A stretch of DNA of 64,000 nucleotides from Gammaproteobacteria bacterium (GTDB taxonomy: Bacteria; Pseudomonadota; Gammaproteobacteria; Pseudomonadales; JADFDG01): positions 471 to 64,470 of the forward strand of contig JBKHWA010000044.1 in the NCBI GenBank assembly GCA_046566765.1, read 5' to 3'. The translations under genes were made by a program, and so were the position numbers. Within the stretch, counting starts at the first letter, position 1. Each line of letters starts with the position of its first letter. The notes beneath the pieces were generated by a model, which was given only the letters and a program-made list of their open reading frames with translations, was not told where the DNA came from and ran no database searches. Below are positions 1-64,000 of this stretch, piece after piece.

Positions 1-123
1 CCGGCGGCGTTCGACCAGGCGCTGGCGCTGGCCCGCCGCACGCTATCATCCGCCGACCTGCGCAAGCTCGAATCCGCGCTCGGCATCGAGCGCACGCTGG
101 CCGAGTACGTCGGCCTGCTGTGA
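1..123 (+). CDS. 3' end of an unidentified gene entering from the left window edge (partial)
   Basis: Frame 1 is open from base 1 (PAAFDQALALARRTLSSADLRKLESALGIERTLAEYVGLL*) and stops at TGA 121-123. Third codon positions are GC-rich like the neighbouring genes. No family is recognisable from 40 residues. Confidence 0.35.
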   Translation, partial: PAAFDQALALARRTLSSADLRKLESALGIERTLAEYVGLL

Positions 124-206
124 ACCGCGCGACTGGCGATCCAGCCGCACCCAACCAACCACATCCAACCCAACCACATCCACCCGAGTCCAAGGAGAGC
201 GACACC

Positions 207-629
207 ATGCCCGTACCCGAACTGCAGCAGGACCGCTTCAACCCCGTCATCGCCGCCAACCTCGCCACCAACCGCTGGCTGGTGTCGGCGGTGATCTACT
301 TCGTGATCGGCGTTGCGCTGGGCATCGTCATGGGCATCACCGGCGACCACCGCATCTACGGCGCGCACGCCCACATCAACATGCTGGGCTGGGTATCGAT
401 GGCACTGTTCGCCTTCATCTACCGCGCTTTCCCGGCGGCGGCGGTCAGCCGGCTGGCGAAGGCGCATTTCTGGATCTACAGCATCTCGCTGCCGCCGATG
501 ATGATCGGGCTGGCGCTGATGCTGCGCGGGCATCACCAGTTCGAACCGCTGGTAGCGATTTTCTCGCTGACCATCTTCGTATCGGTGCTGCTGTTCGCGA
601 TCAACATCCTGCGCCAGCCACGCGGTTGA
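207..629 (+). CDS. small 4-TM integral membrane protein, function unknown
   Basis: Lies in ORF 120..629. ATG 207 is preferred because AAGGAG sits at 192-197 and the residues before it (PAAPNQPHPTQPHPP) are low-complexity. Four hydrophobic spans. The His-rich motif GAHAHINMLGW resembles metal/heme-ligand helices of heme-copper-oxidase-like proteins (resemblance only). Confidence 0.6.
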   Translation: MPVPELQQDRFNPVIAANLATNRWLVSAVIYFVIGVALGIVMGITGDHRIYGAHAHINMLGWVSMALFAFIYRAFPAAAVSRLAKAHFWIYSISLPPMMIGLALMLRGHHQFEPLVAIFSLTIFVSVLLFAINILRQPRG

Positions 630-650
630 ACCCGGCGCCGCCGGGACGGC

Positions 651-1994
651 TCAGCGGCCGTCGACTTCCTGCAGCAGCAGCGGCCGGCGGACCGCCAGCC
701 GGAACCGGCCGCGGCCGGTTTTCTCGATGACGATCGCGCCGTCGCGCTCGGCCAGCCGCTTCTGCAGCAGGATCAGCCGGGCTTCCAGGTTGTCGTCGAC
801 ATCCGGCAGTTTCAGCGCGCTATCGAGCCGCAACTCGCGGTTGCTGAACTCGGTGCGCTGTTCCTTCACGTAGAGATTCAGCAGGCGCCAGAGGATGGCG
901 CCGGCCACACCCTTGATCAGGTAATCCTCGCCGAGGAACACGCTGTCGTTGCGCGCGTAGTGGCGCACCGCCAGCGGCGAGCCGCCGACTTCCGGCTTCA
1001 CCGCGCTCTCGCGCGCGGCGTCCTCGCTGCTGTCCGCCGCGTGCTGCAGCGCCAGCACCGCCTCGCCGAGCAGGCCGGCGATCGTCACCAGCGCGTCCTC
1101 GTCTTCCCAGGTGAAGCGCTGCGCCTCCGGGCTTTCCACGTGCAACACGCCGAGCAGGCGGTTGGCGGCGATCACCGGCACCGCCAGCTGGCTGTGCGGC
1201 TCCGGCAGACCGGGGAACGGGATCGCGGTTTCCAGCAGGTCGTCCAGGCCGGCACCGGCAACGTGCTCGCGGATGGCGCGGCCGTAACTGTATTCGCTGG
1301 TCATGTGCGCGATGCGGATCGGCGTGCGGTACTGCGCCGCCACCCCGATCACGCCGCGGCCAAGCGGGAATTCCGAGCCGATGCCGGACTGCGCGTAACC
1401 GCGGCTGGCGACGGTGTACAACCGGTGCGCATCGGCGAACAGGATCATCGCGTGGCGGAAACCGAACTCTGCCTCCAGCCCGGCCAGCGTGCGCTCGAGC
1501 AGCGTGGCGAGATCGGTGGAGGAGACCACCCGCGGCACCATCGCCCGCAACGCCGTCATCCGGCTGCGCTGGATCGCCGGCGGCACCGCCACCTCGACCC
1601 CGGGCACCTGTTCGACATCGAGCACCTGGTACACGTCCGAGCCCTGCAGGCGGAACACGCCGCTCATGCCGGAATGCGAGGCGATCGCCGACAGCTTCGC
1701 CTTCATGCTCTCGAACAGCGGCCCTTCGCACTCGGTGCGACGATACAGCAGCGCCAGCCGGTAGCGCGCCGACGTTTCCGGGTGCAGCAGGAACAGTGTC
1801 GCCTGCGGGTTGGCGAGGATGTTCTCGCGCGTCTTGTTGAAGAACTGGAAAGTGAGCGCCACGTGGCTGGCATCGACGTAATGCACCTGCGACACGTAGG
1901 TGACATTCGGGATGCCGGCGGCGTCGCAGGTGGCAAGTATCGACGGCACCACGCCCTCGAAGCAGGGCCGGATCGCGTCCAGGGAAATTTTCAT
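651..1994 (-). CDS. PNPOx-like (FMN-binding split barrel) / GAF / C-terminal winged-helix-like three-domain protein, probable ligand-sensing regulator
   Basis: C-terminal 447 codons of ORF 651..2333, starting at MKISLDAIRPCFEGVVPS (ATG at 1994). The N-terminus resembles the pyridoxamine-5'-phosphate-oxidase family. The middle has GAF-like features (RGVIGVAAQYRTPIRI...LLGVLHVES). The C-terminal part (KTGRGRFRL) looks like a DNA-binding wHTH. The upstream ORF extension is Arg-rich junk. Confidence 0.8.
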   Translation of the reverse strand: MKISLDAIRPCFEGVVPSILATCDAAGIPNVTYVSQVHYVDASHVALTFQFFNKTRENILANPQATLFLLHPETSARYRLALLYRRTECEGPLFESMKAKLSAIASHSGMSGVFRLQGSDVYQVLDVEQVPGVEVAVPPAIQRSRMTALRAMVPRVVSSTDLATLLERTLAGLEAEFGFRHAMILFADAHRLYTVASRGYAQSGIGSEFPLGRGVIGVAAQYRTPIRIAHMTSEYSYGRAIREHVAGAGLDDLLETAIPFPGLPEPHSQLAVPVIAANRLLGVLHVESPEAQRFTWEDEDALVTIAGLLGEAVLALQHAADSSEDAARESAVKPEVGGSPLAVRHYARNDSVFLGEDYLIKGVAGAILWRLLNLYVKEQRTEFSNRELRLDSALKLPDVDDNLEARLILLQKRLAERDGAIVIEKTGRGRFRLAVRRPLLLQEVDGR

Positions 1995-2482
1995 GCGGCA
2001 CCGCCGATGCGCTGGCCGGCACCCGGCCCTGGCGTCTGTTCGAAGATCGCGTCGACGCTGAAGGTGACGGCGGCGATCTCGTCGCCCGGCGCGGTGGCAT
2101 GTATCGCCAGCGCGAACTCGCGCGGATAGCCGCTGCGGACCAGGTCGGCGGCGAACGCCTGCCGGTGCTGTTCGATCAGTTCCGCGTCGCCGGCGACCGA
2201 CGCGACGACGCGGGCGTCGTTGCCCTTGACCTGCAGCGTGTGGTGGGTGCTGGGCTGCGAGAATACCGCCGCTACCTGGCCAGTGGCCTCGATGTCGCGC
2301 AATACCTGGCGGGAAGCACTGGCTTCCAGCCACATGGTCAGCGTGCGGCGATCAGCGTCGACGCGGCAGCCGAGCGCGCGCACCAGCGACGGCACCCGGC
2401 GCATGTCGCGCGAGGCGATGATCAGCGAGACACCGCCGGCGAGGAAGGCGGCCTGCTCGTCGGTGAGCGTCGCGTGGGACAT
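1991..2482 (-). CDS. pyridoxamine 5'-phosphate oxidase family protein (FMN/F420/heme-binding split-barrel)
   Basis: ORF 1991..2602 trimmed to MSHATLTDEQAAFLAGGVSLIIASRD (ATG at 2482). Its stop overlaps the ATG of the downstream GAF gene (ATGA at 1991-1994), indicating translational coupling. Confidence 0.75.
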   Translation of the reverse strand: MSHATLTDEQAAFLAGGVSLIIASRDMRRVPSLVRALGCRVDADRRTLTMWLEASASRQVLRDIEATGQVAAVFSQPSTHHTLQVKGNDARVVASVAGDAELIEQHRQAFAADLVRSGYPREFALAIHATAPGDEIAAVTFSVDAIFEQTPGPGAGQRIGGAA

Positions 2483-2536
2483 GGGGTGGCATCCATGGCG
2501 ATGGCGGCGCCTATCGTGCCCAACCGCGGCACAAAT

Positions 2537-2600
2537 GAAAACGCCGCCCGCAGGCGGCGTTCTCAGGCTGTGACGCAGGCCCGGCCGCGCGGCCGGGCGC
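2537..2600 (-). terminator. tandem GC hairpins downstream of the thiolase gene (probable rho-independent terminator)
   Basis: Hairpin gcccggccg-cg-cggccgggc at 2580-2600. A second hairpin acgccgcc-cgca-ggcggcgt at 2541-2560 is followed on the minus strand by tttcattt. Confidence 0.5.
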
Positions 2601-2608
2601 ATGCCACG

Positions 2609-3895
2609 TTACTTCTCGACGATCGCCACCACGCCCTGGCCGCCGGCGGCACAGATCGAGATCAGCACGCGGCCCGAACCCTTCGCGTCCAGCAGCTTGG
2701 CGGCGTTGGCGAGGATGCGGCCACCGGTGGCGGCGAACGGGTGGCCGGCCGCCAGCGACGAACCCTTCACGTTCAGCTTCGCACGGTCGATGCTGCCCAG
2801 CGCCTTCGACAGGCCGAGTTTCTCCTTGCAGAACTTCTCGCTTTCCCACGCCGCCAGCGTCGCCAGCACCTGCGAAGCGAACGCCTCGTGGATCTCGTAG
2901 TAGTCGAAGTCCTGCAGCGAGAGATTGTTGCGCGCCAGCATGCGCGCGACGGCATAGGCCGGCGCCATCAGCAGGCCTTCCTTGCTGCCGTTCTTGCCGG
3001 TGAAGTCGACCGCGGCCGCTTCGCCGTCGCGGAAGTACGCCAGCGGCTTCAGGCCTTTCTTCGCCGCCCATTCCTCGCTGGCCAGCAGCACCGCCGAGGC
3101 GCCGTCGGTGAGCGGGGTGGAGTTGGCGGCGGTCATGGTGCCGTCCGGGCCGCCGAAGCAGGGCTTCAGCGTGGCGAGCTTCTCCATCTTCGAGTCGCCG
3201 CGCATGTTGTTGTCCTTTTCCAGCCCCTTGAACGGGGAGATCAGGTCCTTCTGCCAGCCGTCGGCGTAGCTCTTCGCCAGGTTGTGGTGCGAGGCCAGCG
3301 CCAGTTCGTCCTGCGCCTGGCGGGTGATGCCCCACTCCTTCGCGGTGATCGCGGCGTGGTCGCCCATCGCCAGGCCGGTGCGCGGCTCGCCATTGCGCGG
3401 GATGTCCGGCTTGAACCAGTCGGCCGACAACAGGCCGAGCGCCTTCTTCGCCTTGTCCTGGTTGGTCTTCTGCGCGTTGATGACCATCAGCTTGCGACGC
3501 AGCGAATCGTTGAGGCCGACCGGCGCATCGGAGGTGCTGTCGACGCCGCCGGCGATCGCCGAGTCGATCTGGCCGAGCGCGATCTTGTTGCTCACCAGGA
3601 TCGCCGCCTCGAGGCCGGTGCCGCAGGCCTGCTGCACGTCGTAGGCCGGGGTGTGCGGATCGAGCGTGGTGTCGAGCACCGTCTCGCGCACCAGGTTGAA
3701 ATCGCGCGAGTGCTTCATCACCGCGCCGCCGGCGACTTCGCCGATGCGCTCACCCTTCAGCTTGTAGCGGTCGACCAGGCCCTGGATGGCCGCGCCCAGC
3801 ATTTCCTGGTTGCTGACGCCGAGGTAAGCGCCGCCGGAGCGGGCGAACGGGATGCGGTTGCCGCCGAGAATGGCGACGCGACGGATCTGGGACAT
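2609..3895 (-). CDS. acetyl-CoA C-acyltransferase (thiolase family)
   Basis: ORF 2609..4024 trimmed to MSQIRRVAILGGNRIPFARS (ATG at 3895). Contains the thiolase active-site Cys context QQACGTGLEA and the C-terminal motifs GSSLAAGHPFAATGGR and CAAGGQG. Confidence 0.9.
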   Translation of the reverse strand: MSQIRRVAILGGNRIPFARSGGAYLGVSNQEMLGAAIQGLVDRYKLKGERIGEVAGGAVMKHSRDFNLVRETVLDTTLDPHTPAYDVQQACGTGLEAAILVSNKIALGQIDSAIAGGVDSTSDAPVGLNDSLRRKLMVINAQKTNQDKAKKALGLLSADWFKPDIPRNGEPRTGLAMGDHAAITAKEWGITRQAQDELALASHHNLAKSYADGWQKDLISPFKGLEKDNNMRGDSKMEKLATLKPCFGGPDGTMTAANSTPLTDGASAVLLASEEWAAKKGLKPLAYFRDGEAAAVDFTGKNGSKEGLLMAPAYAVARMLARNNLSLQDFDYYEIHEAFASQVLATLAAWESEKFCKEKLGLSKALGSIDRAKLNVKGSSLAAGHPFAATGGRILANAAKLLDAKGSGRVLISICAAGGQGVVAIVEK

Positions 3896-4085
3896 GGGAA
3901 CCTCCGGGAGAATTGCGGGACGGCATCGGTACCGGTGCGGCAGGATACCGGGCGCGCATCCTAGCGGATTGGCCACCGTGACCGGACAGTTGTCCGGGGG
4001 GTCAATACCTGACCGGAAAGTCACGGTTTACCATGCGCGCCGCTGTGATTCCCCCGCTCTCCTTTTGCACTGCCGGAGCAACACC

Positions 4086-5483
4086 ATGGACCGCTATACC
4101 TCCTTCGCCAATTCGTCGTTCGGCCGCTCGCTGCTCGGCTCGCTGGGCATGCCGACACCGATCGCGCTCGATCGCTACAACCCGGAACAAACGGTGCTGA
4201 TCAACGGTGCCGTGTTGTTCGGCAGCGTGCAGAACGGCCCGGTCGCGCAGGCCATCGCCGCGGTGCTGAAAGCCGGCGGCAGCGAGCTGTTCGTGTACGC
4301 CGACGGCGGCGAACAGGCTGGCGCCGCACTCGGTGGCGCCGCGAAGACCTGGGACGGCGCGAAGGAGTCCGAGCAGAAGTTCAAGGGCCTGGTTTTCGAT
4401 GCCAGCGGCATCGCCAACACCACGCAGCTGAAGGCGCTGTGGAGTTTCTTCCACCCGGTAGCCAAGAAGATGCAGAACTGCTCGCGCATCGTCGTCGTCG
4501 GTCGCCCGCCGGAACAGTGCAGCGACCCGAAGCACGCCACCGCGCAGCGCGCGCTGGAAGGCCTGACCCGCGCACTCGGCAAGGAAATCAAGCGGGGCAC
4601 CACCACCCAGCTGCTGTACGTCGCCGACGGCGCGGAAGCGCAGCTCGAGTCGTCGCTGCGCTTCTTCCTGTCGCCGAAATCGGCGTACGTGAGCGCGCAG
4701 GTGGTGCGCATCGGCAAGGCCGACGCCGTCGGCGTCGACTGGAACAAGCCGCTGGCGGGCAAGGTTGCACTGGTGACCGGCGCCTCGCGCGGCATCGGCG
4801 AAGCCATCGCCGGCGTGCGGGCGCGTGACGGCGCCCACGTGATCTGCCTGGACATCCCGCCGGCTGCCGCCGAACTGAAAACGGTGGCCGACCGCATCGG
4901 CGGCTCGACGCTGGCGCTGGACATCACCGACCCGGCAGCGCCGGCGGCGATCGCCGAGCACGTGAAGAAAACCCACGGCGGCCTTGACGTGCTGGTGCAC
5001 AACGCCGGCGTCACCCGCGACAAGATGCTGGGCAACATGCCGGACAAGTTCTGGGACATGGTGATCAACATCAACCTGTCGAGCGAAGAGCGCATCAACG
5101 ATGCGATGCTCGCCGCCGACGCCTTCAGGCCGAACGCGCGCATCGTCTGCGTCAGCTCGATCAGCGGCATCGCCGGCAACCTCGGCCAGACCAACTACGC
5201 GGTGTCCAAGGCCGGCGTGATCGGCATGGTGCAATCGATGGCGCCGGTGCTGAAGGCGAAGAACATCACCATCAACGCGGTGGCGCCGGGTTTCATCGAG
5301 ACGCAGATGACCGCCGCCATCCCGTTCACCATCCGCGAGGCCGGCCGCCGCATGAACTCGATGAGCCAGGGCGGTCTGCCGGTCGACGTCGCCGAGACCA
5401 TCGCCTGGTACGCCAACCCGGCCAGCAACGGCGTCACCGGCCAGGTGGTGCGCGTCTGCGGCCAGTCGCTGATCGGCGCCTGA
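4086..5483 (+). CDS. two-domain (high-molecular-weight, FabG4-like) 3-oxoacyl-ACP/CoA reductase, SDR family
   Basis: ORF 3852..5483 trimmed to MDRYTSFANSSFGRSLLG (ATG 4086). The C-terminal half is a classical SDR (VTGASRGIGEAIA, NAG, YAVSKAG). The non-catalytic N-terminal flavodoxin-like half matches the mycobacterial FabG4-type architecture. Confidence 0.85.
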   Translation: MDRYTSFANSSFGRSLLGSLGMPTPIALDRYNPEQTVLINGAVLFGSVQNGPVAQAIAAVLKAGGSELFVYADGGEQAGAALGGAAKTWDGAKESEQKFKGLVFDASGIANTTQLKALWSFFHPVAKKMQNCSRIVVVGRPPEQCSDPKHATAQRALEGLTRALGKEIKRGTTTQLLYVADGAEAQLESSLRFFLSPKSAYVSAQVVRIGKADAVGVDWNKPLAGKVALVTGASRGIGEAIAGVRARDGAHVICLDIPPAAAELKTVADRIGGSTLALDITDPAAPAAIAEHVKKTHGGLDVLVHNAGVTRDKMLGNMPDKFWDMVININLSSEERINDAMLAADAFRPNARIVCVSSISGIAGNLGQTNYAVSKAGVIGMVQSMAPVLKAKNITINAVAPGFIETQMTAAIPFTIREAGRRMNSMSQGGLPVDVAETIAWYANPASNGVTGQVVRVCGQSLIGA

Positions 5484-5504
5484 CCGGCGGCGAAAAAACG
5501 CAAC

Positions 5505-5535
5505 AAAAAGGGGGCCGCGCGAGCGGCCCTTTTTC
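5505..5535 (+). terminator. rho-independent terminator after the FabG4-like gene
   Basis: Sequence is aaaaag-gggccgc-gcga-gcggccc-ttttt. A 7-bp GC stem is followed by a T5 run. Confidence 0.7.
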
Positions 5536-5587
5536 GTGACATCCCTGCTAAGGTCCGGTCACGACAAACACCCGCGAGAGGTGTGGC

Positions 5588-7339
5588 ATGGATGAGAAAC
5601 CCGGCGAGACCAGCGCGCTGCGCGCGCGGCTGGACCAGATGGAAGCCCGGCTGGCGACGCTGGAGGCCTGGCACGCGGCCGTCACCCGGCCGGTAACGGC
5701 GGCGGAGCGGGCGCAGACCGCGGCGCCGAAGACGGCGGCAACCGCTGCCAAACCGGCAACGCCCGCGGCGGAAGCGCAGCGCTGGCGCGCGCCGGCACGA
5801 ACCGTCGTCGCCGAGCCCGAGGGTTCGGTCGCCTCGCGCTGGATGGCCGGCGGCGCCGCCGTCGCCTTCCTGCTCGCCGCGGTTTACCTGCTGCGCGTGG
5901 TCTATGACAGCGGCTGGCTGACGCCGGCGCGCGAGGTCGGCCTCGCGGTGATCGGTGGCAGCGCGCTGATTGCCATCGGTTTGTGGCTCGCCCGCTTCGA
6001 CAAGGCGTACGCCGCGTGGTTGCCGGCCGCCGGCAGCGTCGTGCTGTTCGTCGCCGCCTACGGCGCGCATCTCTACTTCGGCCTCATCGACCGGCCGGCG
6101 GCGATCGCCGCGGTCGCCGTCACCAGCGTCGTCACGCTGTGGCTGGGCCGCCGCTTCAGCAACGGCCTGTTCGCGCTGTTCGCGGTGCTCGGCGTCTACC
6201 TGTTCCCGCTGTGGCTGCCGCGCGGCACCCTCGCCGTCGGCGACCTCGCGGTGTATTTCGCCGCCTGGAGCCTGGTGTTCGCCGCCGTCTCCCTGCAGGA
6301 AGGCCGGCGCCTGACCTACGTGCTGGCGATGTACAGCTCGCTGCTCGGCTTCCAGTTGCTGTGGCTGGCCAACGGCCAGGCCGTCGACTGGCCGCAGGCG
6401 GTGCTGTTCCAGTTGTTCCAGTTCGCACTGTTCGCCATCACCGCGGTCGCCTTCTCCATCCATTACCGCCGCGGCATGGACCAGGCGGATGCCGCCGCGC
6501 ACGGCATCGCGCTGTTCTATTTCTACGCCTTCGAATATTCGCTGCTGCGGCAACATGCGCCGGACATTGCCGGCATCGCCGCGCTCGGCTCGGCGCTGTT
6601 CGTGCTGGCAACCTACCTCGTCGCCCGCGCCCGCCTGCCGGTGACACAGCGCAGCCACGGTGCGGTGCTCGCCAGCGCCTACTGCGCGCTGGTCACCACC
6701 CACATCGTGTTCTTCGAATGGATGCCGGACGACCTGCTGCCGTGGGCGGCTTTGCTGGCGCCGGTGCTCACCTTCGCGATGACGCCGCTGTTCCGCGACA
6801 CGCCGTCGGCGCTGTGGCCGGTACGCATGGCCTCCGGCGTGGTGTTCCTGGTCGGCTTCCTCGCCGCGCTGGTCAACACGCCGCACAACGGCACGATGCC
6901 GATGCCGGACCTGGTGCTGTTCGTCTACGCGCTGGTGCTGTACCTGGGCTATGCCTGGTGGCGCAGCAGCGACGAGAAGCCGGAGACCGGCACCGCGCTG
7001 CTGTTCGCCGGCCACCTCGCCGCGATGCTGGCGCTGGCGCGCGCGCTCGATTCCGGCTTCGCCATCTCGGTGTGCTGGGCCGCGCTGGCGCTGGCGGCGC
7101 TGGCGATCGCCGTGGCGGCCCGCGACAAGGAACTTGGCCGCTCCTCGCTGCTGATCTTCGCCGCCTCCGGCGTGAAAACCCTGCTGTTCGACCTGCAGGG
7201 CTCCGATTCGCTGCTGCGCGTGTTCACCTTGCTGGTCGTCGGCGCCAGCCTGTACGCCGGCGGCTGGCTGTACCAGCGCGTGTTCAGCACCCGCGACCCT
7301 GAAACCTCGTCCGCAACAAACCCGCCGGGAAAACCATGA
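5588..7339 (+). CDS. DUF2339-like polytopic membrane protein
   Basis: 583-aa ORF. N-terminal coiled-coil (LRARLDQMEARLATLEAW) and a Pro/Ala linker are followed by many TM helices, the pattern I associate with DUF2339. The antisense 606-aa ORF is Arg-rich junk. Confidence 0.75.
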   Translation: MDEKPGETSALRARLDQMEARLATLEAWHAAVTRPVTAAERAQTAAPKTAATAAKPATPAAEAQRWRAPARTVVAEPEGSVASRWMAGGAAVAFLLAAVYLLRVVYDSGWLTPAREVGLAVIGGSALIAIGLWLARFDKAYAAWLPAAGSVVLFVAAYGAHLYFGLIDRPAAIAAVAVTSVVTLWLGRRFSNGLFALFAVLGVYLFPLWLPRGTLAVGDLAVYFAAWSLVFAAVSLQEGRRLTYVLAMYSSLLGFQLLWLANGQAVDWPQAVLFQLFQFALFAITAVAFSIHYRRGMDQADAAAHGIALFYFYAFEYSLLRQHAPDIAGIAALGSALFVLATYLVARARLPVTQRSHGAVLASAYCALVTTHIVFFEWMPDDLLPWAALLAPVLTFAMTPLFRDTPSALWPVRMASGVVFLVGFLAALVNTPHNGTMPMPDLVLFVYALVLYLGYAWWRSSDEKPETGTALLFAGHLAAMLALARALDSGFAISVCWAALALAALAIAVAARDKELGRSSLLIFAASGVKTLLFDLQGSDSLLRVFTLLVVGASLYAGGWLYQRVFSTRDPETSSATNPPGKP

Positions 7340-8358
7340 CCAAGCAGAAACCCGTCGCCGAGCGCCTGCTCGACGCCCACGTCGCCTTCATGATCGCGCA
7401 GCTGGAGAACGAACCGCTGCGGCTGAATATCGAGGAGGAACTCGACCACGCGCTGGCCGCCGCCGAGAAGATCACGCTCAACGAGGCGGTGACCCGCGAG
7501 ATGATCAAGGACACGGTGAAGACCTACGCGGTCCACCTCGACCTGCACGGCGCCATCCCGGAACTGGTCGGCGACATCGCCCGCGCCATCTACAATCACG
7601 AGATCCACGACCGCACCGCGCTCAACGACCTGGTCAGCGACAAGCAGTTCACCGAGCTGTTCGAGCAGGTGATGGCGATGAAGGAACTGCGCGAGAAGAT
7701 CATCAAGCAGTCGATCGGCAATCCGCTGTACGGCGCGCTGGTCTCCGACGTGCTCTACAACGGCATCAAGGGCTACATCAACGACAACCCGCTGACCAAG
7801 AACAGCCAGGTGGCCGCCGGCGCGCTCAAGCTGGGCAAGACGCTGCTGTCCAAGGCTTCGCCGGGCCTCGAGCAGTCGATGGAGGAAGGGATCAAGAAAT
7901 ACATCTCCGCCAACATCAAGGCCTCGCAGCGCACCACCGAGAAATTCATCCGCGCCCGGCTGGAGGACGACTCGGTCAGGGAGCGCGCGCACGACCTGTG
8001 GGACGAGCACAAGCACAGGAAGGTCGCGGTCTTCCGCGAGTACATATCCGAACGCGACGTGGAAGAGGGCTTCGTTACCGGCTACGAGTACTGGCGCCGG
8101 CTGCGCAAGACCGAGTACTACTGGACCATCATCGCCACCGGCATCGATGCATTCTTCGACAAGTACGGCGAAACCACCCTGCGCGAGTTGCTCGACGAGG
8201 TGGGCATCCACCGCGAGATGATGGTCGCCGAGGCGATGCGCTACGCGCCGCCGGTGATCGCCATGCTGAAGAAGAAGGGGCTGCTGGAACCGCGCATCCG
8301 ACGGCAACTGGAGAAGTTCTACCTGTCGGAAGAGTGCCGGGACATCCTCGGCGGCTGA
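7336..8358 (+). CDS. conserved-looking hypothetical protein (soluble, acidic/helical), function unknown
   Basis: 340-aa ORF whose ATG overlaps the DUF2339 stop (ATGA 7336-7339). Amino-acid composition is normal. I do not recognise any motif. Confidence 0.7.
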   Translation: MTKQKPVAERLLDAHVAFMIAQLENEPLRLNIEEELDHALAAAEKITLNEAVTREMIKDTVKTYAVHLDLHGAIPELVGDIARAIYNHEIHDRTALNDLVSDKQFTELFEQVMAMKELREKIIKQSIGNPLYGALVSDVLYNGIKGYINDNPLTKNSQVAAGALKLGKTLLSKASPGLEQSMEEGIKKYISANIKASQRTTEKFIRARLEDDSVRERAHDLWDEHKHRKVAVFREYISERDVEEGFVTGYEYWRRLRKTEYYWTIIATGIDAFFDKYGETTLRELLDEVGIHREMMVAEAMRYAPPVIAMLKKKGLLEPRIRRQLEKFYLSEECRDILGG

Positions 8359-8451
8359 ATAGGTGCCGGGGCCACGCACCGGAATCACGAGCAGGAACCA
8401 GCGGCCATGGCCCGGCGTGTTAAAACGCGCCGGAACAAGGGAGGGAACACC

Positions 8452-8979
8452 ATGAAAAATCGCCCGCGCGTATCTTTCACTGCATTCATCGGCCCGCTGG
8501 CTGGCCTTGGCCTGCTCGCAGGCGTCGCCACCACGCACGCGGCAGACGCACACCACCCGGAACCGGTGGCCACCGCCGGCTCCGTGCAGGTATCGCCGGC
8601 GCTGCTCGAATTGCTGCGGGCGGAGATGCGGGAAATCGCCGCCGGCGTGCAGGCGATGGCGTTGTCGATCGCGATCGGCGACTGGCGGGCCGTCCACGAC
8701 ACCAGCGCGAAGATCCAGGCCAGCTACGTCATGAACAGGAAGCTGACCGCGGCGCAGCGCGCCGAGCTGGAACGGTTGCCGGAGTTGTTCAGGCATATGG
8801 ACGCGCAGTTCCACCGGCAGGCCGGCAAGGCCGCGGTGGCGGCTGCGGCACACGATGCCGAGCAGGTGGTGTTCCAGTACGCGCGCATGCTGGAAAGTTG
8901 CACGGCCTGCCACGCCGCATTTGCCCGGCCGCGCTTTCGCGGTTTCGAGCCGGAACCGGCGGCGCCGCACCACCACTGA
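8452..8979 (+). CDS. class II c-type cytochrome (cytochrome c'-like), periplasmic
   Basis: ORF 8407..8979 trimmed to MKNRPRVSF (ATG 8452) with AAGGGAGGGA 8-17 nt upstream. Signal peptide ends at ..THAADA. The mature part is helical, with a single CXXCH (CTACH) near the C-terminus, as in cytochrome c'. Confidence 0.6.
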   Translation: MKNRPRVSFTAFIGPLAGLGLLAGVATTHAADAHHPEPVATAGSVQVSPALLELLRAEMREIAAGVQAMALSIAIGDWRAVHDTSAKIQASYVMNRKLTAAQRAELERLPELFRHMDAQFHRQAGKAAVAAAAHDAEQVVFQYARMLESCTACHAAFARPRFRGFEPEPAAPHHH

Positions 8980-8997
8980 ACCGCCATCACGGCGAAT

Positions 8998-9555
8998 TCA
9001 GAACACCCGGCTCCACGCCAGCCCGAGCCCGACCGCCAGCCCGGCCAGGTGCGACTCCCACGAGGTGCGTGCCTTGCCAGGCAAAACGCCCCACAACATG
9101 CCCGAGTACAGCACCAGCAGCAGCACGCTCACCGCCAGGTAAGTGACGTTGCCGGCGAGGAAGCCGGCCAGCGCAAGATAGCCGAACAGGCCGTAGATCA
9201 GCCCGCTGGCACCGATGTGGTTGGCGCGCCGCGCTACCAGCCAGACCAGCAGCCCGCTGCCGGCGACGATGGCGGCAACGATCCACCAGAACGATTGCGG
9301 CTGCAGTTGCCCGAGCAGGAACGCGAGCACGCACAGCGGCAGGAAGTTGGCGGCGAAATGCGCGAGGTCGTCGTGCAGCAGCGGCGCGAACAGGATGCCG
9401 GCCAGCGAGCCGCCCTCGCGCGGCACGATGCCCAGCCCGTTCAGCTTGCGGAAGGCGACCAGGTTGAGCAGTTCCGCCAGCAGCACCGCCAGCACGAGGT
9501 AGAGGCCGGGGCCGAGGTAACGTTCGGCGGCCTGCAGGTGCTGGAAATATTCCAT
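8998..9555 (-). CDS. rhomboid family intramembrane serine protease
   Basis: ORF 8998..9669 trimmed to MEYFQHLQAA (ATG at 9555). Six TM spans, the catalytic Ser motif HIGASGLIYG and a downstream His (SHLAG). Confidence 0.8.
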   Translation of the reverse strand: MEYFQHLQAAERYLGPGLYLVLAVLLAELLNLVAFRKLNGLGIVPREGGSLAGILFAPLLHDDLAHFAANFLPLCVLAFLLGQLQPQSFWWIVAAIVAGSGLLVWLVARRANHIGASGLIYGLFGYLALAGFLAGNVTYLAVSVLLLVLYSGMLWGVLPGKARTSWESHLAGLAVGLGLAWSRVF

Positions 9556-9571
9556 CGGCAAGGCGCGGAGA

Positions 9572-10609
9572 TTATTCCGCCACCCGCCACTGCAGCTCGC
9601 GGCCGGCCCAGAACGGCACGATGTCGCCGTCGAGGTAGTCGTAGCGTTCCGGCACCGTCCACGGTTCACGCTTCAGGGTGATTTTCGCGGTGTTGCGCGG
9701 CAGGCGGTAGAAATCCGCGCCGTAATGGCTGGCGAATCCTTCCAGCTTGTCCAGCGCGCCGGCCCGGTCGAAGAACTCCGCGTACAGCGGCAGCGCTGCC
9801 GGCGCCGAGTAGCAGCCGGCGCAGCCGCAGGCATTCTCCTTGGCGTGGCGCGCGTGCGGCGCCGAATCGGTACCGAGGAAGAAGCGCGGGCTGCCGCTCA
9901 CCGCCACTTTCTGCAGCGCCTCCTGGTGCGTGCGGCGCTTGAGCACCGGCAGGCAGTAGTGGTGCGGGCGCAGGCCGCCGGTGAACAGGTCGTTGCGGTT
10001 CATCAGCAGGTGTTGCGGGGTGATCGTCGCGGCGATGCCCTCGCGCGCGCCGAGCACGAACTGTGCCGCCTCGGCGGTGGTGATGTGCTCGAACACGATA
10101 CGCAGGTCCGGGAAGCGTTCGCTGATCGGCAGCAGGTGCCGGTCGAGGAATACTTTCTCGCGGTCGAACACGTCGACCGACGGCTCCGTCACCTCGCCGT
10201 GCACCAGCAGCGGCAGGCCGATGTCCTGCATCGCCTCCAGCACCGGGAAAATTCGCTCCATGGCGGTGACGCCGCCGTGCGAATTGGTGGTGGCGCCCGC
10301 CGGGTACAGCTTGCAGGCGGTGAGGATGCCCGCCAGCTTGCCGGCGCGCACGTCGCCGGGATCGCTGCCGTCGGTGAGGTACAGCACCATCAGCGGATCG
10401 AACCGCATGCCGGCGGGAATCGCGGCACGGATGCGCGCGCGGTATTCACCGGCCAGCGCACTGGTGGTCACCGGCGGTACCAGGTTTGGCATGCAGATCG
10501 CGCGGCCGAATACCTGCGCGGTCGGCGGCACCACGGCCCGCAGCGCGGCGCCGTCGCGGAAATGCAGGTGCCAGTCGTCGGGACGGGTGATGGTCAGCGT
10601 GTCGGTCAT
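9572..10609 (-). CDS. pyrC: dihydroorotase (homodimeric type)
   Basis: 345 aa. Contains [20 protein letters not shown] (HxH metal site), a carbamylated Lys context ([13 protein letters not shown]) and FLGTDSAPH. This is a typical PyrC. Confidence 0.95.
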
Positions 10610-10615
10610 GTGCTC

Positions 10616-11677
10616 TCAGCCTGTTCGGGAACGCGGCGCGGATTTCTCCGCGTCCTGCTTGCGTTTGCGGTACTCCACCGGCGTCTCGCCCACCCAGCGC
10701 TTGAACGCGCGGTAGAAGGTGCTGGGCTCGGAGAAGCCGGTGAGATAAACGATCTGGTCGATGGTCTCGTCGGTGCGCGCCAGCAGGTGCTTGGCGAGCC
10801 GGCATCGGTAATCGGCGAGCACCTGGTTGAAACTGGTTTCCGCCTCGGCCAGCCGCGTGCGCAGCGCGCGCGGCTTGATGCCGAGCCGGGCGGCAACCTG
10901 CTCGAGGCTGACCTCGCCCTCCTCCAGGCTCTCGCCGATGATCCGCTTCACCTCGGCCACGAGATCGCGCCGCTCCAGTTCGGCGACGCGCTCGCTGGCC
11001 ACCTGCTCGTGCAGGCGCAGCAATTCCGGCTCCGCGTGCGGCGACGGCCGCGCCAGTACCAGCCGGTCGAAATAAACGCGGTTTTCGCCGGCACCGAGTT
11101 CGACCGGGCACCCGAACACGCGCTGGTAATCGGCCGGCGCCGAGCCCTGCGTGTGGCGGAACGTGACGCGCTCCGGTACGAATGCGCCCTCGGTGATGTG
11201 CTGGAAGAAGCGCACGAGGCCGATGGCGACGCATTCCACCGTCTGCCGGGGAACAGCCTTGCTGGCGGCGCCCTGGCTGCCGGCGCCATCAATCGATCCG
11301 AACGCGAGGTAACACTCGCCGGGATTCAGTTCGAGCCGCGAGTCGACCGCATCGGACAGCAACCGCTGGTACTTCTGCGCGCGCTTGAGGCCGTCGCCGA
11401 AAGTCGGGCTGGACAGGAACAGGTATTCGAGCACCTGGCCACGGAACACCGGCAGGTGCTCGCCGAGCCGCAGCGCGGCGTCCGGCTGGCCGGAGACCTC
11501 TTCCACCGCCTGCCAGAACAGCCGGTGCCCGGCGTGCGGCGTGCGCAGGCCGGCGTCGTCGAGCTGGCTGGCGGCCATGCCGATGCGATTGAGCACGGCC
11601 TCGGCATCCACCCCGGCGCTGCGCATCGCCTGGTAGATCATCCGCAGGACCACGACCCCGTCGGTCAGCTCGCTCAT
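10616..11677 (-). CDS. AraC/XylS family transcriptional regulator
   Basis: ORF 10616..11848 trimmed to MSELTDGVVVLRMIYQAM (ATG at 11677). C-terminal double HTH (IDQIVYLTGFSEPSTFYRAFKRWVGETPVEYRK). The stop lies only 6 nt upstream of the pyrC ATG. Confidence 0.85.
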   Translation of the reverse strand: MSELTDGVVVLRMIYQAMRSAGVDAEAVLNRIGMAASQLDDAGLRTPHAGHRLFWQAVEEVSGQPDAALRLGEHLPVFRGQVLEYLFLSSPTFGDGLKRAQKYQRLLSDAVDSRLELNPGECYLAFGSIDGAGSQGAASKAVPRQTVECVAIGLVRFFQHITEGAFVPERVTFRHTQGSAPADYQRVFGCPVELGAGENRVYFDRLVLARPSPHAEPELLRLHEQVASERVAELERRDLVAEVKRIIGESLEEGEVSLEQVAARLGIKPRALRTRLAEAETSFNQVLADYRCRLAKHLLARTDETIDQIVYLTGFSEPSTFYRAFKRWVGETPVEYRKRKQDAEKSAPRSRTG

Positions 11678-11850
11678 TGCGCTCCCTGGATTGCGCTTCC
11701 CGGATCCGGGTGCCGGATCGGGATTGGTTGCAGCGCCGCAACGGTGCGGCAGCGCTGCCATGACACGCCATGGTAGCCGACTATAATGGCCGCCGCCCGC
11801 GCGGGCCGCATGCCGTCCCGCCCGCCCCGTCCGCATCACCGGAGTCATGC

Positions 11851-12720
11851 ATGACCACCCTGATCACGCGCGAACTGAAAGCACCGACCCCGACGCTGAC
11901 GCTGTACCGCCGCGCCCTGCTGGGCAAGAAACATTCCGGCGAGAAAAAACTGCCGGCGGTGGCGGTGTCGCTGCGCGACCAGCACGCCGACCCGAAGCGG
12001 CTGGAACTGTTCAACCAGGCCTGCGGCTACCTGTCCGGCCGCGAGCTGCCGGCGGTCTATCCGCACCTGCTCGCGTTCCCGTTGCACCTCGAGCTGATGA
12101 CCACCGACCAGGGTTTTCCCTTCCCGCTGCTGGGCACGGTGCACATCGCCAACAGCTTCACCCGGTACCGGCCGATCAGCATCAACGAGTCGCTCGATCT
12201 CCACTGCCGCTTCGGCGAGCTGGAAGCGCACGACAAGGGCACCGCGTTCAGCGTGATCACCGAGGTCACGGTAAAGGGCAAGAAAGTCTGGGAAAGCACC
12301 AGCACCATGCTGTCGCGCCACCCGGTGCCGGGCGGCGACAGGAAGGAAGCCGTGCCGGAGGACGACCTGAAGAACGCCGCGCGCGAGACCTGGCACGTGC
12401 CGTCCGACATGGGTCGCCGCTACGGCGCCGCTTCCGGCGACCGCAACCCGATCCACCTGTGGCCGCTCACCGCGAAGGCGTTCGGCTTCCCGCGCCACAT
12501 CGTGCACGGCATGTGGACCAAGTCGCACGCGCTGGCCAAGCTGGCGCCGCAGATCGGCTCGCGCCCGTTCACCGTCGCCGTGGCCTTCAAGCTGCCGCTG
12601 TTCCTGCCGGCCGACGTTACCTTCCTGCAGCGCCAGGACGCCTCCGGCATCCGCTTCGACGTGCGCGACAAGGACGCGGTGAAGCCGCACCTGAAGGGCG
12701 CGATCAAGTTCCTCGACTGA
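11851..12720 (+). CDS. MaoC-like (R)-specific enoyl-CoA hydratase/dehydratase, double hot-dog (HtdX-like)
   Basis: ORF 11770..12720 trimmed to MTTLITRELK (ATG 11851, GGAG at 11841-11844). Hydratase-2 motif YGAASGDRNPIHLWPLTAKA. Confidence 0.85.
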   Translation: MTTLITRELKAPTPTLTLYRRALLGKKHSGEKKLPAVAVSLRDQHADPKRLELFNQACGYLSGRELPAVYPHLLAFPLHLELMTTDQGFPFPLLGTVHIANSFTRYRPISINESLDLHCRFGELEAHDKGTAFSVITEVTVKGKKVWESTSTMLSRHPVPGGDRKEAVPEDDLKNAARETWHVPSDMGRRYGAASGDRNPIHLWPLTAKAFGFPRHIVHGMWTKSHALAKLAPQIGSRPFTVAVAFKLPLFLPADVTFLQRQDASGIRFDVRDKDAVKPHLKGAIKFLD

Positions 12721-12732
12721 TCCGTCCGCAAT

Positions 12733-12761
12733 AAAAAACGGGCCCGCAGGGGCCCGTTTTT
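12733..12761. terminator. bidirectional rho-independent terminator
   Basis: Sequence is aaaaaa-cgggccc-gcag-gggcccg-ttttt, lying between convergent genes ending at 12720 (+) and 12777 (-). Confidence 0.75.
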
Positions 12762-12776
12762 CATTCCGCCGGACGA

Positions 12777-13043
12777 TCACGCCTTGTTGCGCTTCGCCTC
12801 GGCGGCCAGCCGCGCGTTTTCCGCCATCTCGAACAGGTCAGTGGCGGCCTCGCCCAGTTCGCGGTTGATGCCGCGGATGAGGTCGTAGACCGACTTGCGG
12901 TCGATCACGTCCTCGCCGCGGATCTCCTGCACGTGCTGCCGCGCGTAGTCGGCGATCATGTTGTGGATGCGCTCGATGCGTACGGTGCCACTGTCCACCG
13001 CCACCTGCAGCGTGTCCTTCAGCGACTCGACCTTCTCGATCAT
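12777..13043 (-). CDS. small (88 aa) helical hypothetical protein
   Basis: ORF 12777..13169 trimmed to MIEKVESLKDTLQ (ATG at 13043) with AAGGAG 7-12 nt upstream on the minus strand. It lies 70 nt downstream of the desaturase gene on the same strand. No family recognised. Confidence 0.55.
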   Translation of the reverse strand: MIEKVESLKDTLQVAVDSGTVRIERIHNMIADYARQHVQEIRGEDVIDRKSVYDLIRGINRELGEAATDLFEMAENARLAAEAKRNKA

Positions 13044-13113
13044 GCTGTTGCTCCTTTCTTTACTGCGAACGGGGCCTTGCTTCAAACGGGGCCTGGCTGC
13101 TGCCAACCGGCGA

Positions 13114-14256
13114 TCAGGCCGCCGCCGGCGAACCGCGACGCTCGCGGCGCGGCGGCAGTGCCAGCGCAAAGATGCGGCGAACCACGGTGCCGAACTGCTT
13201 CGTCATCGAGCCGGTGTTGTACGGCAGGCCGTACTGCTCGCACAGCGCGCGCACTTCCGGCGCGATCTCCGCGTAGCGGTGGCCCGGGATGTCCGGGAAC
13301 AGGTGATGCTCGATCTGGTGCGACAGGTTGCCGGTCATGATGTGCATCAGCTTGCCGCCCTCGATGTTGGCCGAGCCCAGCAACTGGCGCAGGTACCACT
13401 GGCCGCGCGATTCCTCGCGGCACTCTTCCTCGGTGAACATCGCGGTGCCGTCCGGGAAGTGGCCGCAGAAGATCACCGAGAACGCCCAGACGTTGCGCAC
13501 CACGTTGGCAGTCGCGTTGCCGAGCAGCACCGGCAGGAAGAACGGGCCGGCCAGCGCCGGGAACAGCAGGTAATCCTTCGCCACCTGCTTGCGCGCCTTC
13601 TTCCAGACGACTTTCAGCTCGGCCAGCGCCTGCTCGCGCGATTTCTCGCCGGACCAGACCTTCTCGGTCTCGATGTCGTGCAGCGCCACGCCCCACTGGA
13701 ACAGCAGCGCCAGCGCCAGCGCGTAGGCCGGGTTGCCGAGGTACTTCGGCTCCCACGGCTGCTCCTCGGCCATGCGCAGGATGCCGTAGCCGACATCGCG
13801 GTCCTTGCCGACGATGTTGGTGTAGGTGTGGTGCATGTAGTTGTGCGAGTGGCGCCAGGTGTCGCCCGGGCAGGCGGTGTCCCAGTCGTACTTGTTGCCG
13901 TTGATCGCCGGGTCCTTCATGAAGTCGTACTGGCCGTGCATGACGTTGTGGCCGATCTCCATGTTCTCGAGGATCTTGGAGACGGACAGCAGCGCGGTAC
14001 CGGCAAGCCAGGCCGGCGGCAGGATGCCGGCGAACAGCAGCGCGCGGCCACCGACTTCGCAGCGGCGCTGGATCTTCATCAGGTTGCGGATGTATTCGGC
14101 GTCGCGCTCGCCGAGATCGGCGATCGTCTTCTCGCGGATCGCGTCCAGCGCCGCGCCGAAGGCGTCGATGTCGGCCGCAGTGAGATGCGGGAAGCGCGCG
14201 CGGATGGTCGGGCTGACGGTGCGCGTCTGGTGCAGACTATTGTGGGCTGCGGTCAT
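13114..14256 (-). CDS. desB: membrane acyl-CoA (delta-9 type) fatty acid desaturase
   Basis: ORF 13114..14412 trimmed to MTAAHNSLHQTR (ATG at 14256). Histidine boxes HNVMHGQY, HSHNYMHH and HQIEHHLFP. Its position downstream of a ferredoxin-reductase partner matches P. aeruginosa desCB and mycobacterial DesA3/Rv3230c. The symbol is assigned by synteny. Confidence 0.88.
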   Translation of the reverse strand: MTAAHNSLHQTRTVSPTIRARFPHLTAADIDAFGAALDAIREKTIADLGERDAEYIRNLMKIQRRCEVGGRALLFAGILPPAWLAGTALLSVSKILENMEIGHNVMHGQYDFMKDPAINGNKYDWDTACPGDTWRHSHNYMHHTYTNIVGKDRDVGYGILRMAEEQPWEPKYLGNPAYALALALLFQWGVALHDIETEKVWSGEKSREQALAELKVVWKKARKQVAKDYLLFPALAGPFFLPVLLGNATANVVRNVWAFSVIFCGHFPDGTAMFTEEECREESRGQWYLRQLLGSANIEGGKLMHIMTGNLSHQIEHHLFPDIPGHRYAEIAPEVRALCEQYGLPYNTGSMTKQFGTVVRRIFALALPPRRERRGSPAAA

Positions 14257-14291
14257 GGTGGCGGTCTCCGTGTTCCTGTTTCGTTCCGTGA

Positions 14292-15428
14292 TCAGATGTC
14301 GAGCGTGACGTCGCCGACCGGGACGCTCACGCACAGCTGGATGTCGTCGCCGGGCTCGGTGGAGAGCTCGCCGGTGAGCACGTTCTTCGTCACGCCGGAT
14401 TTCTTGCTGCACTTGCAGCTCATGCAGATGCCCATGCGGCAGCCGGCGTCCGGCTTGAGGCCGGCGGCCTCAGCCTGGTCGAGCAGCGTGCGGCCGTCGC
14501 TGACCACGTAGCGCTCGGCGCGGGCGAAGCGGACTTCACCGCCCACCGCGTCGGCGGTGACCGCCGGCGTCTGCGCCACGAATTGCTCGACGTGCAGCTT
14601 CGCGGAGAGACCGCGGGCGGCGATGTCGGCGCGTACCGCGTCGATCAGCGCCTGCGGGCCGCAGACATAGATCTCGGCATCGGCGAGGTCGTCGGCCAAC
14701 GCATCGAGGTGCGCCGGCTGGTAGTGGCCGCTGAAATCGGCGCCGTCCGGGGTGGCGCGGGTCAGCGCGAAGCGCAGCGCGAGATTGCTGTTCGCCTCGG
14801 CAACGCGCTCCAGCTCGACGCCGAAGATCGCGTCGTCGTAGGTCGGGGTGTAATGCAGCATCGCGATGCGGCCGGCATAGCGCTCGTCGAGCAGCGTGCG
14901 CAGCATCGCCATGTTCGGGGTAATGCCGCTGCCGCCGGAGATGAGCACGATGCGGGTCGGCAGCGCACCGTTGAGCGCGGCTTCCGGCAGCGTGTAGTCG
15001 CCTTCCGCCTGCGACAGGGTGACGATCATCCCCGGCAGCGCACCGGCGCTCAGCGGGCCGGATACCTTGCCGCCCGGGACCGTCTTCACGGTGATGTCGA
15101 TCAGGCCGTCGGCGCGGCGGGCGGACGAGGAGATCGAGTAGCAGCGGCTGCGGCGGACACCGTCGAGGTCAACCGCGATGCGGACGTACTGGCCGGCGCG
15201 GGCGCCCAGCCAGTTGCCGTTCGGGCGCAGGCGGATGGTGGTGGCGTCGGCGGTCTCGCGGATGGTGTCGACCACCTCGGCGCGGACCTCGGACACCGAC
15301 CACAGCGGGTTGAACAGTTCGAGGTAACGGTCGACGCCGTGCGGGGTGGCCAGGGTGGCGACCAGGTCCGAGGCCAGCAGGCGGCGCAGCGGCGACGGCA
15401 GGCGGGGGGCGGTGGCGATGGCGTTCAT
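14292..15428 (-). CDS. desC: FAD/NAD(P)-binding ferredoxin reductase with C-terminal 2Fe-2S domain (desaturase electron donor)
   Basis: ORF 14292..15503 trimmed to MNAIATAPRL (ATG at 15428). FNR-like motifs RCYSISS and VLISGGSGITP. C-terminal plant-type ferredoxin cysteines CRMGICMSCKC. Confidence 0.88.
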   Translation of the reverse strand: MNAIATAPRLPSPLRRLLASDLVATLATPHGVDRYLELFNPLWSVSEVRAEVVDTIRETADATTIRLRPNGNWLGARAGQYVRIAVDLDGVRRSRCYSISSSARRADGLIDITVKTVPGGKVSGPLSAGALPGMIVTLSQAEGDYTLPEAALNGALPTRIVLISGGSGITPNMAMLRTLLDERYAGRIAMLHYTPTYDDAIFGVELERVAEANSNLALRFALTRATPDGADFSGHYQPAHLDALADDLADAEIYVCGPQALIDAVRADIAARGLSAKLHVEQFVAQTPAVTADAVGGEVRFARAERYVVSDGRTLLDQAEAAGLKPDAGCRMGICMSCKCSKKSGVTKNVLTGELSTEPGDDIQLCVSVPVGDVTLDI

Positions 15429-15507
15429 GGCGTGCTCCTCATCAACGGTAGTCGTGGACAGCTGGATCGGTGAACAACTGTGCACACAATACCGGGAACA
15501 CAAAATC

Positions 15508-15525
15508 AGTCAACACCTGTTCACT
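15508..15525. promoter_or_regulatory. candidate DesT/FabR-type operator (18-bp imperfect palindrome AGTCAACACCTGTTCACT)
   Basis: Half sites are AGTCAAC / AGTGAAC (reverse complement). It sits in the 205-bp divergent desC-desT intergenic region, 80 nt from the desC ATG. The layout AG-n3-ACAC-n-TGT-n3-CT resembles the E. coli fabB FabR site as I recall it. A weaker related repeat GTGAACAACTGTGCAC lies at 15470-15485. Confidence 0.5.
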
Positions 15526-15633
15526 AATATTTTTCTGGCCTTTACATATCAATAAGTTATGTAGTGAAATGCTTGTCACCCTTGTACACAGCAGGCCCCG
15601 AGCCCGCCCCAGACGCCTACCCGGACCCGTCCC

Positions 15634-16269
15634 ATGAGCCAGCCAGCCGGCCCGCGCGAGGAAAAAAAGCAGAAGACCCGGCAGACGCTGCTCGATGCGG
15701 CGCTGCACCTGCTGGAGGGCGAGCAGAGTTTTGCCAGCCTCAGCCTGCGCGAGGTCACCCGCGAGGCCGGCGTGGTGCCGACGGCGTTCTACCGGCACTT
15801 CCAGGACATGGACGAGCTGGGGCTGGCACTGGTCGACGAATCGGTGCACACGCTGCGGCAGATGATGCGGGCCGCGCGCGGCGGCCAGATGCCCACCGAG
15901 CAACTGATCCGCCGCTCGGTGGAAGTGTTCGTCGCCCACGTGCGGGCGAACTCGCGCTATTTCCACTTCCTGCTGCGCGAACGCGGCGGCGGCCGCCTTG
16001 CACTGCGCAATGCCATCCGCACCGAGGTGCGCCTGTTCGTCAGCGAACTGGCGACCGATCTCGCGCGCTTTCCCGCGCTCAACCGCTGGCCGACCGAAGA
16101 CCTGCAGATGATGGCCGGGCTGATCGTGGCGACGATGCTGAACGCGGTAACGGACATCCTCGACCTGCCCTCCGGGCGGCCGGAGGACGAGCGGGCGATG
16201 ATCCTGCTGCTGGAAAAGCAGTTGCGGCTGATCGTGCTCGGCGCCGGCCAGTGGAAACCCGGCGACTGA
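15634..16269 (+). CDS. desT: TetR family repressor of the DesT/FabR subfamily (unsaturated fatty-acid homeostasis)
   Basis: 211 aa. The N-terminal HTH region KTRQTLLDAALHLLEGEQSFASLSLREVTREAGVVPTAFYRHFQDMDELGLALVDES is nearly collinear with E. coli FabR as I remember it. Divergent from desCB. Confidence 0.85.
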   Translation: MSQPAGPREEKKQKTRQTLLDAALHLLEGEQSFASLSLREVTREAGVVPTAFYRHFQDMDELGLALVDESVHTLRQMMRAARGGQMPTEQLIRRSVEVFVAHVRANSRYFHFLLRERGGGRLALRNAIRTEVRLFVSELATDLARFPALNRWPTEDLQMMAGLIVATMLNAVTDILDLPSGRPEDERAMILLLEKQLRLIVLGAGQWKPGD

Positions 16270-16357
16270 AACCGGTCACGGGCCTGAAACGACGCGGCCC
16301 GGTCAGGGACCGGGCCGGGGTGTCAAAAAACGCGGGATTACGCGGGAAAAGGCGGTC

Positions 16358-16921
16358 CTAGCCCCAGTGCCGCACGCGGCCGGTGTCGACGTGCACGAAG
16401 TTTTCCTTCGCGTAGAAGCCGACACCGCCACGCTGCAGCGACCATGCGGCCGCACGGACCTTGTGCAGGTCGCGGCCGGGAATGCGGATATCGATGGCGA
16501 TGCCGTCCATGTGCAGGCTGCGCTTCGCCACCCCGCCGCCGCCGGTCTTGCGCAGCATGGCGTTGGTGGCCGGCGAGCGGTATCCGGAAATGATGTGCAC
16601 CTCGCCGGGCGCGTCGACGGCACGGGCGATGTCGCTGACCAGGTCGAGCACGCCGCGCGCCATCGGCGCCGCCGCGTTGGCGCGATGGTCGCGCAGGATG
16701 AAGTCGATCTCGTGCAGCGCATCGGCGTGGTACACGCCCTGCTCGAAGTAGGTGACGTCCAGTCGTTCGCCGGTGTGGGTGTTGTACAGGCGCAGGCGGC
16801 GGGACAACGGCGTGACGCCGGCCGGCGTCGCCGTGGCCCGCGCGGCCGACGGCAGCGCCAGCAGGCCGCCGGCGGCAAGGCCGGTCCCGAGAAACGCGCG
16901 ACGAGTGATGATCGTTTTCAT
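16358..16921 (-). CDS. DUF882 / peptidase M15A family (YcbK/MepK-like) Tat-exported peptidase
   Basis: C-terminal 187 codons of the 872-aa ORF 16358..18976, starting at MKTIITRRAFLGTGLAAGG (ATG at 16921, twin-arginine motif). Contains the motifs SGYRSPATN, SLHMDGIAIDI and FVHVD. The rest of the long ORF is antisense junk over the lipoprotein gene. Confidence 0.85.
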   Translation of the reverse strand: MKTIITRRAFLGTGLAAGGLLALPSAARATATPAGVTPLSRRLRLYNTHTGERLDVTYFEQGVYHADALHEIDFILRDHRANAAAPMARGVLDLVSDIARAVDAPGEVHIISGYRSPATNAMLRKTGGGGVAKRSLHMDGIAIDIRIPGRDLHKVRAAAWSLQRGGVGFYAKENFVHVDTGRVRHWG

Positions 16922-17095
16922 TGTTCTATCCGGGGCTGACCCGCCGGTGACGGGGAACGGCGACTGCGAACAGGGCGGATGATCGCATGCCACGGGCGCC
17001 GGAATCGTGACCCATGACACAACCGGGGTCGTGGATAACCGAGACAATCCCCGGCCCATACGCGATCCGCCCCGCCGGAACCACGGAGTCACCCG

Positions 17096-18421
17096 ATGTC
17101 CCGCCTGCTGCCACTCCCCGTCCTCTTTGCCCTGCTGCTGGCCGCCTGCGGCGGCGGTGGCGGTGGTGGCGGAACCCCGACCGCCCCGGTGACCGGCACC
17201 TACGCCCTGACCGTCTACCAGCCGGACGGCACCACGCCGCTGCCGGACGCGCGCGTCGCCGTTTTCAACGATGACGGCCAGTTCGTTGCGCTGGACGACA
17301 CCGGCGCCGACGGCGTGGCCAGCGTGCAGTTGCGCGCCGGCGTGTACACCGCCCGCGTCCAGGCCCAGGGCTACGAGCCGAGCCCGGCGGCCGGCGCGGT
17401 GGCGGTGCCGTTCACCATCGCCGGCGGCGCCACCTGGGCGGAATCGATCAGCCTGACCGCGCTCGCCGCCCCGGCGACCGTGGCCATCATCCGCGGCAAC
17501 GCCGATACCGCCGGCGCGCTGGTGGTAGCCAGCGACGGCGTGCAGGACATCGCCACCTCGACGTTCACCGACGCCAGCGGCAATTACGTGCTGTTCAACG
17601 TGCTGCCCGGCGACTACTCGGTGACCGCCTTCAAGGCCGGCTTCGAATCCGACGCCGTGCTGCAGACCGTGGCCGCGCTCGACGACGTGACGGTCGACCT
17701 GCAGGTGGTATCCCGCCCCGACCTCGCCACGCTCAGCGGCCACCTGACGTTCCTCTCGGCCACCAACGGCGTCGTCGACATCACCCTGCGCCACCCGCAG
17801 ACGCTGGACAGCATCCCCGGCCTGTCGACGCTGAACAGCGGCACGTCCTACGCGCTGGCCGGCGTGCCGCCCGGCAATTACCTCGCCTGGGCAACGCTCG
17901 ACAACGACGGCTACGTGATGGATCCCGACTGGATCAACAAGAACGGCGGCTATCCGGCGGCGCTGGCGGTCACCGTCGGCAGCACCAGCCTGGTCAAGGA
18001 TTTCTCGATCACCGACGCGGTGACGCCGGACTCGCCGACCAACACCGCCAGCAGCGTGGTGCCGGTGGTGGTCACCACCACGACGCCGACCTTCAACTGG
18101 TCGAGCTACCCGCAGGCCAAGCAGTACGTCGTCGAGGTGCTGGACCTGGCGGGCAACAGCCTCTGGGGCGGCTATGACTTCGACGACCTCACCGACAACT
18201 CGACCTTCCGCCACGCGCTGATCGGCACCAGCACCAGTGCGCAGTACGACTTCGACGCCACGGCGACACAGCCGCTGGTCGACGGTGGCGTCTACCTGTG
18301 GCGGGTGTACGCGTTCCGCGATGGCACCGGCGCCGACGGCCCGGCGGTCGATTACGTGGCGATTTCCTCCAGCGAAGAGCAGATGGGCCTGTTCCGGGTG
18401 GAACTGCCGCCGCCGCCCTGA
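17096..18421 (+). CDS. lipoprotein with repeated carboxypeptidase-regulatory-like (beta-sandwich) domains
   Basis: 441 aa with ACGGAG RBS at 17083-17088. Lipobox LLAAC is followed by a Gly8 linker. At least two repeats have the pattern G.Y.L...PG.Y.V.A...G(F/Y)E typical of CarboxypepD_reg-like domains. Confidence 0.75.
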   Translation: MSRLLPLPVLFALLLAACGGGGGGGGTPTAPVTGTYALTVYQPDGTTPLPDARVAVFNDDGQFVALDDTGADGVASVQLRAGVYTARVQAQGYEPSPAAGAVAVPFTIAGGATWAESISLTALAAPATVAIIRGNADTAGALVVASDGVQDIATSTFTDASGNYVLFNVLPGDYSVTAFKAGFESDAVLQTVAALDDVTVDLQVVSRPDLATLSGHLTFLSATNGVVDITLRHPQTLDSIPGLSTLNSGTSYALAGVPPGNYLAWATLDNDGYVMDPDWINKNGGYPAALAVTVGSTSLVKDFSITDAVTPDSPTNTASSVVPVVVTTTTPTFNWSSYPQAKQYVVEVLDLAGNSLWGGYDFDDLTDNSTFRHALIGTSTSAQYDFDATATQPLVDGGVYLWRVYAFRDGTGADGPAVDYVAISSSEEQMGLFRVELPPPP

Positions 18422-18538
18422 CCCGGGCTCGCCGCCGCCCCGGGAGCACGTTCCCGCCCCCGGGGCCGGCCGGTACACTGTGCGCCGCTTCCGGCCGGCC
18501 CTCCGCCGGCCCGGCCCGCCCCGTACCGAGAGAGCTCC

Positions 18539-19072
18539 ATGAAGAACCCCGCTCCGCACATCGCCAGTTTCATCTTCCTCAGCCGCTGGCTGCAGGCGCC
18601 GCTGTATCTCGGGCTGATCGTTGCCCAGGGCGTGTACGTCATCAAGTTCGGCGAGGAGCTGTGGCACCTGGTGCACGGTTTCCCGACGCTGTCGCACACC
18701 GACATCCTGCTGATCGTGCTCGGCCTGATCGACGTGGTGATGATCGCCAACCTGCTGATCATGGTGATCCTCGGCGGCTACGAGATCTTCGTCTCCAAGC
18801 TGCGCATCGACGAGCACCCGGACCAGCCCGACTGGCTGAGCCACGTCGACGCCGGCATGCTGAAGGTGAAACTGGCGATGAGCCTGATCGGCATTTCCTC
18901 GATCCACCTGCTGCGCTCGTTCATCGACGCCGGCAACCTCAGCGAGCACCAGCTGAAGTGGGAAGTGATCATCCACTGCGTACTGGTCGGCTCGGCAGTG
19001 TTCCTCGCAGTCACCGACCGCCTGATGATGTCCATCCCGTCAGTGCACGCGGCTGCCGGCGACAAGCACTGA
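18539..19072 (+). CDS. YqhA family (UPF0114) inner-membrane protein
   Basis: 177 aa. FIFLSRWLQAPLYLGLIVAQGVYVIKFGEELWHL closely resembles the E. coli YqhA N-terminus as I recall it. 3-4 TM helices. Confidence 0.8.
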   Translation: MKNPAPHIASFIFLSRWLQAPLYLGLIVAQGVYVIKFGEELWHLVHGFPTLSHTDILLIVLGLIDVVMIANLLIMVILGGYEIFVSKLRIDEHPDQPDWLSHVDAGMLKVKLAMSLIGISSIHLLRSFIDAGNLSEHQLKWEVIIHCVLVGSAVFLAVTDRLMMSIPSVHAAAGDKH

Positions 19073-19097
19073 TCCCGCCGGCCGCAACCGCCTGCCC

Positions 19098-20216
19098 ATG
19101 AGCGCGCGTCCCGACGCCGTCGACTTCCGCGCGCTGTTCCTCGCCGGCGCGCCGCTGCTGGACGTGCGCGCGCCGGTGGAATTCGCCGAGGGCAGTTTCC
19201 CCGGCGCCGAGAACATCCCGCTGCTCACCGACGACGAGCGCGCACAGGTCGGCACCACCTACAAGCGCAGCGGCCAGCAGGCGGCGATCGAGCTCGGCCA
19301 CCGGCTGGTCAATGGCGCGGTGAAACGGGAGCGCATCGCCCGCTGGCGCGATTTTGCGCAACGCCATCCCGACGGCTACCTCTACTGCTTCCGCGGCGGC
19401 CTGCGCTCGCAGACCGTGCGCCAGTGGCTGCACGAGGCCGGCGTCGACTACCCGCTGGTGGTCGGCGGCTACAAGGCGCTGCGCCGGTTCCTGCTCGACG
19501 AAACGGAGCGGATGGCGGCGTCGCTGCCGCTGGCGATCGTCGGTGGCCGCACCGGCAGCGGCAAGACGCGGGTGATCCATGCCATCCGCAAGCCGGCGGT
19601 GGACCTGGAAGGACTGGCCAACCACCGCGGCTCCAGCTTCGGCCGGCTGCCGGGTGGCCAGCCGACGCAGATCGACTTCGAGAACGCGCTGGCGATCGCG
19701 CTGTTGCGCGCCGAGGCGGAACTGCAGCGCGCCGGGGGCACCGCCGCGCCACTGTGGCTGGAGGACGAGTCGCGACTGATCGGCCGCTGCGCGATCCCGC
19801 TCAACATCCGCCCGCGGATGGAAGCGGCGCCGCTGGTGCTGGTGGAAGAACCGCTGGAATCGCGGGTGCAGGTGGCACTCGAGGACTACGTGCTCGACAG
19901 CGCGACGCTGTACCTGAAATTGCACGGCGAGGACGGTTTCGAACTGTACGCCGGCGCGCTGCGCAGCAGCCTGGACCGCGTGCAGAAGCGCCTCGGCGGG
20001 CTGATGCACCGCAAGGCCGCCGACATCATGAACGCCGCGCTGGCCGAGCAACGCGCCGGCCGCGGCATCGAGGCGCACCGCGGCTGGATCGCGCTGCTGC
20101 TCACGCACTACTACGACCCGATGTACGACTGGCAACTCACGCAGAAACGCGGCGAGTTACTGTTCCGCGGCAACCGCAACGAGGTGATCGACTGGATCGA
20201 CAACCGCGCCGGCTGA
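19098..20216 (+). CDS. selU: tRNA 2-selenouridine/geranyl-2-thiouridine synthase
   Basis: 372 aa. N-terminal rhodanese domain with active Cys (LYCFRGGLRSQ). P-loop GGRTGSGKT. Typical length and order for SelU/MnmH/YbbB. Confidence 0.9.
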   Translation: MSARPDAVDFRALFLAGAPLLDVRAPVEFAEGSFPGAENIPLLTDDERAQVGTTYKRSGQQAAIELGHRLVNGAVKRERIARWRDFAQRHPDGYLYCFRGGLRSQTVRQWLHEAGVDYPLVVGGYKALRRFLLDETERMAASLPLAIVGGRTGSGKTRVIHAIRKPAVDLEGLANHRGSSFGRLPGGQPTQIDFENALAIALLRAEAELQRAGGTAAPLWLEDESRLIGRCAIPLNIRPRMEAAPLVLVEEPLESRVQVALEDYVLDSATLYLKLHGEDGFELYAGALRSSLDRVQKRLGGLMHRKAADIMNAALAEQRAGRGIEAHRGWIALLLTHYYDPMYDWQLTQKRGELLFRGNRNEVIDWIDNRAG

Positions 20217-20317
20217 ACTGATCGAATCGCGGGGCAATCGCCCCGGATCGCGACGCGCCATTGAACCGCGTCGCGCGACAACCCGAAGCATCACTCCCTA
20301 TTGAACGGAGCCTGAGC

Positions 20318-21184
20318 ATGAAAACCACCGCCCGCCTCGCGGCGGCACTCGCCGCGTTCCTGCTTGCCACCGCCGCCGTCGCCGGCCCGGTGTTCACCTT
20401 CACCGCCATCCCCGACCAGGACGAGAACCGGCTGAACGAACGTTTTGGCCAGGTTGCCGCCTACCTGTCGAAGGAACTGGGCATCGAGACGAAATACGTG
20501 CCGGTGAAGTCGTACCCGGCCGCGGTCACCGCCTTCCGCAACAACGAGGTGCAGCTGGCCTGGTTCGGCGGCTTCACCGGCGTGCAGGCGCGCCGCGCGG
20601 TACCGGGTTCGCAGGCGATTGCCCAGGGTGTCGAGGACACCGCGTTCCATACCTACTTCATCGCCCACGCGGGCACCGGCCTGAAGCCGGGCAAGAATTT
20701 CCCGAAGGAAATCGCCGGCAAGTCGTTCACCTTCGGCTCCAAGGCGTCCACCAGCGGCCGGCTGATGCCGGAATACTTCATCCGCCAGCACACGAAGAAA
20801 ACGCCGGACGAACTGTTCTCCCGCGTCGGCTTCAGCGGCGACCACAGCAAGACGCTGGAACTGGTGCAGTCGGGTGCGTATGAAATCGGCGCGATGGACT
20901 ACAGCGTGTGGCAAAGCGAGGAGCGCGCCGGAAGGATCGACCCGGCGAAAGTCGTCGTGATCTGGAAGACGCCGGCGTTCCAGGATTACCAGTGGACGGT
21001 GCGCGGCGATGCCGATGCCACCTTCGGCAAGGGCTTCACCAGAAAACTGCAGAACGCGCTGATTGCCATCAAGGACCCGGTGCTGCTCGGCCACTTCTCG
21101 CGCAGCGGGTTCATCAAGGCCGACAACAAGGACTACGCGCCGGTGGAAGCCACCGCCAAGGCCATCGGCCTGCTGGACGACTGA
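20318..21184 (+). CDS. PhnD-type periplasmic substrate-binding protein of an ABC transporter (putative selenate/phosphonate-type oxyanion)
   Basis: ORF 20261..21184 trimmed to MKTTARLAAALAAF (ATG 20318, signal peptide). FTFTAIPDQDENRLNERF...AWFGGFTGVQA is typical of the PhnD family. Confidence 0.85.
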   Translation: MKTTARLAAALAAFLLATAAVAGPVFTFTAIPDQDENRLNERFGQVAAYLSKELGIETKYVPVKSYPAAVTAFRNNEVQLAWFGGFTGVQARRAVPGSQAIAQGVEDTAFHTYFIAHAGTGLKPGKNFPKEIAGKSFTFGSKASTSGRLMPEYFIRQHTKKTPDELFSRVGFSGDHSKTLELVQSGAYEIGAMDYSVWQSEERAGRIDPAKVVVIWKTPAFQDYQWTVRGDADATFGKGFTRKLQNALIAIKDPVLLGHFSRSGFIKADNKDYAPVEATAKAIGLLDD

Positions 21185-21843
21185 TGTTCAGCCTCGACAA
21201 CGCCACGGTGAGTTACGGCGGCAAGGCCGTGCTCACCGGGGTCACGCTGGCGATCGCGCGTGGTGAAAAAGTCGCGCTGGTCGGCGAAAGCGGTGCCGGC
21301 AAGTCAACGCTGCTGCGGCTGCTGCGCGCGCAGCAACCGGCAGACGTTGCCTGGTGCCCGCAGGCGCAGGCCGGCGGGCTGGTGCCGCTGCTGAGCGTGT
21401 TCCACAACATCTACATGGGGCAGCTGGATCGCCACTCGACGTTCTACAACCTGCTCAACCTGCTGGCACCGCGCGCGCAGGAAGTGCAGGCGGTGGATGC
21501 AGTGGCGACCCCGCTCGGGCTGGCCGACAAGCTGTTCACCTCGGTGGATCGCCTGTCCGGCGGCCAGCAGCAGCGGGTGGCCGTCGGCCGCGCGCTGTTC
21601 GCCGGCAAGCCGGCCTTCCTCGGCGACGAGCCGGTGTCGGCGGTGGACGAGTACCAGGCGCGCGACATCGTGCGGCTGGTCACGTCCTCGCACCGCACGG
21701 TGGTGCTGGCGCTGCACGATATCGAGCTGGCGCTGGCGTCGTGCGACCGCATCGTCGGCCTGAAGGACGGCGTCATCGCACTGGACGCCGCGGCGGCCTC
21801 GTTGACGCCTGCCGACCTCGCGCCGCTCTACCGTCGCGCATGA
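21184..21843 (+). CDS. ABC transporter ATP-binding protein
   Basis: MFSLDNATVSYGG starts at ATG 21184, overlapping the upstream TGA (TGATG). Walker A GESGAGKST, signature LSGGQQQR, Walker B FLGDEPVSAVD. Confidence 0.85.
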   Translation: MFSLDNATVSYGGKAVLTGVTLAIARGEKVALVGESGAGKSTLLRLLRAQQPADVAWCPQAQAGGLVPLLSVFHNIYMGQLDRHSTFYNLLNLLAPRAQEVQAVDAVATPLGLADKLFTSVDRLSGGQQQRVAVGRALFAGKPAFLGDEPVSAVDEYQARDIVRLVTSSHRTVVLALHDIELALASCDRIVGLKDGVIALDAAAASLTPADLAPLYRRA

Positions 21844-23345
21844 GCACGCGCACGATCGACACCGGCGCGGCACCGTTGCGTCGCCTCAGCTTCTGGCTGG
21901 CGATCGTCGCGCTGGCGCTGCTGCCGCTGTCCGACCTGGCAATCACGGTGGTCGATCCGTGGGACGTGCTCGCGCGCATGCTGCACGGCGCGGTGACACC
22001 CTCGTTCGCCAACGTCGACAGCCTGTGGCAGGCATTGTTCGCCACCCTCGCCTTCGGCCTGCAGGGCGTGGCGCTGGGCGCGGTCGCCGGCTTCCTGCTG
22101 TCGTTCGCCATGCACTGGCGCCCGGTGCGGGTGTTCGCCGCGTTCATCCGCGCCATCCACGAACTGTTCTGGGCGCTGATCTTCCTGCAACTGTTCGGCC
22201 TGACGCCGCTCACCGGCCTGCTGGCCATCGCGATCCCGTACGCCGGCACCTTCGCCCGCGTGTACCGCGAGTTGATGGACGAGACCGATCCGCATGCCGC
22301 CGACGCGCTGCCGGCCGGCACGCCCCGACTGTCGGCACTGGCCTACACCCGGCTGGCCAACGCCTGGCCACACCTCGTTGCCTACACCTCGTACCGCACC
22401 GAGTGCGCGTTGCGCTCGTCGGCGGTGCTCGGTTTCATCGGCCTGCCGACGCTCGGCTTCCACCTCGAATCGGCGTTCCGCACCGGCGACTACAGCGGTG
22501 CGGCGGCGCTGCTGTACCTGTTCTTCGCGGTGATCGCCAGCCTGCGCTGGTGGCTGCGCAAACCGTTGCTGCCGGCCTACCTGCTCGCCGCGGTGATTTA
22601 CCTGCCGCCGGTGGCGCGCATTGACGGCGCGGCGATTTACCGCTTCCTCACCGAGGACATCGTGCCGGCGCCGCTGCGCAACGGCGACCTGGCGCTCACC
22701 GAAACCTGGCAGCGCTTCGGCGACTGGCTGTGGAGGCTGGTGGAGACGCAGGTGCTGCCCGGCACCGTCGATACGCTGCTGATCGGCGGCGTCTCGCTGG
22801 TGGTCACCGGCATCGCCGCGCTGGCGCTGTTCCCGCTGGTATCGCCGCTGTTCCTGGCGAAACCGGCGCGCGCCGGCGGGCATGCGCTGCTGATCGCACT
22901 GCGGTCGACGCCGGAATACGTGCTGGCCTTCATCGGCCTGTTGCTGGTCGGGCCGTCGGCGCTGCCGGGCATCTTCGCGCTCAGCCTGCACAACGGCGCG
23001 ATCATCGCCCACCTGATGGGCCGCTGGACCGCCGCGCTCACCCTGCGCGAGGACGCGCCGCGCGGGATGAACCGCTATTTCTTCGAAGTGCTGCCGCGCA
23101 TCTACCGGCAGTTCCTCGCGTTCCTGTTCTACCGCTGGGAAATCATCATGCGCGAGACCGCGATCCTCGGCATCCTCGGCGTCACCACGCTCGGTTTCTA
23201 CATCGACAGCGCGTTTGCCGAGTTGCGCTTCGACCGCGCGCTGCTGCTGATCCTCGCCGCTGCGCTGCTCAACATCGCCGCCGACCAGCTGTCGCTGCAC
23301 CTGCGCGAGCGGATGCGGCTGAAGGCAACGCCGGAGACGCTCTGA
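21840..23345 (+). CDS. ABC transporter permease (duplicated PhnE-like)
   Basis: MSTRTIDTGAAPL starts at ATG 21840, overlapping the ATPase stop (ATGA). About 500 aa with two repeated 6-TM-like halves. Confidence 0.8.
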   Translation: MSTRTIDTGAAPLRRLSFWLAIVALALLPLSDLAITVVDPWDVLARMLHGAVTPSFANVDSLWQALFATLAFGLQGVALGAVAGFLLSFAMHWRPVRVFAAFIRAIHELFWALIFLQLFGLTPLTGLLAIAIPYAGTFARVYRELMDETDPHAADALPAGTPRLSALAYTRLANAWPHLVAYTSYRTECALRSSAVLGFIGLPTLGFHLESAFRTGDYSGAAALLYLFFAVIASLRWWLRKPLLPAYLLAAVIYLPPVARIDGAAIYRFLTEDIVPAPLRNGDLALTETWQRFGDWLWRLVETQVLPGTVDTLLIGGVSLVVTGIAALALFPLVSPLFLAKPARAGGHALLIALRSTPEYVLAFIGLLLVGPSALPGIFALSLHNGAIIAHLMGRWTAALTLREDAPRGMNRYFFEVLPRIYRQFLAFLFYRWEIIMRETAILGILGVTTLGFYIDSAFAELRFDRALLLILAAALLNIAADQLSLHLRERMRLKATPETL

Positions 23346-23411
23346 CCGGTGGCCGGGCCTTTCCCGGCCCCGGCCGCCGCCCCTATAGTCGGCGCCAGCA
23401 AAGGAAACCGC

Positions 23412-25658
23412 ATGGATCACGCGATGCGTCGACTCACCCTGGCCTGCCTGCTGGGCAGCCTGCTGCTCGCCCTGCCGGCCCTGGCCGCCGGACCCGCCAA
23501 CCGCAACCTCGCCATCACCGCCACCCAGCCGCAGCAGATGAAAAGCGAGCAGCGGCTGGCGCTGGTGATCGGCAACGGCAACTACGCGAAGGGCTCGCTC
23601 GGCCAGAACCCGCTCAACGATGCGAAGGACATGGGCGCCGCGCTGGAACGCATGGGCTTCCAGGTGATCCTGCTCACCGACGCCGGCAAGTCGCAGATGA
23701 AGGAAGCGGTGTACCGCTTCGGCGAGCAACTGAAGAACGGCGGCGTCGGCCTCTTTTTCTACGCCGGCCACGGCGTGCAGATCCGCGACCAGAACTACCT
23801 GCTGCCGGTGGACGCCCGCATCCGCAACGAGTCGGAAGTGGAAGACGAGAGCATCGGTCTCAACCGCGTGATGCAGGCCATGGACAACGCCCGCAACCGG
23901 CTGAACATCGTGCTGCTCGACGCCTGCCGCGACAACCCGTTCACGATGCAGGGCTCGTTCCGCAGCACCCGCGCCGGTTTTTCCAAGGTGGAAGTCGGCG
24001 ATTCCGCCACCGGCATGGTGATCGCCTTCGCCACCGCGCCGGGAAAGACCGCGGCCAACGGCAACAGCCGCAACGGCCTGTGGACCTCGGCGCTGCTCAA
24101 TGCCATGAACGGCAACGACACCCGCATCGAGAGCGTGCTGAAGGCGGCGCGCGGCACGGTGCGACAGAAATCCGGCGGCGCCCAGGTTCCCTGGGACGCG
24201 TCGTCGCTGGAGGGCGACTTCTGGTTCAACCGCGCGCAGATCCAGGGCGCGGCCACCGCCGGCAGCGCCACGGCCGCGGGCACCCCGGCGCCGGTGCCGC
24301 GCGGCACGCTGCAGTCGATCGAGTTGCCCAGCGGGCTGACCCTGGCGGACTGGGTGGGCATGAACCGCGATGCGACCTCGGCGACCGTGATCGAGGAAGC
24401 GCTGGGCTACCTGGACAAGTACGGCGCGTTTCCCGAACTGGTGGCGATCGCCGCCCGCGGCGTCGGCAGCAACCTGAAGTCGCTGCCGCTGCGCGGCGCC
24501 GGCGACGCCCGCGCGCTGGTCGACAAGTCGCGGCCGGCGCTGCGGCGGCCGGCGCTGGCCCCGGACGCGGCGAGGATCGTCACCGACCGCCTGCTGCTGC
24601 TGGCCACGCCGGAACGCGAGGCATTGGCCACCGCCGCCGTGTTGCGCGACTGGCGCCAGGCCGCCGCCGCGCAACTGGACGACAGGCAGCGGCTGGCGCT
24701 GCTGCGGCGGGAAGCGATGGTCTGCCACGGCGGCGCGCAATTCGACTGCGCGGCCAGCGCCTACAAGGCGTGGCTGAAGGAAGCCGGCGCCAGCCATCCC
24801 GAGCGCCCGCAGGTTGCGCAGGACCTGCTCAGGGCCAACCAGCACGAAGTCATGATCGGCGGCGTGGTTGCCGGCGCTTCCTTCAGCGACTGCGCCGGTT
24901 GCCCGGAACTGGTGGCGGTGCCGGCCGGCCGGTTCACGATGGGCGTACCGCCACCGGCGATCCCGCGCTCGAAACTGCGCGAATCGAAGTTCCGCGAAAG
25001 CCCGGCGCGCGAAGTCACGATCGCGGCATTCGCCATCGGCCGTTTCGAGGTCACCTTCGCGCAATGGGACGAGTGCGTGGCCGGCGGCGGCTGCAACGGC
25101 CACACGCCCTACGATTCCGGCTGGGGCCGCGGCAACCGCCCGGTAGTCGACATCAGCTGGGACGAGGCCCGGCAATACCTGCAGTGGCTGTCGAAAAAAT
25201 CCGGCAAGCGGTATCGGCTGCCGAGCGAGGCGGAGTGGGAATATGCGGCGCGCGCCGGCACCACCACCCGCTTCCACACCGGCGACTGCATCACCACCGC
25301 GCAGGCCAACTTCGACGATCGCAACACGCAGGCGATACCGGTGCCGGGCTGCCCGCGTTCCGGCATGGCGCGCGGCCAGACCAGCCCGGTGGGCAGCTTC
25401 GCCGCCAACGCCTTCGGCCTGCATGACATGCATGGCAACGTCGAGGAATGGGTGCAGGACTGCCGGCACATCGACTACCAGGGCGCGCCGCTCGACGGCA
25501 GCGCACGGGAAGACAACGACTGCTTCCGCCGCATGGTCCGCGGCGGCTCCTGGGACCAGGGCTCCCAGGCCTTGCGATCGCAGGACCGCAGCATCGACCT
25601 GCCGTCGAATACCCGCGCGCCGACCCTCGGCTTCCGCGTCGCCCGCGATCTCGAGTGA
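23412..25658 (+). CDS. secreted caspase-like (peptidase C14) protease fused to a C-terminal FGE/SUMF1-type domain
   Basis: ORF 23349..25658, start at ATG 23412 (or 23424). Signal peptide LLLALPALAAGPA. C14 dyad contexts FFYAGHGVQ and NIVLLDACRDNPF. C-terminal FGE-sulfatase fold motifs (RLPSEAEWEYAARAG, GLHDMHGNVEEWV, RGGSW, LGFRVARD). Confidence 0.85.
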   Translation: MDHAMRRLTLACLLGSLLLALPALAAGPANRNLAITATQPQQMKSEQRLALVIGNGNYAKGSLGQNPLNDAKDMGAALERMGFQVILLTDAGKSQMKEAVYRFGEQLKNGGVGLFFYAGHGVQIRDQNYLLPVDARIRNESEVEDESIGLNRVMQAMDNARNRLNIVLLDACRDNPFTMQGSFRSTRAGFSKVEVGDSATGMVIAFATAPGKTAANGNSRNGLWTSALLNAMNGNDTRIESVLKAARGTVRQKSGGAQVPWDASSLEGDFWFNRAQIQGAATAGSATAAGTPAPVPRGTLQSIELPSGLTLADWVGMNRDATSATVIEEALGYLDKYGAFPELVAIAARGVGSNLKSLPLRGAGDARALVDKSRPALRRPALAPDAARIVTDRLLLLATPEREALATAAVLRDWRQAAAAQLDDRQRLALLRREAMVCHGGAQFDCAASAYKAWLKEAGASHPERPQVAQDLLRANQHEVMIGGVVAGASFSDCAGCPELVAVPAGRFTMGVPPPAIPRSKLRESKFRESPAREVTIAAFAIGRFEVTFAQWDECVAGGGCNGHTPYDSGWGRGNRPVVDISWDEARQYLQWLSKKSGKRYRLPSEAEWEYAARAGTTTRFHTGDCITTAQANFDDRNTQAIPVPGCPRSGMARGQTSPVGSFAANAFGLHDMHGNVEEWVQDCRHIDYQGAPLDGSAREDNDCFRRMVRGGSWDQGSQALRSQDRSIDLPSNTRAPTLGFRVARDLE

Positions 25659-25659
25659 T

Positions 25660-25685
25660 TACCGGCCGGGCTGCCGCCCGGCCGG
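25660..25685. terminator. GC-rich hairpin between convergent genes (terminator-like, no U-tract)
   Basis: Sequence is accggccggg-ctgccg-cccggccggt, a 10-bp perfect stem between the stops at 25658 (+) and 25694 (-). Confidence 0.4.
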
Positions 25686-25693
25686 TTGGTGCT

Positions 25694-26290
25694 TCACGCG
25701 ATCCGGCAATCCTCGTCGAACGCCGGCCGCGGGCCGCGCGGGTGCACCTTCGGCGGCTCCGCCGCGTAGCCGATATTGATCAGCAGGTTGGATTTCACCG
25801 CGGTGCCGGCGAAAAACGCCGCGTCCACCTTTGCGTTGTCGAATCCCGACATCGGGCCGCAGGCCAGGCCCAGCGCGCGCGCGGCCAGCAGCAGGTAACC
25901 GGCCTGCAGGTTGCCGTTGCGGATGGCGGTGGTCTCCGCCAGCTTTTCGTTGCCGGCAAACAGGTCGCGCGCGCCGGCAAACGACGGGAACAACCGCGGC
26001 ATGCGCTCGTAGAAGGCGAAATCGGTGGCGACGATGATGGTCGCCGGCGCCGCCATCGTTTTCGCGAGGTTGCCCTCGGACAAAGCCGGCCGGAGTTTCT
26101 CCTTCGCTTCCGCCGATTTCACGAACACCAGCCGCATCGGCAGGCAGTTCATGCTGGTCGGGCCCCATTTCGCCAGGTCCCACAGCGCGTGCAGTTGCTC
26201 GTCGGCAACCGGGCGATCAAGAAAACCGTTGTGGGTACGCGCGTCGGTGAAGAGCTGGCGCAGCGCTTGTTCGTTCAGCGGGTTATTCAT
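25694..26290 (-). CDS. RutE-like nitroreductase family protein (malonic semialdehyde reductase-like)
   Basis: ORF 25694..26344 trimmed to [23 protein letters not shown] (ATG at 26290). Collinear with E. coli RutE as I recall it (..[11 protein letters not shown].., ..[10 protein letters not shown]..). Confidence 0.85.
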
Positions 26291-26355
26291 CGGGTACAGC
26301 TCCGGGATTCGTGCAAAAAAGGCGCCCCCGGCAGGCGGGGGCACCCGGCATCACA

Positions 26356-26757
26356 TCACTGCTTCTTCAGCTTCGCGTCGAGGCTCCAGGCGCCGGCGCC
26401 GTGCGCGGCGAGGATCAGGAAGCCGCCGCCGAGCGCGAGGTTCTTCATGAACATGATCTGCTGCGCGGCATCGGCCGGGTTGTGGAACAGCCAGCCGGAG
26501 AGGATCGAGAAGCCGGCCAGCGCGATCGCCACCGGGCGGGTGAACAGGCCGAGCACGATGGCAAGGCCGCCGCCCAGTTCGGTGAGGATCACCAGCGGCA
26601 GCAGCGAGCCGGGCACACCCATCGCTTCCATGTAGCCGGCAGTGCCCTCGTAACCGCCGATCTTGCCGTAGCCGGCGATCACGAAGATCAGCGCGATCAG
26701 GATGCGGCCGGCGAGGTCGAGCGGTGCCGCGAATTGCTTGAAGAGATTGTCGATCAT
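26356..26757 (-). CDS. DoxX family membrane protein
   Basis: ORF 26356..26847 trimmed to MIDNLFKQFAAPLDLAGRILIALIFVIAGYGKI (ATG at 26757). 4 TM helices and the DoxX hallmark N-terminus. Confidence 0.85.
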   Translation of the reverse strand: MIDNLFKQFAAPLDLAGRILIALIFVIAGYGKIGGYEGTAGYMEAMGVPGSLLPLVILTELGGGLAIVLGLFTRPVAIALAGFSILSGWLFHNPADAAQQIMFMKNLALGGGFLILAAHGAGAWSLDAKLKKQ

Positions 26758-26866
26758 GGTGGTTCTCCTGGTTACGTGGTGTGGATACTGCGGTGGAGCG
26801 TGGTGGTGACACTGGCGTTGATGCGGTGCGGCGGGCCTTGCGGCCACGCTGCGCTGATACCCGGCC

Positions 26867-27574
26867 TCAGTTCCCCCCGGTCACCGGCGGCAGGTCGAAA
26901 AAGAGCGCTTCGCTGTCTGCACCGGCAGCAAGCGCCGGTTGTTGCTCGCCATGCAACGCGATGCCGTCGCCGGCGGCCAGCGCATGCCCGTCCAGCGACA
27001 GCCGGCCGCGCAGCGCGTGCAGGTAACCGATGCGCGTCGCCGCCAGCGGCAATGCCAGCGCTTCGCCGGCTGCCAGTTGCACGCGGTACACCCGCGCGTT
27101 CTGCCGCACCGTCAGCGAGCCTTCGGCACCGTCCGGAGACACCACCAGTTGCAAACCGGGTACGCGCGGAAACCGCTTCTGCTCGTAACCCGGCTCGCCG
27201 CCGAGCCGGTCCGGCTGGATCCAGATCTGCAGGAACTTCAGCGGCGAATCCGGCGACGCGTTGAACTCGCTGTGACGGATACCCTTGCCGGCGTGCATCA
27301 GCTGGAACTCGCCGGCCGGCACTTCCTCGCGGCCACCGGTGGAATCCCGGTGCGCGATCACGCCCTCGGTGACGTAGGTGAGGATCTCCATGTCGCGGTG
27401 ACCGTGGGTGTCGAAGCCGGCGCCCGGGCGCACGGTGTCGTCGTTGATCACCCGCAGCGCCGACACGCCGAGGTAGCGCGGGTCGAAGTATTCGCCGAAC
27501 GAGAAGGTATGCCGGCTGTCCAGCCAGGCCAGGCGGGTCTGGCCCCGGTCTTCCGCCGCGCGCAACTGGTACAT
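26867..27574 (-). CDS. pirin family protein (YhhW-like bicupin)
   Basis: C-terminal 235 codons of ORF 26867..28057, starting at MYQLRAAEDRGQTRLAWLDSRHTFSFGEYFDP (ATG at 27574). Metal site HGHRDMEILTYV...H.E. Confidence 0.9.
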   Translation of the reverse strand: MYQLRAAEDRGQTRLAWLDSRHTFSFGEYFDPRYLGVSALRVINDDTVRPGAGFDTHGHRDMEILTYVTEGVIAHRDSTGGREEVPAGEFQLMHAGKGIRHSEFNASPDSPLKFLQIWIQPDRLGGEPGYEQKRFPRVPGLQLVVSPDGAEGSLTVRQNARVYRVQLAAGEALALPLAATRIGYLHALRGRLSLDGHALAAGDGIALHGEQQPALAAGADSEALFFDLPPVTGGN

Positions 27575-27669
27575 GGCCTCATGTCTCCTGGGGTCAATCG
27601 CCCCGCCTGAACACGCAGGAACGATAGGCTCTGGACGAGAGCGCGGAAATCGATGATTTTCGGGGATCT

Positions 27670-27688
27670 CGTTCAATCGGATCGAACG
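27670..27688. promoter_or_regulatory. candidate LysR-type box (CGTTC-N9-GAACG, contains T-N11-A)
   Basis: Perfect 5-bp arms cgttc/gaacg with a 9-nt spacer, in the pirin-LysR divergent region 19 nt before the LysR ATG. Confidence 0.3.
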
Positions 27689-27706
27689 ACCATCCCGGAG
27701 CGCCCG

Positions 27707-28621
27707 ATGCAACCGGTCACCCTCGACGCCCTGCGCGTCCTCGACGCCATCGACCGCCGCGGCAGTTTTGCCGCCGCCGCCCAGGAACTGCACCGGGTGA
27801 CCTCGGCGGTGTCCTACGCCATCCAGAAACTGGAAGAAGACATGGGCGTGGTGCTGTTCGACCGCGAAGGCCATCGCGCGAAGCTCACGCCCACCGGCCG
27901 GCTGGTACTCGAGCGCGGCCGCGAATTGCTGGCCGCCGCCGAGCGCCTCGCGCTGGAGGCGCGCGAACTGCACGACGGCTGGGAAACGGAACTGCGCATC
28001 GCCTGCGACAACGTGCAGGACATCAGCGTGCTGTTCCCGCTGGTGGCGGAATTCCACCGCGAACGGCCCGCCACCAGCGTGCGCCTGATCGACGAGGTGC
28101 TCGGCGGCGCCTGGGAAGCGCTGGAAACCGATCGCGCCGACATCGTCATCGCCGGCAACGTCGCCAGCTCACCGCCGGCCGGGATCCGCACCGAGTCGCT
28201 GGGGCAACTGCGTTTCCTGATGGCCTGCGCACCGGACCATCCCGCCGCCGGCGAGCCGGCGCCGCTCGACGAGGAGACGCTGCGCAAGTACCCGGTGATC
28301 GCGGTGGCCGACTCCTCGCGGGTGCGGCCACCGTTCACTGTCGGCCTGCTGGCACGGCAGACCACCATCACCGTCAGCACCTTTCACGCGAAGGAGCAGG
28401 CACTCATGGCCGGACTGGGCATCGGCACGCTGCCGGAAAACCGCCTGCGGCCGCTGGTCGACGGCGGCCAGCTGGTGGGACTGCGCACCGCGGTGCTGCG
28501 CGAGCCGGGCCACTTTGTCATGGCCTGGAAGGCGACCGGCGGCGGCCGGGCCCGGCGCTGGTTCCTGCACCGCATGGCCGATGCCTGGCGCGCGGCGGCA
28601 CAGGTGGAGCCCGCCGCCTGA
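27707..28621 (+). CDS. LysR family transcriptional regulator
   Basis: ORF 27653..28621 trimmed to MQPVTLDALRVLDAIDRRGSFAAAAQELHRVTSAVSYAIQKLE (ATG 27707). Classic LysR HTH, divergent from the pirin-DoxX-nitroreductase genes. Confidence 0.9.
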   Translation: MQPVTLDALRVLDAIDRRGSFAAAAQELHRVTSAVSYAIQKLEEDMGVVLFDREGHRAKLTPTGRLVLERGRELLAAAERLALEARELHDGWETELRIACDNVQDISVLFPLVAEFHRERPATSVRLIDEVLGGAWEALETDRADIVIAGNVASSPPAGIRTESLGQLRFLMACAPDHPAAGEPAPLDEETLRKYPVIAVADSSRVRPPFTVGLLARQTTITVSTFHAKEQALMAGLGIGTLPENRLRPLVDGGQLVGLRTAVLREPGHFVMAWKATGGGRARRWFLHRMADAWRAAAQVEPAA

Positions 28622-28765
28622 GCCGGGACGCACAAAACCTGACAAACAATGTGACCAGCGCGTCATTGCGGCGCCTTGAGGCGCTCGCCGGGCGCCACGT
28701 ATAGTCGCCAGAGCCGTCGGTCCGCCGTGCCCGGCAACCGCGACAAGAATAAAAATGGAGCCCTC

Positions 28766-30055
28766 ATGGCCGCATCTCCACCCCGGCACGCCCTCTTCCC
28801 TGCTGCACTGCTCGCCACCCTCTCCGCCCTGCTCGTGATCGCTGCGCCGGCGCACGCCGCCGGCCCGGCCGAGGTGCGCCCGACGTTGTCGGTCAAACCG
28901 TCCCTCAACACCGAGGAAGTCGGCGAGGGCGAGGCCGAGTTCGACGAGATCGAGGCGCTCAAGGCCAAGGCTGCGAAGGAGGGCGACCGGGAACAGTCGA
29001 AGGAAGACCAGATCGCGGTCGACCAGCGCATCTTCAACAAGACCTGGAACAAGGTGCCTTTCGGTTCGCAGGCCTTCGACTACACGCCGGAACAGATCAA
29101 GGAAATGTGGCCGCAACTCATGGATGGCTTGCGCGTTCCCTACCCGTCCCCGGAGTACCTGAAGACCCGCTTTGAGCGGTTCCCGGTTTTCCGGGAAAGC
29201 TATCCGGACTTCGACGGCGATTACGAAAAGTACTCGCGCGACGTGCTCAACGTGTGGCGGCTGTTCTTCCGCGGCGACTTCCAGCAGGCGATGGTGGAAG
29301 GCGAAAAATACGGTGTCCCCAGCCAGATCCCCGGCAAGGTTTCCCAGCTGATCTACGCGGTCTACCTGGAGCCCAACCTCGAGGACAAGCACCAGTTGCT
29401 GCAGGACGTGTCCAATCGGGTGCGCGAGTATGGCTCGTCGCTCGACTCGATGCGCAAGGACAAGCAGTTCCAGGGCGACTACGTGATCATCCGCATCGGC
29501 TACGCCTACGCCATCGGCCGCATTGCCGAGGACGTGCCGATCGCCACCGCGATCACCCGCAACTACGTGTTCAAGCTGCTCGACGCTGCCAACGACGTGC
29601 TGGACCTGCAGCCGAACAACCCGCTCGGCCTGGCCTTCCGCGCCGGCATCGATGCCAACGTCGTCCGCAAGGTCGGCAAGGCGACCGGCCGCATCACCTT
29701 CGGGGCCAAGCAGACCGATGTCACCAACTACTTCGAGCGCGCACTGAACACGGTGCCGAACATGGCGATCATCCGCTATGAAAAGGCCAACGCCATGCTC
29801 TACATGAACAAGAAGCGGGAAATCGAGGCAGCCATCGCTGAACTGAAGAAGGCTTCCACCACCAAGCCACGCTTCTCGATGGAAGCGCTGGATGCCATGT
29901 ATGCCGCCAAGCGCATGCGCGAAGTGGAAGCTCTGGCCAAGTGGCCGGGCAGCTTCCGCTCGTTCGAGCGCAAGCGGCTGCGCCACCAGAAGGCGAGCAA
30001 CCAGAACCTGTACTGCGTGCTGCCGAAGGTCTGCCCGCCCTATATCGTCGAGTAA
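28766..30055 (+). CDS. secreted hypothetical protein, paralog A of an unrecognised ~430-aa family
   Basis: ORF 28676..30055 trimmed to MAASPPRHALFPAALLATLSALLVIAAPAHA (ATG 28766, GGAG at 28757-28760). Mostly helical. The C-terminus ends NLYCVLPKVCPPYIVE. A clear paralog lies at 30856..32145. Confidence 0.75.
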   Translation: MAASPPRHALFPAALLATLSALLVIAAPAHAAGPAEVRPTLSVKPSLNTEEVGEGEAEFDEIEALKAKAAKEGDREQSKEDQIAVDQRIFNKTWNKVPFGSQAFDYTPEQIKEMWPQLMDGLRVPYPSPEYLKTRFERFPVFRESYPDFDGDYEKYSRDVLNVWRLFFRGDFQQAMVEGEKYGVPSQIPGKVSQLIYAVYLEPNLEDKHQLLQDVSNRVREYGSSLDSMRKDKQFQGDYVIIRIGYAYAIGRIAEDVPIATAITRNYVFKLLDAANDVLDLQPNNPLGLAFRAGIDANVVRKVGKATGRITFGAKQTDVTNYFERALNTVPNMAIIRYEKANAMLYMNKKREIEAAIAELKKASTTKPRFSMEALDAMYAAKRMREVEALAKWPGSFRSFERKRLRHQKASNQNLYCVLPKVCPPYIVE

Positions 30056-30143
30056 ACCGGCGCACCGGGCGGCCGGGACGCCGTAAACTGCCGGGCCTGC
30101 CGCACGCGCCGTGCGGCAGCATCGCCCCGGACAGGATTCCCGC

Positions 30144-30740
30144 ATGACCAGCACCTTCCTCGCCCGCCTTGCCCGCCTGCGCTGGATCGAGCGCTGGGGG
30201 CTCAAGCGCAACATCACCCGCGAGAACGTCGTCGAGCACAGCTGGGAAGTCGCCGTGCTCGCCCACCTGCTGGCCAACATCCGCAACGCGCAGTTCGGCG
30301 GCGACATCGATGCCAACGCGGTGGCCGCGGCCGCGCTGTACCACGACGCCAGCGAAGTACTCACCGGCGACATGCCCTCGCCGGTGAAATACCACTCGCC
30401 GGAAATCACCCGCGCCTACAAGGCAATCGAACACCAGGCACAGACGGAACTCTGGCAGTTGCTACCGGCGCCGCTGCGCGAACGTTACCGCCCGTTGTTG
30501 CTGGACGAGTCGATGCCGCCGGCACACCACGAACTGATCAAGGCCGCCGACCTGCTGTCGGCGCTGCTCAAGTGCCGGCACGAGATGCGCGCCGGAAACC
30601 GCGAGTTCGAGACCGCGCAGGCCGACATCTCGCTCAAGGCCGAGCGGCTGGCGGCGACGATGCCGGAGGTCCGCTATTTCCTCGACCACTTCGAGCCGGC
30701 CTTCGACATGACGCTGGACGAACTGCTGGCGAAACGCTGA
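30144..30740 (+). CDS. yfbR: HD-domain 5'-deoxynucleotidase (YfbR-like)
   Basis: ORF 30111..30740 trimmed to MTSTFLARLARLRWIERWGL (ATG 30144). ENVVEHSWEVAVLAHLL and LYHDASEVLTGDMPSPVK supply the H...HD...D metal ligands typical of YfbR. Confidence 0.85.
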   Translation: MTSTFLARLARLRWIERWGLKRNITRENVVEHSWEVAVLAHLLANIRNAQFGGDIDANAVAAAALYHDASEVLTGDMPSPVKYHSPEITRAYKAIEHQAQTELWQLLPAPLRERYRPLLLDESMPPAHHELIKAADLLSALLKCRHEMRAGNREFETAQADISLKAERLAATMPEVRYFLDHFEPAFDMTLDELLAKR

Positions 30741-30855
30741 GCCACGTCAAGGCCGGCACCCCGGCCGGCAATGAACGCTTGACAGCACCCTGCCGCGGCG
30801 CGAAAACGTCGGCTGACCGCACAGTCACCGCGGTTTCGCCCACGCCCCGGACAGG

Positions 30856-32145
30856 ATGCCGCCCATGCCCCGCCCCGCCCGCCCGTTGCTGTTCCCGTTG
30901 CTCTGCGCATGGCTCTGCGCGTTGCCGCTCACCCCGGTACCGGCCGCTGCCGCCGACGTCCCGGTCGACGCCACCGACACCCGCGCCGAGGAGGAACAGT
31001 TCGACGCGGTGAAGACCTTCCTCAAGAGCGAGCAGGACATCGAGGCGCTGCGCAAGGAAGCCGCCGCCGAGGGCGACTGGAAACTGTCCGACGACGCCGA
31101 CATACCGGTAAAGGAACTGGTATTCCGCAAGAAGTGGCACCGGGCACCGTTCGGCACCACCGCCTTCGACATGACGCCGCAGGAAATCCGCGACAACTGG
31201 GACACGCTGATGCGGGTAATGCGGGTGCCATACCCGTCGGCGGAATACCTGCGGGTCCGCCACAAGCAGTTCCCCACCATCGTCAACGTCGGCAAGGACT
31301 TCGACGGCGACTACGAAAAACTGTCGGCGCAGGTGGTCAATGTCTGGCGCCTGTTCTTCCGCGGCGACTACCAGGCCGCGATGGCGGCCGGCGACGAGCT
31401 CGGTGCCGTCGGCCAGATGGCCGGCAAGCTGGCGCAGATGATGTACGCCATCTACCTGGAGCCGGACCTCGAGCACAAGCACATGCTGCTGCAGGACACC
31501 ATCAACGTGATCCGCAAGCACGGCCAGACGCTGGACGCGATGCGCAAGGACCCGCGCTTCTACAACGACTTCATCTCCATCCGCTGCGCCTACGCGCTGG
31601 CCATCGGCCGCATGGCGGAGGACGTGCCGATCCCGGTGGCGATCGGCCGCAACTACGTGTTCAAGTTGCTGAGCGTGACCGACGATGCGCGCCAGTTCGC
31701 GCCGATGCACCCGCTGGGCCTCACCTTCCGCGCCGGCATCGATGCCAACGTGGTGCGCAAGCTGGGCAAGGCCACCGGGCGTGTGACCTTCGGTGCCAAG
31801 CCGGTAAACGTCGAGGAACTGTACCGGCGGGCGCTGGAAATCGTCCCCGACTCGGCGGTGATCCGCTACGAGTACGCCAACAGCTACCTGTACCTGAACA
31901 AGAAGAAGGAGATCGACCGCGCGCTGGAGGAGCTGGCGATCGCCGCCCGCCAGAAGCCGCGCTTCTCGATGGAGGCACTGGACGCGATGTACGCCGCCAA
32001 GCGGCGCCGGGAAGTGGAGGCGCTGGCGCAGTGGAAGGGCACCTTCCGCTCGTTCGAGCGCAAACGGCTGGCGCACCAGAAGAAAGCCAACAACAACCTG
32101 TATTGCGTGCTGCCGAAGGACTGCCCGCCGTTCATCATCAAGTAG
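30856..32145 (+). CDS. secreted hypothetical protein, paralog B of the same unrecognised family
   Basis: 429 aa with a signal peptide (LLFPLLCAWLCALPLTPVPAAA). Long blocks are shared with paralog A (FDGDYEK, VWRLFFRGD, LEPxLExKH, RNYVFKLL, FRAGIDANVVRK, KPRFSMEALDAMYAAKR, FRSFERKRL, NLYCVLPKxCPP). The start could be 30856 or 30865. Confidence 0.75.
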   Translation: MPPMPRPARPLLFPLLCAWLCALPLTPVPAAAADVPVDATDTRAEEEQFDAVKTFLKSEQDIEALRKEAAAEGDWKLSDDADIPVKELVFRKKWHRAPFGTTAFDMTPQEIRDNWDTLMRVMRVPYPSAEYLRVRHKQFPTIVNVGKDFDGDYEKLSAQVVNVWRLFFRGDYQAAMAAGDELGAVGQMAGKLAQMMYAIYLEPDLEHKHMLLQDTINVIRKHGQTLDAMRKDPRFYNDFISIRCAYALAIGRMAEDVPIPVAIGRNYVFKLLSVTDDARQFAPMHPLGLTFRAGIDANVVRKLGKATGRVTFGAKPVNVEELYRRALEIVPDSAVIRYEYANSYLYLNKKKEIDRALEELAIAARQKPRFSMEALDAMYAAKRRREVEALAQWKGTFRSFERKRLAHQKKANNNLYCVLPKDCPPFIIK

Positions 32146-32233
32146 GTTGCCTTCGGGCCCGGGCCGCGCACGGGGTTCCGGTCACCGGCGCCAGCCGCGA
32201 CCCGTCCGCATCAGCGCTGCCCGCCGCAGCGCG

Positions 32234-32803
32234 TCAGGCACGCAGCCGCGCCTGGCCGTGCGGCGAGAACTGCGCGCGCAGGAATTCCATCTGGTCGCCG
32301 AGGATGCGGCGGCTGTTCACCAGCGCCAGGTATTCGGCCATGTTCGGCGTATAGGGCAACGCCAGCAGTTCCAGCCCGCATTGCTCCGGCGTGCGGCTGC
32401 CCTTGAACTGGTTGCAGCGCCGGCAGGCGGTCACCACGTTGAGCCAGGTGTCGCGGCCACCGCGCGAGCGCGGCTGGATGTGGTCGCGGGTGAGGTCGCG
32501 GTCGTGGAACTGGTTGCCGCAGTACAGGCAGATGTTCTGGTCGCGGCGGAACAGCGAGGTGTTGGTCAGCGGCGGCGTGCTGCGATACGGCGCCGCCAGC
32601 CGTCCCTCGCAGGCGATGATGCTGTGCACCTCGATCAGCGACTGCCGGCTGGTGGTGCGCGAGTAACCACCGTGGATGCGGTAGACCACGTCGCCGAGCG
32701 TCCAGCCGATGATGTCGCGCGCATAGAGGCAGACGGCCTGTTCCCAGTCGAGCCACTCGACCGGTTGCCCTGCCATGTCGACCCTCAGGATCCGCGCGGC
32801 CAT
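32234..32803 (-). CDS. HNH endonuclease family protein
   Basis: ORF 32234..32848 trimmed to MAARILRVDMAGQPVEWL (ATG at 32803). HNH/zinc motif CLYCGNQFHDRDLTRDHIQPRSRGGRDTWLNVVTACRRCN. Confidence 0.8.
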   Translation of the reverse strand: MAARILRVDMAGQPVEWLDWEQAVCLYARDIIGWTLGDVVYRIHGGYSRTTSRQSLIEVHSIIACEGRLAAPYRSTPPLTNTSLFRRDQNICLYCGNQFHDRDLTRDHIQPRSRGGRDTWLNVVTACRRCNQFKGSRTPEQCGLELLALPYTPNMAEYLALVNSRRILGDQMEFLRAQFSPHGQARLRA

Positions 32804-32955
32804 CGCCTCCCCGCTCCGTAGATGCTGTGCAAAAAACAGCCCGAGCATACCCGTCGCCGCCAGCGCCTGCCAACGACCTGGCCGTGGCGCGGGCGTGACT
32901 CGTCCGTCAGCGATCCGGCAGGTACGCTAGCCGCAAACCCGTACCGGTCGATCCC

Positions 32956-34098
32956 ATGCGCCCACCCGTCAAACGCACCAAGAGACTGCTGGCCACCAGC
33001 CGCCGCTACCTGCGCAACGCCGTCACCCGGCGCACCAACCCGCGGGCATTCCAGAAAAACGACCTGACGCCGCATGGCGAGATCCTGCGCGAAGGGTTGC
33101 TGGCGGTGCGCCACTATCCGCGCCTGCACACGCCGGCGATCGTCACCGAGGGCGACCAGGTCCCCGTCAGCAACCTCCGCCACCGGCTGCCGCTGGTGCT
33201 GGTGCCGCCGCTGGGCGTGCATGCCTGGGTATTCGACCTGCTGCGCGAGCGCAGCATGGTGCGCTACTTCCTGGCGCGCGGCTTCGAGGTCTACGTGATC
33301 GACTGGGGCGCGCCCGGCGCCGAAGACTACGACATCTCGCTCGACACCTACGTCAACCGCTGGTTCCCGCGCGCACTCGCCGCCATCCGCAAGCACAGCG
33401 GCCAGCAGGAACTGTCGCTGCTCGGTTACTGCATGGGCGGCCTGCTGTCGCTGCTGTACCTCGCCACCGGCCGCGACACCGACGTGCGCAACCTTGCCAC
33501 CATCGCCAGCCCGATCGACATCCACGCCGGCAGCGCCGGCGGCCGCATGCTGGGCATTCTCAGCAAACCGGCGATGGCACTGCACAACCGCTTCGGCGTG
33601 CGACTGGACGTCTTCGCCGACCGCAACCGCTTCCACCTGCCCGGCTGGATGGTGTCGCTGGCATTCCGCGCGATCAACCCGCCGGGCAGCGTGCGCGCCT
33701 ACATCGACATGGTGCGCAACCTCGCCGACACCGAGTACGTCACCGAGTACATGAGCATGGCGCAGTGGTTCACCGACACCCCGGACTATCCCGGCGGCGT
33801 GGTGCAGGACATCGCCGAGAAATTCGCGATCGCCAACCGCATGGCCGAGGGCAAGATGATGATCGGCGATGCCGACATCGACTTCCGGCGCGTGCGCGTC
33901 AACCTGTTCGCCGTCGCCGGCGACACCGACCGCATCGTGCGGCTGGAGTCGGCGCGCCACATCCTCGACGTGGTCGGCAGCGAGGAAAAGACGTTCATCG
34001 TCGGGCCCGGCGGCCATGCCGGCGTATTTGCCGGCGGCCGCGCGCCGGCGGAAGTGTGGCGACCGATCGCCGACTGGCTGGGCCAGCGTTCCGGCTAG
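32956..34098 (+). CDS. alpha/beta hydrolase with PHA-synthase-like Cys nucleophile box (class III/IV PhaC-like)
   Basis: 380 aa. Lipase-box variant LLGYCMGGLL (G-x-C-x-G-G as in PhaC). Downstream candidates for the catalytic Asp and His are GDTDRIV and GPGGHAGVF. Confidence 0.7.
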   Translation: MRPPVKRTKRLLATSRRYLRNAVTRRTNPRAFQKNDLTPHGEILREGLLAVRHYPRLHTPAIVTEGDQVPVSNLRHRLPLVLVPPLGVHAWVFDLLRERSMVRYFLARGFEVYVIDWGAPGAEDYDISLDTYVNRWFPRALAAIRKHSGQQELSLLGYCMGGLLSLLYLATGRDTDVRNLATIASPIDIHAGSAGGRMLGILSKPAMALHNRFGVRLDVFADRNRFHLPGWMVSLAFRAINPPGSVRAYIDMVRNLADTEYVTEYMSMAQWFTDTPDYPGGVVQDIAEKFAIANRMAEGKMMIGDADIDFRRVRVNLFAVAGDTDRIVRLESARHILDVVGSEEKTFIVGPGGHAGVFAGGRAPAEVWRPIADWLGQRSG

Positions 34099-36453
34099 TC
34101 AGTTCGCCCCGGCGGCGAAGATCCGCGCCAGCAGCGCATCGAGGTCCGCCGCGCGCACCGGCTTCGGCAGGTGGGCGTTCATGCCGGCGGCCAGGCATTG
34201 CTCGCGGTGCTCGCTCAGCGCGTCGGCAGTCACCGCGATCACCGGCAACGGGCGGCGGCGCTTCGCAGCTTCGTCGGCGCGCAGCCGGCGCGTCACTTCC
34301 AGCCCGTCGATGCCCGGCAGGTTGCGATCCATGAACACCGCGTCGTAATCGCGGGCGGCGATGTAGCGCAACGCGTCCTCGCCGCTGGCCACCAGGTCCA
34401 CCTCGAGGCCACAGCGCTCGAGCAGCCCGCGCATCACCAGCTGGTTGACGGCGTTGTCCTCGCACACCAGCACGCGGCGACCGCGCCACTGCCGGATCGA
34501 TGCTGCCGCCGCCAGGTCCTCGCCGGGCAACTGCACCGCGTCCAGCGGCAACGACACGGTAAAGGTGCTGCCCTCGCCAACGCGGCTCGCCACCGAGATG
34601 TCGCCACCCATCAACCGCGCGAGATCGCGGGCGATGGTCAATCCGAGGCCGGTGCCGCCGCGCCCGCTCGCACCGCGGCCACCCACCTGGTGGAAACTCT
34701 CGAACACCGCGCCCAGCTGGTCCGCCGGGATGCCGATGCCGGTATCGCTCACCTGCAGCAGCAGGCAGCGGCCGTCCGGCGACGACTGTGCACGCAGCCG
34801 CACCGAGCCGCGGTCGGTGAACTTGATCGCGTTGCCGAGCAGGTTGAGCAGCAACTGCCGCAACCGCACCGGGTCGGCGCGGATCGCGGTCGGCAGGTCA
34901 TCGCCGTACTGCAACACAAGTTCGAGGTCGCGCTGCGTTGCCACGCCACGGAAGGTATCGACCACCCCGGCCAGCAGCGGCCGCAATGCCACCGGCTGCA
35001 GGCGCAGCTCCACCCGGCCGGCCTCCAGCCGCGCGGTATCGAGCACGTCGTCGATCACGGTGATCAGCGAGTCGGCCGACTCCTGCACCGTGCGCAGCAT
35101 CCGCTGCTGCTCGCTGTCCAGCGGCGTGTCACGCAGCAACTCGACCAGCCCGACCACCCCGTTCATCGGCGTGCGGATCTCGTGGCTCATGTGCGCCAGG
35201 AACTGCGACTTCGCCTCGGCGCGCGCCTGCGCCATCGCCGCATCGCGCAGCGCCGCATCGCGTTCCAGGTTGACGCCACGGATGCGGTGCGCCAGCGCGA
35301 ACGACATCAGGATCACTTCCGCCACCTGCCCCAGTTTCACCGCATTCAGCGCCAGCCCGGTGGGCGGCAACACGCCGTGGTTGGCGAGGATGGTGACGGC
35401 GACGCCCACCAGCGTCGCGCCCCAGGCGATGTTGTAGAACAGCGCCGGCCGGTGGCCCTGCAGCGCCGCGAGGATGCCGGCCAGCACCACCACCGGGATG
35501 GTCACCAGCGCCAGGAAGTCGACGAACATCACCAGCGCGCGGCCATACCAGGCCGCGGTGGCCAGCAGGCCGATGGCGTAGACCACGAGCAGGCCACGCA
35601 GCACCCGGTGCAGGCGCGGCAGCCGTTGCTTCGTGCCGAGGAAGATCATCGCGAACCAGATGGTCGCCGCGCCGGCGGCGTACACCGCGAACGGGTAGGC
35701 GCGGTGCTTGAGCCAGACGTTGTCGCCCAGCGCGAGGTAATGCCAGCCGTCGACGGTGAGCACGCAGGTGAAGATCGCGAGGATGGCGGTGCAATAAGCG
35801 AGGTAGCTGCGGTCGCGGATGCTGAAGAACAGGAACAGGTTGTAGACGAACAGCGTGCCCACCACCGCACCGTAAAGCACCAGCAGCAGGTGCTCCTGCT
35901 CGCGCCAGCCGGCGAACGACAGCGGCGTGTCGACCCGCACCGGCACCACCATCGACGACTGCGACCAGACGCGCAGGAAGAACGTCGACTGCTCGCCGGG
36001 CTGCAGCGTGACCGGGAACACCGCCTGCGGGAACGCTTCCTGCCGGTTGGCCGCCGGCGCCATCCGGCCCTGCGGCGGCCAGGCATGCACCGCATCGCCG
36101 TCGACGCGGAACAACTGCACGTCGTCCAGCGTCGGCTCGGCGACGACGATGCGCCACTCACCCGGCCGGTCGCTGTCATTGGCCAACTCGAAACGCTGCC
36201 ACCAGGCCGCGTCGGAAAAGCCGGGCGCCAGCGGCGCCGAATCCGCCGGCGCGAACTGCCCGGCCGCAGCGGCCCGGCGCGCCTCGTCGATGGTCATGGT
36301 GCCGCCGAGATCCTGCAGCCAGGCCAGGCCGGCGGCGGGCAGTTCCGGGGATTCCTGCAGTGTCGACAGCGCCACCGGCTGCGCCGCCGCCGGCCCGCCC
36401 GCCAGGGCGAGCAGGAGCAGGAGCAGCCATCCATCCATGCGCAGCGTCGTCAT
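34099..36453 (-). CDS. hybrid sensor histidine kinase with 7TMR-DISM-type periplasmic and 7-TM input, HisKA, HATPase and receiver domains
   Basis: 784 aa. Signal peptide, a periplasmic domain of about 170 aa and seven TM helices. H-box [16 protein letters not shown]-boxes DTGIGI and GTGLGL, and a C-terminal REC ([11 protein letters not shown]...[14 protein letters not shown]). Confidence 0.9.
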
Positions 36454-36661
36454 TGCCCGCTCCCCCGGCGCCGACGGGGCATCGACGGCCGGGCAACTTT
36501 TACAGGGATCCGGAGTCCGACTATACGCGGCACCACCCGGGCCGGCGGCCGCCGCCGGGCGGGACAGGGGCCGTGCTATCGTTCAGCCCCCGCGGGCCGT
36601 GCGCTGCCCGCGAGAGCGCCGCATCCCGCGAACAACAATACGTACACCGGAGGCTCCACCC

Positions 36662-37666
36662 ATGCGCCTGTTTGCCGCCACCCTCACTGCCCTGGCCCTC
36701 ATCGCCGGCTCGTCGACGGCCTCGGCCGCGATGGTCAAGCGCTCGGTCTGCGTATTCGACATCGTCGGCTCGCACGGCGACCTGTTCAACGCCATGAAGG
36801 ACTACCGCATCGAGGCGATGAAATGGGGTGTCGACCTCGAACTCCGCCCGTACACCAACGAGAAGATCGCCGCCGAGGATTTCAAGGCCGGCCAGTGCGA
36901 TGCCACCAACCTCACCGGCCTGCGCGCCCGCACCTTCATCCCGTTCGCCGGCACCATCGACTCGGTCGGCAGCGTGCCGAGCGTCGATCACATGCGACTG
37001 CTGATGCAGGCGGTAATCACCCCGACCTACGCTCCGAAGCTCAAGAGCGGCCCGTTCGAGGTCGCCGGCATCGCGCCGCTGGGCTCGGCCTACATCTTCA
37101 CCCGCGACCGCACCGTCAACAGCCTGACCAAGGCCTCCGGCAAGCGCGTGGCGGTACTCGACTACGACAAGTCGCAGGCGCAACTGGTCGCGCAGATGGG
37201 CGCCTCGCCGGTGCCGTCGGACATCACCAACTTCGCCGGCAAGTTCAACAACGGATCGGTCGACATCATCGCCGCGCCGCTGGCCGCCTTCAAACCGCTC
37301 GAGTTGTGGAAAGGACTGGAACCGAAGGGCGGCATCATCAATTACCCGTTCCTGTTCCTGACCGTGCAGTTCCTGGTGCGCGAGGACAAGTTCACGCCGG
37401 AGTTCAAGCAGAAGTCGCGTGAATACTTCTACGCCAACTTCGACAAGATCCTGGCCGCGCTGGACAAGGCCGCGATGGAAGTGCCGAAAAAGTACTACGT
37501 CGAGATCCCGGCCGCCGACAAGGCGCAGTACGAGACGATGATGCGCGAAGCACGCATCCAGCTGCGCACCGACGGCTATTACAACGGCGAGATGCTGACC
37601 CTGCTGCGCAAGGTTCGCTGCCGGATGGACAAGTCGCGCGGCGAGTGCTCCGACCAGCTTGAGTAA
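36662..37666 (+). CDS. periplasmic putative solute-binding protein, paralog 1 (AdeT1/2-like family as far as I recall)
   Basis: In ORF 35927..37666, start at ATG 36662 (GGAGG upstream). Signal peptide ALIAGSSTASA. Conserved blocks are shared with the genes at 42225 and 43401 (CVFDI.G, EDFKAGQCDA, FAGKFNNGSVDII.APLAA.KPLEL.KGLEP, LLRKVRC..D..R.EC). Confidence 0.8.
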   Translation: MRLFAATLTALALIAGSSTASAAMVKRSVCVFDIVGSHGDLFNAMKDYRIEAMKWGVDLELRPYTNEKIAAEDFKAGQCDATNLTGLRARTFIPFAGTIDSVGSVPSVDHMRLLMQAVITPTYAPKLKSGPFEVAGIAPLGSAYIFTRDRTVNSLTKASGKRVAVLDYDKSQAQLVAQMGASPVPSDITNFAGKFNNGSVDIIAAPLAAFKPLELWKGLEPKGGIINYPFLFLTVQFLVREDKFTPEFKQKSREYFYANFDKILAALDKAAMEVPKKYYVEIPAADKAQYETMMREARIQLRTDGYYNGEMLTLLRKVRCRMDKSRGECSDQLE

Positions 37667-38897
37667 TGCCCTGCCGGCCCGTCAGCGACGGGAAGACGCG
37701 GCGCGGGAACTGGCAGCACGACTCGCCACCACCGCGCCGCTCTGGCGTCCACCCTGCTTTTACGACGATCCGCCGTGGATCGCCGGCCATCCCCGCCTCG
37801 CCGCCGCCCTGCTTGCGCTCGGCGACGGCGAACTCGCCTCGCTCGAGGACGATCCCGATACGCTGACCCGCTGGCTGGCGGACGCGCTGCCGGCAATCGG
37901 CACGCTGGTGACCGCCGCCGATGCCTGCCTCGACGACGACACGCTGCCGGTGCCGCTGGCGGTACCGGAAACGCACGGCCGCGACGTACCCGGCCGCAAG
38001 TGGCAGCAGGCACTGGCATTCGCCGCCGCCTGCGGCGTGCCGCACGGGCCGCTGGTGGACTGGTGCTGCGGCAAGGCCCACCTGGGGCGGCTGCTGTCGC
38101 AGTTGCACGGCGTGCCGGTCACCGGGATCGAGCGCAACCACGCGCTGTGCGTCGACGGCAACGCGCTGGCCGCGCGCGACCGGTTGCCGGTGCAGCTGGT
38201 GGAAGCCGATGCGCTCACGGTGAGCGCGCCGGACGCACGCCTCGACCACGCCGCCCACGCTGTCGCCCTGCATGCCTGCGGCGACCTGCACCTCGCCCTG
38301 CTGCGCACCGCCAGCGACGCCGGCGTGGCGGCGCTGGACGTTGCGCCCTGCTGCTACCACCTGACCCGCGACTACCACTGGCAGCCGCTGAGCGTCGCGC
38401 TGGCCGGCTGCGCACTGCAGCCGCTGCAACTCACCCGCGACGACCTGCGACTGGCAGTGCAGGAAACGGTCACCGCCAGCGCACGGGTGGTCGCGCAGAC
38501 CCGGCAACTGGCCGGCTGGCGGCTGGGCTTCGACGCGCTGCAGCGCGACGTGCGCGGCATCGACGCCGCGCTGCCGACACCGTCGCGGCCGGCACGGGTG
38601 CTGGCCGATGGCTTCGCCGCGTTCTGCGCCGACATGGCCGCGCACCACCGGCTGCCGTTGCCGGCGGGCGTGGACTACCCGCGGTTCGAGCAACTGGGCA
38701 GCCGGCGCCAGGCGCGCATGCGGCGCCTGCAACTCGTGCGCCACGCCTGCCGGCGCCCGCTGGAAGTGCTGCTCGCCGCCGACCGTGCGCTCTGGCTCAC
38801 CGAGCGGGGTTACCAGGTGCAACTCTCGCCGTTCTGCCGGCGTGAACTGACGCCGCGCAACCTGTTGCTCCGGGCGCGCCGCCGGTCCGCGGCCTGA
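37659..38897 (+). CDS. SAM-dependent methyltransferase-like protein (Methyltransf_32-type core)
   Basis: 412-aa ORF. The only in-frame start near the 5' end is TTG 37659, which overlaps the upstream stop by 8 nt, so the start is uncertain. Core DWCCGKAHLGRLL...GIERN...HACGDLH resembles the PF13679-type methyltransferase domain. Confidence 0.65.
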   Translation: MSNALPARQRREDAARELAARLATTAPLWRPPCFYDDPPWIAGHPRLAAALLALGDGELASLEDDPDTLTRWLADALPAIGTLVTAADACLDDDTLPVPLAVPETHGRDVPGRKWQQALAFAAACGVPHGPLVDWCCGKAHLGRLLSQLHGVPVTGIERNHALCVDGNALAARDRLPVQLVEADALTVSAPDARLDHAAHAVALHACGDLHLALLRTASDAGVAALDVAPCCYHLTRDYHWQPLSVALAGCALQPLQLTRDDLRLAVQETVTASARVVAQTRQLAGWRLGFDALQRDVRGIDAALPTPSRPARVLADGFAAFCADMAAHHRLPLPAGVDYPRFEQLGSRRQARMRRLQLVRHACRRPLEVLLAADRALWLTERGYQVQLSPFCRRELTPRNLLLRARRRSAA

Positions 38898-38977
38898 TGC
38901 ACGGGCGGCGCGCCGCCGCTAGGGTTGCACCCGGATTCCCCGCCGACCGCACACGACTGCATACGACCGGAGCCACC

Positions 38978-40372
38978 ATGCCGCGATCCGACCCGTCGCG
39001 ATCCACCCTCCCGCAGGACCCGTCCCGTCGCCGCCTGCTGGCCATGTCCGGTGCTGCCGCCGGACTGGCGCTGCTGCCCGCCGCCGTCCGCGCCAACCCG
39101 CCGGCGCCCGGCTGGCGCAACTGGTCCGGCAACCAGCAGGCAACGCCGGCGGCGATCCACTATCCCGCCAGCGAGGCGGAACTGGTGCAGGCAGTGAAGA
39201 ACGCGAAGGCGCCGCTGCGCGCCGTCGGCGGCAGCCACTCGTTCACCGCGCTGGTGCCGACGCCCGGCACGGTCATCTCGCTGGAGCAGATGAACGGGCT
39301 GATCGACCACGACCCGAAGACGCAGACCGCCACCCTCGGCGCCGGCACGCGCATCGCCGTGGCCGGCGAGTTGCTGGCGGCAATCGGCCAGGGCCTGCAG
39401 AACGAGCCCGACATCAACCTGCAGTCGCTGGCCGGCGCGATCAGCACCGCCACCCACGGCACCGGCGCCGCGCTGCAGTGCCTGTCCGGCTACGTGACGA
39501 AACTGAAACTGGTGCTGGCCGACGGCAGCGTCGTCACCTGCTCGGCGGATAAAGACCGCGAACTGTTCGACGCCGCCCGCGTCTCGTTCGGCAGCCTCGG
39601 CGTGATCAGCGAGATCACCTTCCGCAACCGCGCCGCCTACAAGTTGCGCGAGGAGACGGAGGTGATGGATCTCGCCGCCGCCATGCAGCACATCGAGCAG
39701 CGTCGCCACGTCGACCGCCACATCGAGTTCCTCGCCTTCCCTTTCGGCGGCAAGGCGATCGTCAAGCGGATGAACATCACCGACGAGGCCGACACGCCGC
39801 CGGTGGAATCCTCGATCGACGAGAACCAGCTGGTGGAACTGGCCGCCGATACCGTGAAGGCGGCGCCGTTCACCAAGGGCATGATCCAGAAGCTGGTCGG
39901 CGCCTTCGTCAGCGACGGCCACCGGGTCGGCCCGTCGCACCGGATTTTCCCCAACGTGCGCTCGGTTCCGTTCAACGAGATGGAATACACGGTACCGGCC
40001 GACCAGGGGCTGGCCTGCCTGCAGGAAGTGGTCGACACCCTGCGCGCGCGCGACATCGCCACGTTCTTCCCGATCGAGTTCCGCTACATCGGCGCCGACG
40101 ACACCTGGCTGAGCCCGTTCGCCGGGCGTGACGGCGCCGCCATTTCCATCCACCAGTACGCGCGCCAGGATTACCGTGAATTGTTCGATGCCCTCGAGCC
40201 GATCCTGAAGAAATACGATGGTCGCCCGCACTGGGGCAAGTTGCACACGCTCACGGCGAAGGACCTGCGCGAACGTTACCCGCGGTTCGACGATTTCCTC
40301 GCCGTCCGCCGGCGGGTCGACCCGCGCGGCAAGTTGCTCAACGATCACCTGAAATCGCTGCTGGGCGCCTGA
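38978..40372 (+). CDS. Tat-exported FAD-linked oxidase of the D-arabinono/L-gulono-1,4-lactone oxidase family
   Basis: ORF 38897..40372 trimmed to MPRSDPSRS (ATG 38978). Twin-arginine signal SRRRLLAMSGAAAGLALLPAAVRA. FAD_binding_4-like VGGSHSF, and the C-terminal ALO-type motif HWGK (GRPHWGKLH). Confidence 0.85.
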   Translation: MPRSDPSRSTLPQDPSRRRLLAMSGAAAGLALLPAAVRANPPAPGWRNWSGNQQATPAAIHYPASEAELVQAVKNAKAPLRAVGGSHSFTALVPTPGTVISLEQMNGLIDHDPKTQTATLGAGTRIAVAGELLAAIGQGLQNEPDINLQSLAGAISTATHGTGAALQCLSGYVTKLKLVLADGSVVTCSADKDRELFDAARVSFGSLGVISEITFRNRAAYKLREETEVMDLAAAMQHIEQRRHVDRHIEFLAFPFGGKAIVKRMNITDEADTPPVESSIDENQLVELAADTVKAAPFTKGMIQKLVGAFVSDGHRVGPSHRIFPNVRSVPFNEMEYTVPADQGLACLQEVVDTLRARDIATFFPIEFRYIGADDTWLSPFAGRDGAAISIHQYARQDYRELFDALEPILKKYDGRPHWGKLHTLTAKDLRERYPRFDDFLAVRRRVDPRGKLLNDHLKSLLGA

Positions 40373-40404
40373 GCGCGCCGGCACCGCCAGCGGAAATCCC
40401 ACGC

Positions 40405-41691
40405 ATGAAGCGACGTCATGTCCTGATCGGCCTCGGTGGCGCCGCGGTGGTGGCCGCCGGCGGCCTGGCGCTGCGCCCGTCCGACCGCGGTGCGCCGCAC
40501 GATGACTACTTCCGCGCGCTGCAGTCGCTGCTGCAGGCACAGGGGCCGGGCCGGCCGGTGCTGCTGCTGGACCTCGACCGCATCGACCGCAACTGCGACC
40601 GGCTGAAGCAGGCGGTGGCCGACAACGGCAAGCAGTTGCGCATCGTCGCCAAGTCGCTGCCGGCGCCGGGGCTGCTGCGCCACGTGCTGGCGCGCACCGG
40701 CAGCACACGGGTGATGACCTTCCACCAGCCGTTCCTCAACGCGCTGGCCACCGGTTTCCCGGCGCTGGACCTGCTGCTGGGCAAGCCGATGCCGGTGCGC
40801 GCGGCGGAAACCTTCTACCGCGAGCTCGGCACCGGCAGCGCGTTCGCGCCGGCGCGGCAATTGCAGTGGCTGGTCGATACGCCGGAACGCCTGCAGCAAT
40901 ACCGGCAACTGGCGCGCACGCTCGGCACCCGCATGCGCATCAACGTCGAGATCGACGTCGGCCTTCACCGCGGCGGCTTGTCGGCGCCGGAACAACTCGA
41001 CCCGTTGCTCGCCGCGATCGCCGACGACCCCGACCATCTCGAGTTCGCCGGCTTCATGGGCTACGACGCGCAGGTCGGCAAGATCCCGTCCGTACTGGAA
41101 AGCCGCGATGCCTCGCTGGCGAAGGCACAGGCAACGTATCGCGCATTCATCGCACGCGCGCGCGCCCTGCAACCCGCGCTGGCCATCGAACAACTCACGC
41201 TCAACGGCGCCGGCAGCCCGACCTTCCGCCTGCACGGCAAGGACTCGCCGCTGAACGAGGTGGCCGTCGGCTCGGCGCTGGTGAAACCGACCGATTTCGA
41301 TCTCGACCTGCTGGCCGACTTCGAGCCGGCGGCCTTCATCGCCACGCCGGTGCTGAAGGCGCTGGATGGCCTGCAACTTCCCGGCAGCGATGCGCTCGGC
41401 CGCGGCTGGGCGCTGTGGGACGTGAATCGCCGGCGTACGTTCTTCGTCTATGGCGGCAAGTGGCTCGCCGATTTCGTGTCGCCGGCAGGCGTCACCGGCA
41501 ACACGCTCTACGGCAGCAGTTCCAACCAGTCGATCGCCAATGCGTCGGCGTCGGTGCAACTGGCAGTCGACGACCAGGTGTTCCTGCGGCCGACCCAAAG
41601 CGAAGCCGTGCTGCTGCAATTCAGCGACCTGCTGGCAGTGCGCGGCGATCGCATCGAGGCACGCTGGCCAGTGCTGCCGGCCAGCGTGTAA
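40405..41691 (+). CDS. fold-type III PLP enzyme (alanine-racemase N-terminal domain; DSD1/D-threonine-aldolase-like) with Tat-like or anchor N-terminus
   Basis: 428 aa. N-terminus MKRRHVLIGLGGAAVVAAGGLALRP. Candidate PLP-Lys context LRIVAKSL. NVEIDVGLHRGG is typical of this fold. C-terminal beta domain. Confidence 0.72.
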   Translation: MKRRHVLIGLGGAAVVAAGGLALRPSDRGAPHDDYFRALQSLLQAQGPGRPVLLLDLDRIDRNCDRLKQAVADNGKQLRIVAKSLPAPGLLRHVLARTGSTRVMTFHQPFLNALATGFPALDLLLGKPMPVRAAETFYRELGTGSAFAPARQLQWLVDTPERLQQYRQLARTLGTRMRINVEIDVGLHRGGLSAPEQLDPLLAAIADDPDHLEFAGFMGYDAQVGKIPSVLESRDASLAKAQATYRAFIARARALQPALAIEQLTLNGAGSPTFRLHGKDSPLNEVAVGSALVKPTDFDLDLLADFEPAAFIATPVLKALDGLQLPGSDALGRGWALWDVNRRRTFFVYGGKWLADFVSPAGVTGNTLYGSSSNQSIANASASVQLAVDDQVFLRPTQSEAVLLQFSDLLAVRGDRIEARWPVLPASV

Positions 41692-41850
41692 TTACCCACC
41701 GGATTCGTCGGGAATGGCGGTAACAACGCGCCCGAATGGTTCCCGTTTGTGCGCGAATGTCGGCAGCGGACACCCGGAATACTGACCACGATCAAACTGT
41801 CTTTTTCCCGCTGTGGTGAGATGAGCCACGGGAAATCGATGGAGGTGTTT

Positions 41851-42039
41851 ATGGACGTGGTAATGGCTGATCTGTTCGGCTCTCTTGGTGGCCTGTTGAC
41901 CGTGTTCATCATCGCGGTTTGCGCGCTGGCAATGCCGGTGGGCATCTACCTGGCGATGAAGCACGCGGTGAAATTCTCCCAGGAGCAGGACCGCCAGGCG
42001 GCGCTCAAGCGCCAGCACGAGGGTCACGGCAGTCACTGA
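41851..42039 (+). CDS. small (62 aa) single-TM protein, hypothetical
   Basis: In ORF 41749..42039. ATG 41851 has GGAGG at 41841-41845. One TM helix (LLTVFIIAVCALAMPVGIYLAM) and a basic C-terminal tail. Followed by its own terminator. Confidence 0.45.
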   Translation: MDVVMADLFGSLGGLLTVFIIAVCALAMPVGIYLAMKHAVKFSQEQDRQAALKRQHEGHGSH

Positions 42040-42070
42040 CCTGTCCTGACCCGAAGGGGTATTGCCAGCA

Positions 42071-42108
42071 ACGCCCGCCCGGACAACCCCGGGCGGGCGT
42101 TCTTGTTT
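42071..42108 (+). terminator. rho-independent terminator
   Basis: Sequence is acgcccgcccgg-acaacc-ccgggcgggcgt followed by tcttgttt. 12-bp perfect stem. Confidence 0.65.
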
Positions 42109-42224
42109 GCGGCCCGGCCAGTTCCACCGGTCGTTCCGGCCATGGCAGGATGCGCCGGACCGCCCACAATGGCGGGCCACCCCGGGTCCCCGGGGTCATA
42201 ACAAGAACTACCCCGAGGCACCCG

Positions 42225-43313
42225 ATGCGTACCACCCGCCTGCCTGCCGGCGTTGCCGGCCTGTCCGCCCTGCTGCTCGCCGCGGGCCTGTTCACCACCG
42301 GCCTGTTCGCCGCCGGCCCCGCCCGCGCCGAGTTGCCCACCCCGACCATCGCGCCGCCGGCACAGGTGCCGAAGAACATCATCAAGGCGAAGTTCTGCGT
42401 GTTCGACATCGCCGGTGCCCACGGCGACATCTTCCGCACCATGCGCGACTACCGGCTGGAGATGCTGAAGCACGGGGTCGACTTCGAACTGATCCCCTAC
42501 ACCAGCGAGAAGGTCGCCGCCGAGGACTTCAAGGCCGGCCAGTGCGATGCCGTCGACCTCACCTCGTTCCGCGCCCGCAACTTCATCAAGTTCGCCGGCA
42601 CCGTCGACGCCGTCGGCGCCCTGCCGACCCGCCAGCACGTGAAGTACGCGCTGCAGGCGCTGTCCAACCCTGCATATGCCTCCAAGCTGCGCAGCGGTCC
42701 GTACGAGGTCGCCGGCATCGTGCCGATCGGCGCCGCCTACGTGTTCACCCGCGACCGCAAGATCGACACCATCACCAAGGCCGCCGGCAAGCGCGTGGCG
42801 GTGCTCGACTACGATCCGGAAATGGCCGGCATGGTGGCCCGCCTCGGCGCCTCGCCGGTGCCGACCGACCTGACCAGCTTCGCCGGCAAGTTCAACAACG
42901 GCTCGGTCGACATCATCGTCGCGCCGCTGGCGGCCTACAAACCGCTGGAGCTGTACAAGGGCCTGGAGCCCAACGGGGCCATCATCGATTTCCCGTTCAC
43001 CCAGATCTCCGCCATGGTGATCGTGCGCCACGAGAAGTTCCCCCCGGAAACACTGCAGTTCGCCCGCGAGCAGGTGTTCCAGAACGTCGACAAGGTCTAC
43101 GAGATCCTCGACAAGATGAGCCTCGACGTGCCGAAGAAATGGTGGGTTTCCATTCCTGCTGCCGACAAGCTCAAGTACGACACGCTGATGCGCGACACCC
43201 GCATCGAGCTGCGCAACCGTGGCTACTATGACGGCGAGGCGCTGGCCTTGCTGCGCAAGGTCCGCTGCAAGGTCGACAATGCGCGCGCCGAGTGCACCGA
43301 CAAGCTCGAGTGA
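42225..43313 (+). CDS. periplasmic putative solute-binding protein, paralog 2
   Basis: In ORF 41919..43313, start at ATG 42225 (MRTTRLPAGVAGLSALLLAAG). Collinear with paralogs 1 and 3. Confidence 0.8.
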   Translation: MRTTRLPAGVAGLSALLLAAGLFTTGLFAAGPARAELPTPTIAPPAQVPKNIIKAKFCVFDIAGAHGDIFRTMRDYRLEMLKHGVDFELIPYTSEKVAAEDFKAGQCDAVDLTSFRARNFIKFAGTVDAVGALPTRQHVKYALQALSNPAYASKLRSGPYEVAGIVPIGAAYVFTRDRKIDTITKAAGKRVAVLDYDPEMAGMVARLGASPVPTDLTSFAGKFNNGSVDIIVAPLAAYKPLELYKGLEPNGAIIDFPFTQISAMVIVRHEKFPPETLQFAREQVFQNVDKVYEILDKMSLDVPKKWWVSIPAADKLKYDTLMRDTRIELRNRGYYDGEALALLRKVRCKVDNARAECTDKLE

Positions 43314-43400
43314 CATCGGCACCGCCAGGAAACAGGAACAACAACCGGCGGCAGGGGCGCCTGCAATGAAGCGCTCCCGATGCCCGACGAGGCTCTTCCG

Positions 43401-44483
43401 ATGAAGCTATTCCGGACGTTTTCCCGCGCCCTGGCCGCGACCGTTATCGCTGCCGGACTGGTACCGGCCGCCCTGGCGCTGGAAATCGGCGGCAAGGACT
43501 ACAAGGCACCGGCCGACCTGGCGGCGCCGAAGCCGGTTGCCGGGCCGGCGCTGAAGCGCAAGTTCTGCGTCTGGGACATCGCCGGCACCAACGGCCCGAT
43601 CTACAGCGCGATGTCGGACCTGCGGATCGGCATCCTGCGTTTCGGCATCGACTTCGAACTGGTGGCGTACACCAACGAGCGCATCGCCTCCGAGGACTTC
43701 AAGGCCGGCCGCTGCGATGCGGTCAACGTGATGACGCTGCGCGCGCGCAACTTCATCAAGTACGCCGGCACCCTCGACGCCATCGGCGCGGTGCCCGACG
43801 AGGCGCACCTGCGGCTGGCACTGGAAGCGCTGGCCGACCCGCGCTCGGCGCCGAAACTGCGCAGCGGGCCGTACGAGGTGGCAGCATTCGTGCCGATCGG
43901 CCCTGCCTACATCTTCACCAACGACCGCAAGGTCACCTCGATCGCCCGCGCTGCCGGCAAGCGGGTGGCGGTGCTCGACGACGACCCGACGATGTCGAAA
44001 ATGGTGGCCGGCATCGGTGCCGCGCCGGTGCCGGTGAACGTCACCAACTTCGCCGGCAAATTCAACAACGGCACCGTCGACATCATCGCCGCGCCGCTGG
44101 CGGCCTACGCGCCGTTCGAGTTGCACAAGGGCCTGGAGCCGAACGGCGGGATCGTCCGCTTCCCGCTCACCTTCCTCACTGCGCAGGTGCTGGTGCGCAG
44201 CGACAAGTTCCCGGCCGACATGCTGCAGTACTCGCGCAGCCTGGTCAGCCGGCACTTCAGCTCGACCATGGAAATCCTCAACGCGATGGCCGGCGACGTG
44301 CCGGCCAAGTACTGGGTGGACATTCCGAAGTCCGACACCCTGCGCTACGAACTGATGATGCGCGAGGCGCGGATCCAGCTGCGCGAAGAGGGTTACTACG
44401 ACGGCGAGATGCTGAGCATGTTGCGCAAGGTGCGCTGCAAGCTCGATCCCAATCGCGGTGAGTGTGCCGACAAGCAGGAGTGA
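43401..44483 (+). CDS. periplasmic putative solute-binding protein, paralog 3
   Basis: ORF 43380..44483 trimmed to MKLFRTFSRALAATVIAAG (ATG 43401). Collinear with paralogs 1 and 2. Confidence 0.8.
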   Translation: MKLFRTFSRALAATVIAAGLVPAALALEIGGKDYKAPADLAAPKPVAGPALKRKFCVWDIAGTNGPIYSAMSDLRIGILRFGIDFELVAYTNERIASEDFKAGRCDAVNVMTLRARNFIKYAGTLDAIGAVPDEAHLRLALEALADPRSAPKLRSGPYEVAAFVPIGPAYIFTNDRKVTSIARAAGKRVAVLDDDPTMSKMVAGIGAAPVPVNVTNFAGKFNNGTVDIIAAPLAAYAPFELHKGLEPNGGIVRFPLTFLTAQVLVRSDKFPADMLQYSRSLVSRHFSSTMEILNAMAGDVPAKYWVDIPKSDTLRYELMMREARIQLREEGYYDGEMLSMLRKVRCKLDPNRGECADKQE

Positions 44484-44496
44484 GTGGCCTGCGACG

Positions 44497-44527
44497 AAAA
44501 AGCCCGGCGATTGCCGGGCTTTTTTGT
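44497..44527 (+). terminator. rho-independent terminator
   Basis: Sequence is aaaa-agcccggc-gatt-gccgggct-tttttgt. 8-bp stem plus a T-run, 14 nt after the stop at 44483. Confidence 0.75.
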
Positions 44528-44575
44528 ATCGGCGCCGATGTGACGACGCTTTTCGCGATGACGCCACCCCTCACC

Positions 44576-44656
44576 CTGACCGGCCGCAGGCCGCACTTGC
44601 CCTGATCGGCCGCAGGCCGAAACTGCCCGGATCGCCCGCAGGGCGAAACAGGCGCG
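44576..44656 (+). repeat. three tandem ~26-nt REP-like units, each with a short GC hairpin
   Basis: The units are ctgaccGGCCgcaGGCCgcacttgcc, ctgatcGGCCgcaGGCCgaaactgcc and cggatCGCCCgcaGGGCGaaacaggcg. They are head-to-tail with no spacers. Confidence 0.65.
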
Positions 44657-44710
44657 GCTTGGCACGAGGTTGTTAAGAGCGGGTTTGGTGCCAACCAACT
44701 GGCTATGTAC

Positions 44711-44875
44711 CGCTGCGCTCCCGTCCGCTCCGGGGTGACACACTCCGCGGGCGGGAAGCTCGGATATGGAGCGTCCACGGCCGGTGCCAACTGATTGACG
44801 CGCTCAGCGCTCCATATCTGTCGCTTATGCCCGCGGAGCATGTCACCCCATCGCGGACTACGCGCATGGCAGCGT
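44711..44875. repeat. 165-nt imperfect palindrome / predicted long stem-loop (5 nested helices, 42 bp)
   Basis: Hand-paired helices: 44711-16/44869-74, 44723-28/44853-58, 44732-40/44841-49, 44743-52/44829-38 and 44763-73/44808-18, all Watson-Crick. Internal loops are 6/10, 3/3, 2/2 and 10/10. The terminal loop is 34 nt. Confidence 0.6.
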
Positions 44876-44883
44876 TGCGAAAG

Positions 44884-44899
44884 TGGCACCGATTTCGCT
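44884..44899 (+). promoter_or_regulatory. sigma-54-type promoter-like element (TGGCAC-N5-TCGCT)
   Basis: tggcaccgatttcgct compared with the consensus TGGCACG-N4-TTGCW: the GG and GC dinucleotides are correctly spaced, with 2 mismatches. No coding gene lies downstream, only the second long hairpin. Confidence 0.3.
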
Positions 44900-44935
44900 T
44901 TTGATCTTCCTGCGAGAGCGCAGTCCGTCCTTCAC

Positions 44936-45066
44936 GCGGCGGGGTGCCGGTCCGTGGAGGCGGCATGTGTCGAGGGAAGGTTGCGCCGAGGAGTCAGGGC
45001 TCACGACAACACTGCACCGCAACCGTCGAGACACTCAGCCGCCGGAACGGACCGGCAGCACGCCGC
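44936..45066. repeat. 131-nt imperfect palindrome / predicted long stem-loop (5 nested helices, 35 bp)
   Basis: Hand-paired helices: 44936-41/45061-66, 44945-55/45047-57, 44959-64/45038-43, 44967-71/45030-34 and 44979-85/45018-24, all Watson-Crick. There is a symmetric GGA/GGA internal loop. The terminal loop is 32 nt. Confidence 0.6.
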
Positions 45067-45121
45067 CACACTGAAGTACGCAACAGGCAAAGCCCGCTGT
45101 TGACGTTACATCCTGCCAATG

Positions 45122-45148
45122 CGCGCCTGTTTCGCCCTGCGGGCGATC
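45122..45148 (-). repeat. inverted copy of the third REP-like unit (27/27 nt identical to the reverse complement of 44630-44656)
   Basis: cgcgcctgtttcgccctgcgggcgatc is the exact reverse complement of gatcgcccgcagggcgaaacaggcgcg at 44630-44656. Confidence 0.7.
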
Positions 45149-45198
45149 ACGGTGAAGAGCGCCGCACTCCGGTCACGCGCGCACCGCCTCACCCAGCG

Positions 45199-46167
45199 CT
45201 ACTTCTTCTTCCCACGCAACGGAATCACATCCACCGGGTGATCCGCCTCCCGCCCCACATGCTTGTGGATGAAGCGGCCGATCTCGCGCACCGCTTCCTT
45301 GCCTTCCGGGATGAAGTAAGCCATCGCCTGGAACACGTGCATCATGTTCTCGTACACCGTCAGCTTCACCGGCACGCCGGCGCGCCTTGCGGCCTCGGCC
45401 ACCCGCTCGGCATCCGACAGCAGCACCTCGCGGCTGCCGACCTGGACCAGGATCGGCGGGAAGCCGGTGTAATCAGCGTAGATCGGCGACAGGAACGGAT
45501 CGCGTGGCGAGTGATCGCCGGCATAGACCCGTGCCAGGAACTTGAGCACGTTCACCGGGATGTAGGGATCGTGGTCGGCGTTGTCGTGCAGCGATTCGCC
45601 GGTGGCGCTGAGGTCGGCCCAGGGCGAGATCAGCACCGCGCCGGCCGGCAGCGGCAGGCCCAGTTCGCGGAATTTCAGCATCGATACCAGCGACAGGTTG
45701 CCGCCGGCGCTGTCGCCGCCGATGAAGATGTTCTGCGGCTCGTAGCCGCGGGCGAGCAGCCAGCGGTAGACGCGCACCACGTCCCAGATCGGCGTCGGGT
45801 ACTGGTGGTCCGGCGGCTGCCGGTAGTCGACGGCCAGCACCTTCATGCGGCCAGCCTGCGAGATGCGCCAGGTGAGGCCGCGGTGCGAGCGCGCCGAGCC
45901 GAAGAAATAGCCACCGCCGTGCAGGTAAATGAACACGCGGTCCTGGTGGATGCCGTCGGCACAGAGCACCCACTCGCAGGGCACGTCGTCGGCGTGCACC
46001 GGCACGATCTCGGCGTTGCGCGGCACCGGCAGCACCATGGTCAGCGCATCGAAGCCGAGCTGTGAAAACTTCATCAGCCGCGGCGTGAACTTCACCCGCG
46101 CCACGACCGGTTTGACGAACGTCCGCGCGGCGAAACCCAGCGCCTGTGCCTGCCAGCTCGTTGCCAT
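45199..46167 (-). CDS. alpha/beta hydrolase, hormone-sensitive-lipase-like esterase/lipase
   Basis: 322 aa. Oxyanion motif YLHGGGYFFG, nucleophile elbow GGDSAGGNL, and a C-terminal Asp and His (..SDAER.., ..MMHVF..). Confidence 0.9.
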   Translation of the reverse strand: MATSWQAQALGFAARTFVKPVVARVKFTPRLMKFSQLGFDALTMVLPVPRNAEIVPVHADDVPCEWVLCADGIHQDRVFIYLHGGGYFFGSARSHRGLTWRISQAGRMKVLAVDYRQPPDHQYPTPIWDVVRVYRWLLARGYEPQNIFIGGDSAGGNLSLVSMLKFRELGLPLPAGAVLISPWADLSATGESLHDNADHDPYIPVNVLKFLARVYAGDHSPRDPFLSPIYADYTGFPPILVQVGSREVLLSDAERVAEAARRAGVPVKLTVYENMMHVFQAMAYFIPEGKEAVREIGRFIHKHVGREADHPVDVIPLRGKKK

Positions 46168-46238
46168 CCAGCGATCTCCCGCTTGTCGTTGTTGTTCTTG
46201 TCGGCGACCGCGCCGGTCGGGCGGGCCGTGGCCGGAGT

Positions 46239-47561
46239 CTACAACCGCTCCAGCGTCACCGGCAGGCCATCACGCGGCTTGGCGATCGGCACCAGCTGGT
46301 AGGGCATGTGGTAGTGCCGCGGCACGCTCCAGCGGAAGCGCAACAGCACCTGGTGCATGATCGCCTTCACCTGCAGGTCGGCGAAGTGCTGGCCGATGCA
46401 CATGTGCGGGCCACCGCCGAAGGGAATCCAGGCGAAATGGTGCTGCTTGTGTTCCTCGCGGCCCGGCGCGAAGCGCTCCGGGTCGAACCGGAACGGGTTC
46501 GACCAGATCTCTTCCATGTGGTGGGTGTGGATCGGCGCGAGACCGATGTGGCTGCCCGCCGGGATGTTGTAACCCATGAACTCGAACGACTTCGTCGCGT
46601 AGCGCGGCATGGCCGGCAGCGGCGGGTAGCGGCGCAGCGCTTCCTTCATCGTCCACTCGACGCTGCGCATCTTTTCGAGGTCGTCGAACTCGACCCCGGC
46701 CCGCTGGAATTCGCGCGCTTCCTCGCGCAGCCGCTCCTGCCACGCGGGCTCGCGGGCCAGCGCGAAGAACATCGCCGTCAGCGTCGAGGTGGTGGTGTCG
46801 TGCGCCGCCATCATCAGGAACGCCATGTGGTCGATGATTTCCTCGTCGGTGTAGCGGTCCCCGGTTTCGCTCTCGGCATGACAGAAGGCACTGAAGAAGT
46901 CCGGCGTCTCGACCGCGCGCTTCTGCGGCAGCAGCCCGCGGAAGGTCTTCACCAGGTGTTCGCGACCGCGCAGGCCGCGACGGTAGGTGGTACCCGGCAG
47001 GTCGAAGCGGACCGGGGCAATGGAGCCGTCGACGGTATCGACGAACGCCTGGTTCAGGCGCGTCGCCTCCGGGCCCGGCTCGATGCCCATGAAGATCCGC
47101 GACGCGAGATCCAGCGTGAGCTGCTTGACTGCCGGGAACACGCGGAAATCGCTGCCGGTTTGCCAGGCGCGCAGGCCGTCGGCGATGCGCGGGTTCATCT
47201 GCCCGAGGTAGTTCACCAGCGCCGGCTTCTTGAACGCCTGGTTCATGATGCGGCGCTGGAAGCGGTGCTGGTCGCCGTCCATGGTCATCACCGCGCCGGG
47301 AAACACGTGGTCGATCACCCAGCCCCAGCCGTGGCGCGAGGAAAAAATGTCGTCGCGGTTCTGCAGCACCAGCTGGTTGGCGTCCGGGCCGAGCAACGAC
47401 ACCATGGAGAACGGGCCCCAGCCGACGCGCGCCACCGGTCCCCGGCGCCGGTACAACTCGCGGGTAGCGGCGCCGAGGTCGCGGTAGAAACCTATCGTGT
47501 ACTTCAGCGGCCACAGACCGTTGTCGAGCGGGATTTCATTGCCGGCAACGATGGCGGTCAT
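46239..47561 (-). CDS. cytochrome P450 monooxygenase
   Basis: ORF 46239..47612 trimmed to MTAIVAGNEIPLDNG (ATG at 47561). I-helix AAHDTTT, ExxR (EALRRYPP) and heme loop FGGGPHMCIGQHFA. Confidence 0.9.
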   Translation of the reverse strand: MTAIVAGNEIPLDNGLWPLKYTIGFYRDLGAATRELYRRRGPVARVGWGPFSMVSLLGPDANQLVLQNRDDIFSSRHGWGWVIDHVFPGAVMTMDGDQHRFQRRIMNQAFKKPALVNYLGQMNPRIADGLRAWQTGSDFRVFPAVKQLTLDLASRIFMGIEPGPEATRLNQAFVDTVDGSIAPVRFDLPGTTYRRGLRGREHLVKTFRGLLPQKRAVETPDFFSAFCHAESETGDRYTDEEIIDHMAFLMMAAHDTTTSTLTAMFFALAREPAWQERLREEAREFQRAGVEFDDLEKMRSVEWTMKEALRRYPPLPAMPRYATKSFEFMGYNIPAGSHIGLAPIHTHHMEEIWSNPFRFDPERFAPGREEHKQHHFAWIPFGGGPHMCIGQHFADLQVKAIMHQVLLRFRWSVPRHYHMPYQLVPIAKPRDGLPVTLERL

Positions 47562-47605
47562 CCGGATTACCCTCGGTTCGGGGGACAGTTTTCCGAGTCT
47601 GCCAC

Positions 47606-47616
47606 TGGTCATACCA
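47606..47616. promoter_or_regulatory. GntR/FadR-type operator palindrome TGGTCATACCA (site 1)
   Basis: Perfect TGGT-N3-ACCA, 45 nt upstream of the P450 ATG in the divergent intergenic region. Shares the extended core TGGTCAnACCATT with site 2. Confidence 0.55.
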
Positions 47617-47681
47617 TTGGGTCAGCCGCCGACAGTCAGCCGACAGGATGCAGTGGCAGATCCGGAACGCCTGCGGCAAAT

Positions 47682-47692
47682 TGGTCAGACCA
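47682..47692. promoter_or_regulatory. GntR/FadR-type operator palindrome TGGTCAGACCA (site 2)
   Basis: Perfect TGGT-N3-ACCA, 32 nt upstream of the GntR ATG. Its centre is 76 bp from the centre of site 1. Confidence 0.55.
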
Positions 47693-47723
47693 TTTTGTAT
47701 ACCCCGCCTTGCCCGGAGCCCTC

Positions 47724-48497
47724 ATGTCCGAACCCGTCGCCGCCCGACGCCAGGGCCCATCGCCAGCGCGGACTGCGCCCCGGCGCGCCGCGCCACGCGG
47801 CAAGGCCGCACCCAAGGGCCGCGCCGAGTCGCTGTACGAGACGCTGCGCGACAAGATCATCGCCGGCGATTACCCGGCCGGCGCCCGGCTGCCGGCCGAG
47901 CGTGAAATGGTCGAGTTGTACGGGGTGAACCGCGGCGCCGTGCGCGAGGCCATCAACCGGCTGGCGCAATCGAAACTGGTCACCACCGTGCATGGCGGCG
48001 GCACGCGGGTGGAGAACTACCTGTCCACCGCCGGCCTGGACCTGCTGCTCAACCTGGTGGTCGCCGGCGACGGCACCCACCGGCGCGACGCGGTGCGCAG
48101 CCTGATCGAGATGCGCACCGCGCTGGCGGTCGACGCGGCACGGCTGGCGGCGCACAACCACACCGAGGCACAGCTGGCGACGATGCGGCTGCTGGCACGC
48201 GACCTGGCGTCGGTGGTGGACGACGGCGCGCTGCAGGCGCGGCTGCTGGCGATCTGGGAAGCCATCGTCGATGCCAGCGGCAACGTCGCCTACCGGCTGG
48301 CGTTCAACACGCTGCGCGACGGCTACGTGCTGTTCGGCAAGACCATGCACAAGATCATCCGCGATTCGTTCAACGCGCCGGACTACCGCGTGCTGATCGA
48401 CGCCATCGCCCAGCACGATTCGATCCGCACCGAGCGCGGCGCCCGCCGCATCGTCGAAAAGGACGCAGCGATCTTCATCGACCGCTTCGGGCTGTAG
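47724..48497 (+). CDS. GntR family (FadR/FCD subfamily) transcriptional regulator
   Basis: Last 257 codons of the 783-aa ORF 46146..48497, starting at MSEPVAARRQ (ATG 47724). wHTH LYETLRDKIIAGDYPAGARLPAEREMVELYGVNRGAVREAINRL, followed by an all-helical FCD-like C-terminal domain. Confidence 0.85.
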   Translation: MSEPVAARRQGPSPARTAPRRAAPRGKAAPKGRAESLYETLRDKIIAGDYPAGARLPAEREMVELYGVNRGAVREAINRLAQSKLVTTVHGGGTRVENYLSTAGLDLLLNLVVAGDGTHRRDAVRSLIEMRTALAVDAARLAAHNHTEAQLATMRLLARDLASVVDDGALQARLLAIWEAIVDASGNVAYRLAFNTLRDGYVLFGKTMHKIIRDSFNAPDYRVLIDAIAQHDSIRTERGARRIVEKDAAIFIDRFGL

Positions 48498-48530
48498 GAA
48501 CGGCCGGCCGGGCAGCGGCCGGCCCGGCGA

Positions 48531-49211
48531 TTACCGCTCGCCGCGGTAGACCGTCACGTGCTTTACCCACTCGGCTTCGCCGAGGTCGGGCACCGCCACG
48601 CAGTCCTGCGACCAGAGTTTTTGATAGCCCGGTTCGCGGAAATCGCGCACCCGCGAATCGGCCACCAGCGTCACCGGCGCACGCTGGCGGAAATGGCGCA
48701 GGAACGGCATGTTCCCGCGGTCGTACAGCACGTCGGCGGCAACCACCAGGTCGATCTCGTCGGCGCAGGTGAAATAATCGGCGGCGGTGGCGATCTCCAC
48801 CCCGTTCAGCCGCGCATTGGCGCGCGAGGCGGCCAGCGACTGCGGGTCGATGTCGCAGGCGATGGCCCGCTTCGCCCCGGCCAGCGCCGCGGCCACCGCC
48901 ACCACGCCGGAACCGGCGCCGAAGTCGAGCACGGTCCGGCCACGCACTTCCTGCGGGTGGTCGAGCAGCCAGCGCGCCAGCACCGCGCCGCTGCCCCAGC
49001 AGAACGCCCAGTACGGCGGCGCCTCCATCAGCGTGTGCGCAACCTCCGCCGGCAGCGGGCCGACCGGGTAGTCGGCATTGATCAACCACAGGCGGATCTC
49101 CGGCACCAGCGGCAGCGCCGTGGCTTGCAGCCGGGCGCCGTCCAGCAGCGCGCGCAGGGCGCCATCCAGTGCACGGGCATCGGGACAGGCGAATGACGTC
49201 TCGGCAGTCAT
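48531..49211 (-). CDS. class I SAM-dependent methyltransferase (PrmA/Methyltransf_16-like)
   Basis: C-terminal 226 codons of ORF 48531..49433, starting at MTAETSFACPD (ATG at 49211, alternative at 49220). Motif I VLDFGAGSGVVAVAAALAGA, with post-I ACDID. Confidence 0.8.
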   Translation of the reverse strand: MTAETSFACPDARALDGALRALLDGARLQATALPLVPEIRLWLINADYPVGPLPAEVAHTLMEAPPYWAFCWGSGAVLARWLLDHPQEVRGRTVLDFGAGSGVVAVAAALAGAKRAIACDIDPQSLAASRANARLNGVEIATAADYFTCADEIDLVVAADVLYDRGNMPFLRHFRQRAPVTLVADSRVRDFREPGYQKLWSQDCVAVPDLGEAEWVKHVTVYRGER

Positions 49212-49287
49212 AGGCAGCATCGGGAGATACGGATAAAGTCGGCCGCACGCTACACGATTGGCCCACAACAACAAGACCGGAACGACC

Positions 49288-51177
49288 GTGTACCGCCCGT
49301 TTTCCGCCCTCCTTGCCGCCACCACGCTCATCCTGCTTGCCGCCCTCGGCGCCGCCGCGGCACGTGCTGACGGCGTCAGCGACGCCGAGTTCGCGCAACT
49401 GGTGCAGGCGGTGCGCCACGAACCCGGCGGCATGGTGCGTCACCGCAGCATCCTCGAGCGGCTGTCGGCACCGCAGATGGCGCAGGCGATCGCCGCCACC
49501 GGCAACTCCCATTTCACCTGGCTGTACCCGATGGTGCTGCGGGCGCAGGATTTCCCGGCACTGAACGGGGTATCGGTGTCGCAACTGTCGCTGGTCGCGG
49601 TGCACGACGAGCGACTGGTCCCCATCCCGTTCCAGGTCGACGAGTTCGACACCCGCGGCCTGGTGTACATCCCGGGTACCACGCTGTCCAACCCGCTGGT
49701 GCCGGGCTTCGCGCAGCGCGAACGCAAACCGGACGGCGTCGCCGGGCGCTACGACCGCGGCGACGAACTGGTGTTCATGTACCGCGACGGCGGCCTGCGG
49801 CGCGCCAGCGCCGACGAACTGGCGAAACTGCCGGGCAAGGTGCTGGGCCTTGTCCGCATCAAGCGCGACAACCTGGCGCCACGCTATGTCTACCTGCTCG
49901 AGGGCCAGCCGCTGCGCTCGCGCGCCGATTACGTCGACATCGACCTGCCGCGCGGCACCGCCCGCACCTCGGTCGCCGACATCGCCTGGGACCCGTCGTC
50001 GATGGCGAAGCTGAAGTCGATTTCGCCACGGGTCGGGCCGTCGAGCGGCAAGAACATCGTCGACGGCGTCTACGGCGAGGTGAGTACCGGCCTCGTGCAG
50101 AAAAACCTGCGCTTCTCGCTCAACACCACCGACAACATCCGCATCCAGCCGGTGGCGGTGCGCGACGGCCCGGTCCGCGCGCTGATCCTGGCCAAGGTGC
50201 GGATTTTTTACCTCGGCCTGCCGGTCTACCACGACTTTGTCAACGCGGCGCTCTACGAGCAGGGCGGCGCCCTGCTGGCACGGGTGCGGCTGGACAGCCT
50301 CGATTCGGCGAAATACTTCGTCAACCTGATCAAGGAACCGCGCATCGAGGCCACCATCGACTTCGCCAACCTCGAGGGCGCCGAGGTGCGCTGGCAGGTG
50401 GTGCACGACGCGCCGGACCGCGCGCTGGTCGACGGCCGGATGGGTGACATCGAGAAGCGCATGAATGGCGTCAGCATGCCCGGCGACTGGCTGTGGATGG
50501 ACAGCCGCCGTGGCTGGCAGTTCTTTTTCAGCAACAACTTCTCGCTGGAGCCGGACGGCCTGCTGCACGAGTTCCTCGGCGGCATGGAAACGCGCATGGT
50601 TTACGAGGACGGTGCCGACCTGGTCCGCAAGGGCGAACGCATTCCCGGCGCCGGCCCGCGCTTCGGCGTTCGCACCCGCGGCATCCCGGTGGTCGCCACC
50701 ACGCTGCTGACCTCGCTGCGCGGTGTCGACATGGACAAGTTGCGCGGCATCGAGGACCTGGTCGACCAGCTCATCCGGCTCGACGAAAAAGGAAAGCTCG
50801 ATCGCCTCAACCGGGTCATCAACGAAACGCACCGGCGGCTCATCGCCCGCGGCCGGATCCGCACCCTTGACGACCTCGCCGACCTGCTGGTGCGCGACGT
50901 CCGTCGGCTCGGCTTCCGCCCGGCCGACCAGGAAAAACTGGTCCGGCTCGCTCGCCGCGCGATTCTCGAGGGCGGGAACCTCGAGGACTACCGGCTCGGC
51001 CGCGTGCTGAAGGTCATGAAGCGGGTGGCGCAGGAAGAGGGCTTCGACTTCGACAAGCTCCAGTTCGCCATGCTCGACAACGCGCTCTGGTTCCCCGACA
51101 GCGTCGGCGAGGCCGGCCCGGCGGCCTTCGACCGCGAGGTGCGCAACCCGCCGGTGGCGGAACTGCTGCCACCCTGA
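49288..51177 (+). CDS. large secreted hypothetical protein (~630 aa), no recognised family
   Basis: ORF 49258..51177. GTG 49288 gives a clean signal peptide (YRPFSALLAATTLILLAALGAAAARA). TTG 49258 is an alternative start. Composition is normal, with a mixed beta N-terminal two-thirds and a helical C-terminal third. Confidence 0.7.
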   Translation: MYRPFSALLAATTLILLAALGAAAARADGVSDAEFAQLVQAVRHEPGGMVRHRSILERLSAPQMAQAIAATGNSHFTWLYPMVLRAQDFPALNGVSVSQLSLVAVHDERLVPIPFQVDEFDTRGLVYIPGTTLSNPLVPGFAQRERKPDGVAGRYDRGDELVFMYRDGGLRRASADELAKLPGKVLGLVRIKRDNLAPRYVYLLEGQPLRSRADYVDIDLPRGTARTSVADIAWDPSSMAKLKSISPRVGPSSGKNIVDGVYGEVSTGLVQKNLRFSLNTTDNIRIQPVAVRDGPVRALILAKVRIFYLGLPVYHDFVNAALYEQGGALLARVRLDSLDSAKYFVNLIKEPRIEATIDFANLEGAEVRWQVVHDAPDRALVDGRMGDIEKRMNGVSMPGDWLWMDSRRGWQFFFSNNFSLEPDGLLHEFLGGMETRMVYEDGADLVRKGERIPGAGPRFGVRTRGIPVVATTLLTSLRGVDMDKLRGIEDLVDQLIRLDEKGKLDRLNRVINETHRRLIARGRIRTLDDLADLLVRDVRRLGFRPADQEKLVRLARRAILEGGNLEDYRLGRVLKVMKRVAQEEGFDFDKLQFAMLDNALWFPDSVGEAGPAAFDREVRNPPVAELLPP

Positions 51178-51261
51178 AGACGGCAAACACCGGCTCCGGG
51201 CGGGGTTGGCGCCAATAGCCCCACGGCCCGCAGGCCAACCGCCGATTCCCGAAACGAACGG

Positions 51262-51289
51262 TTGAATTTCCCGGCTGCCGGCCAATACT
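51262..51289 (+). promoter_or_regulatory. candidate sigma-70 promoter for sodB (TTGAAT-N16-AATACT)
   Basis: -35 TTGAAT at 51262-51267, a 16-nt spacer and -10-like AATACT at 51284-51289, about 78 nt upstream of the sodB ATG. Confidence 0.3.
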
Positions 51290-51366
51290 TGGAGCCCCGC
51301 TGCCCCGGCCCGCCGGCGGCACCTGCAAGACCCCCTCATTCACCACGCCAGACCAGGAGACAGGAC

Positions 51367-51945
51367 ATGGCCTTCGAACTGCCGCCGCTTCCGTACGCCA
51401 AGGACGCGCTCGCCCCGTTCATTTCCGCCGAGACGATCGACTACCACTACGGCAAGCACCACCAGGCCTACGTCACCAACCTGAACAACCTGGTGAAGGA
51501 CACGCCGAACGCCGACAAGACGCTGGAAGAGATCGTGCTGTCGTCCAGCGGCGGCGTCTTCAACAACGCCGCGCAGGTGTGGAACCACACCTTCTACTGG
51601 AACTGCATGAAGCCGGCGGGCGGCGGCGAGCCGACCGGCGCGCTGGCCGACGCGATCAACAAGACCTTCGGCTCGTTCGCCGCGTTCAAGGAAAAATTCT
51701 CGGCCAGCGCCGTCGGCAACTTCGGCTCCGGCTGGACCTGGCTGGTGCGCAACAAGGACGGCACGCTGGAAATCGTCAACACCAGCAACGCCGGCTGCCC
51801 GCTCACCGAGGGCAAGAAGCCGCTGCTGACCGTAGACGTGTGGGAACACGCCTACTACGTCGATTTCCGCAACCTGCGCGCCAAGTACGTCGAGACGTTC
51901 TGGAACTACGTGAACTGGGACTTCGTCGCCAAACAGTTCTCCTGA
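51367..51945 (+). CDS. sodB: Fe superoxide dismutase
   Basis: MAFELPPLPYAKDALAPFISAETIDYHYGKHHQAYV...DVWEHAYY. 192 aa with AGGAGA RBS. Fe-type residues (AQVWNHTFYW). Confidence 0.95.
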   Translation: MAFELPPLPYAKDALAPFISAETIDYHYGKHHQAYVTNLNNLVKDTPNADKTLEEIVLSSSGGVFNNAAQVWNHTFYWNCMKPAGGGEPTGALADAINKTFGSFAAFKEKFSASAVGNFGSGWTWLVRNKDGTLEIVNTSNAGCPLTEGKKPLLTVDVWEHAYYVDFRNLRAKYVETFWNYVNWDFVAKQFS

Positions 51946-51962
51946 ACAACTTTCCGCGCACC

Positions 51963-51998
51963 AAAAAAAGGGCCGCTTGAAGCGGCCCTTTTTCTTTT
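51963..51998. terminator. bidirectional rho-independent terminator
   Basis: Sequence is aaaaaaa-gggccgc-ttgaa-gcggccc-tttttctttt, between the convergent sodB and kinase genes. Confidence 0.75.
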
Positions 51999-52051
51999 CC
52001 GGAAAATCATGGCGACTGAAGCCGCACTCGCGAGATCCTGCCCTGCAGAAC

Positions 52052-54211
52052 TCAGGCCGGGGTACCGGCATCGACCGCCTGGCGCACCGCGGCCAGCAAT
52101 TTTTCCGTCTCGATCGGCTTGGCAAACATCGCCCTGATGTTGTGGTTGCCGAAATCGGCGATGTTGATGTCGGCGCCGTAGCCGGACACCAGCAACACAG
52201 GAAGCCGGGCATCCAGCGCATACAGTTCGCGCGCCAGCATCACGCCATCCATTTCCGGCATCGAGTAGTCGGTCACCAGCAGGCGCACCTGGCCGGGATG
52301 GTCACGCACCAGTGCGATCGCGTCGGCCGGGTTGGTGAGGGCGCGCACGCGGTAGCCGTGGCTCATCAGCAATTCCGCGAGGAACGAGCCGGCGCCGGCG
52401 TCGTCATCCACCACCAGTACCGGCGCCACGTTGCCGGGCTCGTCCGGCCGGTGCGGTACCGGCTCCTCGGCCAGCGGCAGGTACAGGGTGAAGGTAGTGC
52501 CGCGGCCGGGCTCCGAGCTCACGGCCACGTGGCCGCCGTACTCGTGCATCAGCCGGTTGACCATCGCCAGGCCGAGGCCGGTACCCCGCCCCTCGCCCTT
52601 GGTGGTGAAGAACGGTTCGAACATCTGCGCGCGCACGTTCTCGCCGATGCCGCTGCCGGTATCGCTGACCCGGATCAGCGCGTAGCTGCCGGAAAACGCG
52701 TGGTGGCAGGCATCGCAGAAACATTCCTTGAGCTGCTCGACATCGGTGCTGATGTGCAGCAGGCCCTGGCCTTCCATCGCATCGGAGCCGTTCAACGCGA
52801 GGTTGAGGATCACCTGGTCGAGCTGGTCGGCATCGAACAGTGCCGTGAGTTTCGACAGCGACAGGCTGCTCTCCACCTCGACCGACGACGGCAGCACCGC
52901 GCGCAGGAAATCCAGCGTACCGGCCAGCTGCTCGCCGAGGTCGATGCGGGTCACTGCCGTCGGCGACGAGGCGCCGAACTTCATCAGCTGCTTGACCAGC
53001 AACCGTGAACGGCGAATCGCGTCGTCGATGCGCGACAGGCAGGCATTGAGCATGTCCGGGTCGCGGCGCGAGTAGGTGCGCGCCAGCGAGGTGTAACCGG
53101 ATACCGCGGTGATGATGTTGTTGAAGTCGTGGGCGATGCCGGCGGTGAGATGGCCGATCGCTTCCATCTTCTGCGCCTGGATCAGTTCGGCCTCGAGCCG
53201 GCGACGTTCGCTGGCATCGCTGCGGCGACCATGGTTGTTGAGCGCACCGGCGAACTGGTCCGCCAGCTCGCCGGCAAACGCGAGCTCCTCGGCGCTCCAT
53301 TGCCGCCGCTGGCGCACCGATTCCAGGCACAGCACGCCGCGCACCTGGCCGGCCACCCGCACGGTGGCGTCCAGCATCGAGGTGATCTCATGCCGCGACA
53401 GGTAATTGGCGGCGAACTCACGGGTCCGCGGGTCCTGTGCGGCATCGACGGCGTCGATCCCGCGCTCGGCGCGCAGTGCCTCGAAATAACGCGGGAAATC
53501 GCTGGCCGTGATGCTGGCGCCGCCGGCGTGGCGGCGCGGCGTGCGCTCGTACAGGTCGACGCAGACGAGTGCCCGGCCGTCTTCCGACAGCAACCACACG
53601 CCGGCACGCTCGACCAGCAACAGGTTCGCCGCCACCTCGCTCACCAGTTGCGCCGCCTCGGTGATCCGGCCCTCGATGACCGCCGGCGAGGTGGCGATGC
53701 GCACCAGCTCCTGCTGTTCGCGTCGACGCAGGTCTTCCTGTTCGCGCTGGCGCTGCTCGTAGATCTTGCGCGGCGTCACGTCGACCAGCATTCCCTCGCG
53801 CAGCAACGCGCCGCGCTCGTCGCGCCGCAGGCGGCCGCGGTCGTAGACCCAGCGCGTCTCGCCCTGCCGCGTCTGCAGGCGGTACTCGATGGAATAACTG
53901 CCGTCGCCGAGACGGGCATCGCTGACGGCGCGGGCGAGACGCGCGCGATCTTCGTCCATCACCAGGTCATCGAGCCGCGCCACGCCGGCATCGAACTGGT
54001 CGGAAGTAAATCCGGTGAGATCGATCACCGCGCCGGCAACGAATACCTGGCCGTCGGTGTCGCCCGGCCGCCGGTAATAGACGCCGGGCAATTGCGCCGG
54101 ATCGAGTTCGAGACGCACGCCGTCGACATCGGGTTCCTGCCGGCGCAACCAGGCAAAGGCCGCGAGCAACGCGACCGCCAGCGCGCCAATCGTGACCAGC
54201 AACTCCATCAT
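52052..54211 (-). CDS. hybrid sensor histidine kinase (TM, PAS, GAF, HisKA, HATPase, receiver)
   Basis: ORF 52052..54244 trimmed to [21 protein letters not shown] (ATG at 54211). PAS-like segment ([17 protein letters not shown]). GAF-like segment ([17 protein letters not shown]). H-box [26 protein letters not shown], and a C-terminal REC ([11 protein letters not shown]...[10 protein letters not shown]). Confidence 0.9.
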
Positions 54212-54429
54212 GGCGACAGTCCCTTGACCCGTTATCCCGTGCACCAGCGTGCAGCAGTTGACAGTACACCATGGCCGGAGCGACTTGAAGGATCAAATCC
54301 CGTTACAAAACAGGGAGTTCCGCCCATCGCCGACCGTTGGTGGCGGACGCTTATGATGGCCCGCGCCATCATGGCCGCCAGCCCTCGTACTCCCTGCCGC
54401 CCGTCGCCACAGCCGGACCCCATCCACGC

Positions 54430-55179
54430 ATGAACATCCACGCCTACACGCCCTGGAAATGGCTGGTTGCCGTTCCGGGCATCGCCCTGAGCACGCTGTT
54501 CTTCGGTTCGCTGTGCCTGTTCCTGTTGCTGTTCCTGCCCCCGCGGCAGGTCAACCGCTTCGTGCCGGCCTGGTGGGCGCGGGTGAACCTGGCGCTGATT
54601 CCCGCCGCCGTCACCGTGCACGGCCGCGAGCACATCGAGCCGGGGCAGTCGTACGTTCTCGCCGCCAACCACCTCAGCCACATCGACATCCTGATGCTGT
54701 ATGCGCAGCCGGATTTCGACCTGCGGTTCGTGATGAAGAAGGAACTGCGGAAGGTGCCGGTGATCGGTATCGCCTGCGCCGGCCTCGGCCATGTCTACGT
54801 CGACCGTGCGAACCGGCACGCGGCGGTGGCGGCGCTGAACGAAGCCAGGCCGCGGCTGGCTGCCGACGGCGCCTCGGTCATCTTCTTTCCGGAGGGCACC
54901 CGCAGCATCGACGGCCGCCTGCACGAGTTCAAGAAAGGCGCATTCGTGACGGCGAAGGACATGAACCTGCCGATCCTGCCGATCACCCTGCGCGGCAGCG
55001 ACGGCGTGCTGCCGGCGAAGACCCTCGGCCTGCTGCCCGGCCGTACCGAGATCATCATCCACCGGCCGATCGCCGCCACCCGGGTCGCCAGTGCCACCGC
55101 CGACGAACTGATGAACGAGACCCGCGCGATCATCGCCAGCGCCCTGCCGGCCGACCGGGTGACCAACAAGACGCACTGA
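54430..55179 (+). CDS. lysophospholipid (1-acyl-sn-glycerol-3-phosphate) acyltransferase family protein
   Basis: ORF 54337..55179 trimmed to MNIHAYTPWKWL (ATG 54430). N-terminal TM helix. Acyltransferase HX4D motif ANHLSHIDI, plus FFPEGTRS. Confidence 0.85.
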   Translation: MNIHAYTPWKWLVAVPGIALSTLFFGSLCLFLLLFLPPRQVNRFVPAWWARVNLALIPAAVTVHGREHIEPGQSYVLAANHLSHIDILMLYAQPDFDLRFVMKKELRKVPVIGIACAGLGHVYVDRANRHAAVAALNEARPRLAADGASVIFFPEGTRSIDGRLHEFKKGAFVTAKDMNLPILPITLRGSDGVLPAKTLGLLPGRTEIIIHRPIAATRVASATADELMNETRAIIASALPADRVTNKTH

Positions 55180-55246
55180 TACTCTGGTAAAGGGTTGTAA
55201 CATGGCGCTCCCAGATGGTTCGGCCGGGAGTCCCGGGGAGTCCGCC

Positions 55247-55960
55247 ATGACACGTACCGCACACCTGTTCGCGCTCACGCTTGGCCTGCTGGCTGCCGTC
55301 CTGGCACCTGCCGCCATGGCAAAGGACACCGCCGATACCGACGGCTGGGTGGTCGCCGCCAAGGCGCGTTCGCCTTCCGACATCTCGCTGTGGACGCGCA
55401 CCGTCCCCGGCGCCCAACTGAAGTCGTTCCGCGGTGCTACCCACCTGGAAGCGGGCATGGAGAGCATGGTCGCGTTCCTGTACGACGCCAGCCTGATGAA
55501 GGACTGGCTGTTCCGCTGCAAGGAAGCACGCATCCTCGAGGAGCGCCCGGACGCCACCTACGTGTACATCCGGATCAAGGGCATCTGGCCGCTGGAAGAC
55601 CGCGACGCGGTGGTGAAGGTGGTGCCGGAATTCGTTGCTGCCACCGGCGAGATCCGCCTGCGCGGCACCGCCGCACCGGATTTCCTGCCGAAGCAGGAAG
55701 GGCACATCCGCATTCCTGCCATCGAGTCGACCTGGCTGATGCGCCCGGCCGGCCAGGGCCAGATCTATGTCGAGTGGTGGGGCCACGTCGATCCGGCCGG
55801 CAACGTGCCGCGCTGGCTGTCGAACTCGATCGCGACGCTGATCCCGCGCTACACCATCAGGCAGGTGCGGGAACAGATCACCGCCGACCACTGGAAAACG
55901 CCGGCCGTCCTGGACACGGGCAGCAAGTTGCTCGAGCGCATCCGGCAAACCCCGCGCTGA
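55247..55960 (+). CDS. secreted START-domain (lipid-binding, SRPBCC) protein
   Basis: ORF 55202..55960 trimmed to MTRTAHLFALTLGLLAAVLAPAAMA (ATG 55247). The pattern ...FRGATHLEA...YDASLMKDW...WPLEDRD...VPRWL.N resembles bacterial START domains. Confidence 0.7.
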   Translation: MTRTAHLFALTLGLLAAVLAPAAMAKDTADTDGWVVAAKARSPSDISLWTRTVPGAQLKSFRGATHLEAGMESMVAFLYDASLMKDWLFRCKEARILEERPDATYVYIRIKGIWPLEDRDAVVKVVPEFVAATGEIRLRGTAAPDFLPKQEGHIRIPAIESTWLMRPAGQGQIYVEWWGHVDPAGNVPRWLSNSIATLIPRYTIRQVREQITADHWKTPAVLDTGSKLLERIRQTPR

Positions 55961-55994
55961 GCACTTGCCCCGCGCGTTGCCGTCACCGACCTGC

Positions 55995-56657
55995 ATGCAG
56001 CCCGACTTCTGGATCACCCGCTGGCAGCGCGGCGAGACCGGCTTCCACCTCGACCGCGTCAATGACTGGCTGAGCCGGCAAATCGACGCGCTGCTGCTGA
56101 AACCCGGCGACCATGTTTTCCTGCCGCTGTGCGGCAAGTCGCTGGACCTGCGCTTCCTCGCCGACCGCGGCCTGCGCGTCACCGGCATCGAGTTGAGCCC
56201 GCTGGCGGTCGAATCGTTCTTCCGCGAGCAGCAACTGGTACCGACCGTGCGCCAGCACGGCGATATCGCCGTGTACGAACACGACCGGCTGCGCGTGCTG
56301 TGCGGCGACTTCTTCGCACTGACGGCGGAACTGCTCGGCCCGGTCGACGCGGTGTTCGATCGCGCCGCACTGGTCGCACTGCCACCGGAAATGCGGCCGC
56401 GTTACGCCGCCCGGCTGCTGGAACTGTTGCCGCCCGGGGCGCGGATGCTGCTGGTGTCGTTCGACTACGCGCAACCGGAGATGAACGGCCCGCCATTCAG
56501 CGTGCCACAGGCGGAAATTCGCGCGTTGTTCGGCCCCCGCTGCGACATCGCCGCACTCGGCCGCGAGGACATCCTCGAACGCGAGCCGCGCTTCCGCGAG
56601 CGCGGGCTGACGCGACTGGTGGAAACCGGCTGGCTGCTGTTGCGGCGCCCGGGCTGA
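55995..56657 (+). CDS. tpm: thiopurine S-methyltransferase
   Basis: ORF 55965..56657 trimmed to MQPDFWITRWQRGETGFHLDRVNDWL (ATG 55995). VFLPLCGKSLDLRFLADRG and FDRAALVALPPEMR are hallmarks of bacterial Tpm. Confidence 0.85.
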   Translation: MQPDFWITRWQRGETGFHLDRVNDWLSRQIDALLLKPGDHVFLPLCGKSLDLRFLADRGLRVTGIELSPLAVESFFREQQLVPTVRQHGDIAVYEHDRLRVLCGDFFALTAELLGPVDAVFDRAALVALPPEMRPRYAARLLELLPPGARMLLVSFDYAQPEMNGPPFSVPQAEIRALFGPRCDIAALGREDILEREPRFRERGLTRLVETGWLLLRRPG

Positions 56658-56673
56658 ACGCGGAGCGCAACGC

Positions 56674-57741
56674 ATGAACCCCGAGATCACCCGGTCATTG
56701 ACGCTGCGCGCCGGCCCGGAGGCGCACGCGCGCATCCTCGCCGACGGCATCTCGCCCGACCTCTTCGGCAGCATGATCGGCGCCTCCGGCGGCCCCAAGT
56801 GGCTGGTGCTGTCCGGGCTGGACCGCTATCTCGCCGGCGAGTTTTTCCGCGGCCGGCAGGCGCCGCTGGCGTTGATCGGCAGCTCGATCGGCACCTGGCG
56901 CCACGCATATTTTGCCCAGCGCGATCCGCTGGCCGCGCTCGACCGGTTCCTCGCCGACTACCTCGCCCAGCGCTACAGCGCGCAGCCGGACATCGCCGAG
57001 CTGACAACCTCGGCGCAGCAACTGCTGGCGACACTGCTCGGCGAGCACGGCGCGCAGGAAATCGCCGACAACCGCGTGTTCCGCACCCATATCCTCGCCG
57101 CGCGCTGCCATGGCCTGGCGGCGCGCGACGAGCGCGCACCGCTGCTGTCGGCGCTGGTGCTGGCGGCATTGCTCAACATCGCCTCGCGTCGCACGCTGGC
57201 GCTGCACTTCGAACGCGTGCTGTTCGCCGTCACCGGCGGCAGCGATTTCCGCTTCCGCGGCCTGCCGGCACGCACCACCGCCCTGACCGCGGACAATGTC
57301 ACCGACGCGCTGCTGGCCACCGCCGCGGTGCCGCTGGTGTTCGCACCGCGGCGCGACATTGCCGGCGCGCCGCCCGGCGTGTACCGCGACGGCGGCATCA
57401 CCGACTACCACTTCGACCTCGACTTCGAGGCGCCGCCAGGGCTGGTGCTGTACCCGCATTTCTACGGCCACCTCACCCCCGGCTGGTTCGACAAGATGCT
57501 GAAGTGGCGCCACGCACGCGGCGCGCTCGCCAGCCGGACGCTGCTGGTAGCGCCCTCGCCGGCGTTCGTCGCCGCGCTGCCCGGCCGCGCGGTACCGGAC
57601 CGCAAGGACTTCGCCCGCTACGGCGACGACACGCGCGAGCGCTACTGGCGCGCGGCGGTAGACGAAAGCCGGCGCCTTGGCGATGCATTCGCCGCCTGGT
57701 GCGCCGACCCCGACCCGGCGCGCTACCTGCAACCGCTCTGA
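56674..57741 (+). CDS. patatin-like phospholipase family protein
   Basis: 355 aa. Glycine-rich oxyanion segment IGASGGPKW, nucleophile elbow GSSIG (GxSxG) and catalytic Asp motif YRDGGITDY (DGG). Confidence 0.72.
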   Translation: MNPEITRSLTLRAGPEAHARILADGISPDLFGSMIGASGGPKWLVLSGLDRYLAGEFFRGRQAPLALIGSSIGTWRHAYFAQRDPLAALDRFLADYLAQRYSAQPDIAELTTSAQQLLATLLGEHGAQEIADNRVFRTHILAARCHGLAARDERAPLLSALVLAALLNIASRRTLALHFERVLFAVTGGSDFRFRGLPARTTALTADNVTDALLATAAVPLVFAPRRDIAGAPPGVYRDGGITDYHFDLDFEAPPGLVLYPHFYGHLTPGWFDKMLKWRHARGALASRTLLVAPSPAFVAALPGRAVPDRKDFARYGDDTRERYWRAAVDESRRLGDAFAAWCADPDPARYLQPL

Positions 57742-57825
57742 CCTCCGGACGGACCTACTCGCCGGGGACGAACGGGGTGATAATCCCGCGCGCTTGATCC
57801 CCCTGTCTGCCACGCGAGCCTGATC

Positions 57826-58023
57826 ATGACCGAAGCCGAATTTGCCGACATTTCCCTCAAGGTGGGAGTCGGCGGCCTGATCCTGCTGATGGGATTCATC
57901 ATGTACGACCTGGCGAAAAAATCCGGCGCCGGAAAATTCGGCACCTTCATCATTTTCCTGGTGCTCGGCCTGTGCGTGGCTGCGTTCCTGATCAAGGAAA
58001 TCCTGATCGTCGTCCTCGAATAA
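57826..58023 (+). CDS. DUF2788-like small 2-TM membrane protein
   Basis: 65 aa (MTEAEFADISLKVGVGGLILLMGFIMYDLAKKSGAGKFGTFIIFLVLGLCVAAFLIKEIL). The stop lies 11 nt before the next gene. Confidence 0.65.
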   Translation: MTEAEFADISLKVGVGGLILLMGFIMYDLAKKSGAGKFGTFIIFLVLGLCVAAFLIKEILIVVLE

Positions 58024-58034
58024 GGAAGTTGCCG

Positions 58035-59240
58035 ATGTCCCGCACCCGCCGCCCGCTCGAGGGCATCCGCGTCATCGAGGTCGGCCAACTGCTGGCCGGC
58101 CCGTTCACCGGCACCCTGCTCGCCTATTTCGGCGCCGAGGTGATCAAGGTCGAGCCGCCGGGCGGCGACCCGATCCGCGGCTGGCGCAAGCTCGACGAGA
58201 ACGGCACCGCCTACTGGTGGCGCTCACTCGGCCGCAACAAGAAGTGCGTCACCATCGACATGAAGAGCGACGAGGGCCGCGCGCTGGTGCGCCGGCTCGC
58301 CGACGGCGCCGACGTGCTGATCGAGAACTTCAAGCCGGGCGTGATGGAAAAGTGGGGACTCGGCCCGCAGGACATCGCGAAGACCAATTCGAAACTGGTG
58401 TACGCCCGCATCTCCGGCTACGGCCAGACCGGCCCCTACGCGCCGAAGCCCGGCTACGCCTCGGTGACCGAGGGCATCAGCGGCTTCCGCTACGTGAACG
58501 GTTTCCCCGGCGAGCCGCCGGTACGTCCGAATCTTTCCATCGGCGACACCATCGGCGGCATCCACGCCGCGCTCGGCATCATGATCGCGCTGTGGGATCG
58601 CGAAAAGCACACCGACGGCAAGCAGGGCCAGGTGGTCGACGTCGCGCTGTACGAATCGATCTTCAACCTGATGGAAGGCGTGGTGCCGGAATTCTCCGGC
58701 GCCGGCGTGGTGCGCGAAGCATCGGGCACCACCATCACCGGCATCGTGCCGACCAACACCTACAAGTGCCGTGACGGCAAGTTCGTAGTCATCGGCGGCA
58801 ACGGCGACTCGATCTTCCAGCGGCTGATGAAGGCCGCCGGCCACCCGGAAATGGCCAACGACCCGCGCATGGCGACCAACCCCGGCCGGGTGGAGCACGA
58901 GCGCGAGATCGATGCCGCACTGGAAGCCTGGTGCAAGGCCAACGACGCCGCCACCATCCTGAAAACGCTCGACGACGTGCAGGTTCCCGGCGGCCCGATC
59001 TACAGCGTGCAGGACATGTTCGCCGACCCGCACTTCAACGCGCGCGGCATGTTCGAGAACGTCACCGTCAACGGCAAGCCGCTGGCGATCCCTGCGATCC
59101 TGCCTAAACTCGCCGGCACCCCCGGCGGCACCGAGTGGCCGGGCCCGGAAGTCGGCAGCCACAGCGAGGAAATCCTGCGCGATGTGCTGAAGCTGTCGGC
59201 AGACGAGATCAGCGGGCTGAAGCAGCGCGGCGTGGTTTGA
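58035..59240 (+). CDS. family III CoA-transferase (CaiB/BaiF/Frc family)
   Basis: In ORF 57972..59240, start at ATG 58035 (AAGGAAG RBS). LEGIRVIEVGQLLAGPFTGTLLAYFGAEVIKVEPPGGDP and the catalytic-Asp region ENFKPG are typical of the family. Confidence 0.9.
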   Translation: MSRTRRPLEGIRVIEVGQLLAGPFTGTLLAYFGAEVIKVEPPGGDPIRGWRKLDENGTAYWWRSLGRNKKCVTIDMKSDEGRALVRRLADGADVLIENFKPGVMEKWGLGPQDIAKTNSKLVYARISGYGQTGPYAPKPGYASVTEGISGFRYVNGFPGEPPVRPNLSIGDTIGGIHAALGIMIALWDREKHTDGKQGQVVDVALYESIFNLMEGVVPEFSGAGVVREASGTTITGIVPTNTYKCRDGKFVVIGGNGDSIFQRLMKAAGHPEMANDPRMATNPGRVEHEREIDAALEAWCKANDAATILKTLDDVQVPGGPIYSVQDMFADPHFNARGMFENVTVNGKPLAIPAILPKLAGTPGGTEWPGPEVGSHSEEILRDVLKLSADEISGLKQRGVV

Positions 59241-59275
59241 AGCAGCGCGGCGTGGCCTGAACCCGCGCCGGCGGC

Positions 59276-59321
59276 AAATAAAAAAGCCCCGCGTCGCTGC
59301 CGACGCGGGGCTTTTTGTTTT
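59276..59321. terminator. bidirectional rho-independent terminator
   Basis: Sequence is aaataaaaaa-gccccgcgtcg-ctgc-cgacgcggggc-tttttgtttt. 11-bp perfect stem between convergent genes. Confidence 0.8.
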
Positions 59322-59334
59322 CCCGCTGACGGTG

Positions 59335-59706
59335 TCAGTGGTGGATGTAATTGTTGGTGTTGGTCTTTTCCGGGTGCTTCGCCAGGTGGGTGTGGCGATG
59401 TACCGCCGGCTCGACCAGCCGGGCCAGGATCGCGCCGAGGTCGCTGTTCTTCGCCAGCGCCTGGTAGGCCGGCTGCGCGGTCAGCTCATCCGACAACGCA
59501 TAGTGCGGCGCCGCGCCACCCGGCTGCAGCATCACGTCCTCGTGGCGGCAGCGGATCTTGTCGTCGCTGGCCTTCGCCAGCAATTCGCACACCGTGCGCG
59601 CGAAGTACTTGCGCACTTCCTCCGCCGATTCGGCAGCGGCAACATTGCGGCGATAGGCGGGAACAACCTCGCTCTCGACGCGGGTATAGGACTTCTGGTC
59701 GGTCAT
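59335..59706 (-). CDS. hypothetical protein (123 aa), no recognised family
   Basis: Complete ORF MTDQKSYTRVESEVV...NNYIHH with GGAGAG-like RBS. It lies 84 nt downstream of the GldG-like gene on the same strand. Confidence 0.6.
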   Translation of the reverse strand: MTDQKSYTRVESEVVPAYRRNVAAAESAEEVRKYFARTVCELLAKASDDKIRCRHEDVMLQPGGAAPHYALSDELTAQPAYQALAKNSDLGAILARLVEPAVHRHTHLAKHPEKTNTNNYIHH

Positions 59707-59790
59707 GGTGAGCTCTCCCTGAAGGTTATGTCGGCGACAGTCAACGACCCCATCCTAGCGGGGCCGCGCCTGCCGCCGACCTGATCCCGA

Positions 59791-61632
59791 TCAACGGCGG
59801 GACAGTTTCCAGCGCGCGATCCCGAACACCAGCAGCACCAGCAGCAGCGGTGCCAGCGCGATGTTCAGCACCTTGACCAGCGCGCCCAGCGACTCGATAT
59901 CGCTGCCAAGCTGGTGCTGGACATCACGTAACTCCTTGCGTACGCGCAGTTTTTCGGCGAGGAACTTCTCCATCTCCGCCACCTGCGCCTCGTCCAGCTC
60001 GAATGCCCTGGCATCCTGCTGTTTCTTCGATTCCAGCGCCTGCAGTTTCGCCTCGGTGGTCGCCAGTTGCTCTTCCAGCCCCTGCTGCCGGGCCTGCAGG
60101 TCCATCGCCGCCGTGCGCTCGAGCGCGTCGACGACCTCGAACGGCCGCTCGTAGCGGCCGCGGCCGCGGATGTCCATGAGTTCCGCACTGCCCATCAGGC
60201 CGTCGACGGCATTGGTGAAGAAGTCGCCGTTGTCGGCAAACGCCGACATCACCGGCTGGCCCATGAATTCCTGCACCTGCACCCACAGCCGGTCGCTGAG
60301 CACGTCGGTATCGGCGACGACCAGGATATTGGCCGGCTTCTCCTCCACCGCCGGCACCGCCGACGCGCCGCCGGCATCGGCCGTGAACGCACTGCCGATC
60401 TTGCCGGTGATGCGCGCGGCGACCACGTAGCGCTCGCCGGTCGGCTGGAAGCCGTCGTACAGCGCGGTGTGGTCGTCGAGCATCGCGAACTTCTGCGCGT
60501 CGATCAGCATCGCCTGGTCGCTGGATTCCGCCAGCGGCATGAACGTCGAGGCCGCGCCCGGCTTGTGCCTGAGCACGCCGGCCGATGCCATCAGCAGGCG
60601 CTCCAGCCGCGCGGTGACCGGATCGTCGTTCGGGAACTCGCCCTGGCCGAACTGCACGATGCCGACGTGCGGCACCGGGCGGCCGTATTTTTCGCTGCCG
60701 ACCGGCACCGCCAGCGAGGCGTCGCCGAGTACTTTCGTCGCGTCGTATTCCACGCCCCAGGCGGCAAACAGCGGCGCCAGGTCGGAGCCGGTATCGCTCA
60801 TGCCGAACATGCCGCCACCGGCACGCTCGGCGTGCGGGTCGACGAACACCAGCGTCGCGCCGCCGGCACGCACGTAGCGATCGATTGCGCGCAGCGATTT
60901 CTCCGGCAGCTTTCCCGGGTGGACGATCGCCAGCAGGCGCACGTCGTCACCGATGTGGTCGAAATCCGCCGCCAGCGGCTCGATGCTGTACAGCTGCTGC
61001 AGTTGCGCGAACGTCGCCCAGGGCGGCGACGGCTGCCGGGTCATGAAATCGAAGCCACCCTGCACGTCGAGGCCGGACAGCAACGCGATCTTCGGGGCCA
61101 CCGTGCGCGATGCCTTCCACACCGACTGGCTGAGCTCGTACTCCAGCGTCTCCTCGCGGTCCGGCCGGAAGAAAGGAATGGTTTCCGGCTTGCCGCCCTC
61201 GGCGGTGAGCGCCAGCCCGAACCAGATCTCCGGGCCGCCCGGCACCACCGGCACGCTGATCAGGCCCAGTTCGGTGGCGCGGTCCTCGTCCTCGGAGAAC
61301 GCCTCAGGGTCGATCACCTTCAGCTCCAGCTTGCCGCCGGAGAGCCGCTCGTATTCGCGCAGCAGCGCCTGCACCCGCTGCGCGTAGTTGCCGATCTGCG
61401 GGACCGCCTGCGCCATCTGCGCGGAATAGAACAGCTCGGCCTTCACCGGCTTTTCCATCTTCGACAGCATCGACCTGGTGCCATCGGACAGGGTGTAGAG
61501 GCGACCCTCGGTCAGGTCCAGCCGCAGCGCCGGCGCCAGGCTGGCCAGTTGCGCCAGCACCACCACCGCGACAGCGACCGCCAGCAGGCCCAGCCCGGAA
61601 AACAGCGCGCGCTTGCTCATCAGTTGCTTCAT
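59791..61632 (-). CDS. GldG-like ABC-transporter auxiliary component (ABC_transp_aux domain)
   Basis: 613 aa. N-terminal TM helix followed by LDLTEGRLYTLSDGTRSML. Large periplasmic domain, C-terminal coiled-coil and a final TM helix, as in the GldG family. Confidence 0.8.
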   Translation of the reverse strand: MKQLMSKRALFSGLGLLAVAVAVVVLAQLASLAPALRLDLTEGRLYTLSDGTRSMLSKMEKPVKAELFYSAQMAQAVPQIGNYAQRVQALLREYERLSGGKLELKVIDPEAFSEDEDRATELGLISVPVVPGGPEIWFGLALTAEGGKPETIPFFRPDREETLEYELSQSVWKASRTVAPKIALLSGLDVQGGFDFMTRQPSPPWATFAQLQQLYSIEPLAADFDHIGDDVRLLAIVHPGKLPEKSLRAIDRYVRAGGATLVFVDPHAERAGGGMFGMSDTGSDLAPLFAAWGVEYDATKVLGDASLAVPVGSEKYGRPVPHVGIVQFGQGEFPNDDPVTARLERLLMASAGVLRHKPGAASTFMPLAESSDQAMLIDAQKFAMLDDHTALYDGFQPTGERYVVAARITGKIGSAFTADAGGASAVPAVEEKPANILVVADTDVLSDRLWVQVQEFMGQPVMSAFADNGDFFTNAVDGLMGSAELMDIRGRGRYERPFEVVDALERTAAMDLQARQQGLEEQLATTEAKLQALESKKQQDARAFELDEAQVAEMEKFLAEKLRVRKELRDVQHQLGSDIESLGALVKVLNIALAPLLLVLLVFGIARWKLSRR

Positions 61633-61635
61633 GGT

Positions 61636-62370
61636 TCAGCCCGCCTTCTTGCGGTCGATGACGATGGCGGTGGCAAGCAGCCAGCCGGCGATCATCACCA
61701 GGAAGTAAACGAAGTCTCCGAAGTCGATCACGCCCTTGCTGACCGCCTCGAAGTGGGTGAGGAACGAAAGATTGGCAATGGCGTCGACCAGCAGGCCCGG
61801 CGCCCAGCCCTCGAACGCGCCCAGCACCACCGGGAAACCGGTAATCACCAGCATGAAGCACACCACCACGGTGACGATGAAGGCGATCACTTGATTGGAG
61901 GTGGCCGCCGACAGGCAGGAACCGACGGCGAGATAGGCGCCGGCCATGAACCAGCTGCCGACGTAGGCGGTGAGGATCGCCCCGTTGTCCGGGTCGCCCA
62001 GCCAGTTGACGGTCAACGCCAGCGGGAACGTCAGCAGCAACGCCAGCCCGGCGAACAGCCAGGCGGCGAGGAACTTGCCGAGCACCGCGTCGCGCAGCCG
62101 GATCGGCAGCGTGAGCAGCAACTCCAGCGTGCCGCCCTTGCGCTCCTCCGCCCACAGCCGCATCGCCAGCGCCGGCATCAGAAACAGGTACAGCCACGGG
62201 TGGAACGCGAAGAACGGCAGCAGGTCAGCCTGCCGGCGCTCGAAGAAATTGCCGATGTAGAAGGTGAACACCGCGCCCAGCACGAGGAAGATCGCGAGGA
62301 AAACGTAGGCCAGCGGCGTCGCGAAGTACGCATACAGTTCGCGGCGGGTAATCGCCATGATGTTGTTCAT
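61636..62370 (-). CDS. ABC-2 type transporter permease (GldF-like)
   Basis: 244 aa with 6 TM helices. N-terminus ITRRELYAYFATPLAYVFLAIFL is typical of the ABC-2/GldF family. The stop lies 3 nt before the GldG-like ATG. Confidence 0.85.
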   Translation of the reverse strand: MNNIMAITRRELYAYFATPLAYVFLAIFLVLGAVFTFYIGNFFERRQADLLPFFAFHPWLYLFLMPALAMRLWAEERKGGTLELLLTLPIRLRDAVLGKFLAAWLFAGLALLLTFPLALTVNWLGDPDNGAILTAYVGSWFMAGAYLAVGSCLSAATSNQVIAFIVTVVVCFMLVITGFPVVLGAFEGWAPGLLVDAIANLSFLTHFEAVSKGVIDFGDFVYFLVMIAGWLLATAIVIDRKKAG

Positions 62371-62383
62371 CGGATGCTCCCGG

Positions 62384-63313
62384 TCAGGCTGCGCGATCGC
62401 GCGTGAGGCGGCGGAATACTTCGTCGAGGCGTCCCCGCTCGATCACCAGGTCGCGCACCGTCCAGTTGCGTTCGCGCGCCAGCGCGAGGAACCCCGGCAG
62501 CAGGTCGGCCGGGCCGTGCGGCACCAGCGTGCGGCGCGCGGGATCGGCCGGATCGGCCTCCACCGCCAGCACGCCCGGCAGTTGCACCAGCGCGTCGTCA
62601 ACGTCGGCACCCGCATCGAGCGTCGCCGTCAGTGCACCGTGGTAGCGCGACTGCGCTTCCAGTTCCGCCGGCGTGCCGTCGGCCACCACTGCGCCGTCGG
62701 CAATCACTACCGCGCGCGTGCACACCGCGGTGACTTCCTCGAGGATGTGGGTCGAGATGATGATGATCCGGCCGGGAGACAACCGCTTGATCAGTTCGCG
62801 CACCTGGTGCTTCTGGTTCGGGTCGAGACCGTCGGTGGGCTCGTCGAGCACCAGCACCTGCGGATCGTGCAGGATCGCCTGCGCCAGTCCGACGCGGCGC
62901 TTGAAGCCCTTGGACAGGGTGTCGATCGTGCGATCGCGCACGTCGCCCAGTTCAAGTTCACGCAGCACGCGTGCCACCCGCTCCTCGCACTCGATGCCGC
63001 GGTAGCCGCGCACGCCGGCGATAAAGCGCAGGAACGCCGCCACCGTCATCTCGCCCCAGGCGGGTGCGCCTTCCGGCAGGTAGCCGATCCGTTTTTTCGC
63101 CGCTTCCGGCGCGGCGATCACGTCGTCGCCGAACACCGTCACCGTGCCGCGGTCCGGCAACAGGAAACCGGTGATCATTTTCATGGTGGTGGACTTGCCG
63201 GCGCCGTTCGGGCCGAGGAAACCGAGCACTTCGCCCGGGTTCACGTCCAGCGAAATGCCGCGCACGGCCGCCACGTGCCCGAACGCCTTGTGCAGGCCGT
63301 CGATGCGTATCAT
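62384..63313 (-). CDS. ABC transporter ATP-binding protein (GldA-like)
   Basis: 309 aa. Walker A GPNGAGKST, signature LSKGFKRRV, Walker B LVLDEPTDGLD. Confidence 0.9.
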   Translation of the reverse strand: MIRIDGLHKAFGHVAAVRGISLDVNPGEVLGFLGPNGAGKSTTMKMITGFLLPDRGTVTVFGDDVIAAPEAAKKRIGYLPEGAPAWGEMTVAAFLRFIAGVRGYRGIECEERVARVLRELELGDVRDRTIDTLSKGFKRRVGLAQAILHDPQVLVLDEPTDGLDPNQKHQVRELIKRLSPGRIIIISTHILEEVTAVCTRAVVIADGAVVADGTPAELEAQSRYHGALTATLDAGADVDDALVQLPGVLAVEADPADPARRTLVPHGPADLLPGFLALARERNWTVRDLVIERGRLDEVFRRLTRDRAA

Positions 63314-63464
63314 TCGATGCCATCCCCTTTGCTGAATGTCCGGCCAGCGCCGGCAGGAAAAACCGCGCCAGTGTAGCCACGGCGCACGGACCGGACGAGG
63401 CCGGGAAAAGTTCCCGGCCCCGTCACCCGCAGACCAGATCCCGGCAGGCTCCTGCCCGGAATGC

Positions 63465-63950
63465 TCAACCCCTGAGAAACGCCTCGACGTCCTTCGCCAG
63501 GTCTTCCGGCTTGTCGGTGGGTGCGTAGCGCTTGATGGTCTTGCCGTCCTTGCCGACCAGGAACTTGGTGAAGTTCCACTTGATGCCTTCGCTGCCGAGG
63601 ATGCCCGGCGCTTCTTCCTTGAGGTACTTGTAGAGCGGCGCGGCGTTGCTGCCGTTGACGTCGACCTTGGCGAACAGCGGGAACGAGACGCCGAAGTTCA
63701 TCTCGCAGAACTGCTCGATCTGTTCCTCGGGCGCCGGCTCCTGGTGGCCGAACTGGTTGCAAGGGAAGCCGAGCACCACCAGGCCCTTGTCCTTGTAGCG
63801 CTCGTGCAGGGCCTGCAGGCCCTTGTACTGCGGGGTAAATCCACACTTGCTGGCGGTATTCACGATCAGCAGGACCTTGCCGCGGTACTGGCCGAGGTCA
63901 ACGCTCTTGCCGTGGATGTCGGTGACGGTGAAGTCGAAGGCGGTAGTCAT
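63465..63950 (-). CDS. glutathione peroxidase family protein (Cys-type)
   Basis: 161 aa. Contains LLIVNTASKCGFTPQY (peroxidatic Cys), LGFPCNQFGHQEP and WNFTKFLV. Confidence 0.9.
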   Translation of the reverse strand: MTTAFDFTVTDIHGKSVDLGQYRGKVLLIVNTASKCGFTPQYKGLQALHERYKDKGLVVLGFPCNQFGHQEPAPEEQIEQFCEMNFGVSFPLFAKVDVNGSNAAPLYKYLKEEAPGILGSEGIKWNFTKFLVGKDGKTIKRYAPTDKPEDLAKDVEAFLRG

Positions 63951-64000
63951 GGGGGAACCCTCCGGGTTGGTTTCGCCGGGGATGCTGCCACAAGGCAGGA

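Follow-up and report, generated by a model that had tools for sequence, protein, structure and literature searches.

This locus raises the question of what is processed, and on which side of the membrane, by a FAD enzyme and a PLP enzyme encoded side by side behind a periplasmic binding protein. The first-pass annotation had proposed an extracytoplasmic two-cofactor (FAD plus PLP) pathway, and this is still the best reading, given the Tat signal of the FAD enzyme, the export of its homologue SphC (PMC6085387) and the conserved RR start of the PLP enzyme. We suggest that the window, that is, the whole 64-kb stretch of DNA analysed, contains a cytochrome-less, sphCD-like periplasmic oxidase–aldolase module acting on a lipid amino alcohol, with AdeT proteins as lineage-specific accessories; the probability of this reading is about 0.55.

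Gene layout

The features of the region are as follows.

34099–36453, minus strand: divergent 7TMR-DISM hybrid sensor histidine kinase, a candidate regulator (Pfam domains)
36662–37666, plus strand: AdeT_A, periplasmic binding protein of the AdeT1/2 family with a Sec signal (PF19582 AdeT1_2, E 1e-93)
37659–38897, plus strand: Methyltransf_32-domain protein, 412 aa, without a signal peptide (PF13679 Methyltransf_32, E 2e-18)
38978–40372, plus strand: SphC-like Tat-exported FAD oxidoreductase, VAO/ALO family (PF01565 FAD_binding_4 and PF04030 ALO)
40405–41691, plus strand: SphD-like fold-type III PLP enzyme of the DSD1/D-threonine-aldolase type (PF01168 Ala_racemase_N, E 5e-20)
41851–42039, plus strand: conserved 62-aa ORF with a single transmembrane segment, last gene of the unit (same-position ORFs in relatives)
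42070–42101, plus strand: terminator-like hairpin, then CTTGTTTG (pattern match only)
42222–43313, plus strand: AdeT_B, second AdeT-family binding protein, with a signal peptide (PF19582, E 1e-94)
43380–44483, plus strand: AdeT_C, third AdeT-family binding protein (PF19582, E 4e-87)

The four co-directional genes from AdeT_A to the PLP enzyme, their spacing and both enzyme N-termini (SRRRLLAMSGAAAGLALLPAAVRA and MKRRHVLIGLGGAAVVAAGGLALRP) are as originally reported, the coordinates and sequences having been rechecked. AdeT_A and the methyltransferase overlap by 8 nt, the gap between the methyltransferase and FAD genes is 80 nt, and that between the FAD and PLP genes is 32 nt. The same 428-aa PLP protein was predicted independently on a public contig of identical sequence. 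The 62-aa ORF, which gene calling on the identical Logan contig also predicts, is conserved at the protein level with same-position ORFs in three related loci (L084, L091, L092), and a Pfam search with it gave no match. The hairpin, with a 13-bp stem containing 11 G-C pairs, is probably where the transcription unit ends. Terminator-like sites in the region are no more numerous than in shuffled sequence. The second PLP gene of the relatives has been lost in the window.

AdeT_B, AdeT_C, the small membrane ORF, the hairpin and the sensor kinase had been overlooked in the first-pass annotation. The kinase (7TMR-DISMED2, 7TMR-DISM_7TM, HisKA, HATPase_c and Response_reg) is kept at the equivalent position in L082 and L084 and is missing from L091 and L092; being a candidate regulator, it speaks against the earlier statement that none is encoded here. 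The lack of a permease was correctly noted, as the membrane proteins encoded in the 64 kb include neither DctQ/DctM nor any other obvious partner. The window also encodes an esterase, a P450 and alpha/beta hydrolases.

The FAD–PLP pair and its relatives

Of the 80 related loci, 74 have the FAD gene as the direct upstream neighbour of the PLP gene, usually overlapping it or less than 40 nt away. These loci come from Pseudomonas, Alcanivorax, Variovorax, Nevskiaceae, HdN1 and others, and such adjacency is more than chance. In 51 loci a lipoprotein cytochrome c gene precedes the pair; the Pseudomonas loci of this kind are therefore the sphBCD operon of the sphingosine regulon, and the order cytochrome c–FAD–PLP agrees with the published one (PMC3900636, PMC11893366). 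In the Pseudomonas loci the FAD enzymes have N-termini (for example MPIHLTRRQLLQNAGIAGAFMALSSNPLAA) very similar to the published Tat signal of PA5327 SphC, MPSHLSRRQLLQRAGALGAFAAMVGNPALA, a protein proven experimentally to be a Tat substrate exported to the periplasm (PMC6085387). The central element here is a periplasmic module of two genes, homologues of sphC–sphD of Pseudomonas. In Pseudomonas aeruginosa, sphC and sphD are a periplasmic gene pair needed for sphingosine detoxification: sphB and sphC are needed to deplete sphingosine, sphinganine and phytosphingosine, SphB and SphC may affect sphingosine only indirectly, and sphD was dispensable in the published assay (PMC11893366). The combination of the two enzymes, at first taken for undescribed, has thus been described genetically as a part of sphBCD.

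The FAD enzyme of the window scores 458 bits against TIGR01679 (cut-off 292) and is 42–46% identical to the products of the Pseudomonas genes in the SphC position and about 52% to those of Alcanivorax; the PLP enzyme is 53–61% identical to homologues adjoining SphC-like genes. The FAD enzyme of the window and Pseudomonas SphC fall into separate deep clades. Neither ceramidase nor SphR was found near the genes of the window enzyme's clade (clade I loci), which often carry a cytoplasmic ACC-deaminase/D-cysteine-desulfhydrase-like gene instead. Given this split and the different neighbours, the substrate could differ from that of SphC.

The set of four genes is conserved only in part: the pair is widely kept, whereas the binding protein and the methyltransferase are joined to it in one lineage. 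The order AdeT–MT32–FADox–PLP is seen in six related loci (L002, L082, L083, L084, L091, L092), of which L083, on an incomplete contig, shows the MT32–FADox–PLP part alone. AdeT_A and the methyltransferase also overlap or nearly abut in L082, L084, L091 and L092, and AdeT_B is syntenic in L082, L084 and L091. AdeT_B and AdeT_C are 59% and 55% identical to AdeT_A, and four cysteines are invariant in the AdeT proteins. The AlphaFold model of AdeT_A (pLDDT 89) has the TRAP binding protein 4nn3 as its best Foldseek match (TM 0.75); as modelled, AdeT_A is a TRAP DctP-type fold without a partner permease in the window.

Export signals, active sites and electron acceptor

The twin-arginine signal already recognised on the FAD enzyme is a textbook one, with the Tat motif SRRRLL followed by an h-region and AVRA, and the Pseudomonas homologue is the exported SphC (PMC6085387). 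In 87 of 88 homologues the PLP enzyme starts with M-[KN]-R-R-x-F-L, that is, Arg-Arg at positions 3–4 and Phe or Leu at +3 and +4, and continues with about 18 uncharged residues and [RK]P. Such family-wide conservation rules out a mis-called start, a concern raised initially. By its sequence features this N-terminus is a Tat-type signal or a signal anchor, which most likely puts the catalytic domain on the periplasmic side. The best Foldseek matches of the PLP-enzyme model (pLDDT 86) are beta-hydroxyaspartate aldolase and D-threonine aldolases, and in the alignment Lys83 falls on the PLP lysine of 6qkb and 7yqa. Where D-threonine aldolases normally carry His/Asp metal ligands, the enzyme seems to have Gln398/Glu400, in a weakly aligned region.

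Alignment of the FAD enzyme with AldO, GalDH and the GalDH A113G variant places His87 at the covalent-FAD position, where the flavin is probably bound, and Pro144 at the oxygen-gatekeeper position. The latter aligns with Ala113 of GalDH, and the A113G substitution turns that cytochrome-c dehydrogenase into an oxidase (PMC11099136). No SphB-like cytochrome c gene was found anywhere in the 64-kb window, so the remark that a dehydrogenase partner is missing was accurate as regards the cytochrome partner of the Pseudomonas system. A gene for an acceptor cytochrome may lie beyond the 64 kb. Across the loci, Ala or Ser at the gatekeeper position goes with a cytochrome (n = 49) and Pro or Gly with its absence (n = 20), a correlation with few independent evolutionary events behind it and five exceptions (Variovorax has Pro plus cytochrome; L015, L047 and L088 have Ala without it). 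The proline hints that the window enzyme is a true oxidase; against this, alditol oxidase, a true oxidase, carries Ala at this position.

Proposed pathway and comparison with known systems

From the directly established homology, gene order, signal features, fold and cytochrome absence, we infer the substrate, reaction steps and electron acceptor as follows. The FAD enzyme would fold with its flavin in the cytoplasm and then be exported by Tat. In the periplasm its substrate would be a lipid 2-amino-1,3-diol, for instance a sphingoid base or another long-chain amino alcohol like it; of the hydroxyls, the primary one at C1 is the most plausible site of oxidation, by analogy with alditol oxidase. 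Oxidation of a D-erythro sphingoid base at C1 to the acid would give a (2R,3R) D-beta-hydroxy-alpha-amino acid, and compounds of this type are what D-threonine aldolases act on. The PLP enzyme, whose RR-plus-hydrophobic N-terminus would keep it attached to the periplasmic side of the inner membrane, could then perform retro-aldol cleavage to glycine and a fatty aldehyde. Because the SphB cytochrome c is missing and the gatekeeper is Pro, the electrons probably pass straight to O2, yielding H2O2. The three orphan TRAP-fold AdeT proteins would be lineage-specific accessories that probably ferry a substrate or product, an anionic lipid of poor solubility, across the periplasm, in keeping with the lipase, acyl-CoA dehydrogenase and RND genes beside AdeT homologues in Alcanivorax; TRAP-fold binding proteins normally take small organic anions, which counts against this role. 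The cytoplasmic methyltransferase may be a passenger.

A sphingoid-base-like lipid amino alcohol is the likely substrate, rather than the sugar lactone or polyol considered originally, because of the sphingoid-base genetics, the neutral ceramidase genes beside the module in four loci (L017, L040, L044 and L049) and the FadL/TodX gene after the PLP gene in HdN1. In L049 the cytochrome c, FADox and PLP genes are followed by those for an AraC regulator of the SphR-type domain architecture, DUF1302, DUF1329 and neutral ceramidase. It is unlikely that the same architecture serves a small water-soluble compound captured by AdeT in the periplasm, as first proposed; D-beta-hydroxy amino acids, amino polyols like serinol and sugar derivatives would be candidates. 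True, known ligands of TRAP binding proteins, whose fold AdeT_A shares, are small organic acids and sulfonates, the closest characterised relatives of the FAD enzyme work on polyols and aldonolactones and those of the PLP enzyme on threonine and hydroxyaspartate, and in clade I loci, devoid of ceramidase and SphR, a D-cysteine-desulfhydrase-like gene often follows the pair. However, AdeT, linked in one lineage only, cannot define the substrate of the module, there is no uptake permease in the window, the genetic evidence on the family comes solely from work on sphingoid bases (PMC11893366), and lipid-type neighbours occur in many loci (ceramidase, FadL, DUF1302/DUF1329; in the window, the esterase, P450 and alpha/beta hydrolases). 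Moreover, a membrane-anchored PLP enzyme better matches a membrane-partitioned substrate.

There is a real chance, if a smaller than even one, that the functional unit is the pair alone, perhaps with the small membrane ORF, the AdeT and methyltransferase genes being neighbours by descent without a role in the pathway. Only in the window's lineage are they linked to the pair, in L002 alone among the 74 pair loci of the 80; methyltransferase homologues with 45–49% identity lie in unrelated contexts in Marinobacter (L085) and L093; AdeT homologues of Alcanivorax are located elsewhere in the genome, beside lipase, acyl-CoA dehydrogenase and RND genes; and the methyltransferase, unlike the enzymes, which are predicted to be periplasmic, carries no export signal. 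On the other hand, the AdeT–MT32–FADox–PLP order survives a drop of methyltransferase identity to 52%, the frames overlap or abut with no terminator between them, and three AdeT copies flank the enzymes in all lineage members seen. That the PLP enzyme is cytoplasmic, its N-terminus being a cytoplasm-facing tether or an artefact and the two enzymes working in separate compartments, is very improbable. The hydrophobic segment is not followed by a clear Ala-x-Ala cleavage site, SphD is named neither among the 34 validated P. aeruginosa Tat substrates nor in the supplementary text of that study, and export is rare for PLP enzymes; but the RR start, the uncharged segment and the basic residue behind it recur in 87 of 88 homologues, the positive charge on the N-terminal side predicts the C-terminal domain to be outside, and the partner FAD enzyme is periplasmic. 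Periplasmic fold-type III PLP racemases are a precedent, known in Pseudomonas and Vibrio.

The periplasmic oxidase–aldolase module thus preferred resembles several known systems. AldO (2vfr), GULO, ALO and GalDH share the FAD_binding_4 and ALO domains and the C-terminal HWGK motif with the FAD enzyme, whose flavin-site histidine aligns with that of AldO; unlike them, it is predicted to be Tat-exported and paired with a PLP enzyme, and it falls far under the cut-offs of the NCBIfam models for sugar 1,4-lactone oxidase (206 vs 397 bits) and GLDH (79 vs 458). The PLP enzyme has the fold-type III barrel, C-terminal beta domain and PLP lysine of the DSD1 family (D-threonine aldolase, beta-hydroxyaspartate aldolase and D-serine dehydratase; 4v15, 7yqa, 7dib, 6qkb, 3anu; TM 0.68–0.80, its best structural matches). 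It differs in being only about 20% identical, in the N-terminal RR signal or anchor, in the apparent exchange of the His/Asp or His/Cys metal ligands for invariant Gln398/Glu400 (weak alignment) and in the Pfam D-serine-dehydratase C-terminal domain being undetected. AdeT_A matches the family of AdeT1/AdeT2 from Acinetobacter baumannii (PF19582, E 1e-93), which likewise have a Sec signal, form tandem paralogues and include a protein detected in a periplasmic proteome (PMC6679007); the historical name 'RND efflux pump' is at odds with the TRAP-type fold, while DctP-type systems differ in having a DctQ/DctM membrane partner. From sphBCD of P. aeruginosa (PA5328–PA5326; SphR sphingosine regulon) the window departs in lacking SphB in 64 kb and an adjacent SphR-type AraC regulator, SphA and ceramidase, in the separate deep clade of its FAD enzyme with gatekeeper Pro instead of Ala/Ser, and in the flanking AdeT, Methyltransf_32 and small membrane proteins. 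Common to both is a Tat-signal ALO/VAO FAD oxidoreductase encoded directly upstream of a D-threonine-aldolase-like PLP enzyme, the two proteins being homologous over their full length.

Gene cluster and encoded enzymes

The four genes occupy 5 kb of the window, in which G+C is about 68%:

36662–37666, +, AdeT_A, a binding protein of the AdeT family (PF19582)
37659–38897, +, methyltransferase
38978–40372, +, FAD enzyme
40405–41691, +, PLP enzyme

Their reading frames, coordinates and spacing (−8, 80 and 32 nt) are exactly as described in the first-pass annotation, and both N-terminal strings quoted there are found in the window. The families named there also agree with the Pfam and NCBIfam matches, which are, in gene order, AdeT1/2 solute-binding protein, Methyltransf_32, FAD_binding_4 together with ALO (TIGR01679), and Ala_racemase_N.

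The FAD enzyme is a predicted Tat substrate, its N-terminus featuring SRRRLL, an 18-residue Gly/Ala-rich h-region and AVRA. Tat export of its homologue SphC has been proven experimentally (PMC6085387). The enzyme scores 87.6 bits against PF01565, 204.8 bits against PF04030 and 458 bits against TIGR01679 (bact_FAD_ox, cut-off 292), and by sequence is classified as a VAO/PCMH flavoenzyme of the ALO subfamily. The models for sugar 1,4-lactone oxidase (TIGR01678, 206 bits, cut-off 397) and L-galactonolactone dehydrogenase (TIGR01676, 79 bits, cut-off 458) are not reached. Since these scores are far below the cut-offs, the lactone-oxidase label denotes the family only. Among solved structures, those nearest in sequence are 8ot8, an uncharacterised FAD-binding protein, 2vfr, an alditol/xylitol oxidase, and L-galactonolactone dehydrogenases. 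In AldO, GULO and ALO, FAD is covalently linked to a histidine (PMC11099136) with which His87 aligns, and loading of FAD in the cytoplasm is consistent with Tat export.

The PLP enzyme matches D-threonine aldolases, D-3-hydroxyaspartate aldolase and D-serine deaminase. It has a PF01168 match, and its Lys83 aligns with the Schiff-base PLP lysine of 6qkb and 7yqa. The top Foldseek matches of the AlphaFold model (pLDDT 86, residues 1–25 disordered) are 6qkb, 4v15, 7yqa and 7dib. Sequence and model assign the protein to the DSD1/D-threonine aldolase family, with the predicted fold-type III architecture of a racemase-type barrel and a C-terminal beta domain. In a weak, non-significant sequence alignment, the invariant Gln398 and Glu400 take the positions of the usual His and Asp/Cys metal ligands, which suggests that they replace the His/Asp pair.

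The N-terminus of this protein is highly conserved: 87 of 88 homologues start with M-[KN]-R-R-x-F-L-L-G, continued by an uncharged stretch (median 18 residues) and [RK]-P. This pattern rules out a mis-called start, which had been considered in the first-pass annotation; the 428-aa protein is also predicted by an independent gene call on an identical public contig. The N-terminus appears to be a good match to the Tat consensus, including the basic residue after the h-region. Since no clear Ala-x-Ala site follows the hydrophobic segment, an uncleaved signal anchor and a cleaved signal are equally likely; in both cases, the catalytic domain would be expected on the periplasmic side. The P. aeruginosa Tat study makes no mention of SphD in its main text or supplements (PMC6085387). 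The extracytoplasmic FAD-plus-PLP chemistry proposed initially is still the best reading, given the Tat signal of the FAD enzyme and its exported homologue, and the twin-arginine N-terminus of the PLP enzyme. If twin-arginine export is confirmed, both steps would be periplasmic, and PLP would join the cofactors carried by Tat substrates.

The FAD–PLP pair across genomes and its relation to sphBCD

Using an alignment of 17 PLP-enzyme homologues and the window protein, we retrieved loci from one-genome-per-species collections and examined 80 of them, out of about 529 confirmed PLP-enzyme relatives. As identified by tblastn with the window proteins as queries, the FAD gene is situated immediately upstream of the PLP gene in 74 loci. 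The intergenic gap is mostly shorter than 40 nt, or the genes overlap; in the window it is 32 nt. The pair occurs in Pseudomonas, Aquipseudomonas, Alcanivorax, Alloalcanivorax, Variovorax, Nevskiaceae, HdN1 and Psychrosphaera. It is joined by AdeT and methyltransferase genes in only one of the 80 loci (L002), and hence the widely conserved unit is the enzyme pair, a widespread two-gene module with or without a cytochrome. The four-gene set is lineage-specific. In the alkane-degrading gamma proteobacterium HdN1 (L058, 11335–12684), the PLP gene is directly followed by one for an outer-membrane channel of the FadL/TodX family, specific to hydrophobic compounds.

A similar system has been described in P. 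aeruginosa as sphBCD (PA5328–PA5326). Its three proteins, all of the SphR sphingosine regulon, are the cytochrome c5 SphB, a lipoprotein exported by Sec, the flavin oxidoreductase SphC, and SphD, a PLP-dependent threonine-aldolase-like enzyme (PMC3900636, PMC11893366). Both SphB and SphC are genetically required (PMC11893366). SphA, considered at first as an AdeT-like protein, is a predicted porin according to the paper, and this link was rejected.

In 51 loci, the gene closely preceding the FAD gene encodes a small cytochrome c lipoprotein with a lipobox and CxxCH. Since the resulting order, cytochrome c–FAD–PLP, is the published organization of sphBCD, we identify the pair with sphCD. The FAD-enzyme N-termini from the Pseudomonas loci, for example MPIHLTRRQLLQNAGIAGAFMALSSNPLAA in L035, closely resemble MPSHLSRRQLLQRAGALGAFAAMVGNPALA, the Tat signal of PA5327 (SphC), which has been validated by experiment (PMC6085387). 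The window FAD enzyme is 42–46% identical over the full length to the genes in the SphC position of Pseudomonas loci, and the PLP enzyme 53–59% identical to those in the SphD position; the link to PA5327 and PA5326 is drawn via these other Pseudomonas species, so that we infer the relationship to the P. aeruginosa proteins themselves. Thus, the combination that had been taken for an undescribed one contains the sphC–sphD pair, and the cluster is a variant of a known, biochemically unsolved system. According to the authors of the 2025 sphBCD paper, the reaction and its product are unknown, the action of SphB and SphC on sphingosine may be indirect, and sphD was dispensable in their assay (PMC11893366).

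In Pseudomonas paralcaligenes (L049, 7954–18077), the triad is followed by genes for an AraC regulator with the domain architecture of SphR, for outer-membrane proteins of the DUF1302 and DUF1329 families, and for neutral ceramidase. Neutral ceramidase genes also adjoin the triad in L017, L040 (a Pseudomonadota MAG) and L044 (Variovorax). The DUF1302 and DUF1329 genes were seen beside the triad in the Pseudomonas alcaligenes group; the ceramidase gene of P. aeruginosa is located elsewhere in its genome.

Lineage-specific neighbours and the AdeT proteins

The gene order of the window is common to two NCBI MAGs (L082, L084), two JGI metagenome loci (L091, L092) and L002. In these relatives it is AdeT, methyltransferase, FAD enzyme, PLP enzyme, a PALP-family gene, in most cases an ORF for a 58–62-aa membrane protein, and two further AdeT genes. 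The neighbours of the four genes in the window are:

32956–34098, alpha/beta hydrolase
34099–36453, −, 7TMR-DISM hybrid sensor histidine kinase, divergent from the cluster
41851–42039, +, ORF for a 62-aa single-transmembrane protein (MDVVMADLFGSLGGLLTVFIIAVCALAMPVGIYLAMKHAVKFSQEQDR...)
42070–42101, +, strong terminator-like hairpin after this ORF
42222–43313, +, AdeT_B
43380–44483, +, AdeT_C
45199–46167, −, Abhydrolase_3 esterase, converging on the cluster
46239–47612, −, cytochrome P450, converging on the cluster

The PALP gene encodes a second, cytoplasmic PLP protein of 331–334 aa, similar to ACC deaminase and D-cysteine desulfhydrase, with the GGNKxRKLEF motif and no signal. It is located right after the PLP gene:

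L082, 14041–15045, PALP gene
L084, 14018–15016, PALP gene
L091, 7738–8733, PALP gene

In the window it is cleanly absent at 41692–41850: the PLP stop codon is separated from the small ORF by only about 160 nt, and this spacer contains no PALP remnant. The window has lost this gene. In L088 and several Alcanivoracaceae loci, the pair is likewise followed by the PALP gene, which marks the cytochrome-less clade.

The 62-aa protein has no Pfam match; L084, L091 and L092 encode counterparts in the same place, conserved at the protein level. Terminator-like sites in the region are no more common than in shuffled sequence, and a scan for sigma-70 promoters found no sites. Homologues of the methyltransferase occur in Marinobacter and another MAG in unrelated contexts. 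The sensor kinase, whose 7TMR-DISM module has extracellular and membrane parts, is encoded in synteny in L082 and L084, while L091 and L092 lack it. Downstream, the first two of these loci have the genes for the esterase and P450 as well, followed by PhyH and FadR-like genes. Together, the esterase, P450 and alpha/beta hydrolase form a lipid-metabolism neighbourhood.

Farther upstream, 21354–23345 (+) encodes a 663-aa protein that has no Pfam match and for which about nine transmembrane segments are predicted. It immediately precedes the gene (23346–25658, +) for a 770-aa protein in which a caspase-like Peptidase_C14 domain is fused to an FGE-sulfatase domain. The Fe/Mn superoxide dismutase encoded at 51178–51945 (+) has its catalytic domains from residue 66; either the protein is extended at its N-terminus by a long segment that may be an export signal, or its start is placed too far upstream.

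The model of AdeT_A (pLDDT 89) matches the TRAP binding protein 4nn3 (TM 0.75, E 1e-16), and hence a TRAP DctP-type fold is predicted; the score against NF037995 is 34 bits, below the cut-off of 50. The protein has four invariant cysteines. AdeT_B and AdeT_C, encoded in tandem, are 59% and 55% identical to it, so that three orphan TRAP-fold binding proteins are encoded within 8 kb. Among the proteins with multiple transmembrane segments encoded in the 64 kb, there is no DctQ/DctM or other obvious partner. A PDB sequence search for solved AdeT_A structures yielded no matches, and a literature search for DUF6091 returned nothing. The Acinetobacter AdeT proteins are periplasmic, form tandem paralogues and have no established function (PMC6679007). 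The AdeT homologues of Alcanivorax adjoin genes for an AraC regulator, for acyl-CoA dehydrogenase, for a lipase and its chaperone, and for RND proteins, a context that weakly suggests a lipid-related ligand. With the cluster in the window, this poorly understood family, named after a supposed role in Acinetobacter drug efflux, gains a concrete metabolic context.

Electron acceptor, proposed reaction and comparison with sphBCD

The gatekeeper position, which controls access of O2 to the flavin, is occupied in the window enzyme by Pro144, aligned with Ala113 of GalDH. In GalDH, Ala113 blocks O2 and electrons pass to cytochrome c, while the A113G substitution makes the enzyme an oxidase (PMC11099136). 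The gatekeeper residue and the presence of the cytochrome agree in 69 of 74 loci: Ala or Ser with an upstream cytochrome in 49, Pro or Gly without it in 20. The five exceptions are L043 and L044 of Variovorax, with Pro and an upstream cytochrome c, and L015, L047 and L088, which have Ala and lack a cytochrome within 10 kb. However, in the neighbour-joining tree the correlation mostly reflects a few differences between deep clades, again with counter-examples, and AldO, a true oxidase, carries Ala at this site. Hence we retain the correlation as a hint only. It is reasonable, albeit unproven, that the enzyme being an oxidase rather than a dehydrogenase would account for the absent cytochrome partner. 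The cytochrome-less type with the Pro gatekeeper may be assayable with O2 alone, with no electron-transfer partner to be rebuilt.

We infer the following mechanism. The FAD enzyme, by analogy with alditol oxidase, would oxidise a primary alcohol (C1) beside a substituted carbon. D-erythro-sphingosine is (2S,3R). From first principles, conversion of C1 to a carboxylate would swap the CIP priorities at C2 with no atoms moved, and the product would be a (2R,3R) amino acid of the D-allo-threonine type. SphD belongs to a family of D-specific aldolases whose substrates are of this class; oxidation of a D-erythro base at C1 would thus account for the pairing of such an aldolase with an oxidase.

At a probability of about 0.2, the boldest reading is that of a self-sufficient, cytochrome-less, O2-driven periplasmic pathway cutting sphingoid bases or related lipid amino-diols to glycine and a fatty aldehyde, in which the SphD family would provide the first Tat-targeted, membrane-anchored periplasmic PLP enzymes, and the orphan TRAP-fold AdeT proteins would carry lipids in the periplasm instead of acting as subunits of a transporter. 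For the substrate, the first-pass annotation probably named the wrong class, a sugar lactone or polyol being less likely than a lipid amino alcohol. The sphBCD system helps P. aeruginosa to survive host antimicrobial sphingoid bases. The value of the finding lies in the cytochrome-less, possibly O2-dependent form, the conserved twin-arginine PLP partner and the AdeT context. The spread of the module, its cytochrome-less type, the N-terminus of the PLP enzyme and the stereochemical argument could ease testing of the sphBCD reaction.

A tblastn search with four SphB sequences found no SphB-like cytochrome in the 64-kb window, and there is no CxxCH ORF upstream of the FAD gene. Among the homologues of SphR, ceramidase, DUF1302 and DUF1329 sought in the window, the single match is an AraC regulator, 24% identical and about 25 kb away. 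Thus, whereas sphBCD has SphB and control by an AraC regulator of the SphR type, the window lacks SphB and an adjacent SphR-like gene; the two systems share the SphC-type enzyme with its Tat signal and the adjoining downstream gene of the SphD type.
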